From positions 79,484,001-79,548,000 of the forward strand of contig JBMRGM010000036.1 in the NCBI GenBank assembly GCA_052327205.1: a stretch of 64,000 nt of DNA. The letters run 5' to 3'. This document shows positions 1 to 64,000 of this stretch, in pieces. How positions within the stretch are numbered: position 1 is the first letter of the stretch; the number at the start of each line of letters is the position of its first letter. Position numbers and translations under genes: made by a program. The notes under the pieces are model-generated. The model made no database searches. It saw nothing but the letters and a program-made list of their open reading frames with translations, and was not told where the DNA came from. This DNA is from Somniosus microcephalus (taxonomy: Eukaryota).

Positions 1-164
1 AGGCAGGGGGACTTGCTAATGAGCGTTTAGTCGCTCAGCACCAAGGTACCCCATTACAGCCCGTGAACCAGATCCAGCCCCCTTCCCCCCCCCATCACCG
101 ACAACACCTCAGCCCGATTTCCCCTTCTATGTCGCACCAGCAGCTTTGGCCGAGGCTGTTCTTA

Positions 165-555
165 ACGCAGTTTTTAAATCCTCATCCTTGATTTCAAATC
201 CCTCCGCGGCCCTCGCCCCCCCCCCCCCCCCCTATCTCTGTAACCTCCTCCAGCCCCACAACCCCCTCCGAGATCTCTGCGCTCCTCCATTTTTGTCCTC
301 TTGAGCATCCCCCGATTTTAATCGCTCCACCATTGGCGGCCGTGCCTTCAGCCACCTGGGCCCTGAGCTCTGGAATTCCCTCCCTCAACTTCTCCGCCTC
401 TCTTGCCTCCTTTAAGACGCTCCCTAAAACCTCTTTGGTCACCTGTCGTATTACCGCCTCATGCGGCTCGCTGTCAAATTTAGTTTGATAATCGCTCCTG
501 TGAAGCGCCTTGGGACATTTTACTGCGTTAAAGGCGCTAAATAAATGTAAGGTGT
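165..555 (+). mobile_element. L2-clade LINE 3' fragment
   Basis: Degenerate RT C-terminus (FKILIL..LAPPYLCNLLQP) and 3' end AAAGGCGCTA..ATAAATG; homologous to copies at 41400-41880 and 48585-49335. Confidence 0.75.
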
Positions 556-610
556 TGTTGAGTGTGGCTGGATAAACCCGAGTCAGAACGCTGAGATCTG
601 TTGTTATCAG

Positions 611-780
611 TGACTGGAGATACGTGGGAATTACCCAGTCATGGATTGAAAGGCTACATGGGGGGCCGTCGACATTCTGTGGTGCCAACCTGTACAGCCC
701 AGGGAGATACAAGGCTTGGCCACGGCTGCCATTCGGGACGACAGTCAGGGTCCCCACCCCCGCCATGTAACTGGGAACAG
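611..780 (+). CDS. candidate internal exon of unidentified + strand gene ((V)TGDTWELPSHG...PPPCNWEQ)
   Basis: TTGTTATCAG acceptor, open frame entering in phase 1, CAG|GTCTAT donor in phase 0 matching the next exon; unique non-repeat sequence; donor is weak. Confidence 0.45.
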
Positions 781-1219
781 GTCTATCATTCCGATATCCG
801 TCTTCCCCACCCCCACCCCCCCAACCAACCCCTCTCCTGAATGGGTTAATTCCCTCACTGAGGTACAAGTCCCAGAATCCCGCCCACCTTCACGCAGTGG
901 AAGGCTATTCGACCACGTAGGGCGATTCCTAACCCCCCCCCCCCCCCCCCCACTCGTCTGCTCCTGTGATTGGCAGCCTCTGTGATCAGTCAATCCCGGG
1001 ATCTCCCTTTTACTGTTTTGGTCAGAGGCGGATGCTTTACCTCAAGACCACTGGTTGAGAATTGGGGGTTGTGGGGGGCAACGACGGTTGCACATTTGCG
1101 AGATGGCGGAACCTTGCCTCCGCCCCCGCCAATCACCGCGAGAAGGTTTCCCGGAAATACTTTTCCTCCTGTGCAGTTAAACTGTTTCTTTCTCTCTTTC
1201 TCTCGCTCTCTCTCCTCAG

Positions 1220-1409
1220 ACACAGTCCATAGGGTATCCGTCACAACAAAGTGAGCGGCGACGCCCCAACGCTTCGCACAACACGACGCCCTACTACATG
1301 TACTCCAGCACCCCGAACCGCTCCAACGCTTCCGTGCAGCACCAGGCGCCCGTGCAGTTTGCTAACCATTTGCAGCAGAGTTCGGACAACATCAATTCAG
1401 ACCTTTCCG
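1220..1409 (+). CDS. internal exon of unidentified + strand gene (TQSIGYPSQQSERRRPNASHNTTPYYMYSS...DNINSDLS)
   Basis: Long polypyrimidine tract + CTCAG acceptor, 63 open codons with coding-like CpG/GC3 content, CCG|GTAAAT donor (phase 1). Confidence 0.65.
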
Positions 1410-1489
1410 GTAAATAGTCACCTTGCTTCGCTTTTGTCTTCAAAAGATTCCGGTGATTGAAAGGCTTTTCATTGAAATCACCAAATGTT

Positions 1490-1877
1490 GCCATCAAACA
1501 CTCCCAGGGCAGGTACAGCACGGGTTAGATACAGAGTAAAGCTCCCTCTACACTGTCCCATCAAACACTCCCAGGGCAGGTACAGCACGGGTTAGATACA
1601 GAGTAAAGCTCCCTCTACACTGTCCCATCAAACACTCCCAGGGCAGGTACAGCACGGGTTAGATACAGAGTAAAGCTCCCTCTACGTTGTCCCATCAAAC
1701 ACTCCCAGGGCAGGTACAGCGCGGGTTAGATACAGAGTAAAGCTCCCTCTACGTTGTCCCATCAAACACTCCCAGGGCAGGTACAGCACGGGTTAGATAC
1801 AGAGTAAAGCTCCCTCCACACTGCCCCATCAAACACTCCCAGGGCAGGTACAGCACTGGTTAGATACAGAGTAAAAC
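1490..1877 (+). repeat. 67-bp minisatellite, ~5.7 copies (CATCAAACACTCCCAGGGCAGGTACAGCACGGGTTAGATACAGAGTAAAGCTCCCTCTACACTGTCC)
   Basis: Direct tandem repeats; same unit inverted at 33415-33715. Confidence 0.95.
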
Positions 1878-2164
1878 ACTCTGTGCTTTACCAGAACCTC
1901 AGAACCCTTACTGCTCCACTGTGACATTTTTCCACTTCTCACACCAGCCAAAATTACCGCTGATGTTGACTCAAAGTACCTCATAGTGTGAAGTACTTTA
2001 AGATGTTCAATTATGAAAATACACTGTGGACATGAGTGTTTCTCCCCCTTGCCCTGAGATTCATGGGCTGACAGGATGACACCATCAGCGAAGGGCCAGA
2101 GGCTCTGAGGAACTTCTCTAATTTGGATTATGCTTTATCTGTTAAATGATCAGGCTGTCTCTCG

Positions 2165-2605
2165 ACCTTTCTTCAGCACCACCTCCCAAACCTGCGACCT
2201 CTACCACCTAGAAGGATAAGGGCAGCAGGCACATGGGAACACTCTCACCTCCATGTTCCCCTCCGAGTCACTCACCACCCTGACTTGGAAATATAGAATC
2301 ATAGAATGGTTACAGCACAGAAGACAGCCATTTGGCCCATCGAGCCCGTGCCGGCTCTCTCCAAGAGCACTTCAGCGAGTCCCACTCCCCCCACCCTTTC
2401 CCCGTAGCCTAGCCAATCTCTTTCCTATATCGGTCGCTCCTTCATCGTCACCGGGTCAAAATCCTGGAACTCCCTCCCTAACAGCGCTGTGGGAGCACCT
2501 TCACCGCACAGACTGCAGCGGTTCAAGAAGGCGGCTCACCACCACCTTCTCAAGGGGCAGTTAGGGATGGGCAATAAACGCCCACATCCCGGGAATAAAA
2601 AAAAA
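2165..2605 (+). mobile_element. 3' end of an abundant CR1/L2-group LINE, interrupted by a short CR1 3' tail (~2293-2425)
   Basis: SKSWNSLPNS..GLQRFKKAAHHHLLKG motif and A tail; homologous to 38480-39110 and 56395-56485. Confidence 0.7.
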
Positions 2606-2720
2606 AATTCCCCTAGGACTTGTCCATCTGGCCAAAGCAATGAGCACACCTCCCAGGTGTCTGAACAAGGTTCAAAAGGTACGAGTTGCAATCATCTGAA
2701 TACTGCTCATATTCTTTCAG

Positions 2721-2786
2721 ACTTGTCGTGGGCCCTCTCTGGATTAACAGGACAAACCTCTGTACAGTCTGAACACTCTTCAATAG
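2721..2786 (+). CDS. candidate 66-nt phase-1 repeat exon, copy 1 ((D)LSWALSGLTGQTSVQSEHSSI)
   Basis: TTTCAG| ... AG|GTACGG, open in phase 1, paralogous to four other copies. Confidence 0.35.
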
Positions 2787-2834
2787 GTACGGTTTCTAGT
2801 CAGCTAAATATTGCCCTGGTCTAGATGGATTGCA

Positions 2835-3780
2835 TTCGCACATATTAAAAGTTAGGTAATAGATAGCAGTGACACTATTACATGTATATTTTTTTTAATT
2901 CGTTCCTGGGCTGTGGCCTGTCCAGCATTTATTGCCCTTTCCTAATGGTCCTTGAGACGGTGGTGGTGAGCCACCTTCTTGAACCACTGCTGTCCTATAA
3001 ACATTCATTATTCCTGTATTTAAATAGGGAGAGGGAACAAGTCCAGGGAACGTGTAGACCAGTTAGCTTAACATAGGTGGTAGGAAAGATAATGGAATCT
3101 TTTCTCCAAGGTGTAATAGAAAAAAAATCTAGAAACTGAAACTATAAGAGTAGTCAACACAGATTTCAAAAGGGAAGGTCATGCTTGACCAACCTTATTC
3201 AGTTCTCGGAAGAAATAACAAAGAGTAGACAAGGGTAATGCAGTAGATGTTATTTATTTGGATTATCAAAAGGCCTTCGATAAGGCACTGCATAGTAGAC
3301 TCATGACTACGGTCAGAGCGTGTGGAGTCAGGGGACAGGTAGCAGAATGGATAGCAAGCTGGTGACAAAACAGAAAAGAGAGAGTCGGGGTTCAGGGTAG
3401 CTACTCGGACTGGCAAAAGGTGGGTAGTGGTGTTCCACAAGGATCGGTGCTGGGACCACTGTTGTTCGCCATTTACATAAATGATTTGGACTCGGGAATC
3501 AGAAGTACAAATTCAAAATTTGCGTATGACACTAAATTGGAGGGGTGGGGAGGTAGTTAATACTGAGCAGGACTGCGACAAAATACAAGACGGCATTAAT
3601 AAACGTGCAGAATGGGCGTGTAACTAGCAAATAAATTTCAGTATAGATAAGTGTGAGGTGGTGCATTTTGGCAGGATGAATAAGGAGGCCTCCTTGGAAA
3701 ATCAGGGTCTAAATGGGGTAGAGGAGCAAATGGATCTAGCGGTACAGTTACACAAAGCACTAAAAGTAGTGGTACAGGTT
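2835..3780 (+). mobile_element. degenerate CR1 RT fragment, tandem-duplicated unit copy 1
   Basis: Decayed [26 protein letters not shown] coding; same 5' breakpoint as copies 2-4. Confidence 0.8.
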
Positions 3781-3812
3781 CCAATCATCTAAATATTGCC
3801 CATATTTTTCAG

Positions 3813-3878
3813 GCCAGTCGGTCGAAAGCACTCGAGGAAGGGAGCAAAGCTCCGTATTGCCTGAACATACTTCAAAAG
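3813..3878 (+). CDS. candidate 66-nt phase-1 repeat exon, copy 2 ((G)QSVESTRGREQSSVLPEHTSK)
   Basis: TTTTTCAG| ... AAG|GTACGG, open in phase 1. Confidence 0.4.
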
Positions 3879-3924
3879 GTACGGTTTCCAGTTATCTAAA
3901 TACAGTATTGCATATAAAAACCTT

Positions 3925-5720
3925 GTTCCGGATGGATTGGGATTAAGAGAATTTAGGTAATAGATAGCAGAGACACTATTGCATATATATTAAAATTCAT
4001 TAGAAAAAGGAATAGTGCCAGAGGACTGGTGGACAGCTCATGTGATTCCTACATTTAAGAAGGGAGATAGAATATGGCCAGGGAACTATAGACCAGTTAG
4101 CTTAACGTCGGTGGTAGGAAAGATAATACAGGAAACTTTGTGATATCCGGCACCGACGGGACCGGCGTGTTGCCGATCTATCAAAACTGCCGGACATACA
4201 AAGTTAATGTTGAAGCATACGGAGGTTTTCATCTCCGTATCTGACAACAAACACTGTTGCTTAGCAACAGCTTCTAAAGAGTCGGCTGCAGCTGCAAGCG
4301 TCTCTAGCTGAAGCTGTTGCTATAGCTACAGACCTTGCAGAGCCTGACTGGGGAAAAAAAAAGAACGAGAACTAAAAAAAACTTACAGAAAACGGCTCCT
4401 GATTTTTGCCGTTAGATCGAGTATTCCGGACATACAACCTCCGGATAAACCAAAGTTTCCTATAGTAGAATCCTTACTCAAAGTTGTAAGAGAAAAACAT
4501 CTAGAAACCGAAAAATATTATGAAGATTAGTCGGCACAGATTTCAAAAGGGAAGGTCATGCTTGACCCACCTTATTCAATTCTTTGAAGAAGTAACAGAA
4601 AGAATAGACAAGGGTAATGTAGTAGATGTAATATAGTTGGATTATCAAAAGGCCTTCGATAATTTAATGCATAGTAGACTCGTGACTAAGGTCAGAGCAT
4701 GCGGCGCCTGGGCGTAAGTAGCAGAATGGATAGCAAGCTGGCTACAAAAAGAAAACAGAGTAGGCGTTCAAGGTCATAGATACATAGATAGGAGCAGGAG
4801 CAGGCCATTCGGCCCCTCGAGCCTGTTCCGCCACTTAATGAGATCATGGCTGATCATCCAAATTCAGTACCCTATCCCTACTTTCTCCCCATATCCCTTG
4901 ATCCCTTTAGCCTTAAGAAATATATCCAACTCCTTCTTGAATATATACTCAGACTGGCGGAAGGTGGGAAGAGGTGTTCCGCAAGGATCGGTGCTGGGAC
5001 CACTGTTGTTCACCATTTACATAAACGATTTGGACTCGAGAATCAGAAGTACAATTTCAAAATTTGCGGAGGACACTAAATTGTGGATTATGGTTAATAC
5101 TGAGGAAGAATACAAGATAGCATTAATAAACTTACAGAATGGGTGTGTAATTGGCAAATAAATTTCAACATAGATAAGTGTGAGGTGGTGCATTTCGGTA
5201 GGGAGAATAAGGAGGCCACATACTGCTTGGAAAATAAGAGTCTAAATGGGGTAGAGGAGCCGAGGGACCTGGGAGTACAGGTACACAGATCACTAAAAGT
5301 AACGACGCAGGTTAATGCCCTATAAAAAGCAAACAAAACACTGGGGTTCATTTCTAGAGGGATAGAATTGAAAAGCAGAGAAGTGATGCTAACTTGTATC
5401 GAACCTTCGTTGGATCACAGTAGGAGAACTGTGAACAGCTCTGGTCTCCCTATTGTAAGGATATATGCAACAAAGATGTTTCCACTTGTGGGGGAGACCA
5501 GAACTAGGGGCCATCAATATAAGATCGTCACTAATAAATCCAATCGGGAATTCAGGAGAAACTTCTTTACCCAAAAAAGTGGGGAGAATGTGGAACTCGC
5601 TGCCACAGGGAGTGGTTGAGGCGAATAGTATAGATGCGTTTAAGGGGAAGCTGGATAAACACGAGGGAGAAAGGAACAGAAGGATATGCTGACGGGGTGA
5701 GATGAAGTAGGGATAAGAGG
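3925..5720 (+). mobile_element. degenerate CR1 RT fragment, unit copy 2 (interrupted by a MITE and a - strand CR1 tail at ~4776-4945)
   Basis: ORF-track pieces [37 protein letters not shown]. Confidence 0.85.
4129..4462. mobile_element. Tc1/mariner-superfamily (Tigger/pogo-like) MITE
   Basis: Imperfect ~22-bp TIRs CAGGAAACTTTGTGATATCCGG / CCGGATAAACCAAAGTTTCCTA, TA on both sides, interrupts CR1 sequence. Confidence 0.75.
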
Positions 5721-5804
5721 CAATATTCCCCCTAATTTTTTAATTGGGTGTGCGGCCCAGTCACAGTTTCACGCTGCTTAAAGGGAACATTGGGTCGTGG
5801 TATT

Positions 5805-6182
5805 TTTTTATTTTTTATTAATTCCCGGGATGTGGGCGTTGCTGGCAAGGCCGGCATTTATTGCCCATCCCTAATTGCCCTCGAAGGTGGTGGTGAGCCG
5901 CCATTTCAGAGTAAACCACATTGCTGTGGGTCTGGAGTCACACACCGGCCAGACCGGGTAAGGGCGGCAGATTTCCTTCCCTGAAGGACATTAGTGAACC
6001 GGATGGGTTTTTACGACAAAACGGTAGTTTCGTGGTCACCATTACTGATGCTAGCTTTTTATTCCAGATTTATTTAATTGAATTTAAATTCCCCGTGGTG
6101 GGATTTGAACTTGTGTCTCCGGATCTTTAGTCCAGGCCTCTGGGTTACTGGTCCAGTAACATAACCACTATACTACCGTACC
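5805..6182 (-). mobile_element. tRNA-derived SINE with LINE-derived 3' tail
   Basis: Minus-strand head GGTAGTATAGTGG (A box) ... GTTCAAATCC (B box); tail matches the LINE 3' end at 2530-2600. Confidence 0.75.
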
Positions 6183-6326
6183 TGGTGGCTCACATGACGC
6201 GTAAACACTGGTATGGAGCAGTTGGGCCGAATGGCCTGTTTCTGTGCTGTACTTTCTATGTCATTGGACACCATTGGAGTAACCGAATTGGGTTCCAATC
6301 ATCGAAATATTGCCCATATCTTTCAG

Positions 6327-6392
6327 ATCAGTCGATGGACGTCACTGGAGGAAGCGAGCACAGCTCCTTAAAGTCTGAACATCCTTCACAAG
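6327..6392 (+). CDS. candidate 66-nt phase-1 repeat exon, copy 3 ((D)QSMDVTGGSEHSSLKSEHPSQ)
   Basis: CTTTCAG| ... AAG|GTACGA, open in phase 1. Confidence 0.4.
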
Positions 6393-6439
6393 GTACGATT
6401 TCCAGTTATCTAAATATTGCTCATTAAAAAACCCTGGTC

Positions 6440-7790
6440 CGGATGGATTCCACCTGCAGAGATTAGAAGAAGTTAGGTAATAGATAGCAGAGGCACTATT
6501 ACATACATATAAAAATTAATTAGAAAAGGGAATAGTGCCAGAGGACTGGCGGACAGCTAACATGATTCCTATATTTAAAAAGGATATAGAATATGTCCAG
6601 GGAACTATAGACCAGTTAGCTTAATATCAGTGGTAGGAAAGAAAATGGAATCTTTACTCAAAGTTGTAAGAGAAAAATATCTAGAAACTGAAAATATAAT
6701 GAAGATTAGTCGGCACGGATTTCAAAAGGGAATGTCATGCCTGACCCACCTTATTCAATTCTTTGAAGAAGTAACAAAAAGAATAGACAAGGGTAATGTA
6801 GTAGATGTAATATATTTGGATTTTCAAAAGGCCTTCGATAAGTTAATGCACAGTAGACTTGTGACTAAGGCCAGAGCATGCGGCGCCTGGGGACAAGTAG
6901 CAGAATGGATAGCAAGCTGGCTACAAAACAGAAAACAGAGAGTAGGGGGTTCAGGGTGGCTACTCAGACTGGCAAAAGGTGGGAAGAGGTGTTCCGCAAG
7001 GATCGGTGCTGGGACCACTGTTCACCATTTCAACTCGAGAATCAGAAGTACAATTTCAAAATTGGCGGAGAACACTAAGTTGTGGGGTATAGTTAATACT
7101 GAGGAAGACTGCGACAGAATACAAGATAACATTAATAAACTTGCAGAATGGGCATGTAATTGGCAAATAAATTTCAATATAAGTGTGAGGTGGTGCATTT
7201 TGGTAGGGAGAATAAGGAGGCCCCATATAAATGGGGTAGAGGAACAAAGGCATCTGGGGATACAGATCACGAAAAGTAATAAGACAGGTTAATGCCATAT
7301 AAAAAGCAAGCAAAGCACTGGGGTTCATTTCTAGAGGGATAGAATTGAAAAGCAGAGAACGTCTGCTAACCCAACCTTTGTTGGACCACACTCGGACACT
7401 GTGAACAGTTCTGGTCTCCATATTATTATAAGGATATAGAGGCACTGGAAAAGGTGCAACAAAGGAGATGTTTCCGCTTGTGGGGGAGACCAGAACTAGG
7501 GGCCGTCAATATAAGATAATCACTGATAAATCCAATCGGGAATTCAGGAGAAACTTCTTTACCCAGAGAGTGGTGAGAATGTGGAACTTGCTACCACAGG
7601 GAGTGGTTGAGGCGAATAGTATCGATGCATTTAAGGGGAAGTTAGAAAGGCACATGAGGGAGGGTTCTGCTGATAGGGTGAGATAAAGTAGGATGGGAGG
7701 AGGCTCGTGTGGAGCATAAACACTGGCATGGACCTGTCGAGCCGAATGGCCTGTTTCAGTGCATGTACTTTTAATGTTGTTCTATGTCGT
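6440..7790 (+). mobile_element. degenerate CR1 RT fragment with 3' UTR, unit copy 3
   Basis: ORF 6630-7292 [16 protein letters not shown]; 3' tail GGCCTGTTTC..TTCTATG. Confidence 0.9.
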
Positions 7791-7883
7791 TGGACACCAT
7801 TGGAGTAACCGAACGCCCTGGTATCTGAACATCATTCAAAAGGTACAGTTTCCAATCATCGAAATATTGCCCATATCTTTCAG

Positions 7884-7949
7884 GTCAGTCGATGGACGTC
7901 ACTGGAGGAAGCGAGCGCAGCTCCTTAAAGTCTGAACATCCTTCACAAG
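7884..7949 (+). CDS. candidate 66-nt phase-1 repeat exon, copy 4 ((G)QSMDVTGGSERSSLKSEHPSQ)
   Basis: CTTTCAG| ... AAG|GTACGG, open in phase 1. Confidence 0.4.
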
Positions 7950-8698
7950 GTACGGCTTCCGGTTATCTAAATATTGCCCATTAAAGACCCCTGGTCCGGA
8001 TGGATTGCACCTGCAGAGATTAGAAGTTAGGTAATAGATAGCAGAGGCACTATTACATATAGATAAAAATTCATTAGAAAAGGGAATAGTGCCAGAGGAC
8101 TGGCGGACAGCATGTAATATAGGAGATACGTCCAGGGAACTATAGACCAGTTAGCTTAACATCGGTGGTAGGAAAGATAATAGAATCCTTACTCAAAGAT
8201 ATAATAGAAAAACATCTAGAAACCGAAAATAAAATGAAGATTAGTCGGCACGGATTTCAAAAGAGAATGCCATGCTTGACCAACCTTATTCAATTCTTTG
8301 AAGAAGTAACAGAAAGAGTAGATAAGGGTAATGTAGTAGATGTAACATATTTGGATTTTCAAAAGGCCTTTGATAATGTACCGCATAGTAGACTAAGGTC
8401 AGAGCATGCGGAGTCAGTGTCGGTAGCAGAATGGATAGCAAGCTGGCTACAAAACAGAGAGTAGGGGTTAACATAAGAACATAAGAAATAGGAGCAGGAG
8501 TAGGCCAATCGGCCCCTCGAGCCTGCTCCGCCATTCAATAAGATCATGGCTGATCTGATCCTAACCGCCAATCCACTATCACAGAACCATCTCCTGAATC
8601 TAACAGAATTAGACACACGAAATAGGAGCAGGATCAGGCTACACGGCCCCTGGGCCCGCTCCGCTACCCACAGGGCCATGACCGATCCGAACCTAGAC

Positions 8699-11600
8699 TC
8701 ATGTCCAAATTCCTGCCCGCTCCCCGTAACCCTTAATTCCCTTTACTTCTAGGAAACTGTCTATTTCTGTTTTAAACTTATGTAATGATGTAGCTTCTAC
8801 AGCTTTTTGGGGCAGCATATTCCATGGACCTACCACCCTCTGAGTGAAGTAGTTCCTCCTCATCTCAGTTTTGAAAGAGCAGCCCCTTATTCTAAGACTA
8901 TGCCCCCTAGTTCTAGTTTCACCCATCATCGGGAACATCCTCCCCGCATCCACCCGATCCGACCCCTTCACAATCTTATATGTTTCAATAAGATCGCCTC
9001 TCATTCTTCTGAACTCCAATGAGTAGAGTCCCAATCTACCCAACCTCTCCTCATATGTCCATCCCCTCATCCCCGGGATTAACCGAGTGAACCTTCTTTG
9101 TACTGACTCGAGAGCAAGTATGTTCAAGAAGGGTAGCAGGGATAAACCAGGGAATTACAGGCCAGTGAGCCTAACATCTGTGGTAGGGAAATTATTGGAA
9201 AAAATTCTGAGGGACAAAATTAGTCTCCACTTGGAGAGGCAAGGATTAATCGGGGATAGTCAGCATGGCTTTGTCAAGGGTAAATCATGTCTGACCAATC
9301 TGATTGAATTTTTCGAGGGGGTGACTAGGTGTGTGGATGAGGGAAATGCTGTGGATGTGGTTTACATGGATTTCAGTAAAGCTTTTGACAAAGTCCCGCA
9401 TAGGAGACTGGTCAAGAAGGTAAGAGCCCATGGGATCCAGGGTGCCTTGGCGCGTTGGATCCTAAACTGGCTGAGTGGCAGGAGGCAGAGGGTGATGGTT
9501 GAAGGTTGCTTTTGTGACTGGAAGCCTGTGTCCAGTGGGGTACCTCAGGGATCGGTGCTGGGACCCTTGCTGTTTGTGATCTACATAAATGATTTGGATG
9601 AGAATGTAAAAGGTATGATCAGTAAGTTCGCAGATGACACGAAAATTGGTGGGGTGGTAAATTGCGAGGAGGAAAGCCTCAGGCTACAGGACGATATAAA
9701 CGGGTTGGTCAGATGGGCGGAAAAGTGGCAAATGGAATTTAACCCTGAAAAGTGCGAGGTGATGCATTTTGGACGGACAAATAAGGCAAGGGAATACACA
9801 ATGAGTGGTAGGACCCTAGGAAGTACAGAGGGTCAGAGGGACCTTGGTGTACATGTACATAGATCCCTGAAGGCAGCGGAACAGGTAGATAAGGTGGTTA
9901 AAAAGGCATATGGGATACTTGCCTTCATTAGCCGAGGCATAGAATATAAGAGCAGGGAGGTTATGATGGAGCTGTACAAAACGCTGGTGAGGCCACAGCT
10001 GGAGTACTGCGTGCAGTTCTGGTCGCCTCACTATAGGAAGGATGTGATTGCTTTGGAGAGGGTGCAGAGAAGATTCACCAGGATGTTACCTGGGATGGAG
10101 CGCCTCAGCTATGAAGAAAGACTAAACAGGCTGGGGTTGTTTTCCTTGGAGCAAAGAAGGCTGAGGGGGGGACCTGATTGAGGTGTACAAAATGATGAGG
10201 GGCATAGATAGGGTAGATAAAGAGGAACTTTTCCCCTTAGTAAGGGGGTCAATAACAAGGGGGCATAGATTAAAGGTAAGGGGCAGGAGGTTTAGAGGGG
10301 ATTTGAGGAGGAACTTTTTCACCCAGAGGGTGGTTGGAATCTGGAACTCACTGCCTGTAAGGGTGGCAGAGGCAGGAACCCTCATAACATTCAAGAAGCA
10401 TTTGGATGAGCACTTGAAATGCCATTGCATACAAGGCTATGGACCAAATGCTGGAAAATGGGATTAGACTGGACAGGGCTTGATGGACGGCGCAGACACG
10501 ATGGGCCGAAGGGCCTCTTTCTGTGCTGTATAACTCTATGACTCTATGTCCTTTCTTAAGTATGGACACCAAAACTGTATGCAGTATTCCAGGTGCGGCC
10601 TCACCAATACCTTGTACAACTGAAGCAATACCTCCCTATTTTTATATTCTATCCCCCTAGCAATGAAAGCCAACATTCCATTGGCCTTCTTAATCACTTG
10701 CTGCACCTGTATACTAACCTTTTGAGTTTCGTGCACCAGGACCCCCAGATCCCTTTGTACTTCAGTACTTTCCAGTTTCTTGCCATTAAGATAATAACTT
10801 GCTCTACGATTTTTCCTGCCAAAGTGCATAACCTCACACTTTCCAGTATTGTATTCCATCTGCCAAATCTCTGCCCACTTACTTAGCCTGTCGATGTCCC
10901 CTTGCAGGTTTTTTATGTCCTCCTCACTCACTACTTTCCCTCCCATCTTAGTATCATCTGCAAACTTTGATATGTTACACTCGGTCCCCTCCTCCAAATC
11001 GTTAATATAGATTGTAAAGAGTTGGGGACCCAGCACCGACCCCTGCGGAACACCACTAGTTACTGATTGCCAGTCTGAGAATGAACCATTTATCCCAACT
11101 CTCTGCCTTCTGTTAGATAGCCAATCCTCTATCCATGCCAGAATATTACCCCCAATCCCATGATTTTTTATCTTAAGCAATAATCTTTTGTGTGGCACCT
11201 TGTCAAATGCCTTTTGGAAGTCTAAATACACTACGTCCACTGGTTCCCCTTTATCCACCCTATATGTTACTTCCTCAAAGAACTCCAGCAAATTTGTCAA
11301 ACATGACTTCCCCTTCATAAAACCATGCTGACTTTGTCCTATTAAATTATGATTATCCAAATGTCCTGTTACTGTCTCCTTAATAATGGACTCCAAAATT
11401 TTACCTACCACAGATGTTAGGCTAACCGGTCCATAGTTTCCAGCCTTCTGTCTACTGCCCTTTTTAAATAAGGGTGTTACATTAGCAGTTTTCCAGTCTG
11501 CCGGGACCTTTGCCGAGTCCAGGGAGTTTTGGAAAATTATTACCAATGCATCCACAATCCCTACCGCCACTTCCCTCAAGACCCTAGGATGTAAGCCATC

Positions 11601-13068
11601 AGGTCCAGGTGATTTATCCGCCTTGAGTCCCATTATTTTACCGAGTACCACTTCCTTAGTGATTTTGATCGTGTTTAGCTCCTCCCCCCCCTTTAGCCCC
11701 CTGTTTGTCCAGTGTTGGGATATTCTTAGTGTCTTCTACTGTAAAGACTGATGTAAAATATTCATTCAGTGTTTTTGCCATCTCCATATTTCCCACCATT
11801 AATTTCCCGGTCTCATCCTCTAAGGGACCAACATTTACTTTAGCCACCCTTTTTCTTTTTATATAACTATAAAAACTCTTACTATCTGTTTTTATATTTT
11901 TTGCTAATTTACTTTCATAATCTATCTTCCCTTTCTTAATCAATCTTTTTGTTATTTTTTGCTGTCTTTTAAAGTTTTCCCAATCTTCTATCCTCCCACT
12001 AGATTTGGCTACCTTATATGCCCTTGTTTTTAGTCGAATACTATCCTTAATTTCTTTACTTAGCCACGGATGGCTGTCTTCTTTTACACCCTTTTCTTCT
12101 CAGTGGAATATATATTTTTTGGAAGTTGTAAAATAACTCCTTGAATGTACACCACTGATCATGTATCGTCTTACCCTTTAATCTATTTTCCCAATCCACT
12201 CTACTCAATTCCGCTCTCATACCTTCATAGTCTCCTTTATTCAAGCTTAGCACGCTTGTTTGAGATCCAACCTTCTCGCCCTCTAATTGAATATGGAATT
12301 CAACCATGTTATGGTCACTCATTCCAAGGGGATCCTTTACTGGGACATTTTTAATTAATCCCGTCTCGTTACACAGGACCAGATCTAAGGTTGCTTGCCC
12401 CCTGGTCGGTTCAGTTACATACTGCTCAAGAAACCCATCCCTAATACACTCAATGAACTCATCCTCAAGGCTGCTCTGCCCAATTTGATTTGTCCAATTA
12501 ATATGATAGTTGAAATCCCCCATAATTATAGATGTTCCCTTATTACAAGCCTCAACTATTTCCTGATTGATACTCCGTCCAACAGAGTTGCCACTGTTCG
12601 GAGGCCTATAGACTACGCCCACTAGTGTTTTTTTCCCCTTATTATTCCTTACCTCCACCCAAACTGTTTCATTATCCTGATCTTTTGACCCAATATCATT
12701 TCTCTGTATTACAGTGATTCCTTCCTTTATTAACATAGCCACCCCACCTCCCCTCCCTTCCTGCCTGTCCTTCCTAAATAACCTGGTATGTTTAATTCCC
12801 AGTCATGGTCACCCTGCAGCCATGTTTCTGTAATGGCCACAAGATCATACCCATATGTAGTTATTTGTGCCATTAACTCATCTATTTTGTTACGAATGCT
12901 ACGTGCATTCAGATAGAGAACTTTCAAAGATGTTTTGTGACACTTAGTTCCTGCTTTTGCCCTTTTTATTACTTTACCTTTTACTCGATACCTTCTGCCC
13001 CTTCCTGACACGCTCTGGTTTTTAATTTCCCCACTGCTACCTAAGTCTATGACCTTCTCTGTTGTCAT
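8699..13068 (-). pseudogene. CR1 'A' ORF2 (APE endonuclease + reverse transcriptase), frameshifted and interrupted
   Basis: YLNARS, ITETW, MGDFN, SDH (APE); PGPDG, QGSVLGP, FADDTK (RT). Confidence 0.92.
9124..10544 (+). mobile_element. 5'-truncated CR1 (different subfamily) nested in element A ORF2
   Basis: 364-aa RT ORF plus frameshifted C-terminus, ACTCTATG-type tail, TATGT duplicated at 9119-9123 and 10545-10549. Confidence 0.95.
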
Positions 13069-13109
13069 TTCTATTATTTGCTCTCTAGGAACCTCCCCCC
13101 CGCCACTAG

Positions 13110-14067
13110 TTAGTTTAAAGCCCTCTCTACAGCCCTAGTTATATGATCCGCCAGGACTCTAGTCCCAGCACTGGCCAAGTGAAGCCCGTCCCAACGGAAC
13201 AGCTCCCTCCTGCCCCAGTACTGGTGCCAGTGTCCCAGGAAGCAAAACCCATTTCTCCCACACCAGTCTTTGAGCCACGCATTTAACTCTCTAATTTTAT
13301 TTGCCCTAGCCAAATTCGCTCGTGGCTCAGGTAATAATCCAGAGATTATTACCCTTGTGGTTCTGCTTTTTAATTTGGCCCCTAGCTGCTCAAACTCCCT
13401 CAGCAGAACCTCCTTCCTTGTCCTATCTATGTCATTGGTACCAACATGGACCACGACAACTGGATCCTCCCCCTCCCACTTCAAGTTTCTCTCCAGTCCA
13501 GAGGAGATGTCCTTAACCCTGGCACCGGGCAGGCAACACAGCCTTCGGGACTCTCGCTCTCGGCTGCAAGGAACTCTATCTATCCCCCTAACGATACTAT
13601 CCCCTACCACTACAACATTTCTTTTAACTCCCCCCCACTTGAATGGCCCCCTGCTCCACGGTGCTGTGGCCAGGTTGCTCATCCTCCCTGCAGTCCCTGC
13701 TCCTGTCCCCACAGGGAGTAAGAGCCTCGAACCTGTTGGACAAGTGCAAGGGCTGCGGCTCCTCCAACACTACCTCCTGGATCCCCGTACCTGCCTCACT
13801 TCTAGTCACACCATCCTGACCCTGGCCACGGACTACATCTGAATTAATTAATCTAATTGGTGTGACTACCTCGTGATACACAGAGTCCAGGTACCTCTCC
13901 CCCTCCCTGATGTGTCTCAGTGTTTGAAGCTCGATCTCCAGCTCTTCAACACGGAGCCAGAGTTCCTCGAGCAGCCAACACTTACTGCAAATGTGATCAC
14001 CGTGAGCATCAATGGTGTTCACCAGCTCCCACATATTGCAGCAGCAACACATCGCCTGATCTCCCAT
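13110..14067 (-). pseudogene. CR1 'A' ORF1: Cys/His zinc-finger-like + leucine zipper + SGNH/GDSL esterase, one frameshift
   Basis: CCCCNMW..HICSKC, heptad Leu, VVVGDSIVRG, HVGTND, DGLHL. Confidence 0.9.
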
Positions 14068-14292
14068 TCTATGTAATTAATTAAATTTATTAATATTATT
14101 CTTAAATATCCTCTGCCCCGATTCTAGATGGTGAATATCACACCTTAGAAACTATAAATCAAAGAGATTTAAGCTTAAAAGGGAGAAATACTCACCAACC
14201 AATCACTTACCCGCTTTCTGGTGACGTCACACTTGGATTACTTTTTACCTCTCTCCTTCCCTCCGAGTTCAGAGACTGGAGACTGGTGAACC

Positions 14293-17200
14293 TACCTGGT
14301 CTCTGGGGACTTTTATACCCCGCTCTGCCGCTGAAACACCCGCCGACGCACTGAGGCCTTACCTGGGTCTCTGGGGCCTTTGATAGCCCCGCTCTGCCGC
14401 TGAAACACCCGCCGACGCTCTGAGACCTTACCTGGTCTCTGGGGACTTTTATACCCCGCTCTGCCGCTGAAACACCCGCCGACGCTGTGAGACCTTACCT
14501 GGTCTCTGGGGACTTTTATACCCCGCTCCGCCGCTCAGGATTCCCGCCGACGCTGTGAGACCTTACCTGGTCTCTGGGGACTTTTATACCCCGCTCTGCC
14601 GCTCAGGATTCCCGCCGACGCTGTGAGACCTTACCTGGTCTCTGGGGACTTTTATACCCCGCTCTGCCGCTCAGGATTCCCGCCGACGCACTGAGGCCTT
14701 ACCTGGTCTCTGGGACTTTTATACCCCGCTCTGCCGCTCAGGTTTCCCGCCGACGCTGTGAGGCCTTACCTGGTCTCTGGGGACTTTTATACCCCGCTCT
14801 GCCGCTCAGGATTCCCGCCGACGCTGTGAGGCCTTACCTGGTCTCTGGGGACTTTTATAGCCCCGCTCTGCCGCTCAGGATTCCCGCCGACGTTGTGAGG
14901 CCTTACCTGGTCTCTGGGGCCTTTTATACCCCGCTCTGCCGCTCAGGATTCCCGCCGACGCTGTGAGACCTTACCTGGTCTCTGGGACTTTTATACCCCG
15001 CTCTGCCGCTCAGGATTCCTGCCGACGCTGTGAGACCTTACCTGGTCTCTGGGGACTTTTATACCCCGCTCTGCCGCTCAGGATTCCCGCCGACGCACTG
15101 AGGCCTTACCTGGTCTCTGGGGACTTTTATACCCCGCTCTGCCGCTCAGGTTTCCCGCCGACGCACTGAGGCCTTACCTGGTCTCTCGGGACTTTTATAC
15201 CCCGCTCCGCCGCTCAGGTTTCCCGCCGACGCTGTGAGGCCTTACCTGGTCTCTGGGGACTTTAATACCCCGCTCTGCCGCTCAGGTTTCCCGCCGACGC
15301 TGTGAGGCCTTACCTGGTCTCTGGGGACTTTTATACCCCGCTCTGCCGCTCAGGATTCCCGCCGACGCTGTGAGGCCTTACCTGGTCTCTGGGGACTTTT
15401 ATACCCCGCTCTGCCGCTCAGGATTCCCACCGACACTGTGAGACCTTACCTGGTCTCTGGGACTTTTATACCCCGCTCTGCCGCTCAGGATTCCCACCGA
15501 CACTGTGAGGCCTTACCTGGTCTCTGGGACTTTTATACCCCGCTCCGCCGCTCAGGTTTCCCGCCGACGCTATGAGGCATTACCTGGTCTCTGGGACTTT
15601 TATACCCCGCTCCGCCGCTCAGGTTTCCCGCCGACACTGAGACCTTACCTGGTCTCTGGGGACTTTTATACCCCGCTCTGCCGCTCAGGATTCCCACCGA
15701 CACTGTGAGGCCTTACCTGGTCTCTGGGGACTTTTATACCCCGCTCTGCCGCTCAGGATTCCCACCGACACTGAGACCTTACCTGGTCTCTGGGGACTTT
15801 TATACCCCGCTCTGCCGCTCAGGATTCCCGCCGACGCTATGAGGCATTACCTGGTCTCTGGGACTTTTATACCCCGCTCCGCCGCTCAGGTTTCCCGCCG
15901 ATGCACTGAGACCTTACCTGGTCTCTGGGGACTTTTATACCCCGCTCTGCCGCTCAGGATTCCCGCCGACGCTGTGAGACCTTACCTGGTCTCTGGGGAC
16001 TTTTATACCCCGCTCTGCCGCTCAGGATTCCCGCCGACGCTGTGAGACCTTACCTGGTCTCTGGGGACTTCTATACCCCGCTCCGCCGCTCAGGTTTCCC
16101 GCCGACGCACTGAGGCCTTACCTGGTCTCTGGGACTTTTATACCCCGCTCTGCCGCTCAGGATTCCCGCCGACGCACTGAGGCCTTACCTGGTCTCTCGG
16201 GACTTTTATACCCCGCTCCGCCGCTCAGGTTTCCCGCCGACGCTGTGAGGCCTTACCTGGTCTCTGGGGACTTTTATACCCCGCTCTGCCGCTCAGGTTT
16301 CCCGCCGACGCTGTGAGGCCTTACCTGGTCTCTGGGGACTTTTATACCCCGCTCTGCCGCTCAGGATTCCCGCCGACGCTGTGAGGCCTTACCTGGTCTC
16401 TGGGGACTTTTATACCCCGCTCTGCCGCTCAGGATTCCCACCGACACTGTGAGACCTTACCTGGTCTCTGGGGACTTTTATACCCCGCTCTGCCGCTCAG
16501 GATTCCCACCGACACTGTGAGACCTTACCTGGTCTCTGGGGACTTTTATACCCCGCTCTGCCGCTCAGGATTCCCGCCGACGCTATGAGGCATTACCTGG
16601 TCTCTGGGACTTTTATACCCCGCTCCGCCGCTCAGGTTTCCCGCCGACGCACTGAGGCCTTACCTGGTCTCTGGGGACTTTTATACCCCGCTCCGCCGCT
16701 CAGGTTTCCCGCCGATGCACTGAGACCACCTTACCTGGTCTCTGGGGACTTTTATACCACGCTCTGCCGCTCAGGTTTCCCGCCGACGCTGTGAGACCTT
16801 ACCTGGTCTCTGGGGACTTTTATACCCCGCTCTGCCGCTCAGGTTTCCCGCCGACGCTGTGAGGCCTTACCTGGTCTCTGGGGACTTTTATACCCCGCTC
16901 TGCCGCTCAGGTTTCCCGCCGACGCTATGAGGCATTACCTGGTCTCTGGGACTTTTATACCACGCTCTGCCGCTCAGGTTTCCCGCCGACGCACTGAGGC
17001 CTTACCTGGTCTCTGGGGACTTTTATACCCCGCTCTGCCGCTCAGGATTCCCGCCGATGCACTGAGGCCTTACCTGGTCTCTGGGACTTTTATACCCCGC
17101 TCCGCCGCTCAGGATTCCCGCCGACGCTGTGAGACCTTACCTGGTCTCTGGGGACTTTTATACCCCGCTCTGCCGCTCAGGTTTCCCGCCGACGCTGTGA

Positions 17201-17611
17201 GGCCTTACCTGGTCTCTGGGGACTTTTATACCCCGCTCCGCCGCTCAGGTTTCCCGCCGACGCTGTGAGGTCTTACCTGGTCTCTGGGGACTTTTATAGC
17301 CCCGCTCTGCCGCTCAGGATTCCCGCCGACGCTGTGAGGTCTTACCTGGTCTCTGGGGACTTTTATACCCCGCTCCGCCGCTCAGGTTTCCCGCCGACGC
17401 TGTGAGGTCTTACCTGGTCTCTGGGGACTTTTATACCCCGCTCTGCCGCTCAGGTTTCCCGCCGACGCTGTGAGGTCTTACCTGGTCTCTGGGGACTTTT
17501 ATACCCCGCTCTGCCGCTCAGGATTCCCGCCGACGCTGTGAGACCTTACCTGGTCTCTGGGGACTTTTATACCCCGCTCTGCCGCTCAGGTTTCCCGTCG
17601 ACGCACTGAGG
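14293..17611 (-). repeat. 68-bp tandem array (~49 copies) forming the 5' UTR of CR1 'A'; each unit has TATAAAA, CAG|GTAAGG and TCAGT/TCACA
   Basis: Minus-strand unit TATAAAAGTCCCCAGAGACCAGGTAAGGCCTCAGTGCGTCGGCGGGAATCCTGAGCGGCAGAGCGGGG; period 68 measured at 14581/14649. Confidence 0.97.
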
Positions 17612-18124
17612 ACAGTTACTCAGATTGGCAAAAGGTGGGAAGCAGTGTTCCACAAGGATCGGTGCTGGGACCACAGCTGTTCACTATTTACATAAACGAT
17701 TTGGACTCTGAAATCGGCAGTACAATTTCAAAATTTGCAGATGACACCAAATTAGTTAACACTGAGGAGGTCTGTGACAAAATGCAAGACAATATTATTA
17801 AACTTGCAGAATGGGCGTGCAATAGGCAAATGAACGTCACTATAGATAATGTGAGCTGGTACATTTTGGTAGAGGGAATAAGGAGGCCACCTACTGTTTG
17901 GAAAATAAGAGTCTAAATGGGGTCGAGGAGCAGAGGGCTCTGGGGTACAGATTCACAAATCACTAAAAGTAACGATGCAGGTTAATAAAGCCATAAAAAA
18001 AAAAAACAAGCACTGGGGTTCATTTCTAAAGGGATAGAATTGAAAAGTAGTGAAGTTATGTTAAACTTGTATTGAACCTTGGTTAGACCACACTTGGAGC
18101 ACTGCACAGTTCTGGTCTCCATAT

Positions 18125-21091
18125 ACCCGCTCCCCGTAACCCTTAATTCCCTTTACTTCTAGGAAACTATCTATTTCTGTTTTAAATTTATTTAATGATG
18201 TAGCTTCCACAGCTTTCTGGGGCAGCAAATTCCACAAACCTACCACCCTCTGAGTGAAGAAGTTTCTCCTCATCTCAGTTTTGAAAGAGCAGCCCCTTAT
18301 TTTAAGATTATGCCCCCTAGTTCTAGTTTCACCCATCATTGGGAACATCCTCACCGCATCCACCCGATCCAACCCCTTCACAATCTTATATGTTTCAATA
18401 AGATCGCCTCTCATTCTTCTGAACTCCAATGAGTAGAGTCCCAATCTACTCAACCTCTCCTCATATGACCACCCCCTCATCCCCGGGATTAACCGAGTGA
18501 ACCTTCTTTGTACTGACTCGAGAGCAAGTATGTCTTTTCTTAAGTATGGACACCAAAACTGTATGCAGTATTCCAGGTGCGGTCTCACCAATACCTTGTA
18601 TAACTGCAGCAATACCTCCTTGTTTTTATATTCTATCCCCCTAGCAATGAAAGCCAACATTCCATTGGCCTTCTTGATCACTTGCTGCACCTGCATACTA
18701 ACTTTTTGAGTTTCGTGCACCAGGACCCCCAGATCCCTTTGTACTACAGTACTTTCCAGTTTCTTGCCATTAAGATAATAACTTGCTCTATGATTTTTCC
18801 TGCCAAAGTGCATAACCTCACACTTTCCAGTATTGTATTCCATCTGCCAAATTTCTGCCCACTTACTTAGCCTGTCTATGTCACTTTGTAGGTTTTTTAT
18901 GTCCTCCTCACTCACTACTTTCCCTCCCATCTTTGTATCATCTGCAAACTTTGATATGTTACACTTGGTCCCCTCCTCCAAATCGCTAATATAGATTGTA
19001 AAGAGTTGGGGACCCAGCACTGACCCCTGCGGAACACCACTAGTTACTGATTGCCAGTCTGAGAATGAACCATTTATCCCAACTCTCTGCTTTCTGTTAG
19101 AGAGCCAATTCTCCACCCACGCCAGAATATTACCCCCAATCCTGTGATTTTTTTATCTTGAGCAATAATCTTTTGTGTGGCACCTTGTCAAATGCCTTTT
19201 GGAAGTCTAAATACACTACGTCCACTGGTTCTCCTTTATCCACCCTGTATGTTACTTCCTCAAAGAACTCAAGCAAATTTGTCAAACATGACTTCCCCTT
19301 CATGAAACCATGCTGAGTTTGTCCTATTAAATTATGTTTATCCAAATGTCCCGTTACTGTCTCCTTAATAATGGACTCTAACATTTTACCAACCACAGAT
19401 GTTAGGCTAACAGGTCTATAGTTACCAGCCTTCTGCCTACTACCCTTTTTAAATAAGGGTGTTACATTAGCAGTTTTCCAATCTGCTGGGACCTTTGCTG
19501 AGTCCAGGGAGTTTTGGAAAATTATTACCAATGCATCCACAATCCCTACCGCCACTTCCCTCAGGACCCTAGGATGTAAGCCATCAGGTCCAGGGGATTT
19601 ATCCGGCTTAATTCCCATTATTTTACCAAGTACCACTTCCTTAGTGATTTTAATCGTATTTAGCTCCTCTCCCCCTAGAGCCCCCTGTTTGTCCAGTGTT
19701 GGGATATTCTTAGTGTCCTCTACCGTAAAGACTGATACAAAATATTTGTTCAGCATTTTTGCCATCTCCATGTTTCCCACCATTAATTTCCCAGTCTCAT
19801 CCTCTAAGGGACCAACATTTACTTTAGCCACCCTTTTTCTTTTAATATAACTATAGAAACTTTTGCTATCCGTTTTTATATTTTTTGCTAATTTACTTTC
19901 ATAATCTATCTTCCCTTTCTTAATCAATCTTTTAGTTATTTTTTGCTGTCTTTTAAAGTTTTCCCAATCTTCTATCCTCCCACTAGATTTGGCTACCTTA
20001 TATGCCCTTGTTTTTAGTCGGATACTATCCTTAATTACTTTACTTAGCCACGGATGGCTATCTTTTCTTTTACACCCTTTTTTCCTCAGTGGAATATATA
20101 TTTTTTGGAAGTTGTAAAATAACTCCTTAAATGTACACCACTGATCATGTACCGTCTTACTCTTTAATCTATTTTCCCAGTCCACTCTAATCAATTCCGC
20201 TCTCATACCTTCATAGTCTCCTTTATTCAAGCCGCTTGTTTGAGATCCAACCTTCTCGCCCTCTACTTGAATATGGAATTCAACCATGTTATGGTCACTC
20301 ATTCCAAGGGCATCCTTTACTAGGACATTTTTAATTAATCCTGTCTCATTACACAGGACCAAATCTAACGTTGCTTGCCCCCTGGTCGGTTCAGTTACAT
20401 ACTACTCAAGAAACCCATCCCTAATACACTCAATGAACTCATCCTCAAGGCTGCTCTGCCCAATTTGATTTGTCCAGTTAATATGATAGTTAAAATCCCC
20501 CATAATTATAGCTGTTCCCTTATTACAAGCCTCAACTATTTCCTGATTAATACTCCGTCCAACAGAGTTGCAACTGTTCGGAGGCCTATAGACTACGCCC
20601 ACTAGTGTTTTTTTCCCCTTATTATTCCTTATCTCTACCCAAACTGTTTCACTATCCTGCTCCTTTGACCCAATATCATTTCTCTGTATTATAGTGATTC
20701 CTTCCTTTATTAACATAGCCACCCCACCTCCCCTTCCTTCCTGCCTGTCCTTCCTGATTGTTAAATAACCTGGTATGTTTAATTCCCAGTCATGGTCACC
20801 CTGCAGCCATGTTTCTGTAATGGCCACAAGATCATACCCATATGTAGTTATTTGTGCCGTTAACTCATTCATTTTGTTACGAATGCTACGTGCATTCAGA
20901 TAAAGAACTTTCAAATATGTTTTGTGACACTTAGTTCCTGTTTTTTCCCCTTTTACTACTTTACCTTTTACTCCATACCTTCTGTCCCTTCCTGACACGT
21001 TCTGTTTTTTAATTTCCCCACTGCTACCTAAGTCTATGACCTTCTCCGTTGTCATTTCTGTTATTTGCTCTCTAGGAACCTCCCCCCCCAC
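18125..21091 (-). pseudogene. CR1 'B' ORF2 (APE + RT), one stop (~20402) and one frameshift (~19140)
   Basis: ORF-track pieces 20402-21091, 19130-20362, 18061-19116 with APE and RT motifs. Confidence 0.92.
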
Positions 21092-21094
21092 TAA

Positions 21095-22045
21095 TTAGTT
21101 TAAAGCCCTCTCTACAGCCCTAGTTATATGATTTGCCAGGACTCTAGTCCCAGCACTGGCCAAGTGGAGTCCGTCCCAACGGAACAGCTCCCTCCTGTCC
21201 CAGTACTGGTGCCAGTGTCCCAAGAAGCAAAACCCATTTCTCCCACACCAGTCTTTGAGCCACGCATTTAACTCTTTAATTTTATTTATCCTAGCCAAAT
21301 TCGCTCGTGGCTCAGGTAATAATCCAGAGATTATTACCCTTGAGGTTCTGTTTTTTAATTTGACCCCTAGCTGCTCATACTCCTTTAACAGAACCTTCTT
21401 CCTTGTCCTATCTACGTCGTTTGTACCAACATGGACCACGACAACTGGATCCTCCCCCTCCAAGTTTCTTTCCAGCCCAGAAGAGATATCCTTAACCCTG
21501 GCACCGGGCAGGCAACACAGCCTTCGGGACTCCCGCTCTTGACTGCAGAGAACCCTATCTATCCCCCTAATGATACTATCCCCTACCACTACAACATTTC
21601 TTTTTACTCCCTCCACTTGAATGGCCCCCTGTACCACGGTGCTGTGGCCAGGTTGCTCATCCTCCCTGCAGTCCCCGCTCCTGCCCTCACAGGGAGTAAG
21701 AACCTCAATCCTGCTTGACAAGAGCAAGGGCTGCGGCTCCTTCAACACTACATCCTGGATCCCTGTACCTTCCTCACTCGTAGTCACACCGTCCTGTCCC
21801 TGACCACGGACTACATCTGCAGTAATTAATTTCATATGTGTGACCACCTCCTGAAACATAGAGTCCAGGAACTTCTCCCCCTCCCTGATGTGTCGCAGTG
21901 TCTGAAGCTCGGTCTCAAGCTCTTTAACATGGAGCTTGAGTTCCTCTAGCAGCAAACACTTATCGCAAATGTAATCACCGTGAGCCTCAATGGGGTCCAC
22001 CAGCTCCCACATTTCGCAACAGTGACACATCACCTGTTCACCCAT
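21095..22045 (-). CDS. CR1 'B' ORF1p, intact 316 aa: zinc-finger-like/leucine zipper + SGNH esterase
   Basis: CHCCEMW..YICDKC, LEELKLHVKELETEL, GDSIIRG, GTND, DGLH. Confidence 0.92.
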   Translation of the reverse strand: MGEQVMCHCCEMWELVDPIEAHGDYICDKCLLLEELKLHVKELETELQTLRHIREGEKFLDSMFQEVVTHMKLITADVVRGQGQDGVTTSEEGTGIQDVVLKEPQPLLLSSRIEVLTPCEGRSGDCREDEQPGHSTVVQGAIQVEGVKRNVVVVGDSIIRGIDRVLCSQERESRRLCCLPGARVKDISSGLERNLEGEDPVVVVHVGTNDVDRTRKKVLLKEYEQLGVKLKNRTSRVIISGLLPEPRANLARINKIKELNAWLKDWCGRNGFCFLGHWHQYWDRRELFRWDGLHLASAGTRVLANHITRAVERALN

Positions 22046-22339
22046 ATCTGTGTAATTAATTAAATTTCTTATTATTAGTTATGAAGACCCTCTGCCCCGA
22101 TATAGATGATAATATTACACCAGTATTTAATAGGACTTACCGAATTAAAGGTATAGAAGAGAAGGAAGAGAACCTACCAACCAGCTGATCACCAACCTCC
22201 CTCGTGGAAGCTGTCTGGGGGACCTGTCCGGTTGAATTGTCTCACTGCTCCACGTCTGCAGTGTTGGATTAGCCTGAGAGAGGGAAGCAAAACAGAGCAA
22301 CAAGCACCCCCTCACCTCCCACTTGCCCGAACTCTGCCA

Positions 22340-22430
22340 CTTACCAAACTCTACTTACACTCAATGCGACCGCACTCAGCGCTACCGCACTAAGCCCGCC
22401 CCTATTTATACCCGGATTCTACTTCCGGTT
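22340..22430 (-). promoter_or_regulatory. internal core promoter of CR1 'B': ETS site, TATA box, GC box, splice donor
   Basis: Minus strand CCGGAAGT..GGGTATAAATAGGGGCGGG (TATA starts 22410) and TTG|GTAAGT at 22344. Confidence 0.6.
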
Positions 22431-22885
22431 TCAACTCCCCAACAGCTTAATTTACTCTTTTTAAAAAAAATTAAACTTACTTCAAATAATTCACTTTTTT
22501 ACTCACTAAAATTCAGTAAATGCACTTAAAAGACTTTTTCTGCCACTTACCAAAGTCTGCTTAAACTCAATGCGATTGCACTTGGAGCACTGTGCACAGT
22601 TCTGGTCTCCATATTATAAGGATATAGAGGCACTGGAGAAGGTGCAAAAAAGATTTACAAGGATGATACCAGAACTGCGAGGTTATAACTATCAGGAAAG
22701 ATTGAACAGAGAAGAGAAGGCTGAGGGGTGACCTGATTGAGGTCTGCAGAATTATGAAAGGTTTGATAGAGTAGGCACAGAGAAGATGTTTCAACTTGTG
22801 AGGGAGACCAGAACTAGGGGCCATCAATATAAGATAATCACTAATAAATCCAATAGGGAATTCAGGAGAAACTTCTTTACCCAGA

Positions 22886-23660
22886 ACATAACATAAGAAA
22901 TAGGAGCAGGAGTCGGCCCTTCGAGCCTGCTCCGCCATTCAATAAGATCATGGCTGATCTTCTACCTCATCTTCACTTTCCTGCACGATCCCCATATCCC
23001 TTGATTCCCTTAATATTCAAAAATCTATCGATCTCTGTCTTGAATATACTCAACGACTGAGCCTCCACAGCCCTCTGGGGTAGAGAATTCCAAAGATTCA
23101 CCACCCTCCGAGTGAAGAAATTCCTCCTCATCTCAGTCCTAAATGGCCGACCCCTTATCCTGAGACTGTGACCCCTGGTTCTAGACTCCCCAGCCAGGGG
23201 AAAACATCCTCCCTGCATCTACCCTGTCAAGCCCTGTAAGAATTTTGTATGTTTCAATGAGATCACCTCTCATTCTTCTAAACTCTAGAGAATATCGGCC
23301 TAGTCTACTCAATCTCTCCTCATAGGACAATCCCCCCATCCCAGGAACCAGTCTGGTGAACCTTCGCTGCACTCCCTCTATGGCAAGTGTATCCTTCCTT
23401 AGGTGAGGAGACCAAAACTGTCCACAATACTCCAGGTGTGGTCTCACCAGGGCCCTATATAATTGTAGCAAGACGACTTTACTCTTGCACTCAAATCATT
23501 TTGTAATAAAGGCCAACATACCATTTGCTTTCCTAATTACTTGCTGTACCTGTATGTTAACTTTCAGTGATTCGTGTACAAGGACACCCAGGTCCCTCTG
23601 AACACCAACATTTCCCAATCTCTCACCATTTAAAAAATACTCTGCCTTTCTATTATTCCT
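22886..23660 (-). mobile_element. 5'-truncated CR1 3' portion
   Basis: RT C-terminus [19 protein letters not shown] and TTCTTATG tail. Confidence 0.9.
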
Positions 23661-23849
23661 ACCAGAGAGTGGTGAGAATGTGGAACTCGCTACCACAGGG
23701 AGTGGTTGAGGCGAATAGCACAGATGCATTTAAGGGGAAGCTCGATAAACACACGAGGGAGAAAGGAATAGAAGGATATGTTGATGGGGTGAGATGAAGA
23801 GGGGTGGGAGGAGGCTGGTGTGGAGCAGAAACACCGGCACGGAGCAGTT

Positions 23850-24196
23850 CACAGAATCACAGAAACCCCACAGTGCAGATAGAGGCCATTTCGGCCCATC
23901 GAGCCTGCACCGACACATATCCCACCCGATCCCCATAACCCCTACACCAACACATATCCCACCCTATCCCCGTAACCCCACGTATTTAATCCCCCTAACA
24001 CTAAGGGTCAATTTTTATCATGGCCAATCAACCTAACCCGCACATCTTTGGACTGTGGGAGGAAACCGGAGCACCCGGAGGAAACCCACGCAAACACGGG
24101 GAGAATGTGCAAACTCCACACAGACAGTCGCCCGAGGCCGGATTCGAACCCGGGTCCCTGGCGCTGTGAGGCAACAGTGCTAACCACTATGCCACC
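23850..24196 (-). mobile_element. V-SINE (HE1-like), tRNA-derived
   Basis: Head GGTGGCATAGTGGTTAGC..GGTTCGAATCC; V-domain TGTGTGGAGTTTGCACATTCTCCCCGTG..GGGTTTCCTCCGGGTGCTCCGGTTTCCTCCCAC; CR1-like tail. Confidence 0.88.
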
Positions 24197-24284
24197 GAAT
24201 GGCTTGTTTCTGTGCGTGTACTTTTTATATTATTCTATGCCGTTGGACACCATTGGAGTAACCGAACATCCTGGTGTCTGGACA

Positions 24285-24460
24285 GTTTTGGAGCGTTTTG
24301 GAGCCTTTCGGTGCGCTTTTGAGTTTTGGAGTGTTTTGTAGTGTCTGTTTAGAAGCAAGTGTTTGGGGGTGTTTGGGAGTGACTGTTTAGGAGCGAGTGT
24401 TTAGGAGTGTTTGGGAGTATTTGGGAGTGACAGTTTAGAAGCGGGTGTTTTGGAGTGTTC
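24285..24460 (+). repeat. degenerate GTGTTT(G/A)GGA simple repeat
   Basis: Visible ~10-14-bp periodicity. Confidence 0.7.
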
Positions 24461-24506
24461 AAAACGTACGGGGTCCAATTAGCTAAATATTGCTCCTATT
24501 TTTCAG

Positions 24507-24572
24507 GCGCGTCGGTGGACAACATTGGAATAGCTGAGCGCAGCTCCTTAAGGCCTGACCAATCGTCACAAG
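24507..24572 (+). CDS. candidate 66-nt phase-1 repeat exon, copy 5 ((G)ASVDNIGIAERSSLRPDQSSQ)
   Basis: TTTTTCAG| ... AAG|GTAGGG, open in phase 1. Confidence 0.4.
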
Positions 24573-24890
24573 GTAGGGTTATCTAAATATTGGCCATGTT
24601 TTTCAGGCAAGTCGTTGGACAGCTGTTGGCTGACGGACTGAGGTCGCGTTGACGGTGTGCAATCCCAGAATGCATCTGCGGGGCTGTGATGTCACGGGTA
24701 CTGAGCTGCGGAGGTCTCCGTCACGCGCACGGGCTCTGTGGTGCCTCCCCGCTTTCTGTAAAATGGGGGAGGGAGGGGGGTCCCTCGAGGACTGTGTGGG
24801 CGGGGGTGGTGGGGGTCCCCTCACAGACTGTGACTGTTGTGCCCCTAGCTTCTACCCCCCCCGACTCACCGGCCGTGTGCTCTCTTACAG

Positions 24891-24971
24891 CTTCGCACGA
24901 AGCGTCAAACAGCCAGGCTTTCTCCAGCTGGATGGCGGGCCTGCCGGATTCCAGCACGCCAGAGAGCACAG
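24891..24971 (+). CDS. internal exon of unidentified + strand gene ((A)SHEASNSQAFSSWMAGLPDSSTPEST)
   Basis: Branch-like GACTCAC, TCTCTTACAG acceptor, CAG|GTAACT donor, 81 nt phase 1-1, open. Confidence 0.6.
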
Positions 24972-25361
24972 GTAACTCACCCGGCAGCAACCCCCCCCCC
25001 CCCCCCCCGCAAACAGGTGGCAGAACCCTGCACGGGCTGAGGGCGGTCCCCAAAAACACTTTGAAAACTTCCCGCACTCGCGGGAAACTGTCCAGAAACT
25101 CCCGGCGGAAAGCGAAGGGCGAGTGGGGGGGCGGGGTGCTCGGCTGTGATACGATGCCCCTCGTGGTCAAAGAGCCTCTTGGGCGGGGGGGTGATGGGGG
25201 AGAGAGAGAGAAGTGGAAGCCTAAGTTTTGGAGTTGTGGGGGGGAGGGGGAAAAAGAGGGATTAACGCCTTACACAACGTGGACCTGAGCAGCGGCAGCA
25301 GCTTAGAGGGAGCTGAGCGGCGACTTAAAAAAAAATAAGGAGTGACGTCCTGGGACAGCAG

Positions 25362-28300
25362 AAGGCAGAGTATAAATCGAGCGGGAGCCCCAGAGAGAGC
25401 GCAGACTGGAGCAGCGAGGAGGCAGAGTATAAATCGAGCGGCAGCCCCAGAGAGAGCGCAGACTGGAGCAGCAAGGAGGCAGAGTATAAATCGAGCGGGA
25501 GGCCCAGAGAGAGCGTGAACTGGAGCAGCGAGGAGGCAGAGTATAAATCGAGCGGGAGGCCCAGAGAGAGTGCGGACTGGAGCAGCGAGAAGGCAGAGTA
25601 TAAATCGAGCGGGAGGCCCAGAGAGAGCGTGGACCGGAGCAGCGAGGAGGCAGAGTATAAATCGAGCGGGAGGCCCAGAGAGAGTGCGGACTGGAGCAGC
25701 GAGGAGGCAGAGTATAAATCGAGCGGGAGGCCCAGAGAGAGCGTGGACTGGAGCAGCGAGGAGGCAGAGTATAAATCGAGCGGGAGGCCCAGAGAGAGTG
25801 CGGACTGGAGCAGCGAGGAGGCAGAGTATAAATCGAGCGGGAGGCCCAGAGAGAGCGTGAACTGGAGCAGCGAGGAGGCAGAGTATAAATCGAGCGGCAG
25901 CCCCAGAGAGAGCGCAGACTGGAGCAGCAAGGAGGCAGAGTATAAATCGAGCGGGAGGCCCAGAGAGAGCGTGAACTGGAGCAGCGAGGAGGCAGAGTAT
26001 AAATCGAGCGGGAGGCCCAGAGAGAGTGCGGACTGGAGCAGCGAGGAGGCAGAGTATAAATCGAGCGGGAGGCCCAGAGAGAGCGTGGACCGGAGCAGCG
26101 AGGAGGCAGAGTATAAATCGAGCGGGAGGCCCAGAGAGAGTGCGGACTGGAGCAGCGAGGAGGCAGAGTATAAATCGAGCGGGAGGCCCAGAGAGAGCGT
26201 GAACTGGAGCAGCGAGGAGGCAGAGTATAAATCGAGCGGGAGGCCCAGAGAGAGTGCGGACTGGAGCAGCGAGGAGGCAGAGTATAAATCGAGCGGGAGG
26301 CCCAGAGAGAGCGTGGACTGGAGCAGCGAGGAGGCAGAGTATGAATCGAGCGGGAGGCCCAGAGAGAGTGCGGACTGGAGCAGCGAGGAGGCAGAGTATA
26401 AATCGAGCGGGAGGCCCAGAGAGAGCGTGAACTGGAGCAGCGAGGAGGCAGAGTATAAATCGAGCGGGAGGCCCAGAGAGAGTGCGGACTGGAGCAGCGA
26501 GGAGGCAGAGTATAAATCGAGCGGGAGGCCCAGAGAGAGCGCGGACCGGAGCAGCGAGGAGGCAGAGTATAAATCGAGCGGGAGGCCCCAGAGAGAGTGC
26601 GGACTGGAGCAGCGAGGAGGCAGAGTATAAATCGAGCGGGAGCCCCAGAGAGAGTGTGGACTGGAGCAGCGAGGAGGCAGAGTATAAATCGAGCGGGAGG
26701 CCCAGAGAGAGCGCGGACTGGAACAGCGAGGAGGCAGAGTATAAATCGATCGGGAGGCCCCAGAGAGAGCGTGGACTGGAGCAGCGAGGAGGCAGAGTAT
26801 AAATCGAGCGGGAGGCCCAGAGAGAGCGTGGACTGGAGCAGCGAGGAGGCAGAGTATAAATCGAGCGGGAGGCCCAGAGAGAGCGTGGACTGGAGCAGCG
26901 AGGAGGCAGAGTATAAATCGAGCGGGAGGCCCAGAGAGAGCGTGGACTGGAGCAGCGAGGAGGCAGAGTATAAATCGATCGGGAGGTCCAGAGAGAGCGT
27001 GGACTGGAGCAGCGAGGAGGCAGAGTATAAATCGATCGGGAGGCCCAGAGAGAGCGTGGACTGGAGCAGCGAGGAGGCAGAGTATAAATCTAGCGGGAGG
27101 CCCAGAGAGAGCGCGGACTGGAGCAGCGAGGAGGCAGAGTATAAATCGAGCGGGAGGCCCAGAGAGAGCGTGGACTGGAGCAGCGAGGAGGCAGAGTATA
27201 AATCGATCGGGAGGCCCAGAGAGAGCGTGGACTGGAGCAGCGAGGAGGCAGAGTATAAATCGAGCGGGAGGCCCAGAGAGAGCGCGGGCTGGAGCAGCGA
27301 GGAGGCAGAGTATAAATCGAGCGGGAGGCCCAGAGAGAGCGTGGACTGGAGCAGCGAGGAGGCAGAGTATAAATCGAGCGGGAGGCCCAGAGAGAGCGTG
27401 GACTGGAGCAGCGAGGAGGCAGAGTATAAATCGAGCGGGAGGCCCAGAGAGAGCGTGGACTGGAGCAGCGAGGAGGCAGAGTATAAATCGAGCGGGAGGC
27501 CCAGAGAGAGCGTGGACTGGAGCAGCGAGGAGGCAGAGTATAAATCGATCGGGAGGCCCAGAGAGAGCGTGGACTGGAGCAGCGAGGAGGCAGAGTATAA
27601 ATCGAGCGGGAGGCCCAGAGAGAGCGCGGACTGGAGCAGCGAGGAGGCAGAGTATAAATCGAGCGGGAGGCCCAGAGAGAGCGTGGACCGGAGCAGCGAG
27701 GAGGCAGAGTATAAATCGAGCGGGAGGCCCAGAGAGAGCACAGATCGAAGCAGCGAGGAGGCAGAGTATAAATCGAGCGGGAGGCCCAGAGAGAGCGCAG
27801 ACTGGAGCAGCGGCGGCAGCGAGGAGGCAGAGTATAAATCGAGCGGGAGGCCCAGAGAGAGCGTGGACTGGAGCAGCGAGGAGGCAGAGTATAAATCGAG
27901 CGGGAGGCCCAGAGAGAGCGTGGACTGGAGCAGCGAGGAGGCAGAGTATAAATCGAGCGGGAGGCCCAGAGAGCGCGTGGACTGGAGCAGCGAGGAGGCA
28001 GAGTATAAATCTAGCGGGAGGCCCAGAGAGAGCGTGGACTGGAGCAGCGAGGAGGCAGAGTATAAATCGAGCGGGAGGCCCAGAGAGCGCGTGGACTGGA
28101 GCAGCGAGGAGGCAGAGTATAAATCTAGCGGGAGGCCCAGAGAGAGCGTGGACTGGAGCAGCGAGGAGGCAGAGTATAAATCGAGCAGGAGGCCCAGAGA
28201 GAGTGTGGACTGGAGCAGCGAGGAGGCAGAGTATAAATCGAGCGGGAGCCCCAGAGAGAGTGCAGACTGGAGCAGCGGCGGCAGCGAGGAGGCAGAGTAT

Positions 28301-28715
28301 AAATCGAGCGGGAGGCCCAGAGAGAGCGTGGACTGGAGCAGCGAGGAGGCAGAGTATAAATCGAGCGGGAGGCCCAGAGAGAGCGCGGACTGGAGCAGCG
28401 AGGAGGCAGAGTATAAATCGAACGGGAGGCCCCAGAGAGAGCGCAGACTGGAGCAGCGAGGAGGCAGAGTATAAATCGAACGAGAGGCCCAGAGAGAGCG
28501 TGGACTGGAGCAGCAAGGAGGCAGAGTATAAATCGAACGAGAGGCCCAGAGAGAGCACAGATCGAAGCAGCGAGGAGGCAGAGTATAAATCGAGCGGGAG
28601 CCCCAGAGAGAGTGCAGACTGGAGCAGCGGTGGCAGCGAGGAGGCAGAGTATAAATCGAGCGGGAGGCCCCAGAGAGAGCGCAGACTGGAGCAGCGGCGG
28701 CAGCGAGGAGGCGGA
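25362..28715 (+). repeat. 57-bp tandem array (~59 copies) forming the 5' UTR of CR1 'C'; each unit has TATAAAT
   Basis: Unit GGCAGAGTATAAATCGAGCGGGAGGCCCAGAGAGAGCGTGGACTGGAGCAGCGAGGA; 19-aa periodicity in the ORF track. Confidence 0.97.
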
Positions 28716-28838
28716 GTACCTCCAGCGAAAACCACAAAAACAACTGCAAAACAACTAAAGTGACGTCACAACCAGGGAAGGAGCTGATGGGTGAGTAGCT
28801 GGTAAGTGTTTCTAATTAATAGTCTATTAAGTAAAGGC

Positions 28839-29739
28839 ATGGCAGGGCAGCTCAGTCCCGTGGAATGCACATCCTGTGTCATGTGGGAACTCCAGGACGC
28901 TTCCCGTGTCCTGGACAACCACATGTGCAGGAAGTCTCGTCAGCGGGAGGAGCTCGAGCTCCAGGTTTTGGAGCTTGAGCAGCAGCTGGCGTCACTGCGG
29001 TGCATCCGTGAGGCTGAGAGCTACGTGGATAGCACGATTCAGGAGGTGGTCACCCCACAGATAGTGTGTGCAGGCAGAGAAGGGGATGGGTGACCACCAG
29101 ACAGGAGAGGAGGACCAGGCAGGTAGTGCAGGAGTCCCCCGAGTGCATCTCGCTCTCCAACCAGTATTCGGTTCTGAGTACTGGTGAGGGCGATGGTTCA
29201 TCTGGGGAGTACAGCCAGAGCCAAGTCTGCGGCACCATGGGTGGCTCAGCTGTACGGGGTAGGAAGAAGAGTGGGAAAGCAATAGTGGTAGGGGAGCAGA
29301 CAGGCGTGACTGCAGGATGGTATGCTGCCTCCCTGGTGCCAGGGTCAAGGATGTCACTGACCATTCTGAGGCGGGAAGGTGAATGAAAGCCAGAGGTCGT
29401 GGTCCATATTGGTACCAACGACATAGATAGAAAGAGGGATGAGGACCTGCAGGCAGATTTCAGGGAGCTAGGAAAGAGATTAAAAAGCAGGACCTCAAAG
29501 GTAGTAATCTCCGGATTACCCCCGGTGCCACGCGCTGATGAGTATAGAAATAGGAGGATCGAGCAGATGAATGCGTGGCTGGATGGTGCAGGAGGGAAGG
29601 CTTTAGATTCCTGGAGCATTGGGACCGCTTCTGGGGGAGGTGGGACCTGTACAGGCCGGACGGGTTGCACCTCAACAGGGCCGGAACCAATGTCCTCGCG
29701 GGGAGGTTTGCTAGTGCTGTTGGGGAGGGTTGAAACTAA
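28839..29739 (+). pseudogene. CR1 'C' ORF1 (zinc-finger-like/leucine zipper + esterase), disrupted
   Basis: ECTSCVMWE..HMCRK, LELQVLELEQQL, VHIGTNDI, VVISGL. Confidence 0.85.
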
Positions 29740-29887
29740 GTTGGCAGGGGGGTGGGCACCAGGATGTAACATTGGAAAGGGGAAATAAAGTCCTCAAAGG
29801 ATTGGGAGAGGCAGAGAGCGCTAAAGTAAGAAATAGTAAGGTAATATTGGGGGGGTCAAACTAAGAGAGAATACAGGATGGTCTAAG

Positions 29888-32582
29888 ATGGGTTTACAGT
29901 GTATGTATGTGAACGCACGAAGCGTAGTCAACAAGGTAAGTGAGCTGCAGGCACAAATAGCCACATGGGAATATGATGTGGCAATAACTGAGACCTGGCT
30001 CAAAAAAGGGCAGGATTGGGTATTAAATATTCCTGGTTATAAACTGTTCAGGAAAGATAGGAGAACCAACCAGTGTTAGTCAAGAAGAATGTTACAGTGC
30101 TGGAGAGGGAGGATGTCCTGGAGAGGTCAAGGGCAGAATCTATATGGCTAGAGTTAAGAAATAATAGGTGCCATTACACTACTCGGTGTATTCGATAGAC
30201 CACCAACTAGTGGGAAAGATATGGAGGAGCAAATTTCAGAGAAATTACAGAGAGGTGCAAGAACTATAGAGTCGTGATAATGGGGGACTTCAACTATCCT
30301 AATATAGACTGGGATCGCAATAGTGTTAAAGGCAGAGAGGGGGAAGAATTCCTGAAGTGTGTTCAGGAAAACTTTCTTGATCAGTATGCTTCCGGCCCGA
30401 CGAGGGAGGAGGCATTGCTGGATCTGGTCCTGGGGAATGAGGTAGCTCAAGTGGAGCAAGTGTTAGTAGGTGAACATTTAGGGAATAGTGATCATAGTAT
30501 CATAAGTTTTGATTAGCAATGGTAAAGGACAGGGAGCAATCTAGAGTAAAAATGTTTAACTGGGGGAAGGCCAATTTCAGTGGGATGAGAACGGATCTGG
30601 CCCGGGTAAACTGCAATCAAAGATTGGCAGGAAAACTGTAATGGAACAATGGGCTACCTTTAAAGAGGAAATAGTTCAGGGACAGTCGAGGTACATTCCC
30701 ACTAGGGGGAAAGGCAGGGCAACTAAAGTCAGGGCTCCCTGGATGATGAAAGATAGAGAGTAAGATGAAGCAGAAAAAGATCACGTATGACAGACGTCAG
30801 GTTGCAAATACATCTGAGAATCAGGCTAAATATAGAAAGGTCAGAGGAGAAGTGAAAAAGAAAATAAGAGAGGGTATGAGAATAGAATGGCAGCCAACAT
30901 AAAAGGTAATCCAAAAGTCTTCTATAGGCATATAAATCGTAAAAGGGTAGTAAGAGGAGGGGCCAATTAGGGACCAAAAAGGAGACCTACGCATGGAGGC
31001 AGAGGGCATGGCTGAGGTACTAAATGAGTACTTTGCATCTGTCTTCACCAAGGAAGAGGATGCTGCCATAGACAAAGTGAAGGAAGAGGTAGTGGAGATA
31101 CTTGATGGGATAAAAATTGATAAAGGCTGGCTGTACTTAAAGTAGATAAATCACCAGGAGAGGATGGGATGCATCCTAGGATGCGGAGGGAATTGTGGGA
31201 GGAAATTGCGGAGGTACTGGTCATAATATTCCAATCCTCCTTAGATACGGGGGTAGTGCCAGAGGACTGGAGAATTGAAAATGTTACACCATTGTTCAAA
31301 AAAGGGTGTAAAGATAAACCCAGCAATTACAGGCCAGTCAGTTTGACCTCAGTAGTGGGGAAGCTTTTAGAAACAGTAATCAGGGACAAAATTAAGTCAC
31401 TTGGACCAGCATTAATTAAGGGAAGCCAGCACGGGTGTGTTAAAGGCAAATCGTGTTTAACCAACTTGATCCGAGATTTTTGATGAGGTAACAGAGAGGG
31501 TTGATGAGGGTAATGTGGTTGATGTGGTGAACGTGGATTTCCAAAAGGTGTCCGACAAAGTGCCACATAATAGGCTCGCCAGCAAAGTTGAAGCCCATGG
31601 AATAAAAGGGACGGTGGCAGCATGGATACGAAATTGGTTAAGTGACAGGAAACAGAGAGTAGTGGACGGTTGTTTTTCGGACTGGAGGAAGGTATACAGT
31701 GGTGTTCCCCAGGTGTCGGTTCTAGGACCACTGCTTTTCTCGATATATATTAATGACTTGGCCTTGGGAGTACAGGGCACTGTTTCAAAATTTGCAGATG
31801 ATACAAAACTTGGAAGTACAGTGAACAGTGAGGAGGAGAGTGACAGACTTCAGGAAGACATAAACAGGCTGGTGGAATGGGTGGACACGTGGCAGATGAA
31901 ATTTAACGCAGAAAAGTGTGAAGTGATATTCTTTCTACCAAAATGTGAGGAGAGGAAATATAAACTAAAGGGTACAATCCTAAAGGGGGTACACGAACAG
32001 AGAGACCAGGGGGTATGTGTGCACAAATCATTGAAGGTGGCAGGGCAGGTTGAGAAAGTGGTTAAAAAGGCTGACGGGATCCCGGGCTTCGTGAATAGAG
32101 GTATAGAGTACAAAAGTGTGGAAATTATGATAAACCTGTATAAAACACTGGTTCGGCCCCAACGGGAGTATTGTGTCCAATTCTGGGCACCGCACTTTAG
32201 GAAGGATGTGAAGGCCTTAGAGAGGGTGCAGAAAAGATTTACAAGATTGGTTCCAGGGATGAGGGACTTCAGTTACGTGGATGGACTGGAGAAGCTGGGC
32301 TTGTTCTCCTTGGAGCAGAGAAGGTTGAGAGGAGATTTGATAGAGGTGTTCAAAATCATGAGGGGTCGGGACAGAGTAGACAGAGAGAAACTGTTCCCAT
32401 TGGCAGAAGGGTCGAGAACCAGAGGACACAGATTTAAGGTGATTGGCAAAAGAACCAAAGGCGACACGAGGAAAAACTTTTTTACTCAGCGTGTGGTTCG
32501 GATCTGGAATGCGCTGCCTGAAAGGGCGGTGGAGGCAGATTCAATCGTGGCTTTCAAAAGGGAATTGGATAAGTACCTGTAG
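29888..32582 (+). pseudogene. CR1 'C' ORF2 (APE + RT), multiple frameshifts
   Basis: YVNARS, ITETW, MGDFN, SDH; 355-aa RT piece with FADDTK. Confidence 0.9.
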
Positions 32583-32764
32583 GAAAATAAGGTGCAGGGC
32601 TATGGGGAAAGGGCGGGGGAGTGGGACTCACTGAAGTGCTCTTGCAGAGAGCCGGCACAGGCTCGACGGGCCAAATGGCCTCCTTCTGTGCTGTAACCAT
32701 TCTCTGATTCTATACACGGGCGAACTAACTAACGTTATTTTTGTTGCCTCTCTTTGATTTGCAG

Positions 32765-32865
32765 TGTTTAACTTTTCATTGGAAGAGGGGAACACTCCCG
32801 TGAACACCTCGGAGGCAAATTGGTCCGTTAGCAGCGAACGGCATCGGCGCAGCCCGCACCAATAG
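32765..32865 (+). CDS. terminal coding exon of unidentified + strand gene ((V)FNFSLEEGNTPVNTSEANWSVSSERHRRSPHQ*)
   Basis: ACTAAC branch point, polypyrimidine tract, TTTGCAG acceptor; phase 1 matches upstream donors; TAG at 32863-32865. Confidence 0.6.
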
Positions 32866-33414
32866 CATCTCTCGCCGAGGGAGCAATCAAACCTGGCTGG
32901 GTGGGATTTATTTTTTTAAATTTAAGAGGGGAGGGTTAGGATTGTGAATAGTACGATTTGAGGAATTGTCTGTGCCAGCACTGTGCAGTGACCTGGGGGT
33001 CAGGGGGCGGAATTATATATACACCCCTGCGCTCGTCTTTTTTTGTACTCCGAATTAAAGAGAGATTGTACAGCTGTCAGCCACTGCGTATAATTTCAGT
33101 CTTCAGATTGTTTTGCGTGGCCCCCTGCTTGAGTAACAGACGGAGCAGGACAACACCCTCCCTCACCAGACTAGTCCAATGTTCCAGGATCCCCTGCAGT
33201 CAGCAGACTCAGTCACAAAAGGTCAGTCCCCCTGCTTCCCCAGCCTGTTCTCTGCACTCTTGCTTAAACACCCTTAAACTACCTCCCCTCCCCCCAAAAA
33301 CCAACCTGTACCTCAGTCAAATACCTCGTCCTTCTCCACACAAATGCCCCAGTTACAGAGGCAGGTGTGCAGGGACTCTGGCTGTGTATTGCCACATGAT
33401 AATGTTGATTCTCC

Positions 33415-33715
33415 TATCCTGGGAGTGTTTGACAGGACAGTGTAGAGGGCCTTTACTCTGTATCTAACCCGTGCTGTACCTGCCCTGGTAGGGTTTGACG
33501 GGACAGTGTAGAGGGAAGCTTTACTCTATCTAACCCCATGCTGTACCTGCCCAGGGAGTGTTTGATGGGGACAGTCTAGAGGGAGCTTTACTCTGTATCT
33601 AACCCGTGCTGTACCTGCCCTGAGAGTGTTTGATGGGACAGTGTTAGAGGGAGCTTTACTCTGTATCTAACCCGTGCTGTACCTGCCCTGGGAGTGTTTG
33701 ATGGGACAGTGTAGA
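33415..33715 (-). repeat. 67-bp minisatellite, ~4.5 copies
   Basis: Reverse complement of the unit at 1490-1877. Confidence 0.92.
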
Positions 33716-34506
33716 ATGATCTTTTACGTGAACAGGACTTCAATTTTACATCTCCTCCCCCATGCAGCAGTCCCTCAGTACCGTTCTGGAGCATCAGTCC
33801 TGGGGTAGTGAAAGGTCTGCCTTTTTCTGAAGCTGAACAGTTCTTGCCTTGATTTCAAGTGTCCTCTTTTAAACTACCTACCTCTGTTTGGAGGCCCCAT
33901 CCATGAACACACACTTTCAGATACTAAACATCAGTGTTACGTCAGATAAATCCCAGCCGGATCCAGTCTGAGGCGATGGCCAGAGTAGAATGATGTCGTC
34001 ATCTCCTGCAAGGCCTCGGGTTAATTGTAGACACAGTACGATCCTTGCGCAGCCAGTATTTGTAATAAAATATTTCCCTACCCCACAACTTTCTCAGCCA
34101 GGTCAACCCATCCCATGTCCCAATTAGCTTAGGCTACCTCAATGCAAAGACTGGAGACAAGAGAGTGACGTGCAGGAAATGGGGAACCCAGCCTAGTTAC
34201 AGCCACCAATGCCCAACATCAGGGCCCACACAGTCGACGACAACAATTTTAAATGGTGCAGAAAGCATCTCACAAAGGGGACTGTTGGACACACCTTTTA
34301 ATAATCTCTGGATTTGGGGGCGGGGCAGGGAAGAGAGAATAGGGAAAAGAAAGAATCCCTCCACAGGGCACATACAGGAATAGAACTAAAAATTTGACAT
34401 GGACAGAGAGACACAGCAGAACAAAAGGACAGCAAATCAAACCCCTAGCTTATCAGCATTTCTCAGTCACATTTCCAGCTGCTCGCTCTCAAGAACCACA
34501 GTGTCT

Positions 34507-34684
34507 TCAGGCCTTCCCGCAGCACAGGCCGAACATCTCCTGAGAGGCGTAGGTCATGTACAGGAATCCATCCTCCTCCTTGTATTCGGTGTAGATCTCG
34601 GCCATGGTCAGGGACATGCTCGCCAGACTCCGCTCGTTCACCATTAGGTAAAAAGCCTGGCTCGAAGTGAGAGACATGCGGTTC
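34507..34684 (-). CDS. MAP1LC3C: MAP1LC3C-like exon 4 (RNRMSLTSSQAFYLMVNERSLASMSLTMAEIYTEYKEEDGFLYMTYASQEMFGLCCGKA*)
   Basis: ATG8 C-terminal motif DGFLYMTYASQEMFG; GGCCAG acceptor; TGA. Confidence 0.95.
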
Positions 34685-35989
34685 CTGGCCAGGTGAACAT
34701 TTACAAGTTAGTTAGTGCCGGGGAAAGTTAAAGTGCTAATAGCCTTGCTTCCCTTGCCAGATTTCAAAAATTAGAAGCTCAAAGCTTAATCTTCGACAGG
34801 ATCATTTGATCTGAACTAGTCAGGTTAAAAATCGGTTTTGTTCTAGTTTCTAATTAAAGTGGTACATGGTCAAAGTATTACCTACATTGTCCTTGGAAAG
34901 CAGACAGTGTAGGAACTCCCGATCAGCATTTTGTGCAACAAATCCCCTGTGTGTCAAAATTATAGTGGATTGACAATTTTGACAAAGGCTTTTTGTACTT
35001 GAAAAGTTCTCCCATTCCCTAGAGATTCAAATTATACAATTTGGATCTTTCAGACATTGCATTATGAAGGTTTACAAAACATCATTTCACCCAAGAGTCC
35101 TAATGCTTATCCAATGTAAGAAACATCTAATTAAAAAAGGGGTGCATTTTAACCCATTGTGGAAGGATTTCAGAATTATTGCATAAATTTAGTAACTTGG
35201 TACATCTGTGTATTTTAGTTTGTAAATAAATCTGACCTATGGTTTTAGCCTGCATGTTTTGGTCGGTGACTTTTTCCAGCCATCGGGAGAGACAGGGGAA
35301 TATGATGGAGATCTTACGCCACTCTGCCCTTGGCCACATACAGCACAAACAAGACTGCAAGGTTCAGATTGTGGGATCAGCAACTCCAGGTGTCCAACAG
35401 GGTTAGAGCGGACCCAGCCATTCTTTAAGGAATGGCCAACATTCAATGACGCATGGCCACGCGATGCCCAGCTACATCCTCAGCACCCGGTCTGTAATTC
35501 CGTTTGATAGCAGAGCATTTCCCAGCTCAAGGTTATTAAAAGCAGATTATTGACGCCATCTTCATTTCAACCTCAGCCGCAGAGAGAGAGCCACCCGACA
35601 CTTCCCCACCCCTCCCATTGACAGCATCCAATTCTAGTACATCGATTATCAGTGCGACGCGATGGCCAGAAGTGGGCACAACATTCAAGGCGTGGCCTGA
35701 CCATCACCCCTGTGCAGGCGGATCACAATCTCCGGCCGCGGTCAATTGCTTTGGGCAAGGAGTCCCAACATTCCATTATGGCGCAGAACAGGTTTGATTC
35801 CAGATTAACCTCTCAGCTTCTAGCATTCTTCTACTGACACACACCAGCCCAGAGTTTTAAAAATCTGGAGTGTTTCGATAGTGACTTGAGGGGAAAGGGC
35901 AATGGTCACCTGGTTGCAGGGGGCAAGTCAGTGACAGTAGGTCATCAATTTATAGTGACCATTTTAAAATTAAAAATAAATTATTTTAC

Positions 35990-36880
35990 AGAAACATAGA
36001 ATAGGAGTAGGCCATTCGGCCCCTCGAGCCTGTTCCGCCATTCAATGAGATCATGGCTGATCATCCAAATTCAGTACCCGGTCCCTGCCTTCTCCCCATA
36101 CCCCTTGATCCCTTTAGCCTTAAGAAATATATCCAACTCCTTCTTGAATATAGTTAATGAAGTGGCCGCAACTGATTCAGATTAGATTTATTTGCCATAT
36201 GTAACAAGTACAATGGACTGCTTGTTCCCCATAGCATTCTCTATTCAATGCCTTGTGTGGTAGAGAATTCCACAGGTTCACCACTCTCTGGGTGAAGAAA
36301 TTCCTCCTCATCTCTGTCCTAAATGGCTTACCCCTTATCCTTAGACTGTGAACCCTGGTTCTGGACTCCCCCGCCATCAGGAACAGCCTTCCTGCATCCA
36401 GTCTGTCTAGTCCTGTCAGAATTTTATAAGTTTCAATGAGATCCCCTCATTCTTCTAAACTCTAGTGAATATAAGCCTAATCGACCCAATCTCTCCTCGT
36501 AAGTCATTCCTGCCATCCCAGGTATCAGTCTGGTGAATCTTCACTGCACTCTCTCCATGGCAAGAACATCCCTCCTCGGATAAGGAGGATTGTTAGAACA
36601 CAAAGAAATAGGAGCAGCAATAGGCCCCTCGAGCCTGCTCCGCCATTCAATAAGATCATGGCTGATCTTCGACCTCAACCCCACCTTCCCGCCCGATCCC
36701 CATATCCCTCGCCAGCCATTAGGAGGATGGAATGCTCTGCTACACAAGAGTGGTTGAAGAGGAAAATGGGATAATATTTGGAGAGGAAAGGAAGACGGAG
36801 AATTTCTGCATTGCTTTAGCAAAGAGCCGGCCCAGACACAATGGGCTGAATGGCCTCCTTCTGTGCTGAAACTTCTACAT
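35990..36880 (-). mobile_element. cluster of CR1 3' fragments (35990-36580 -, 36595-36710 -, ~36720-36880 +)
   Basis: TRxHSLRIRG..NFFTQRVVNLWNSLP motif and CR1 3' terminal motif. Confidence 0.8.
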
Positions 36881-37354
36881 TGAACAAGGACAGATTAGCA
36901 GGAGCCCTCCCGAGTAGGAGGGACAGAAGTCCCACCGTGGATTGCTGTCCACAACACGCTCCCACGAGCCAAACTCTTGCGGTGCTGCTCCACCGAGTTC
37001 ATTGGGATTTGCTTCAGGTCGAGTATTGGAGGAACTCCCAGCACAAACCCAGCCTCATTCTCTAACTTTTGTCTCCCAATTTCCCCATCACCCTCGAAGG
37101 CACTGACTTGCTGGGCCCCCCTCCCCAAGGGGTGTGAAGTCAGTATCAGCAGGCCAGTTGACCAGGTGAGGCATCACAACCAACCTAACTCCATTCTCAG
37201 CCTGTTTATCAAGGCAGGGTTTGGGGGGGGGGGGGGGGGGGGGGAAAGCACACGAGAACAGGAACCACAATCTATTTAACATTTCCCCCACCCACCCCAA
37301 ACCACAATTGGCCCTAGGGTTGAAGGTTAAATTTCATCCCCAAGTTCCACTCAC

Positions 37355-37461
37355 CTGATAATGATCATGAATTGACACATGCTGAGCTCCAGGGGTACAA
37401 GATACTTGGACTTATCCAGCTGGGGCAGGGACCTCTCCTTAAGGTAGCGTTCCACTATCAC
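37355..37461 (-). CDS. MAP1LC3C: MAP1LC3C-like exon 3 (VIVERYLKERSLPQLDKSKYLVPLELSMCQFMIIIR)
   Basis: 107 nt, AG/GT boundaries, LC3 core motif. Confidence 0.95.
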
Positions 37462-37539
37462 CTGGGGGTGATAGAACAGGTGAAAGGCAGTAACCAGGAG
37501 ATAGTATAGTCGAGTCCAGTCACAGCACATGCTTAATTT

Positions 37540-38200
37540 AGAACACAAGAAATAGGAGCAGGAGTCGGCCATTTGGCCCCTCGAGCCTGCTCCGCCATTC
37601 AATGAAATTGTGGCTGATCTGATCTTGGGCTCAGCTCCACTTCGCTGCCCGCTCCCCCATAACTCCCCTTATTGTTCAAAAAAAAAAAAATCTGTATCTC
37701 CACCTTAAATGTATTTAATGACCCAGCCTCACAGCTCTCTGGGGCAGAGGATTCCACAGATTTATCACCCTCGAGAAGAAATTCCTCCTCATCTCCGTTT
37801 TAAATGGGAGACCCCTTATTCTAGATTCCCCCACGAGGAGGAAACATCATCTCTGCATCTACCCTGTCGAGCCCCCTCAGTATCTTGTGTTTCAATAAGA
37901 TCCCCTCTCATTCTTCTAAACTCCAATGAGTATAGGCTCAACCTTTCTTCACAAGTCAACTCCTTCATCTCAGGAATCAACCTCGTGAACCATCTCTGAA
38001 CTGCCTCCAATGCAAGTATATCCCTCCTTAAATAAGGAGACCAAAACTGCACGCAGTACTCCAATACCCTGTACAGTTGTAGCAAGACTGCCCTGCTTTT
38101 ATACTCCAACCCCCTTGCAATAAAGGCCAACATTGCATTTGCCTTCCTGATTACTTGCTGTACCTGCTTGCTAACTTTGTGTTTCATGCACAAGGACACA
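37540..38200 (-). mobile_element. CR1 3' fragment
   Basis: KANAMLAFIARG..LEYCVQFWSP, 3' tail. Confidence 0.85.
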
Positions 38201-38284
38201 AATTTCACAACAACCTCCTCATTGCCAAGGGTCTGGGGCCACCAATTCACAAGACGACAGGACGAGTCGCTCCTCTGGAGTCAA

Positions 38285-38315
<31 letters not shown>

Positions 38316-38479
38316 CAGATTACGACCCATTCAATACTGGACAGGTTGTCACACCAGCATTAGTGGGAACTGCATTGCTGCTCTGCTCGAGGGGCAGGTT
38401 TAGCTCGAGGGGCAAGTTTAGCTCTCCTAACCCCACTGCAGCCAGGAGAGGCCAGTGTGCAGTGGCTCCCTTAATCTTT

Positions 38480-39110
38480 TTATTTGTTTTAATGGGATGT
38501 GGGCATTGCTGGCAGGCCAGCATTTATTGCCCATCCCTAGTTGCCCCTTGAGAAGGTGGTGGTGAGCCGCCGCCTTGAACCGCTGCAGTCCGTGTGGTGA
38601 AGGTGCTCCCACAGTGCTGTTAGGGAGGGAGTTCCAGGATTTTGACCCAGCCACGATGAAGGAACGGCCGATATATTTCTAAGTCAGGATGGTGTGTGAC
38701 TTGGAGGGGAACTTGGAGGTGGTGGTGTTCCCATGCGCCTGCTGCCCTTGTCCTTCTAGGTGGAAGAGGTCGCGGGTTTGGGAGGTGCTGCCGAAGCCTT
38801 GGCGAGTTGCTGCAGTGCATCTTGTAGATGGTACACACTGCAGCCACGGTGCGCCGGTGGTGGAGGCAGTGAATGTTTAAGGTGGTGGATGAGGTGCCAA
38901 TCAAGCAGGCTGCTTTGTCCTGGATGGTGTCGAGCTTCTTGTGTTGTTGGGAGCTGCACTCATCCAGGCAAGAGGAGAGTATTCCATCACACTCCTGACT
39001 TGTGCCTTGTAGATGGTGGAAAGGCTTTGGGGAGTCAGGAGGGGAGACACTCGCCGCAGAATACCCAGCCTCTGACCTGCTCTTGTTGCCACAGTATTGA
39101 TGTCTACCAT
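38480..39110 (-). mobile_element. CR1/L2-group LINE 3' fragment
   Basis: IYKAQVRSVMEYSPLAW, KSWNSLPNS motifs; same family as 2165-2605 and 44417-44790. Confidence 0.8.
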
Positions 39111-39687
39111 CAACATGGGCAGCCAGTGCTGGAGGGAGTGAGGGGCCGAGGATCTCACTCTCCAGCGACATCACCACCCCCTTCTCTCCCACCCCAAATT
39201 TTTTTTTTTTTTTTTTTTTTTTAAATATAAAAGTCAACTTTTCAGCCCCAATCTCAAACCTCCAGCGTCTCACCAAGCGAGCTTTTTGACTCCCTCCAGT
39301 CAGTTACCCCCTTTGTGGGGACTGCTCACTATGCAACAAAGCAGTGACAGGGAGCTGGTCCCTCCCATTTACAGCCTGCAGAGTTTAGATGTTAAACAGG
39401 GAGAAGATCAATCATGTGAGCTTCACTAATAGCTGCCAGTTACATTGCATCAAGCGGCACAGATCAAAATCCACTACATTAAAAAAAACCTCCTTTAGAA
39501 TTAATTCAACAGTTAATATTTTAAGCAAAGCCACTTGGAGGGTTATGTGCAAGAATTTAAAACAAGCCAAATTTGTAAACAACTGAAACGCAAATTAAGG
39601 TTGTTTATTTAATAAAAAAGGCAGAATCAAGAGTTAGTTACTAAATGAAACAACAGGTTCAAAACCTGCTTAATAATCGAAGCAAAA

Positions 39688-39985
39688 AAGACACACACAC
39701 ACACACACACACACGACAGGGACACAGACACACACACACACAGACGCAACAGGGACACAGACAGAGAGACACACAGACAAGACAGGGACACAGACACAGA
39801 CACAGAGAGAGAGACACACACAGACAGACGAGACAGGGACACAGACAGAGACACAAAGAGAGAGAGACAGACACAAAGACAGAGAGACACAGACACAAAG
39901 ACAGAGACATACACAGACAGACAGACAGAGACACAGACACAGACACAAAGAGAGAGAGACAGACACAAAGAGAGAGAGACAGACA
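39688..39985. repeat. (CA)n/(GA)n compound microsatellite
   Basis: Direct inspection. Confidence 0.95.
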
Positions 39986-40048
39986 CTTCTCTCCCCCACC
40001 ACAATAAAAATAACAGCTTCCAAAACCTTTGCGCCCGAGGATTCTCAC

Positions 40049-40104
40049 CGGCAGTTTGTTGGGAAACTTGCTGCGGATATCATCGACTTCACTTTTCCTT
40101 AGAG
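40049..40104 (-). CDS. MAP1LC3C: MAP1LC3C-like exon 2 ((A)[18 protein letters not shown])
   Basis: 56 nt, TTCCCAG acceptor, CCG|GTGAGA donor. Confidence 0.95.
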
Positions 40105-40338
40105 CTGGGAAGAAGGGAGTAAAAACAAATGAAATTTACAAGAGATCAGAAAAAAGTTTATAGAAAAATTCTGAAATGTACAATTCCGAAATGTTAACAA
40201 AAAAAAAAAGTTTGTCGAGTTCGGAAGTTTTAGAACTTGGGAAAACTTTGGCGAAATGACGAAAAAAGTTGCCGAAAGTTCTGAAACAAATTCTGAAATG
40301 AACAGATGCAAGTTCCAACCGGAGGGGGGACGCCTCAC

Positions 40339-40384
40339 CCAGGCTGCGCCGCTCCTTGAAGGGTTTGTGTTCGGGGGGAGTCAT
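40339..40384 (-). CDS. MAP1LC3C: MAP1LC3C-like exon 1 (MTPPEHKPFKERRSL)
   Basis: GCCATG start, PFKxR motif, G|GTGAGG donor; four exons sum to 387 nt = 128 aa + stop. Confidence 0.93.
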
Positions 40385-40459
40385 GGCTGGGCTACTCGGG
40401 AATCTTAACTGTCTTCAAACAGGCTTCAACTCCCAGCACCAGAGCTGGAGCCGGCGGCC

Positions 40460-40510
40460 TCGCTTCATAAAATGGGCTCGCCCTGATCCAGCTGGCCGCG
40501 ATTGGCTCCG
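40460..40510 (-). promoter_or_regulatory. putative MAP1LC3C core promoter (CCAAT box, TATA-like TTTATGAA)
   Basis: Minus strand GAGCCAATC at ~40500-40508 and TTTATGAA at ~40464-40471, within a GC-rich patch. Confidence 0.4.
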
Positions 40511-41399
40511 GGGTCTCACCTCACTGACCACTCACCACTCACCTCGGCCTCCGAGTTAAAGCTGTTAACCCGTTTCGAGAATGGCCAGTGCTGATTTAAG
40601 CAGGTCAAATGTGTGAAACAGATGCTCAGTAATTACACAGAGAGGGTCTGGTCCTGGTTCTGGGCTCCACCTGCACTGCAAACACTATCATAGGATGGAC
40701 AGCACAGAAGGAGGCCATTCGGCCCACCGTGCTCTTTGACAGTGCTGTCCAATTAGTCCCACTCCCCCCAGCTCTTTCCCCATGGCCCTTGCAATTCCAC
40801 CCCCCCCCCTCCAGTATTTATCAAATTCCTACTGTAAACATTATTGGTTTATCTGTAAAATTTACCACTGCATTTATACTGTTAACCCTAAAGCTGTTTT
40901 TAAGGCTTTGTTCTATTGCGGCTAATGAATGTAATGGATTTATTATGTAATTGATGAGTTGTAACAAGTACTAACATATTTAAATAAATATGTTTGACTC
41001 AAAGAAATTTTTTTTTAAATCAAATTCCCTTTTGAAAGTTACAATTGAACCTGCTCCCTCCGCCCTTTCGGGCAGCGCGCTCCAGATCACAACAACGTGC
41101 TGCGGAAAAAGAAATCCGCAAAAATATTAAGGGCGCGCCCAGTGTGGGGGCCGAGCCCCACACAGAGCAGGCAAGGGCCCAGGCTCCATCCCCGGCCTGT
41201 GCTGGGTCAGCTGTCCTCACCCTGGGTTGTGGCTGGGGAGCTCCAGTTGGCCTCAGTACCCCCGGGACAGGGAGGGGCACCGATCGCAGCACCTTCGACC
41301 ATAGCACCAAGGCTGACAGCTAACTCAGCATGGACCGGGGAAGTAACCTGGGCCTGTTTTAATGGACCAATAGGGGGTGACACTGAGTTCCCCGGTGTC

Positions 41400-41880
41400 T
41401 CAACAACAACTTGCATTTATATAGCGCCTTTTAACGTAGTAAAACATCCCAAAGCGCTTCGCAGGAGCGATTATCAAACAAAATTTGACACCGAGCCACA
41501 TAAGGAGATATTAGGACAGGTGACCAAAAGCTTGGTCAAAGAGGTCGGTTTTAAGGAGCGTCTGAAAGGAGGAGAGAGAGGCGGAGAGGTTTAGGGAGGG
41601 AATTCCAGAGCTCAGGGCCCCAGGCAGCTGAAGGCACGGCCGCCAATGGTGGAGCGATTAAAATCGGGGGATGCGCAAGACGCCAGAATTGGAGGAGCGC
41701 AGAGATCTCGGGGGGTTGCGGGGCTGGAGGAGGTTACAGAGATAGGGAGGGGGCGAGGGCCATGGAGGGATTTGAAAACAAGGATGAGAATTTTAAAATC
41801 GAGGCGTTGCCGGACCGGGAGCCAATGTAGGTCAGCGAGCACAGGGGGTGATGGGTGAACGGGACTTGGTGCGAGTTAGG
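41400..41880 (-). mobile_element. L2 LINE 3' fragment
   Basis: LADLHWLPVRQRLDFKILILVFKSLHG; (GTT)n tail. Confidence 0.88.
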
Positions 41881-42950
41881 ACACGGGGCAGTGAGCACAG
41901 GGGGTGATGGGTGAACGGGACTTGGTGCGAGTTAGGACACGGGGCAGTGAGCACAGGGGGTGATGGGTGAACGGGACTTGGTGCGAGTTAGGACACAGGG
42001 CAGTGAGCACGGGGTGATGGGTGAACGGGACTCGGTGCAAGTTAGGACACGGGGCAGTGAGCACAGGGGGTGATGGGTGAACGGGACTTGGTGCGAGTTA
42101 GGACACAGGGCAGTGAGCACAGGGGGTGATGGGTGAACGGGACTCGGTGCGAGTTAGGACACAGGGCAGTGAGCACGGGGTGATGGGTGAACAGGACTCG
42201 GTGCGAGTTAGGACACGGGGCAGTGAGCACAGGGGGTGATGGGTGAACGGGACTGGGTGCGAGTTAGGACACGGGGCAGTGAGCACGGGGTGATGGGTGA
42301 ACGGGACTCTGTGCGAGTTAGGACACGGGGCAGTGAGCACAGGGGGTGATGGGTGAACGGGACTGGGTGCGAGTTAGGACACAGGGCAGTGAGCACAGGG
42401 GGTGATGGGTGAACGGGACTCGGTGTGAGTTAGGACACGGGGCAGTGAGCACAGGGGGTGATGGGTGAACGGGACTCGGTGCAAGTTAGGACACGGGGCA
42501 GTGAGCACGGGGGGTGATGGGTGAACAGGACTCGGTGCGAGTTAGGACACGGGGCAGTGAGCACAGGGGGTGATGGGTGAACAGGACTTGGTGCGAGTTA
42601 GGACACGGGGCAGTGAGCACAGGGGGTGATGGGTGAATGGGACTCGGTGCGAGTTAGGACACGGGGCAGTGAGCACAGGGGGTGATGGGTGAACGGGACT
42701 TGGTGCGAGTTAGGACACGGGGCAGTGAGCACAGGGGGTGATGGGTGAACGGGACTCGGTGCGAGTTAGGACACGGGGCAGTGAGCACAGGGGGTGATGG
42801 GTGAACAGGACTCGGTGCGAGTTAGGACACGGGGCAGTGAGCACAGGGGGTGATGGGTGAACGGGACTCAGTGCGAGTTAGGACACGGGGCAGTGAGCAC
42901 AGGGGGTGATGGGTGAACGGGACTTGGTGCGAGTTAGGACTCGGGGCAGT
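41835..42950 (-). repeat. 54-56-bp tandem array (~20 copies) derived from L2 RT coding sequence
   Basis: Unit GAGCACAGGGGGTGATGGGTGAACGGGACTTGGTGCGAGTTAGGACACGGGGCAGT; single-copy source visible at 48848-48905. Confidence 0.93.
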
Positions 42951-43334
42951 AGAACAAAAGTGGCCCTTTAAGGGCACCACTATTATAAGTGAACAATTGC
43001 TCCAATTAAACAACATGCTTAAATAGAGCCACAACAAGACTGGAAGTAACCTTAAAAATGACAGTATTATTATTAGTGTCAATAAGACACTCTGTACCCA
43101 GTCGGGAAAAAGGGGTTAGAACCTGGGACCTTTCTAGTCTGTGTGCTTTTGTATCGTAGCTCATGGTTGCACGGCGCCATTAGGCCCTGAAGGAGGCCGA
43201 TTGTGTGACTGAGTCTAGAATATCAGAGACAGAACAAACATTTACCCTCATTGAAAGCCAGTGGGGTGAACAGCGCAGTTTGCAAAGGCTCCACAAGGTG
43301 GCAATCCATTGCAGTACTGGGAGTTGATCCCGAA

Positions 43335-43760
43335 ATAAGAATTAGGAGCAGGAGTCGGCCATTCGGCCCCTTGAGCCTGCTCCGCCATTCAATAAGATTG
43401 TGGCTGATCTTCGACCTCATCTCCACTTTCCCGCCTGATCCCCATATCCCTTGATTCCCCGAGAGTCCAAAAATCAGCCTTGAATATACTCAACGACTGA
43501 GCCTCCACGGCCCTCTGGGGCAGAGAATTCCAAAGATTCACCGCCCTCTGAGTGAAGAAATTCCTCCTCATCTCAGTCCTAAATGGCCGACCCCTTATCC
43601 TGAGACTGTGACCCCTGGTTCTAGACTCTCCAGCCAGGGGGAAACAACCTCTCAGCATCTACCCGGTCAATCCCCCTCAGAATCTTATCTGTTTCAATGA
43701 GATCGCCTCTCATTCTTCTAAACTCCACAGAGTATCGGCCCAACCTACTCAATCTAATCT
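43335..43760 (-). mobile_element. CR1 3' fragment
   Basis: [25 protein letters not shown] and 3' motif. Confidence 0.88.
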
Positions 43761-43929
43761 CGTTTCGCTGCTGAATCAACGCACTCCCTTTCCTCAGCCG
43801 CAGTTCCGGCCACTGTCCTACCTCAAGGAGGCAGTGCAGGAAAGGGCAAGCGAGCTGAAGGTACCTGCGCTCCGAGAGGTTGAAGAGTCTGCCATTCTGG
43901 AGAAGAGAAGCTCAGGGGAGAATTTAGAA

Positions 43930-44415
43930 AGAACAGGCCTGCATTTATAGAGCGCCTTTCATGTCCACAGGACGTCCCAAAGCGCTTTACAGCCAATGAA
44001 GTACTTTGTTGAAGTGTGGTCACTGTTGTAATGTGGGAAATGCGGCAGCCAATTTGCGCACAGCAAGCTCCCACAAACAGCAATGCGATAATGACCAGAT
44101 CATCTGTTTTCAGTGATGTTGATTGAGGGATAAATATTGGCCCCAGGACACCGGGGAGAACGCCCCCTGCTCTTCTTCGAAATAGTGGCCGTGGGATCTT
44201 TTATGTCCAATATTTATCCCTCAAACAACATCTAAAAAACAGACGATCTGGTCATTATCACATTGCTGTTTGTGGGAGCTTGCTGTGCGCAAATTGGCTG
44301 CCGCGTTTCCCACATTACAACAGTGACCACACTTCAAAAAGTACTTCATTGGCTGTAAAGCACATTGGGACAACTGGTGGACGTGAAAGGTGCTATATAA
44401 ATGCAAGTCTTTTCT
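43930..44415. mobile_element. two Deu-domain SINE (SacSINE1-like) 3' halves in inverted orientation
   Basis: Deu motif GCTTGCTGTGCGCAAATTGGCTGCCGC on - (43930-44207) and + (44208-44415). Confidence 0.8.
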
Positions 44416-44416
44416 A

Positions 44417-44790
44417 CCCAGCCTCTGACCTGCTCTTGTTGCCACAGTATTTATGTGGCTGGTCCAGTTAAGTTTCTGATCAATGGTGACCCCCCAGGAT
44501 ATTGATGGTGGGGGATTCGGCAATGGTAATGCCGTTGAATGTCAAGGGGAGGTGGTTAGACTCTCGCTTGTTGGAGATAGTCATTGCCTGGCACTTATCT
44601 GGCGCGAATGCTTCCTGCCACTTATCAGCCCAAGCCTGAACGTCATCCAGGTCTTGTTGCAGGCGGGCATGGACTGCTTCATTATCTGAGGAGTTGTGAA
44701 TGGCGCTGAACACTGTGCAGTCATCAGCGAACATCCCCATTTCTGACCTTATGTTGGAGAGAAGGTCATTGGTGAAGCAGCTGAAGATGG
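44417..44790 (-). mobile_element. CR1/L2-group LINE RT fragment
   Basis: MFADDCTVF..LQQDLDDVQAWADKWQ. Confidence 0.8.
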
Positions 44791-45124
44791 GGCTTTGTTT
44801 AAAACGCAGCATCAGGAAACATAATTGATAAGGTTTGCACATCCATTTCTAGTGAGCCACAGCTTCATCAGCTTGAGTTTGTCAAAGGTTGATAAGAAGA
44901 TCATTATTTTTGTTCCTTTTCTCTCTCCATATTGGAATGAGATTGGTGCATTTTTTGATCTTGTCTATTTTTGTCCTCTTTCAGTTAATTACATTGTCAT
45001 TTTTTAAGTGCAATTAAGTGGTAAATGACTTTAACATTGAGAAAGATCTCAAGGCGTTTCACAGAGTTGTAATTAGACAAAGGTGGAGGCAGAGGATAAG
45101 AAGGCGATACTAGGAGCTGCAATT

Positions 45125-45228
45125 GAGGAGGTGGGCTCCAGGAGGCTGAGGAGGTGGGCTCCAGGAGGCTGAGGAGGTGGGCTCCAGGAGGCTGAGGAGG
45201 TGGGCTCCAGGAGGCTGAGGAGGTGGGG
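45125..45228 (+). repeat. 23-bp tandem repeat, ~4.5 copies (GAGGAGGTGGGCTCCAGGAGGCT)
   Basis: Direct inspection. Confidence 0.9.
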
Positions 45229-45299
45229 AGGTGGAGGGGCTTAGGGAGGGAATTCCAGAGTGTGGGGCCCAGGCATCTGAAGGCATGGCCGCCAATAGA

Positions 45300-47232
45300 A
45301 AGACTTGTGTTTCTCCAGCGACTTTCACCACCTCAGGACGTTCCAAAGCGCTTTACAGCCAATGAAGTACTTTTTGAAGTGTGGTCACTGTTGTAATGTG
45401 GGAAACGCGGCAGCCAATGTGCACACAGCAAGCTCCCACAAACAGCAATGTGATAATGACCAGAGCATCTGTTTTAGTGATGTTGGTTGAGGGATAAATA
45501 TTGGCCCCAGGACACCAGGGAGAACTCCCCTGCTCTTCTTCCAATAGTGGCCGTGGGATCTTTTACATCCACCTGAGAGAACAGATGGGACCTCGGTTTA
45601 ACGTCTCATCCGAAAGACGGCCCCTCCGACAGTGCGGCGCTCCCTCAGTACTGCCCTTCCGACAGTGCGGCGCTCCCTCAGTACCGCCCCTCCGATGGTG
45701 CGGCGCTCCCTCAGTACCGCCCCTCTGATGGTGCGGCGCTCCCTCAGCACTGCCCCTCCGACACTGCGCGCTCCCTCAGTACTGCCCTTCCGACGGTGCG
45801 GTGCTCCCTCAGTACTGCCCCTCCGACGGTGCGGCGCTCCCTCAGTACAGCCCCTCCGACGGTGCAGCGCTCCCTCAGTACTGCTCCTCCGACGGTGCGG
45901 CGCTCCCTCAGTACCGCCCCTCCAACGGTGCGGCTCTCCCTCAGTACCGCCCCTCCGACGGTGCGGCGCTCCCTCAGTACTGCTCCTCCGACGGTGCGGC
46001 GCTCCCTCAGTACCGCCCCTCCGACGGTGCGGCTCTCCCTCAGTACCGCCCCTCCGACGGTGCGGCGCTCCCTCAGTACCGCCCCTCCGACGGTGCGGCG
46101 CTCCCTCACTACCGCCCCTCCGACGGTGCGGCGCTCCCTCAGTACCGCCCCTCCGACGGTGCGGCGCTCCCTCAGTACCGCCCCTCCGACGGTGCGGCGC
46201 TCCCTCAGTACCGCCCCTCCGACGGTGCGGCGCTCCCTCAGTACCGCCCCTCCGACGGTGCGGCGCTCCCTCAGTACCGCCCCTCCGACGGTGCGGCGCT
46301 CCCTCAGTACCGCCCCTCCGACGGTGCGGCGCCCCCTCAGTACCGCCCCTCCGACGGTGCGGCGCTCCCTCAGTACCGCCCCTCCGACGGTGCGGCGCTC
46401 CCTCAGTACCGCCCCTCCGGCGGTGCGGCGCTCCCTCAGTACCGCCCCTCCGACGGTGCGGCGCCCCCTCAGTACCGCCCCTCCGGCGGTGCGGCGCCCC
46501 CTCAGTACCGCCCCTCCGACGGTGCGGCGCCCCCTCAGTACCGCCCCTCCGACGGTGCGGCGCCCCCTCAGTACCGCCCCTCCGACGGTGCGGCGCCCCC
46601 TCAGTACCGCCCCTCCGACGGTGCGGCGCCCCCTCAGTACCGCCCCTCCGACGGTGCGGCGCCCCCTCAGTACCGCCCCTCCGACGGTGCGGCGCCCCCT
46701 CAGTACCGCCCCTCCGACGGTGCGGCGCCCCCTCAGTACCGCCCCTCCGACGGTGCGGCGCCCCCTCAGTACCGCCCCTCCGACGGTGCGGCGCCCCCTC
46801 AGTACCGCCCCTCCGACGGTGCGGCGCCCCCTCAGTACCGCCCCTCCGACGGTGCGGCGCCCCCTCAGTACCGCCCCTCCGACGGTGCGGCGCCCCCTCA
46901 GTACCGCCCCTCCGACGGTGCGGCGCCCCCTCAGTACCGCCCCTCCGACGGTGCGGCGCCCCCTCAGTACCGCCCCTCCGATGGTGCGGCGCCCCCTCAG
47001 TACCGCCCCTCCGACGGTGCGGCGCCCCCTCAGTACCGCCCCTCCGACGGTGCGGCGCTCCCTCAGTACCGCCCCTCCGACGGTGCGGCGCCCCCTCAGT
47101 ACCGCCCCTCCGACGGTGCGGCGCTCCCTCAGTACTGGCACTGGGAGTGACCGCCTAGATTTAGTGCTCGAGTCTCTGGAACCCACAACCTTCTGACTCA
47201 GAGGCAAGTGAGAGAGTGCTACCAACTGATAC
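45300..47232 (-). mobile_element. Deu-SINE (SacSINE1-like) with internal minisatellite expansion
   Basis: tRNA-like head at 47150-47232 (TCAGTTGGTAGCACT..GGGTTC), Deu domain at ~45400-45440. Confidence 0.8.
45620..47137. repeat. 33-bp CpG-rich minisatellite, ~46 copies (CAGTACCGCCCCTCCGACGGTGCGGCGC(T/C)CCCT)
   Basis: 11-aa periodicity in all frames. Confidence 0.97.
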
Positions 47233-48368
47233 ACGGAAACACGAATAGTGGGGCAAAGCGGAGGCTGGGGGGGGGGTGGTGCACAAGAGGCCGGAGTCAG
47301 AGGAATGGAGAGATTGGCAGTAGGCGTTACAGAGATAGGGAGGGGCCAAAGCCATTGGGGGGATTTAAACACAAAGGGGTTTCTTTAAAGCGCAGTCCCA
47401 GACTAGATCGCCAGTCAACGCTTGAGGTAGCCGATCTCAGCCAGAGCTGGGGTTGGGATAGATGAGCCCGGATTCCCACTTGCTACCCAGCAACCCCTCC
47501 CCTCGCTGGGAAGGCACTTAAGCGTGATGGCCCTACCGGTCAAATAGCCTCTCAACTCACAGACTCTGGGGGTCACACAGCCGGGGGCGGGGGGGGTGCA
47601 GAGAGGGGAGGGGTGGCGCACCAGGCCCACCCAGCCAATGGCCTGGTCCCGCCATTAACCTTTAACCTCCTCACTGTAGGATGGTGGAATTTGCAAGCTC
47701 ATTCCTCAGGCGCCATTTTGCATTGCGTCAAGCTGACTGTTACCATGGCAGCTGAAACATGTTTAGACACAGGGGACACTGCGGTGGGGGTGGGGGGGTT
47801 AGAAGGTTGCAAGATCCCGCTTGTTTTATCAACAAGCTCAACCCCGATGTGCAGTTAAGTTGCCTCCTTATCAGTCTGGGCCTTGCTGGAATGTGCAGCA
47901 GCGTGGAGTTAAGTGTCTTCGAAGTCCTCCCCTCCTCTTCTGAAGATGCCGACTCTCCCTGGGCTGGGGACTCCATTGTGTGAGCTTGGCCCTGCGGAGC
48001 CTCAGCAGCCCTCGCAGCCCAGCCCAACCCTGTTCAGGGCTGGGAAACCTTGGGCTGACTTTCCCCCCTTCCTCCCCCCCACCGCCCCAGAGCCCAGGAA
48101 AAGCCACTAACCCTCCATCCTGCTTCAGCTCAGACCTGGGATCTTCCCCTGCACTGCAAGTCAGTCTCGCACCTCAGTTTCCACCCAACCTTCCACCTGA
48201 TCCCCACCTTCCCCCCCCCCCCCCACCCCCGCCTTCCCTTCTCTAAGTGAGTGTGTTCTATCTGAAATTATATTGCCAGTGACTTGCCCAATGCGGTACC
48301 CACAGTCAGGTCATGAGATTTTTTTAAATATTAAAGATGGTGGCAGGTTCAGGAGAAACTCACTCCAC

Positions 48369-48387
48369 CGCACCACCTAGTGGCCAG
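48369..48387 (-). promoter_or_regulatory. CTCF-like motif
   Basis: Minus strand CTGGCCACTAGGTGGTGCG, close to consensus TGGCCACCAGGGGGCGC. Confidence 0.5.
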
Positions 48388-48584
48388 AGCTCGCAACTAC
48401 ACTGTGACCGTTGACATAGCAAAATTGAATGGGAAATGTTGACGTAGTCATTTATAATGGGAGACGTCGCCAGAAAATCATGAACAAAAAAGCCTGAGAA
48501 CAGAAAGTAAGTTTTGTGGACAGGAAGACTTTTAATAATGGTATATAGATGTGCTTTGCAAGCATAAAATCTCAGGAATCTGGC

Positions 48585-49335
48585 CTCCATCCCTCTCCCT
48601 GGCAACTGTCTGAGGCTGAACCAGACTGTTCGCAAACTTGGCATCATATTTGACCCCGAGCTGAGCTTTGGACCACATATCCACACCATAACTAAGATCG
48701 CCTATTCCCACCTCCGTAGCATTGCCCGACTCTGCCCCTGCCTCAGCTCATCTTCTGCTGAAACCCTCTAGACTTTACTATTCCAACGCTTTCCTGGTCG
48801 GCCTCCCACATTCTACCCTATGTAAACTTGAGGTCATCCAAAACTCTGCTGCCCCGTGTCCTAACTCGCACCAAGTCCCGTTCACCCGTCACCCCCTGTG
48901 TTCGCTGACCTACATCAACTCCCATCCGGCAATGCCTCGATTTTAAAATTCTCATCCTTGTTTTCAAATTGCTCCGTGGCCCTCGCCCCTCCCTATCTCT
49001 GTAACCTCCTTCAGCTCTACAACCCTCCGAGATCTCTGCGCTCCTCCAATTCTGGCCTCTTGAGCATCCCCCAATTTTAATCGCTCCACCATTGGCGGCT
49101 GTGCCTTCAGCCGCCTGGGCCCTAAGCTCTGGAATTCCCTCCCTAAACCTCTCCGCCTCTCTCTCCTCCTTTAAGACGCTCCTTAAAACCGACCTCTTTG
49201 ACCAAGCTTTTGGTCACCTGTCCTAATATCTCCTTATGTGGCTCGGTGTCAAATTTTGTTTGATAATCGCTCCTGTGAAGCACCTTGGGACGTTTTACTA
49301 CATTAAAGGCGCCGTATAAATGCAAGATGCTGATG
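48585..49335 (+). mobile_element. L2 LINE 3' fragment
   Basis: Decayed L2 RT C-terminus (SRLYYSNAFLVGLP..IQNSAA) and 3' end. Confidence 0.88.
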
Positions 49336-49859
49336 TTAAATCTACTTCAACATTGGTTTGTGACATTGAATTTCATATTCTAACTACCAGACAAGCCCTC
49401 TGACAATGCAGCACTCCCTCAGTACTGCACTGCCGCGTGTTAGCCTGGATTACGCGCCCAAGTCTCTGGAGTGGAATATGGAATAGGAACATAGGAACTC
49501 CCGGAGGAGGCCATTCAGCCCCTCCACCCTGTTCCGCCATTCAATCAGATCTGTATCTTAACTCCCTCTAATCCGTGCTGTCCCACAGACTGGGTGCTGG
49601 AGGGCAGTCAGTGCGGTGGAACCCGTAACCCCATCGAGAGCTGCAGCGCCCTCAGGGGCAAAAAAAAACAAATTTAAAACAAAACCCTTGATCCTCACAC
49701 AGGATAATTGCTTCTCATCTTCTCCTGCACCGCCCGGGGACAAAACTTTTAACTTACTTCAAACAATGAGCTTTTCTCTTCAAGGGGAAGATATGTTTTT
49801 GTTGTGTGTGTGTGTGTCTGTGTGCCAGGGATAATAATGAGATCATTTGAAAAGCCTCC

Positions 49860-49942
49860 CACCAGCCAATTGCAAGATTCCTGCTCTCAGGAATCAAAGG
49901 GCTGCCAGGCCACGCCCCCCTCGGGGCGCCACGTGACCGGCC
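49860..49942 (+). promoter_or_regulatory. putative DACT promoter elements (CCAAT, KLF/SP GC box, E-box)
   Basis: AGCCAAT, GCCACGCCCCC and GCCACGTGAC clustered ~320-400 bp upstream of the ATG. Confidence 0.45.
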
Positions 49943-49967
49943 CAGCCTATCGGCAGCTGCCTGCCTG

Positions 49968-50187
49968 TTACATTGTGTCGATTTCTCAGCGAAACCGACT
50001 CGATACATTTCCGAAGAGTTGCATTGTGTCGATTGCTCAGTGGAAACTGACTGGATACATTTCCGAAGAGTTACATTGTGTCGATTTCTCAGTGGAAACT
50101 TACTGGATACATTCCAGCCGAGTTACATTGTGTCGATTTCTCAGCGGAAACTTACTGGATACATTTCAGAGGAGTTACATTGTGTCC
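49968..50187 (+). repeat. 52-bp tandem repeat, ~4.2 copies
   Basis: TT(A/G)CATTGTGTC at 49968, 50019, 50071, 50123, 50175. Confidence 0.9.
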
Positions 50188-50262
50188 AGATCCTTGTTAC
50201 TTTCCCTGGAGAGGGAGGTTGGGGGGAAAGGAGAGGTGAGAGGAGAACCCCCGGGGCTCACC

Positions 50263-50511
50263 ATGGCTCGGAAGGCGGGTGCAAGCGCCCCCAACCCCGG
50301 GCTCGACAGGAACCGGATCGGGGAAAGGTTGGAAGCCAGCTTGGCCGGGCTGCAAGAACTTCGGCTGCTCCGGGAGAGGCAGGAAGAGACGGTGCGGCGG
50401 GTGCTGGCGGGGCAGCAGGAGGAGGAGCAGGAGGAGGAGGATGCAGCCGGCAGCGATGGACAGCAGAGCCCGGGTGGTCTCCAGCCCGTGGGAAGAGCCG
50501 GCAGCGAGCAG
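50263..50511 (+). CDS. DACT: Dapper (DACT) family protein, first coding exon; DACT2/DACT4-type N-terminus
   Basis: Kozak CACCATGG; GLDRNRIGERLEASLAGLQELRLLRERQEETVRRVL matches the Dapper N-terminal motif (R-L-x-A-x-LAGLxEL-x-x-LR-x-x-Q); CAG|GTAGGA donor. Confidence 0.8.
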
Positions 50512-50539
50512 GTAGGAGAGGGGCCGAGGGGACCCCGGG

Positions 50540-52535
50540 ATCAGATTGGGATGCAATGGTTGGGATCATGCTGGGAGGTAATGGATGGGATCAGACTGGG
50601 ATGTAATGGATGGGATCAGACTGGGATGGATTGGATGGGATCAGACTGGGATGGATTGGTTGGGATCAGACTGGGATGGATTGGTTGGGATCAGACTGGG
50701 ATGGATTGGTTGGGATCAGACTGGGATGGATTGGTTGGGATCAGACTGGGATGGATGGGATCAGACTGGGATGGATTGGTTGGGATCAGACTGGGATGGA
50801 TGGGATCAGACTGGGATGTAATGGATGGGATCAGACTGGGATGGATTGGATGGGATCAGACTGGGATGGATTGGATGGGATCAGACTGGGATGGATTGGA
50901 TGGGATCAGACTGGGATGGATTGGTTGGGATCAGACTGGGATGGATTGGTTGGGATCAGACTGGGATGGATGGGATCAGACTGGGATGGATTGGATGGGA
51001 TCAGACTGGGATGGATTGGTTGGGATCAGACTGGGATGGATGGGATCAGACTGGGATGGATTGGTTGGGATCAGGCTGGGAGGTAATGGATGGGATCAGA
51101 CTGGGATGTAATGGATGGGATCAATCTGGGATGGATTGGATGGGATCAGATTGGGATGTAATAGATGGGATCAATCTGGGATGGATTGGATGGAATCAGA
51201 CTGGGATGGATTGGATGGGATCAATCTGGGATGGATTAGATGGGATCAATCTGGGATGGATTAGATGGGATCAGACTGGGATGGATTGGTTGGGATCAGA
51301 CTGGGATGGATTGGTTGGGATCAGACTGGGATGGATTGGTTGGGTTCAGACTGGGATGGATTGGATGGGATCAATCTGGGATGGATTGGATGAGATCAGA
51401 CTGGGATGGATTGGTTGGGATCAGACTGGGATGGATTGGTTGGGATCAGACTGGGATGGATGGGATCAGACTGGGATGTAATGGTTGGGATCAGACTGGG
51501 ATGGATTGGTTGGGATCAGACTGGGATGTAATGGATGGGATCAATCTGGGATGGATTGGTTGGGATCAGACTGGGATGGATTGGTTGGGATCAGACTGGG
51601 ATGGATTGGTTGGGATCAATCTGGGATGGATTGGATGGGATCAATCTGGGATGGATTGGATGGGATCAATCTGGGATGGATTGGATGGGATCAATCTGGG
51701 ATGGATTGGTTGGGATCAGACTGGGATGGATTGGTTGGGATCAGACTGGGATGTAATGGATGGGATCAATCTGGGATGGATTGGTTGGGATCAGACTGGG
51801 TTGGATTGGTTGGGATCAGACTGGGATGGATTGGTTGGGATCAATCTGGGATGGATTGGATGGGCTCAATCTGGGATGGATTGGATGGGATCAACCTGGG
51901 ATGGATTGGATGGGATCAATCTGGGATGGATTGGATGGGATCAGACTGGGATGGATTGGTTGGGATCAGACTGGGATGGATTGGATGGGATCAATCAGGG
52001 ATGGATTGGATGGAATCAGACTGGGATGGATTGGGATCAGACTGGGATGGATTGGTTGGGATCAGACTGGGATGGATTGGATGGGATCAGACTGGGATGG
52101 ATTGGTTGGGATCAGACTGGGATGGATTGGTTGGGATCAGACTGGGATGGATTGGATGGGATCAGACTGGGATGTAATGGATGGGATCAGACTGGGATGG
52201 ATTGGATGGGATCAATCTGGGATGGATTGGATGGGATCAATCTGGGATGGATTGGATGGGATCAGACTGGGATAGCTTGGATGGGATCAATCTGGGATGG
52301 ATTGGATGGGATCAATCTGAGATGGATTGGATGGGATCAATCTGGGATGGATTAGATGGGATCAATCTGGGATGGATTAGATGGGATCAGACTGGGATGG
52401 ATTGGTTGGGATCAGACTGGGGTGGATTGGATGGGATCAGACTGGGATGGATTGGATGGGATCAGACTGGGATGGATTGGTTGGGATCAATCTGGGATGC
52501 AATAGTTGGGATCAGACTGGGTGCAATGGATGGGA
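50540..52535 (+). repeat. 25-bp (with 20-bp variants) G-rich minisatellite, ~80 copies (TGGGATCAGACTGGGATGGATTGG(T/A))
   Basis: Period 25 measured at 50641/50666/50691. Confidence 0.97.
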
Positions 52536-53029
52536 CCGAGGCCCCGTCTGGCCTCTCGGGTCGATGGTAAAGGTCCCGCAGCTCTGCCAAAAGCAGATTA
52601 ATTAGTTGCTCGCCTCGTTGTGGGATCTTGCTGTGTACAAGATGGCTACCGTGTCCGCCCCCAGTTCAAAGTAATTGGTGTTTTACTGGGATAGTAAAGA
52701 TAATCCCAGAAAATATACATCTGGGGCAACGGGACATGGTGGGTGGGTGTGAGGGAAAGTTCACAACAGATGCCAGGAAGTGCTCCTCTACACAGGGGTT
52801 CTGGGAGACCCAATCTCCATGTGCCGCCTCCACTGGTCAAACAGCCCCTTTTATTCCAGAAGGAGGCTTTTAGGTCCAGTCTTTCCTGGGCCTCCTATTC
52901 TGCTGTCAGAATCAGGGAGCCGGATTTAGCAAGGGAGACGGTCTCCCGGAACCCCGACTGGCCAAGCGGGTTGCAGATGTTGATTCAACAGCTGGAAGGG
53001 GGCTGGCCAGGAAGGCTGGTGGAGGCCAG

Positions 53030-53320
53030 GGCGTGCGGGGCTCCTTTAAGACCCAGCTGCACAGCGCACTGGGGGAAGCAAGAGAACAGGGTGCGGGGCC
53101 CCTTTAAGACCCAGCTGCACAGCGCGCTGGGGGAGACAGGAAGGCAAGGTGCAGGGCCCCTTTAAGACCCAGCCTCACAGGACGCTGGGGGAGACAGGAA
53201 GGCAAGGTGTGGGGGCCCTTTAAGACCCAGCTGCACAGCGTGCTGGGGGAGACAGGAAGCCAAGGTGCGGGGCCCCTTTAAGACCCAGCTGCACAGGACG
53301 CTGGAGGAGACAGGAAGAGG
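53030..53320 (+). repeat. 58-59-bp tandem repeat, ~5 copies
   Basis: TTTAAGACCCAGC at 53044, 53103, 53161, 53219, 53277. Confidence 0.9.
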
Positions 53321-53689
53321 CACAATAGACCGAAGGGCATCCTTCATCGAAAGCAACCTTGCGGCGGGTCTCACACACACACTGTCGGCCAGTCTTTGCC
53401 TTTTCAAATGCTGATTAGACGCCGTGCCTCTGTGTTTTGATTCTATGGCCCTGGTTGGATGGTTAAGCTGCCTGGAAACTGTCCTGGAGAGCGTTTGAAT
53501 GGGGGCTACTTTGCACCTTGGCTCCCTTTTGAAAATGTGGCACTCCACATCATCTAAAGCGGGGGGTGGGGGTGGGGGTGGGGGGTTGTCCTGTGCCCTC
53601 TGCGATAGTCTCTGTCGAGCAGGGCTCCGTCATTGAGGGGTTGTTGGGGAGCTGGGCGTGGGGCGGGGGAGGGAGGTTGCTTTGACATT

Positions 53690-54650
53690 GAGACAGTCCA
53701 CACGGGCTCACGTGCGTTCAGTTCTGGGCACCGCACCTCGCGAGGGGTATATTGGCTTTGGAGGGGGTGCAGCAGGGCGCGGATTCACCAGAATAATACC
53801 GGGGGGGGGGGCTAAAAGGGGTTAAATTGTGAGCACAGACTGGGCTTGTATTCCCTCAAGTTTAGAAGATTAAGGGGCGATCTAATCGAGGTGTTTAAGA
53901 TGATTAAAGGATTCGATAGGGTGGATGGAGAGAAACTTTCCTCTGGTGGGGGGAGTCCAGAACAAGGGGGCGTCACCTTAAAATTAGAGCCAGGCCGTTC
54001 AGGGGTGATGTCAGGAAGCACTTCTTCACACAAAGGGTGGTGGAAATCGGGAACTCTCTCCCCCAAAAAGCTGTGGATGCCGAGGGTCAACTGGAGCTTT
54101 CATGACTGAGACTGATAGATTTTTGTTGGGTAAGGGTATCGAGGGATACGGAGCGAAGGCGGGTAAATGGGATCGGGTAACGGGTCAGCTACGATCGGAC
54201 TGGAGACAGAGATGCACTTCCTCACAGCTTGTAGAAAATATCAGGGCATAAGGGAGAATTTCTACCCAAAATTCACAAAAATATGCCCGGAATTCAGAAA
54301 TTTGAATGACGACCAAAAACTCCCATACCTACTAGGGGAAGAGAGAAATTGTGTAAGCTTAGCGGCACACTATGTTACAGCTTGCCATAAACAGAGGGAC
54401 AACCACTAAATATAAGAAAAGAGTATATACAAATTATATGAATGTATATTTATACACTCAGGGATATATCTGTTTGTACACTGTATGGATAGATCTGTAT
54501 TTTTGTGTACAACCATGAATGTTTTTCGATGCTTTGGTAACATAAGATGTACCTTGTCATCATGCCAATAAAGCGATTTGAATTGAATTGAATTGAATTG
54601 AATGGGGGGGGGGGAGCAGGCTCGAGGGGCTGACTTACCTCCTCCTGTCC
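53690..54650 (+). mobile_element. decayed CR1 3' fragment, interrupted at ~54200-54600
   Basis: RRLRGDLIEVFKMIKGFDRVD; 3' motif resumes at 54603. Confidence 0.8.
54200..54603 (+). mobile_element. 3' end of a non-LTR retrotransposon with C-terminal zinc-knuckle and (TTGAA)n tail, probably RTEX-like
   Basis: ETEMHFLTAC..LPYLLGE..ACHKQR*, AATAAA, (TTGAA)5; clade assignment is from memory of fish elements. Confidence 0.6.
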
Positions 54651-54874
54651 CCATCAGAGGCAGAGTGACCCCTGCGTTCAAAGAGCGAGTGAGAGGAGCA
54701 CCGGGTAATTCCTGCGACAGCGTGACTGTAAGCTGGAGTTACAGGGTCAGTCCCTCCTGGGGCCAGCCCACAGGACATCCCCTTTAATGAGACGCGGCTT
54801 CACTCTGTGTCCCCCCCCGACCTCAGTAAAGTGCGGTGTTCTCGTGCTGCGTCCGTTTGAACCAAGTGTCAGAT

Positions 54875-54980
54875 TGGCTCAGTGGGTCTCTCTCTCTCTC
54901 TCGCCCCTGAGTCAGAAGGTCGTGGGTTCGAGTCCCGCTCCAGAGGCTTGAGTACAAAGATCCAGGCCGACACTCTCAGT
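54875..54980 (+). mobile_element. tRNA-derived SINE head
   Basis: TGGCTCAGTGG A box, GGTTCGAGTCC B box. Confidence 0.65.
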
Positions 54981-54984
54981 GAAA

Positions 54985-56310
54985 ACAATTGCATTTCTAT
55001 AGCACCTTTCACATCCTCAGGACGTCCCAAAGCGCTTTACAGCGAATGAAGTACTTTTGAAGTGTGGTCACTGTTGTAATGTGGGAAACGCGGCAGCCAA
55101 TTTGCGCACAGCAAGCTCCCACAAACAGCACTGGGATAATGACCGGATCATCTGTTTTAGTGATGTTGATTGTGGGATAAATATTGGCCCCCAGGACACT
55201 GGGGAGAATTCCCCTGCTCTTCTTCAAAATATTGCTGTGGGATCTTTTACGTCCACCTGAGAGAGCAGACGGGGCCTCGGGTTTAACGTCTCATCCAAAA
55301 GACGGCACCTCCGACAGTGCGGCGCTCCCTCAGTACTGCTCCTCCGACAGTGCGGCGCTCCCTCAGTACTGCCCCTCCGACAGTGCAACGCTCCCTCAGT
55401 ACTGCCCCTCCGACAGCGCGGCGCTCCCTCAGTACTGCCCCTCCGACAGCACGGCGCTCCCTCAGTACTGCCCCTCCGACAGTGCGGCGCTCCCTCAGTA
55501 CTGCCCCTCCGACAGTGTGGCGCTCCCTCAGTACTGCTCCTCCGACAGTGCGGCGCTCCCTCAGTACTGCCCCTCCGACAGTGCGGCGCTCCCCCAGTAC
55601 TGCCCCTCCGACAGTGCGGTGCTCCCTCAGTACTGACCCTCTGACAGTGTGGCACTCCCTCAGTACTGCCCCTCTGACAGTGCGGCGCTCCCTCAGTACT
55701 GCCCCTCCGACAGTGCGGCGCTCCCTCAGTACTGCCCCTCCGACAGTGCGGCGCTCCCTCTGTACTGCCCCTCCAACAGTGTGGCGCTCCCTCAGTACTG
55801 CCCCTCCGACAGTGCGGCGCTCCCTCAGTACTGCCCCTCCGACAGTGCGGTGCTCCCTCAGTACTGACCCTCTGACAGTGTGGCACTCCCTCAGTACTGC
55901 CCCTCTGACAGTGCGGCGCTCCCTCAGTACTGCCCCTCCGACAGTGCGGCGCTCCCTCAGTACTGCCCCTCCGACAGTGCGGCGCTCCCTCTGTACTGCC
56001 CCTCCGACAGTGTGGCGCTCCCTCAGTACTGCCCCTCCGACAGTGCGGCGCTCCCTCAGTACTGCCCCTCCGACAGTGCGGTGCTCCCTCAGTACTGCCC
56101 CTCCGACAGTGTGGCACTCCCTCAGTACTGCCCCTCTGACAGTGTGGCACTCCCTCAGTACTGCCCCTCCGACAGTGCGGCGCTCCCTCAGTATTGCTCC
56201 TCCGACAGTGTGGCACTCCCTCAGTACCGCCCCTCCGACAGCGTGGCACTCCCTCAGTACTGCCCCTCCAACAGTGTGGCACTCCCTCAGTACTGCCCCT
56301 CTGATAGTGG
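54985..56310 (-). mobile_element. Deu-SINE (SacSINE1-like) with 33-bp minisatellite (~30 copies, 55307-56305)
   Basis: Deu domain at ~55085-55125; unit CAGTACTGCCCCTCCGACAGTGCGGCGCTCCCT. Confidence 0.88.
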
Positions 56311-56484
56311 ATGAGTGCCCCACCAGGTGTGGTGTTGTGCGGGGTGGGCTGATCATAATTGGGGCATGAAGGAAAGGTGCTGTGGTTGTCCTCGCGCCCT
56401 GACTTGGATATATATTATTGTTCCTTCATCGTCGCTGGATCAAAATCCTGGAACTCCCTCCCTAACAGCACTGTGGGAGCACCT

Positions 56485-57055
56485 TCTCTTCTTAGGCAGT
56501 CCCTCGGAACCGAGGATGACTTGCTTCCTCGCTAAAAATGAGTTCTCAGGTGACTGATGAGTCCGATGCGGGACCTACAGTCTCTGTCACAGGTGGGGCA
56601 GACGGTGGTTGAAGGGGCGGGTGGGTGGGGTGCTTGGGTTGACGTGCGCTCCTTCCGCTGTTTGCGCTTGGCTTCCGCTTGCTCCCGGTGAAGAGACTCA
56701 AGGTATTCGGCGCCTTCCCGGATGCTTCTCCTCCACTTTGTGCGGTCTTGGGCCAGGGATTCCCAGGTGTCGGTGGGGATGTTGCACTTTTTCAAGGAGG
56801 CTTTGAGGGGTGTCCTCGAAGTGTTTCCTCTGCCCACCTGGGGCTCTCTTGCCGTGTCGGAGCTCCGAGTAGAGCGCTTGTTTTTGGAGTCTCGTATCGG
56901 GCATGCGGACAATGTGACCCGTCCATCGGAGCTGATCGAGCGTGGTCAAAGCTTTGATGCTGGGGATGTTGGCCTGAGCGAGAACACTGACGTTGGTGCG
57001 TCTATCCTGCCAATGGATTTGCAGGATCTTGCGGAGGACCTTCACCACATGGACA
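56485..57055 (-). mobile_element. RTE-clade (BovB-like) LINE 3' fragment
   Basis: LRKILQIHWQDRRTN..LRWTGHIVRMPD..LYSEL..GGQRK, and C2H2 finger CPTCDRDCRSRIGLISHLRTH. Confidence 0.88.
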
Positions 57056-58126
57056 GCAGCGGCTCCAGAAAAAGAGACCTTGGTTAGACCACACTTGGAG
57101 CACTGTGCTCAATTCTGGTCTCCATATTATAAAAGGGATATTGAGGCACTGGAGAAGGTGCAAAAAAGATTTACAACGATGATAAGAACATAAGAAATAG
57201 GAGCAGGAGTCGGCCATTCGGCCCCTCGAGCCTGCTCCGCCATTCAATAAGATCATGGCTGATCTTCTACCTCAACTCCACTTTCCCGCCCAATCCCCAT
57301 ATCACTCGATTCCCTTAATATCCAAAAATCTATCGATCTCTGTCTTGAATATACTCAACGACTGAGCCTCCACAGCCCTCTGGGGTAGAGAATTCCAAAG
57401 ATTCACCACCCTCTGAGTGAAGAAATTCCTCCTCATCTCAGTCCTAAATGGCCGACCCCTTATTCTGAGACTGTGACCCCTGGTTCTAGACTCTCCAGCC
57501 AGGGGGAAACATCCTCCCTGCATCTACCCTGTCGAGCCCTGTTAGAATTTTGTATGTTTCAATGAGATCACCTCTCATTCTTCTAAACTCTAGAGAATAT
57601 AGGCCCAGTCTACTCAATCTCTCCTCATAGGACAATCCCCCCATCCCAGGAACCAGTCTGGTGAACCTTCGCTGCACTCCCTCTATGGCAAGTATATCCT
57701 TCCTTAGGTAAGGAGACCAAAACTGTCCACAATACTCCAGGTGTGGTCTCACCAGGACCTATATAATTGCAGTAAGACGTCTTTACTCTTATACTCAAAT
57801 CCTCTTGTAATAAAGGCCAACATACCATTTGCTTTCCTAATTGCTTGCTGTACCTGCATGTTAACTTTCTGTGATTCGTGTACAAGGACACCCAGGTCCC
57901 TCTGAACACCAACATTTCCCAATCTCTCACCATTTAAAAAATACTCTACTTTTCTATTTTTCCTACCAAAGTGGATAACTTCATATTTCTCCACGTTATA
58001 TTCCACTTGCCATGTTCTTGCCCACTCACTTAGCCTGTCTATATCCCCTTGAAGCCTCCTTGCATCCTCCTCACAACTTACATTCCCACCCAGCTTTGTA
58101 TCAGCAGCAAACTTGGATATATTACA

Positions 58127-59792
58127 AATAACAACAGAAAACGCTGGAAATACTCAGCAGGCCGGGCAGCATCCGTGGAGGGAGAAACAGAGTTAACGTT
58201 TCAGGTCTGGGACCCTTCATCAGAACTGGAAAAAGCTGGAGATGTAACAGATATTAAGCAGGTGCTGAGACAGGGGGGGCGGGTTTAGGAGGGGAGGAAG
58301 GAATTGAAGGAACATACTGTACTTTTGTAAGAGACAGGAAAGATAAAATGTTGCAAAAGGGAATGGCAAAAATCAGACAGCATGAAAAATGGGGGCCGAG
58401 GTTATGATCTGAAATTGTTGAACTCAATGTTGAGTCCGGCAGGCTGTAAAGTGCCCAATCGAAAGATGAGGTGCTGTTCCTCGAGCTTATGTTGAGCTTC
58501 ATTAGAACAATGTAATAGGCCGAGGACAGAGAGATCAGAGTGGGAGTGAAGCGGAGAATTAAAGTGACAGGCGACCGGAAGCTCAGGGTCACCCTTACAG
58601 ACTGAATGGAGGTGTTCCGCAAAGCGGTCGCCCAATCTGTGTTTGGTCTCCCCAATGTAGAGGAGACCGCATCGTGAGCAGCGAATACAGTATATTAAAT
58701 TGCAAGAAGTACAAGTAAATCGCTGTTTCACCTGGAAGGGGTGTTTGGGGCCCTGGACAGTGGGAAGGGAGGAGGTAAAAGGGCATGTGTTGCATCTCCT
58801 CCGCTTGCACGGGAAGGTGCCAGGTGAAGGAGCAGGGCTGTTAGGGGTGATTGAGGAGTGGACTAGGGTGTCGCGGAGGGAGCGGTCCCTTCGGAATGCT
58901 GAAAGGGGAGGTGAGGGGAAGATGTGTTTGGTGGTGGGATCACGTTGGAGGTGGCGGAAATGGCGGAGGATGATCCGTTGAATGTGGAGGCTGGTGGGGT
59001 GAAAGGTGAGGACAAGGGGAACCCTATCGTGGTTCTGGGAGGGAGGGGCAGGGGTGAGGGCAGAAGTGCGGGAGATAGAACGGACACGGTCAAGGGCCGT
59101 GTCAACCACAGTAGAGGGGAATCCTCGGTTGAGAAAAAAGGAAGACATGTCGGAAGCACTGGTATGGAAGGTGGCATCGTCAGAACAGACGCGGCGGAGA
59201 CGGAGAAACTGGGAGAATGGAATAGAGTCCTTACAGGAAGCGGGGTGGGAGGAAGTGTAGTCCAGGTAGCTGTGGGAGTCAGTGGGCTTGTAGTGGATGT
59301 TTGTCGAAAGTCGATCACCAGAAATGGAGACGGAGAAGTCAAGGAAGGGAAGGGAAGAGTCGGAGATGGACCATGTGAAGGTGAGGGAAGGGTGGAAATT
59401 GGAAGTAAAGTGAATGAACTTATCAAGTTCAGGGCGAGAGCAGGAGACGGCACCGATACAGTCATCAATATACCGGAAAAAGAGGTGAGGGAGGGGACCT
59501 GAGTAGGACTGAAACAAAGAATGTTCCACATATCCCATGAACAGGCAGGCATAGCTAGGGCCCATGCGGGTTCCCATAGCAACACCTTTAATTTGGAGGA
59601 AGTGAGTGGAGTCAAAGGAGAAGCTGTTCAATGTGAGAACAAGTTCAGCCAGGCGGAGGAGGGTGGTGATGGATGGGGACTGGTTGGGCCTCTGTTCAAG
59701 GAAGAAGTGGAGCGACCTCAGGCTATCCTGGTGGGGGATGGAGGTGTAGAGGGATTGGACGTCCATGGTGAAAAGGAGACGGTTGGGGCTAA
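58127..59792 (-). mobile_element. Penelope-like retroelement, 5'-truncated, RT + GIY-YIG endonuclease
   Basis: [41 protein letters not shown]; 10-bp TSD ATATATTACA (58117-58126, 59793-59802). Confidence 0.95.
58191..58227 (-). ncRNA. minimal type I hammerhead ribozyme in the Penelope terminal region
   Basis: AGTT-CTGATGA-AGGGTC CCA GACCT-GAAAC-GTT-AACT: core boxes, stem I AGTT/AACT, stem II, palindromic stem III. Confidence 0.7.
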
Positions 59793-60999
59793 ATATATTA
59801 CATTTGGTCCCCTCATCCAAATCATTGATATAAATTGTAAATAGCTGAGGCCCAAGCACTGATCCTTGCGGTACCCCACTAGTTATAGCCTGCCAACCCG
59901 AAAATGGCCCGTTTATTCCTACTCTCTGTTTTCTGTCCATTAACCAATCCTCAGTCCGTGCTAGTATATTACCCCCAATCCCATGAGCCCTAATTTTGTT
60001 TAATAACCTCTTGTGTGGCAAATGCCTTCTGAAAATCCAAATACACCACATCCACTGGTTCCCCCTTATCGATTCTGCCAGTTACAACTTCAAAAAACCC
60101 TGTTACCACGTCCTTAATAATAGATTCTAGCATTTTCCCTACTACTGATGTCAGGCTAACTGGTCTGTAGTTCCCAGTTTTCTCTCTCCCTCCTTTCTTA
60201 AATAGTGGGGTTACATTTGCTACCTTCTAATCCATGGGAACCGTTCTAGAATCTATGGAATTTTGGAAAATGACAACCAATGCATCCACTATCTCTATAG
60301 CCACCTCTTTCAAAACTCTAGGATGTAGGCCATCAGGTCCAGGGGATTTATCGGCTTTCAGTCCCATTAATTTCTCCAGTACTATTTTTTTACTAATTTC
60401 TTTCAGTTCCTCATTCTCGCTACAGCCTTGGATCGCCACTATTTCCAGGAAGCTTTTTGCATCTTCTTCCGTGAGGACAGACACAAAGGGGCAGAAATTC
60501 GGTTGTTAGCGCCACCGATTAACGCCTAAAGAGGCCGAGAAGTGGGGCGCTAGCCAATTTCCGGGCGGGCGCAGGGCGCCTAGCGCCTCGCCCCATATTG
60601 AGCATGCATTTAGCGCCGGCGCTAAATCTTAGTGCCCGCTCATGGGCGCAGGCTGATTATGACGTCATTTGAGTGTGCAACGCCTTTTGGGCGCCCCGGA
60701 CCAGAAATTCAGTGGCGCCCCCCTCCGTAGCGCCTGTCGCTAATAGTGACAGCTTACCTGGAACCTTACCAAGTCACTCTCGGGCTGGAGGAGCGTTATT
60801 TAAAGGGGACTGGTGTGGTTTAAATGCGGCAGCCATTTTTGGAGCACAACTTCCTCGAGAGCTACAAAGAGTTGCTGAGCTGCACACTGAGAGCCATTTG
60901 ACCACTGAGCCAATGTAGGCAGATGATCTTCAGCCTTCTGACCATCACCTTGCTGTTGGTGAGCCTTGACAACGGGGAACCTTCCTGTGGGCACTTATT

Positions 61000-61345
61000 A
61001 TGGGGGCTGCATTGGAGGGGAACGTCCTGCTGCTGAATCATCTGGAAAGGGCACTGAGGCGCTGGGAGAGGGGGGCGGGCATGGCCAGACGGAGGAGGGC
61101 CAACAGACGTCGCCACAGCAGACCTTACGCTGGCAGGGTTTTCCGACAGCAGTTTTCCTACATGAACATGCCGGAGGAGCAGTGTGTCAGAAGGCTGCAA
61201 TTTAGAAAGGAGGTGGTGACTGAGCTGTGCCAGCTGCTTCAGCCAGATCTGGAGCCTCAGATAAGGTGCAGGACATCTCTGTCGGTGGCTGAGAAGATGC
61301 CTGCTGGCCTGAACTTCTACGCGAGTGGCTCCTCTCAGGCTGCGC
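61000..61345 (+). pseudogene. Harbinger transposase N-terminal remnant
   Basis: RVFR..YMNMPEEQCVRRLQF..LSVAEK..LNFYASGS resembles the HARBI1-like N-terminus. Confidence 0.8.
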
Positions 61346-61624
61346 GTCAGAGGCTGATCAGAAGTAGCTTCTAGGCCCCTCTCATGGAATGCTTGCTGCC
61401 ATTCCAAGAACAGGAATGGAACCGGTCTGATACCCCCAAGCCTGTGAAGGGCAAGATGCATGTAAATAGCAGGCATGGCCATTGTAAATGAAGAAAGTGT
61501 TTCATTACACAAAATGTGGTTCCTTCAAACATGAGAAAGCTATGGCAACAGAAAGCAAAACTAATACACTGACACATAACTGCCTCTCACACCCGGGAGA
61601 CTGTCCAAAACATAAATCACATTC

Positions 61625-61718
61625 CGACCATCTTCCTTGGCCTTGATTCCACTGCGCCAACCAAAGCATCCAATGCCCCATCAGTGAGGCGTTCCGCCCT
61701 CTGCCTCACCCTTTCCAT
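61625..61718 (-). pseudogene. Harbinger Myb/SANT-like ORF N-terminal remnant
   Basis: MERVRQRAERLTDGALDALVGAVESR, convergent to the transposase. Confidence 0.5.
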
Positions 61719-64000
61719 GTCTTGCTAGGCTGGTGCGCCACAGGTAGGCTCCCACCGCTTTGAAGGCCTACAAGGCAGTGAGTGTGTCTGGTGATGCCGA
61801 TTGACCTGCCCCTTTAAGAGCTGGCCGGCGCCAGTGTGTCTCAGGGAAAGTGATTATTGACAGCACCTTCGCTGTGCCCCGCCGCCGCGAAATTGGGTTG
61901 CGCCGCCGGGTTGGCGCCTTAAGAATAGCGTGCAGTGCCTGATTTAGCGCCGCAATCACATTTAGGGGCGCTGCAACCCAATATCGCGCTAGGTGGCGTT
62001 AAATTGCGCCTGGCGCTAAACTTTGCGCATCGCCAGGACTAGCACCCCAAATGCAGCTATACCAAATTTCTAGGCCAAAGTATTTGTTTAATTTCTGTGC
62101 CATTTCCTTATTCCCCATTATAATTTCTCCTGTCTCAGCCTGTAAGGGACCCACATTTACTTTCACTAATCTTTTCCTTTTTACTTACCTATAGAAGCTT
62201 TTGCAATCTGTTTTTATGTCTCTCGCTAGATTACTCTCAAATTCTATTTTCCCTTTCTTTATCAATTTCTTGGTCCTCCTTTGCTGAATTCTAAAATCCT
62301 CCCAATCCTCAGGCTTACTACTCTTTTTGGCAACATTATAAGCCTCTTCATTTGATCTAATACTATCTTTAACTTCTCTTGTTAGCCACTGTTGGACCAC
62401 TTTTCCTGTGGGGTTTTTGTGCCTTAAAGGAATGTATATTTGTTGTAAATTATGTATTAATTCTTTAAATGCTAGCCATTGCTTGTCTACTGTCATACCT
62501 TTTAATGTAGTTTCCCAATCTACCTTAGCCAACTCGCCCCTCATACCTGCATAGTTTGCTTTGTTTAGATTTAAGACCCTAGTTTCGGATTTAACTAAAT
62601 CACTTTCAAACTCAATATAAAATTCTATCATATTATGGTCACTCTTCCCTAAAGGCCCCTTTAGTACGAGGTTATTAATTAACCCTTTCTCATTGCACAA
62701 TACTAGATCTAAAATAGCCTGTTGGCTAGTTGATTCCTCAACATACTGATCTAGAAAACTATCTTGCATACATTCCATGAATTCGTCCTCCACACTATTA
62801 CAGCAAATTTGCTTTGCCCAGTATATATGTAGATTAAAGTCCCCCATGATTACTGTATTACCCTTGTTACATGCGCCTCTAATTTCCTGATTTATACTCT
62901 GCCCTACATTACAACTACTGTTTGGGGGCCTATAAACAACTCCCACCAATGTTGTCCGCCCCTTGCTGTTTCTTAGCTCCACCCAAACTGATTCTACTTC
63001 TTGATTTTCGGAGCTAAGATCCTTTCTCTCTACTGTCTTTACCCCATCCTTTATTATCAGGGCTACCCCTCCTCCTTTTCCATTTAGCCGATCTCTTCTA
63101 AAAGTTAAGTATCCTGGAATATTTAGTTCCCAACCTTGGCCACTTTGCAACCATGTCTTCGTTATGGCTATTAGATCAAACCTGTTCATTTCTATCTGCA
63201 CTATTAATTCATCTATTTTGTTGTGAATGCTTCGCACATTCAGATATAGTGCCTTTAGCTTTGACTTATTTCTCTTTTTTCCTGATGTCACCTTAGTCAC
63301 TGATGCCCTATGACCTTTGTTACTCTCTCTGACTCCTCCCTGACCCACTCTGCTTATTTTTACACAAAACTCTACTCTGCTCTAGAGCCTTGACATTTCA
63401 CTCACTGCTTTTAAATTTACTCTTTCCTGAATCCTCCCACCCCCCTTCATTAGTTTAAAGCCCTGTCTACTGCCCTAGTTATTCGGGTCGCCAGGACACT
63501 GGTTCCAGCCCGGTTTAAGTGGAGCCCGTCCCAACGGAACAGCTCCCTCTTTCCCCAGTCCTGGTGCCAGTGCCCCATGAACTGAAACCCCTTCCTCCCA
63601 CACCCCTCTTTGAGCCACGCATTTAAACCTCTGATCTGTTTGTCCCTATGTTAATTTGCGCGAGGCTCAGGTAACAATCCAGAGATTATTACCTTTGAGG
63701 TTCTGCTTTTTAATTTGGATCCTAGCTCCTCAAACTGCCTCAGCAGAACCTCATTCCTAGTTCTACCTATGTTGTTGGTTCCTACGTGGACCAAGACAAC
63801 TGGATCCTCCCCCTCCCACTCCCAAGTTCTTCTCCAGCCGCGAGGAGATGTCTTTAACCCTGGCACCGGGCAGGCAACGCAATCTTCGGAACTCTCGGTC
63901 GGGGCTGCAGAGAACAGTATCTATCCCCCTGACTATACTGTCCCCTACCACAACTACATTCCCTTTCACTCCCCCCACTTGAATGGCCTTCTGCACCATG

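Follow-up and report, generated by a model that had tools for sequence, protein, structure and literature searches.

The 5' ends of three CR1 elements

The window, by which we mean the whole 64-kb stretch of DNA analyzed, contains three CR1 LINEs with an esterase ORF1, here termed A, B, and C (Table 1). Protein-level comparison placed their best named matches in rays and sharks; matches to bacterial genomes were weak, and no relatives were found among viral contigs. ORF1 matches a Hemitrygon protein at 76%, and B ORF1 carries an SGNH esterase domain (PF13472; E = 2.9e-10 in a profile search) and aligns with PDB 4c1b at an E value of 2.4e-39. The ORF2 domains (PF03372, PF00078, and, below the cutoff, PF14529) correspond to an APE endonuclease and a reverse transcriptase (RT), the latter matching L003, L005, and L007 at 54 to 56%. 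A and B are 93% identical (10545–14144 versus 18529–22121). A plus-strand CR1 is nested in A ORF2 at approximately 9121–10545, and the A 3' end consists of a hairpin fold and then a degenerate repeat with no poly(A), behind which lies a second tail with TTCTTATG repeats.

Table 1. Positions of features within the window
Feature	Position	Strand	Description
A ORF2, 3' UTR hairpin, and tail	8606..13068	-	APE + RT, broken
A ORF1	13110..14067	-	Cys motifs, coiled-coil-like segment, SGNH esterase; frameshift near 13640
A weak candidate acceptor	14069..14110	-	AT-rich, ends TTACATAG before ORF1
A candidate acceptors scoring above the pre-ATG one	14152..14175	-	14152 (11/16 pyrimidines), 14174 (12/16)
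A shared module	14175..14229	-	TGACGTCA palindrome (14222-14229), then donors 14210, 14195
A promoter array	14293..17611	-	49.0 x 68-bp monomers
A 5' end	17609..17611	-	Monomer position 29-31 from TATA T; breakpoint versus intact copy 6925-7000
B ORF1	21095..22045	-	Intact, 316 aa; paralogue of A ORF1
B second candidate intron	22048..22177	-	Donor 22177 or 22140 to weak acceptor TTACACAG 22048 (130 or 93 nt); branch-like CTAAT
B candidate 71-nt intron	22274..22344	-	TTG|GTAAGT to TTTTGCTTCCCTCTCTCAG|G
B promoter	22333..22582	-	44-nt leader + donor repeat, AT-rich spacer, CCGGAAGT 22428-22421, TATAAATA 22410-22403
C promoter array	25356..28718	+	58 x 57-bp monomers with TATAAA
C module	28761..28841	+	TGACGTCA, donors 28791 and 28802, AG 28836, ATG 28839

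Each A monomer contains a GC box-like GCGGGG and TATAAAA, followed by a CAG|GTA donor 22 nt past the TATA T and by a CTCA start-like motif approximately 30 nt past it. CAG|GTA is invariant across all 49 monomers. The longer form CAG|GTAAGG, which the preliminary description of this DNA had assigned to every monomer, is present in 40 of them, the remaining nine having GTAAGA (four), GTAATG (four), or GTAGGT (one). TATA-to-donor spacing gave 39 matches versus 0.02 expected, a count in which the tandem copies are not independent. The A 5' end, where 2 nt of microhomology occur with the older plus-strand CR1 that A interrupts, matches in register the start predicted from the TATA box; since it lies 29 to 31 nt past the TATA position, each donor would be read only from an upstream monomer. 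Counted from the A of the start-like TCA motif up to the following donor, the distance fits the spliced leader of approximately 58 nt proposed earlier. Carriage of the array into new copies by unspliced RNA, also proposed there, is supported by the location of the 5' end at the predicted start and with the 49 donors having been copied unspliced.

Splice-site motifs and the search for splicing

Downstream of the array, A has GT donors at 14210 (CGG|GTAAGT) and 14195 (TTG|GTGAGT), as previously described. In most related contigs from four sequencing runs, 14210 reads CAG|GTAAGT, the exact U1 complement; the G>A difference at 14212 that produces this form has a depth share (not copy number) of 77% in run X1, 99.7% in X8, and 100% in X15 and X17. 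Depth peaks over the block from the CRE to the donors in each of the four runs. The monomer and 14210 donors fit U1 at 8 to 8.5 of 9 positions, with predicted duplexes of -11 to -12 kcal/mol. A hairpin over donor 14195 (z = -2.8 in a segment chosen post hoc) was rejected as evidence, since z was 0.2 in B and -1.6 for the whole leader.

In B, TTG|GTAAGT is present at 22550 and 22344, although in a 44-nt direct repeat (22582–22539 and 22376–22333, 206 bp apart) rather than in the two monomer copies described before. ACTAAT and TTACACAG|AT ATG (AG at 22049–22048) are likewise in place. Absent from the preliminary description were donors 22177 and 22140, the 71-nt candidate intron, and its acceptor at 22274, which has 14 of 16 pyrimidines and ranks in the top 1.4%. 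No YTRAY branch motif occurs within 50 nt of this acceptor, and the pyrimidine tract of the candidate intron is predicted to be paired.

The 57-bp C monomer contains no donor-like GT, so a transcript from far up the C array would have no nearby donor. GTGAGT (28791), GTAAGT (28802), and the weak, very close AAG|GC ATG (28836/28839) are present in C as described, leaving 46 or 35 nt from donor to AG. Vertebrate introns usually have a minimum length of approximately 65 to 70 nt; candidates in A (127 to at least 294 nt) and B (71 to 297 nt) are above this limit and those in C below it.

Immediately upstream of A ORF1 lies TTACATAG followed by A ATG (AG at 14070–14069, ATG at 14067), and the A of TTACATAG doubles as the purine at position -3 in the start context of ORF1. 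In both A and B the pre-ATG acceptor is positioned as originally proposed, but neither is strong: 8 of 16 pyrimidines, by a crude score, equals the median of 3,237 background YAG sites. Because A and B are 93% identical, these acceptors amount to one observation, and conservation of the AG in the two near-identical elements was rejected as independent evidence.

Donor-like motifs, counted with a search pattern chosen after the sequence was seen, exceeded expectation in the unique leader of A (2 versus 0.28) and in the leaders of B (7 versus 0.85) and C (2 versus 0.21), with none antisense in any of the three. Donors are enriched, in the sense orientation only, in three leaders with unrelated monomers. 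Outside the arrays, 10 sites in 100,394 strand-bases match at least 8 of 9 positions of the U1 complement, and 14210 and 28802 are among them. One homologous site is donor-like in both elements, with GTGAGT in A versus GTAGGT in B. The earlier impression of strong, nonrandom, conserved promoter-proximal donors is borne out by this enrichment and by the majority form CAG|GTAAGT. Of 34 metagenome loci, 3 had upstream DNA and an ORF1 start that could be identified. Three distant CR1 leaders have no donor, one moderate donor, and no donor, respectively, indicating that CR1s can do without them.

ATG is the most depleted of the 64 trinucleotides in the A and B leaders (0 versus 7.5 expected), and TAG is also depleted (9 versus 18). 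Within the proposed long introns, ATG is absent versus 4.7 expected (17 of 5,000 shuffles); under a short-intron model, 0 versus 1.46 is not significant (893 of 5,000 shuffles). In five CR1 3' segments, ATG occurs at, near, or above expectation. With the proposed long introns free of ATG, the unspliced RNA looks built for translation, and since no ATG precedes ORF1 in the unspliced leader, splicing would not be needed for ORF1.

Contig sets from 4 of 24 runs were examined, namely, X1 (the largest), X8, X15, and X17, of which X15 and X17 are guessed to be RNA. No on-record RNA run with good cover of the stretch is listed, and one on-record RNA-Seq run, at a share of 0.07, was left out. The comparison was confined to the A-type stretch with the last two monomers of A, and junction contigs fitting two monomers may have dropped out. 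No GT-AG joint occurs among the 15 listed of 42 joints in these contigs, where RNA status is guessed and X15 and X17 do not cover the monomer (14285–14440), a gap that says nothing on expression. Nor was a spliced DNA form seen among the listed joints of X1, and within the 64-kb window none of eight candidate junctions of spliced CR1 copies was found; the DNA copies retain the candidate introns. A joint in X17 (14052–14177) was rejected as a splice, since its ends are CG..TT and the donors are kept; X17 contigs pass through the acceptor and beyond the donors unspliced. Depth just upstream of ORF1 falls in X15 and X17 (from 112 to 19 in one and from 96 to 27 in the other) versus no drop in X1 (807k to 819k), which is a weak hint of splicing. 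Low cover at 14120–14174 in X8, which looks like a reduced-representation DNA library, was set aside because of sharp peaks (approximately 100,000 versus 600).

Possible roles of the donors

The central proposal of the preliminary description, that RNA spliced from a monomer to ORF1 is the translated message, is disfavored by the median-strength acceptor, the ATG-free long introns, the lack of room in C, and the results for joints and junctions given above. Its side remark that U1 sites stimulate transcription fits these data better. With roughly even confidence, we interpret the donors as promoter-proximal U1 landing sites in a leader that is translated unspliced, with minor splicing; their contribution to transcription probably outweighs any part they play in splicing the promoter out of the mRNA. 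The swappable CR1 5' UTRs would then resemble the 5' end of a host gene. RNA polymerase II, directed by the TATA box at a unit's 3' end, would initiate where the following unit begins, so that the RNA would keep the promoter for its copies and would carry strong 5' splice sites within its first 35 to 150 nt. These donors may mainly recruit U1 snRNP and thereby support elongation and expression. With weak acceptors, most RNA would stay unspliced, and this ATG-free RNA could serve both translation and reverse transcription, and occasional splicing, likeliest at the 71-nt candidate in B, would lead to promoterless dead-end copies. That C keeps its donors despite having only 35 to 46 nt to the AG supports such a role. 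Against it, the donors and acceptors of B are properly ordered, include a top-1.4% acceptor, and resemble real splicing. Also counting against it are the donor-free monomers of C, the distant CR1 leaders with one moderate donor or none, the depth drop before ORF1 in X15 and X17, and the nonsignificant ATG depletion under a short-intron model.

Published work describes a sense 5' splice site that protects from Restrictor without splicing (PMC12211998), expression enhancement that scales with 5', not 3', splice-site strength (bioRxiv 10.64898/2026.09.28.754465), and a conserved L1 donor that is seldom used (PMC5860796). Evasion of HUSH by the donors is unsupported, as HUSH tests (PMC8770142) indicate that protection is not due to the 5' splice site.

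It is rather unlikely, in our estimation, that the leaders contain partly used 5'-UTR introns, a short spliced leader heading the main message and the proteins mobilizing unspliced RNA in trans via the shared 3' tail. Strong donors with the majority form CAG|GTAAGT would suit such introns, as would the exon-intron order of B (71-nt and 93/130-nt candidates and a CTAAT motif), the depth dip in X15 and X17, and the TAG depletion, and a 3.3-kb GC-rich leader with four upstream ATGs would benefit from splicing. There are also precedents for retention of a 5'-UTR intron by Penelope and Chlamys-3 (PMC8557442) and for recognition of the 3' tail by CR1-type LINEs (PMC3747384). The weak pre-ATG acceptor, the ATG-free long introns, the shortness of the C interval, and the lack of GT-AG joints among those listed and of a spliced DNA form among those of X1 all argue the other way. 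Moreover, the 3' tail would be shared by the spliced RNA, so that, in contrast to a retrovirus, nothing obvious would bar its copying into dead ends, as with the L1 SpIREs (PMC5860796); no signal limiting copying to unspliced RNA was identified in the elements. Distinctly unlikely is a cartilaginous-fish CR1 lineage with a gene-like multi-exon leader made up of TATA monomers, the shared CAG|GTAAGT module, and real short introns, in which short spliced RNA would make most of the protein and unspliced RNA, with up to 3 kb of promoter repeats, would be preferentially copied. This would be an APE-type LINE with a retrovirus-like split that involves no packaging.

Alternatively, the donor-like words may be kept as promoter DNA motifs, with splicing incidental, to which we assign a fairly small chance. 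CAGGTA presumably resembles an E-box-like ZEB site. In the A monomer, the donor falls within the core promoter, 8 to 10 nt before the start predicted for that monomer; donors 14210 and 28791/28802 adjoin TGACGTCA in A and C; and the L1 work offers by analogy a donor inside a RUNX3 site (PMC5860796). The words vary (CAGGTAAGG, GGTAAGT, GGTGAGT, and GGTAGGT), but each of them fits U1 and lies on the sense strand; the site that differs between A and B is donor-like in both, and the majority form at 14210 is the exact U1 complement. That chance motifs were multiplied by tandem amplification is highly improbable: the 49 monomers count as a single event, A and B have a common ancestor, and only three elements were scored with a post hoc pattern, but the enrichment lies outside the arrays in each element, with none antisense, and the module is common to many contigs in four runs.

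Relation to known elements

Vertebrate CR1s (shark HER1, turtle, and chicken) likewise have an SGNH esterase ORF1, an APE and RT ORF2, a 3' hairpin with a short-repeat tail, and variable 5' UTRs, and direct repeats in the 5' UTRs of turtle and pufferfish CR1 are reported (PMC2734521). A, B, and C differ from these in their TATA-box monomer arrays of 49 to 58 units (A and C) and their strong-donor module. No description of either was found in the literature searched, and Repbase/Dfam entries for shark CR1 may record the repeats.

To our knowledge, LINEs are generally regarded as lacking introns, and human L1 bears a cost from splicing. If the donors are indeed U1 landing sites, a LINE lineage with perfect 5' splice sites by TATA promoters in several different 5' UTRs would have borrowed a host first-exon signal for transcription, and the elements would offer a mobile-element example of U1-dependent expression that is simple and open to test. 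At large copy number, such 5' ends could be portable promoter-plus-first-exon units for host genes. The split model, if true, would be a new route of LINE gene expression.

Mouse L1 also regenerates its promoter each round through tandem 5' monomers, although these are approximately 200 bp, few in number, and not known to be TATA driven, and the element belongs to a different clade. Zebrafish ZfL2-1 and ZfL2-2, CR1/L2-group LINEs with an esterase ORF1, reportedly have functional splice sites, in work ascribed to Tamura et al. in 2007. Promoter-proximal 5' splice-site and U1 effects likewise involve a strong sense donor near the start and tolerate a weak acceptor; U1, Restrictor, and intron-mediated enhancement are known from mammalian genes and reporters rather than from LINEs or cartilaginous fish, and a limited literature search found no paper on use of the effect by a retrotransposon. 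Human L1, as described by Larson et al. 2018 (PMC5860796), similarly has a conserved donor near its 5' end and several possible acceptors, and its spliced copies (SpIREs) lose the promoter. It differs from A, B, and C in having one donor inside a RUNX3 site in a single, nonrepeated 5' UTR and in that spliced copies make up approximately 2% of full-length elements (PMC5860796) versus none seen here in a limited view. By analogy, the closest functional parallel to the model of the preliminary description is found in Penelope and Chlamys-3, whose short 5'-UTR intron, according to PMC8557442, overlaps the promoter and is retained in transposed copies. These Penelope-like elements have a GIY-YIG endonuclease and pseudo-LTRs, and their introns were shown experimentally (PMC8557442), whereas those described here are candidates from sequence.

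CR1 elements of the window and their predicted condition

Nested CR1-type LINE fragments crowd the window, and predicted domain content places the elements, including the minus-strand A and B and the plus-strand C, in CR1-group LINEs. ORF1 of B is intact, with best named relatives in Hemitrygon (76%), Scyliorhinus (61%), and Callorhinchus (49%); it matches PF13472, and its profile of 13 relatives matched the LINE ORF1 esterase structure 4c1b (E 2.4e-39). Pieces of ORF2 matched the APE endonuclease and RT families. These matches make a cartilaginous fish the probable host. None of the A, B, and C copies is active; A has a frameshifted ORF1 and a broken, interrupted ORF2, ORF2 of B is spread over three frames, and C carries several lesions. 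A and B share 93% identity between ORF2 and 14144/22121, and their pre-ATG AG is thus one inherited feature.

Several arrangements surround these elements. Near-identical duplications (~36 nt) of an older plus-strand CR1 flank B, which lacks a 3' tail and ends early in the 3' UTR; either the target duplication was unusually long or the insertion was primed internally. Beyond the 3' tail of A come a ~50-nt spacer and then another CR1 3' tail, which contains TTCTTATG repeats; the older CR1 is unbroken across this whole block, suggesting either 3' transduction or the nested insertion of a short element. A fourth ORF1-bearing CR1 (~72% to A/B) has its 5' UTR outside the window. A further ORF joins a fragment of CR1 RT with a Penelope-like RT and ends, by eye, in a GIY-YIG-like motif (LLYIGET); we read it as a probable Penelope-type element inserted in a CR1.

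Coordinates of the leader features and neighboring elements
Feature	Position	Strand	Detail
A monomer array	14293-17611	minus	49 units of 68 bp: GCGGGG-TATAAAA, donor at +22/23, then CTCA
A 5' end	17609-17611	minus	monomer position 29-31
A donors	14210, 14195	minus
A acceptors	14174, 14152, 14069	minus	14069 pre-ATG
A module bin	14175-14229	minus	TGACGTCA and two donors
A predicted hairpin	14125-14198	minus
A ORF1 frameshift	near 13640	minus
A double tail	8473-8620	minus
Older CR1, intact copy	6925-7000	plus
B TATAAATA	22410	minus
B donors	22344, 22177, 22140	minus
B acceptors	22274, 22048	minus	22048 pre-ATG
B ORF1	22045-21095	minus	316 aa
Duplication flanking B	18090-18126, 22579-22615
G/T-skewed short tandem repeats	24285-24459		GTGTTTGGGA-like; one end of some element
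GC-rich unique stretch	24660-25355	plus	donor-like CAG/GTAACT (24972, +) and CGG/GTGAGT (24980, -)
C monomer array	25356-28718	plus	57-bp units containing TATAAA
C donor	28802	plus
CR1 RT/Penelope-like ORF	58402-60051	minus	549 aa
Fourth CR1	62077-64000	minus

Predicted promoter monomers and candidate splice donors

By its layout, the A monomer is a predicted TATA promoter. The first C of CTCA lies 30 nt from the T of TATA in 36 of 47 units, 29 nt in 10, and 31 nt in 1; a TATA box is expected to place the transcription start ~30 nt downstream. The older plus-strand CR1 is interrupted by A, and its intact copy sets the A 5' end at this TATA-expected start, a register with a 5-7% chance of arising at random (3-5-nt window in 68). 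The copied RNA would thus have begun at a monomer start and crossed the donors unspliced, or else the array grew after insertion. Because each monomer donor precedes the start of its own unit, only transcripts begun in an upstream unit would include it, at 58 nt into the RNA, in agreement with the preliminary description. In B, a donor follows the predicted start by ~35 nt. The A and C arrays consist of unrelated monomers with near-equal total length (~3.3 kb), and repeated blocks with common CpG-type changes in the A array indicate duplication after mutation.

The preliminary description, whose coordinates were correct, had placed CAG/GTAAGG in every A monomer; CAG/GTA is indeed invariant, but GTAAGG occurs in 40 of the 49 units, the others being GTAAGA (4), GTAATG (4), and GTAGGT (1). 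Its two monomer copies in B proved instead to be a 44-nt repeat. No donor-like GT was found in the C monomers. In the unique leaders, donors exceed chance: by a motif pattern picked after inspecting the sequence, A, B, and C hold 2, 7, and 2 donor-like motifs versus 0.28, 0.85, and 0.21 in dinucleotide shuffles, with 0 on the antisense strands. The 100,394 strand-bases outside the arrays contain just 10 sites scoring at least 8/9 against the U1 complement, 14210 and 28802 among them. A chance origin of the donor motifs is highly improbable.

Of 24 public runs, among which no good match is recorded as RNA, the contig sets of four (X1, the largest; X8; and X15 and X17, guessed to be RNA) were aligned to 12800-14440 at 85% likeness. 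Among the 40 of 363 variants listed, C>T at 14212 had depth shares of 1.86/2.41 million (X1), 6577/6597 (X8), 723/723 (X15), and 931.5/931.5 (X17); on the element strand it yields CAG/GTAAGT, the exact U1 complement. The module bin was a depth peak in all four runs, depth being distinct from copy number, and X15 and X17 contigs exit it into other sequence; thus, it seems to be a module common to several families. X15 and X17, from two organisms, each have a high-depth contig that carries the CRE-donor module as far as 14144 and continues into 30 foreign letters identical in the two runs, marking another family that uses this module.

Elsewhere, the only 3 of 34 distant CR1 loci with a usable ORF1 start (L001 to L003) had 0, 1 moderate, and 0 leader donors, and no AG adjoining the ATG. 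The bird-type leader of L003 (1-290) contains a ~75-nt direct repeat ~215 nt apart, with TTTAAA after the first copy, a layout like that of B without strong donors. The GC-rich stretch before the C array ends in a second TGACGTC, with an A-run ahead of TGACGTC; it resembles the unique part after that array and could represent either a further CR1 leader or a promoter of the host. The predicted hairpin in A pairs donor 14195 with ATATTCACC; B has one base missing in each arm and is predicted not to fold in this manner.

Candidate acceptors, the search for spliced forms, and probable leader translation

The acceptors are mostly weak. Those before the ATG have 8/16 pyrimidines, equal to the median for 3237 YAG sites of the background, and their AG doubles as the source of the -3 purine of the start codon. 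Sites 14152 and 14174 score above 14069. In C, the donor-to-AG spacing (35 or 46 nt) is below the usual vertebrate intron minimum. B has an acceptor in the top 1.4% (22274), 71 nt past donor 22344, followed by two further donors and by CTAAT 27 nt before 22048; a three-exon leader, missed by the first description, is plausible from this arrangement.

Junction reads and spliced genomic copies had been anticipated, and neither appeared within the material covered. Among 15 of 42 joints listed for the four contig sets (RNA status guessed at best, the monomer uncovered in X15 and X17, and B's own leader outside the aligned stretch), none had the CT..AC ends of a GT-AG joint and none linked a donor to 14069, 14152, or 14174. 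None of 8 candidate junctions occurred in the window at ≤2 mismatches. One X17 contig (depth 42) extends across the acceptor as far as 14097, and a second retains bases downstream of both donors; both are therefore unspliced forms. Just upstream of ORF1, depth fell from 112 to 19 in X15 and from 96 to 27 in X17, with no drop in X1; read beside 24 of 1066 loose ends listed, the drop may reflect splicing or, equally well, leader divergence in other species.

ATG was the most depleted of 64 trinucleotides in the nonredundant A and B leaders (0 versus 7.5 expected; 0 of 2000 shuffles), followed by TAG (9 versus 18). Within the originally proposed introns, ATG was likewise absent (0 versus 4.7; 17 of 5000 shuffles), as it was from 93 of 1854 background windows of 227 nt and 3 of 1720 of 527 nt; each of five CR1 3' segments contained 2-5 ATGs, counts close to expectation or above it. 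ATGs in a long intron always removed before translation would be neutral, and the unspliced leader looks to be translated. Under a short-intron model the test is without power (0 versus 1.46; 893 of 5000 shuffles), and the 121-nt C leader has one ATG.

Possible roles of the donors and comparison with known systems

In the likeliest reading, which we hold with about even confidence, the donors would recruit U1 near the start and raise output, with weak acceptors leaving most RNA unspliced, to be both translated and copied. The available parts of mammalian studies report that a sense 5' splice site guards against Restrictor even without splicing (PMC12211998) and that enhancement tracks donor, not acceptor, strength (bioRxiv 10.64898/2026.09.28.754465); HUSH protection, in the accessible portion of PMC8770142, is independent of the 5' splice site. 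Genuine, partly used introns, with spliced RNA translated and unspliced RNA copied into new elements in a retrovirus-like split, would accord with the three-exon-like leader of B and with the depth fall in X15 and X17, and are nevertheless unlikely in our estimation. Since CR1-type LINEs recognize the 3' tail (as described in part of PMC3747384), such a split is possible in principle; however, spliced RNA carries the same 3' tail as unspliced RNA. After splicing, a copy of A would retain a single TATA, with its start just within ORF1, and this TATA would be lost one round later. By analogy with the L1 donor that sits in a RUNX3 site (PMC5860796, in part), the donors could instead be DNA-level promoter motifs with splicing incidental, which we consider equally unlikely.

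L1 has monomer promoters, and the A and C arrays would function alike. Zebrafish L2 is reportedly endowed with functional splice sites; the available part of PMC3880073 shows none, and that of PMC10760643 adds nothing on LINEs. CR1 5' UTRs are already known to be variable and repeated, with promoter replacement, in the accessible parts of PMC2734521 and PMC2881922. In the literature searched, which covered few subscription papers and not Repbase, we did not find CR1 TATA-monomer arrays with a donor module described. The CR1 elements would combine a monomer promoter with a 5'-UTR intron or donor resembling that of Penelope, whose 5'-UTR intron is described in the available text of PMC8557442.

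Follow-up and report, generated by a model that had tools for sequence, protein, structure and literature searches.

The window, by which we mean the whole 64,000-nucleotide stretch of Somniosus microcephalus DNA analysed here, contains three CR1-type LINEs of cartilaginous fish, called A, B and C below, each with a 5' UTR and an esterase-type ORF1. Their parts, together with a younger CR1 copy called F, lie as follows.

8470-17611, minus strand: element A, a full-length esterase-type CR1 with a 3' tail of 8-bp repeats (about 8470-8487)
9124-10544, plus strand: F, a younger 5'-truncated CR1 inside the RT region of A, with a 5-bp target duplication
13110-14067, minus strand: ORF1 of A, esterase type, with one frameshift (ATG at 14067)
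14068-14292, minus strand: unique 5' UTR (tether) of A, with TGACGTCA at 14229 and donor-like sites at 14210 and 14195
14293-17611, minus strand: putative promoter array of A, 68-bp monomers with 49 TATA positions (17571 to 14317)
18126-22582, minus strand: element B, a CR1 whose 3' tail is missing
21095-22045, minus strand: ORF1 of B, esterase type, intact
22333-22582, minus strand: putative R-U-R promoter of B (R1 22582-22539, an AT-rich U, R2 22376-22333)
25276-32712, plus strand: element C, a full-length but decayed CR1 with 13 frameshifts
25276-25361, plus strand: lead of C, about 25 nt of monomer-like sequence followed by an A-rich stretch and TGACGTC (25343)
25362-28715, plus strand: putative promoter array of C, 57-bp monomers (some of 58 or 66 bp) with 58 TATA positions (25371 to 28650)
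28716-28838, plus strand: unique 5' UTR of C, with TGACGTCA at 28761 and donor-like sites at 28791 and 28802 (ORF1 ATG at 28839)

Assignment of A, B and C to the CR1 class rests on their domains, their tails and a by-eye match to consensus rows labelled CR1. Pfam matches to endonuclease, RT and esterase ORF1 were obtained in the pieces scanned, and a frameshift-aware alignment covered all three elements. Exo_endo_phos was matched in B and RVT_1 in A, B and C; the endonuclease region could be aligned for all three. The SGNH/GDSL esterase domain PF13472 was present in ORF1 of A and B, and ORF1 of C aligned at 64% to P0014 in the frameshift-aware alignment. Among 114 proteins, the best named matches of B ORF1 were from stingray (76%) and catshark (61%). 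The 3' tails of A and C consist of 8-bp tandem repeats with no poly(A). These results bear out an earlier reading made from the letters of the window (the sequence-only reading), which had recognized three CR1 elements with 5' UTRs; the interval that it gave, 14293..28715, covers the arrays but stops short of the coding sequence and the 3' end of both A and C. Element A is inserted bluntly into a CR1-derived host unit. The bodies of A and B are 93% identical and their 5' UTRs are unrelated; upstream of the ORF1 ATG the similarity runs on for about 70 nt and then stops. The 13 frameshifts of C fall within 3.5 kb, 4 of them in ORF1, 7 in the endonuclease-tether region and 2 in RT.

The monomers of A carry the canonical TATAAAA at 46 of the 49 TATA positions, in agreement with the array of 68 bp x ~49 originally described, and every one of them also carries one donor-like CAG/GTAAG. 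In C, TATAAAT is found at 57 of the 58 TATA positions; the 57-bp unit and its box had been read correctly, while the count is 58 and not ~59. B has a pair of 44-bp repeats, spaced 206 bp and 89% identical, whose AT-rich U region contains an ETS-like CCGGAAGT (22428) and the sole TATAAAT (22410). Because there is a single TATA and a single repeat pair, we describe B as an R-U-R arrangement; the ~206-bp unit with TATAAAT at 22410 had been noticed before, and it is only its interpretation as an array that fails. All TATA boxes of the two arrays and of B are on the sense strand. When the units were shuffled (20,000 shuffles), a sense TATAWAW appeared in 0.17% of cases for A and 0.07% for C, and in 22% of shuffles of the AT-rich unit of B. 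CpG observed/expected was 0.82 and 0.91 in the arrays of A and C compared to 0.36-0.45 in the bodies. Within the window the units of A, B and C had no match outside their own 5' UTRs, the flanks being host fragments, and GCCATNTT was absent from the A, B and C units scanned. A common origin of the three units was considered and rejected, with A-C and B-C comparisons no better than shuffles; the similarity of the A and B units was marginal (P 0.047) and driven by the TATA flank. The units thus show no or marginal mutual similarity, yet a sense TATA is present in every one.

We next consider where each element begins relative to its box, counting positions from the first T of TATA and giving an ambiguity interval set by microhomology at the junction. 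The 5' end of A lies at monomer position 29-33, with 4 nt of microhomology with the host; comparison with two intact host copies shows its empty site to be colinear. The A of an Inr-like TCAGT is at position 33. The start previously placed at 29-32, with this motif, agrees with this interval. C begins at 28-30, where a 5-bp target-site duplication (TSD) TACAC (25271-25275, repeated at 32713-32717) is followed by AA and then by CGTGGAC at 25278. The start formerly given as monomer position 30 is consistent with this TSD-bounded interval, but the first 86 bases of C are not a remnant of its own monomer and its phase is therefore inferred by homology. The 5' end of B, at 35-39 with 4 nt of microhomology at the junction, reaches the ~34-35 proposed earlier; it has no TSD support because the 3' tail is missing and the duplication in the flanks, 35 bp long, is imperfect (a 2-bp indel and a mismatch). 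Whether this flank duplication is a true TSD is doubtful, since it is imperfect and the tail is gone, and a deletion between host units fits equally well.

All three ambiguity intervals touch +29 to +35 (chance P 0.0014) or the wider +28 to +36 (P 0.0023), and A and C alone give P 0.026-0.037, values which assume that ends are spread evenly over the unit. The proposal that the 5' ends lie near TATA+30 was in this respect upheld, with a joint P of ~0.001-0.002 for the three elements. The sample is n=3, each junction is blurred by microhomology or by two unexplained bases, and the target window for the phase was chosen with the data in view. In mouse the usual TATA position is -32 to -29, reaching as far as -34 (PMC1779604). 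With genomic ends standing in for start sites, A falls inside that range; C corresponds to -27 to -29 and B to -34 to -38, both at its edges.

For comparison with other species we used the first 400 nt of each consensus in parts of Table S2 of PMC13343379, examined by eye and counted by hand. Fourteen chondrichthyan rows combine a repeated unit with a TATA or TATA-like box; 7 of them start at +28 to +36 against 1.4 expected (P 1e-4), as do 3 of the 6 with a canonical box (P 0.015) and 3 of the 5 read last, from whale shark, skate and sawfish (P 0.005); these P values are optimistic, because the starts are blurred and the TATA-like variants were chosen after looking. The misses were at +21, +23, +39, +43 and +105, with two far off, the canonical ones (3/6) being those at +21 and +23 and one that was off. 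With the narrower window of +29 to +35 the +28 and +36 rows drop out, and a third row depends on how the box is numbered. Kept outside the 14 were whale shark CR1-11 (the same monomer as CR1-8; alone a miss), sawfish CR1-9 (+22, placed by weak homology), rows from rays that show a TTTAAAA box but no repeated unit, catshark CR1-12, -2 and -9 (no visible repeated unit), six caecilian rows and seven TATA-less rows. The caecilian rows, with a repeated unit and a TTTAAA-type box, were out of phase in all six cases. In this comparison with published CR1 consensus 5' ends, of the kind that the sequence-only reading had suggested, 7/14 rows were in phase and 7/14 were not. In these parts of the table, the phasing finds moderate independent support.

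Several of these rows resemble the elements in the window. Catshark CR1-11b has the R-U-R layout of B, with a 289-bp unit, TATAAAT and a start at +35, and whale shark CR1-8 and CR1-2a start at +29/31 and +33 from canonical boxes. Like A, whale shark CR1-8 and CR1-11 have TATAAAAG with TCAGT about 31-35 nt further on. Dogfish CR1-15b opens with two 76-bp units homologous to the monomer of A, followed by the tether module of A, and has GTAAAAG where A has TATAAAAG; dogfish CR1-7 has an A-like unit on another body, with CTTAAG at the TATA position. With homologues in dogfish, catshark and whale shark among the rows covered, the view that the units are heritable, common parts of shark CR1 5' UTRs is supported. 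TATA marks a subset of these units and is not universal, as tandem units that lack a TATA are present in seven shark rows (great white CR1-2, -23, -4, -5 and -7a; catshark CR1-7a and -7b). A donor-like motif and its reverse complement flank the box in a number of rows. Whale shark CR1-7 starts directly after CCATTTT, which we take to be a YY1-like motif. Exact 12-13-nt monomer motifs were also compared with the first 400 nt of each row of the table, and one of six matched, by chance and inside ORF2. To find other arrays, the C array was translated (200 aa) and used as a protein query; it gave no match at E up to 0.01 among 8,000 scored candidates, an uninformative outcome.

The lead of C matches the 57-bp monomer only over its first ~25 nt. 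By eye, in the part of Table S2 covered, the lead resembles the first-exon module of dogfish CR1-3/-18 and not C's own, and it meets the first monomer exactly at the GT donor position of dogfish CR1-3/-18. Splicing from an upstream CR1 promoter, or joining at an AG microhomology, would explain such a lead; the splicing origin is uncertain because the acceptor side has no pyrimidine tract. The tethers of A and C both have TGACGTCA followed by the two donor-like sites, and the tethers of all three elements finish AT-rich with an AG shortly before the ORF1 ATG. In A this is an intron-like stretch of 70% AT whose AG end lies just ahead of the ATG at 14067, and the tether module of A is also found in the dogfish consensus CR1-15a/15b. 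These features suggest that the 5' UTR of these elements may hold an intron.

We then compared the age of the arrays with that of the bodies. Across 3.3 kb the C array has no private indel and at most 4 one-base run changes, compared to 12.4 expected (P at most 0.006); singleton substitutions amount to 0.18%, and an 8-unit block is duplicated within the array. Set against the 13 frameshifts of the body, these 0-4 indel events make the array look younger, as if it had grown or been homogenised after the body decayed, unless a broken source moved in trans. The corresponding indel test for A was not significant (P 0.31); substitutions in the A array, 5 versus ~17 expected, point to a young array, although the estimate is thin, being derived from 2/385 sites. 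Dating the bodies by conserved RT sites was too weak to use (second positions, C 10.6% versus 6.4-8.0% for A, B and F). At least six further repeats in the window have expanded. One 56-bp unit, which lacks a TATA, occurs 20 times in one repeat copy and once in its sister copy, and 33-bp units occur 46 and 30 times. Given the indel contrast between the body and the array of C and the expansion of nearby TATA-less repeats, the copy numbers 49 and 58 are probably local expansions after insertion, and in a region that amplifies repeats generally, selection need not be invoked for copy numbers of this size. None of the blocks listed for A is a 5'-terminal block copied from inside the array, the trace that an RT jump would leave. 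Renewal of units by DNA-level amplification is real: the tandem amplification invoked by the sequence-only reading is visible as block duplications. Its companion claim, that the 49 or 58 copies are an inherited reserve, is not supported: the C array looks younger than its decayed body, and published CR1-group arrays have 1-5 subunits, a figure stated for ORF1-less elements (PMC13343379).

Taken together, we favour, with reasonable though far from full confidence, a scheme in which an external TATA promoter directs copies that start ~30 nt on, spare units absorb the loss, and renewal takes place at the DNA level with occasional promoter capture. Shark CR1 families would use an external TATA-type Pol II core promoter within a repeated 5' unit. 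The TATA in unit n would start RNA ~30 nt downstream, and the full-length daughter would begin at this start site, without the box that made it, and would be active only if the RNA had included at least one further unit (unit n+1). B would have one spare unit and A and C many. The main source of new units would be DNA-level slippage or unequal crossover from one unit to another; on occasion an element would capture the promoter and first exon of a different CR1, as the lead of C suggests. The usual state of a family would be few units, with 49 and 58 arising as post-insertion local expansions. The loss of one unit per cycle would be a minimum and not a fixed rate, so the earlier statement that exactly one TATA is lost per cycle is too strong, one being the minimum if every unit can fire. 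Nor does TATA seem to be the reason for the arrays, as was first proposed, since among the rows covered this shark CR1 lineage also has arrays that lack a TATA.

A different account of the start would have the monomers work as in mouse L1, with Inr, YY1 or CRE-type elements setting the start and the A/T-rich box optional or incidental, for example as the loop between donor-like GGTRAG and CTYACC motifs. The non-canonical boxes in dogfish homologues of A's monomer, the seven TATA-less shark arrays, the several rows with a box between a donor-like motif and its reverse complement, and the start of whale shark CR1-7 just past CCATTTT are all in keeping with it. We nevertheless consider it unlikely, since units of unrelated sequence retain an A/T-rich box ~30 nt ahead of the 5' end, canonical boxes sit in GC-rich units where chance would supply them at 0.07-0.17%, and GCCATNTT is absent from the scanned units of A, B and C. 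The phase could alternatively arise at integration, if RT stops or microhomology joining favoured a GC-rich spot, as the 4-nt microhomology at the 5' junctions of both A and B might indicate; with three unrelated junction sequences, and a catshark consensus with a 289-bp unit starting at an equal distance from its TATA, this seems very improbable. We give equally little credence to coincidence in three elements whose arrays are mere local minisatellites. The six or more other expanded repeats of the window and a hit window picked with the data in view speak for it, and P of ~0.001-0.002 and the homologous units that precede CR1 bodies in other sharks speak against it.

The arrays themselves could, as the sequence-only reading held in full, be an inherited and selected reserve from which one unit is worn off per cycle. 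The 49- and 58-unit arrays do sit on full-length copies and are CpG-rich, and indels do not show the A array to be younger than its body. This reading is nonetheless improbable in our judgement: the C array appears younger than its body, C starts within foreign sequence that precedes its whole set of 58 units, repeats of the window that lack a TATA have expanded equally, and a 50-monomer mouse promoter was ascribed to unequal crossover (PMC6454616). Unit numbers are low in B and in the published consensus rows, although consensus building can collapse arrays. It is possible, though we would not call it likely, that in cartilaginous fishes many CR1/L2 families abandoned the internal-promoter rule, with an obligately lost TATA/Inr promoter rebuilt during copying, either through an LTR-like jump of the cDNA out of the 5' R into the internal one, which would turn R-U-R into R-U-R-U-R, or through splicing in of an upstream CR1's first exon and promoter units. 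The second route is suggested by the lead of C. If true, rebuilding during copying would also explain the different 5' UTRs on the near-identical bodies of A and B.

LINE promoters are generally described as internal, since anything upstream of the start is lost (PMC6454616). Mouse L1Md elements (A, Tf, Gf) have tandem monomers and a phased truncation that matches CAGE starts, and maintain the promoter by duplication; a rare 50-monomer array was put down to unequal crossover, and promoters have been swapped between families (PMC6454616, PMC9022269). The word TATA has 0 occurrences in the available text of either paper. The sequence-only reading had set these elements apart from mouse L1, a contrast that goes too far, as in mouse, too, the 5' part of the monomers is lost at a phased site and duplication maintains them (PMC6454616). 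Phased truncation with monomer renewal is thus known already from mouse L1, and the reserve idea itself is not new. Like mouse L1Md, A and C have tandem 5' monomers and a tether before ORF1, while B has only R-U-R, and 5' ends are phased in the unit in 3/3 elements here and in 7/14 consensus rows. Mouse L1Md belongs to the L1 clade, with ~200-bp units and starts near YY1 or AP-1 sites. The elements here belong to the CR1 clade, with units of 57-206 bp, a canonical TATA ~30 nt upstream of the 5' end and an intron-like tether. By their anatomy, A, B and C would work like the mouse L1Md monomer system without being members of it, having a CR1 body and no GCCATNTT in the units scanned.

Repeated 5' sequences have been noted in other elements. 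Tandem 5' UTR motifs are reported in other mammalian L1 (PMC5381506), and a 32-bp direct repeat is cited for turtle and pufferfish CR1-like promoters, with chicken CR1-B described with E boxes and no mention of TATA in the part available (PMC2734521). For the CR1 group, the Fig. 4 legend of PMC13343379 describes ORF1-less elements in which 1-5 subunits, 100-500 bp in size, are repeated near the 5' UTR; in the main text of that paper, as available, TATA, promoter, tandem and monomer each have 0 occurrences, and its Table S2 holds homologues of the 5' modules of A, B and C. In Drosophila HeT-A, the promoter that makes a copy is upstream and uncopied, and expendable 5' sequence buffers the loss (bioRxiv 10.1101/782904). 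That promoter lies in the 3' UTR of a neighbour in telomeric head-to-tail arrays, whereas here the spares would belong to the 5' UTR of the element itself. Host fragments flank A, B and C, and their units occur nowhere else in the window, which does not fit a neighbour promoter of the HeT-A type. LTR elements regenerate a TATA-driven external promoter during copying. The R-U-R of B is formally like one LTR terminal repeat arrangement, but no 3' copy of its U or R was found, the units of A, B and C having no match outside the 5' UTRs in the window, and standard strand transfer therefore cannot restore the promoter.

In the freely accessible literature covered, we found no paper that describes CR1 monomers with a TATA. 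An external core promoter of the TATA type looks new for CR1. If true, such a promoter with spare units would be a clear exception to the internal-promoter description of LINEs. Since a TATA fixes the start to a few bases, these families would make the renewal of monomer promoters testable by unit counts and 5' ends. CR1-group elements cover 22-34% of shark and ray genomes, of which they are the dominant repeat group (PMC13343379), and the scheme, if correct, predicts that shark genomes contain many TATA promoters that are dispersed and able to expand.

In the parts of the published consensus sequences (PMC13343379, Table S2) that were compared by eye, the TATA-like box is often flanked by a donor-like GGTRAG on one side and the reverse complement of that motif on the other (whale shark CR1-2a, CR1-7 and CR1-8; great white CR1-14; catshark CR1-6 and CR1-19), and such a pair could form a hairpin around the box. 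The same portions of the table place TATA or TATA-like boxes in the 5' UTRs of L2 elements (elephant shark L2-1 and L2-2; caecilian L2 rows) and of ray CR1 elements (CR1-5, -6a, -9, -15, -17 and -18) too. The box is inside repeated units in some of these rows, and in the ray CR1 rows it lies downstream of a CRE-like site. Its presence in these elements suggests that a 5' UTR designed around TATA-bearing units may not be limited to shark CR1.

The two CR1 elements A (with a 68-bp monomer array) and B (with a single TATA) are inserted in a CR1-derived RT-fragment repeat, of which about five units lie head-to-tail in the window, mutually 72-92% alike and each with a duplicated 5' piece of its own.

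2650-8469, 17609-18126, 22579-24620: host repeat units containing the A and B insertions
22886-23661; 57187 onward: further CR1 copies in the same host family

One of these further insertions is about 100 bp away from the position of B, and a target preference for the host repeat is possible. The 3' UTR of A seems to contain its terminal motif a second time, as an older and degraded version upstream of the current one (8556-8700, minus strand).

The CR1 at the window end has its 5' UTR past that end and carries two inserts, which we take to be Penelope-like and DNA-transposon-like, respectively.

57187-64000, minus: CR1 of the A/B lineage, ~72% identical
~58127-59792: first insert, RT-encoding (RVT_1 by Pfam)
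~60487-62076: second insert

The region is also a local hotspot of minisatellite growth, with several of its TATA-less arrays located within dispersed repeats.

1491-1875, 33418-33715, 41833-42950, 45620-47135, 53033-53317, 55308-56309: TATA-less tandem arrays, 33-67 bp units
34520-40387, minus: putative gene exons, from translations
50263-50520, plus: Dapper/DACT-family gene, exon 1 (PF15268)

The minus-strand exons presumably belong to an LC3/ATG8-family gene, given the similarity of their translations. Directly after the Dapper/DACT-family exon lies an array of 81 25-bp units.
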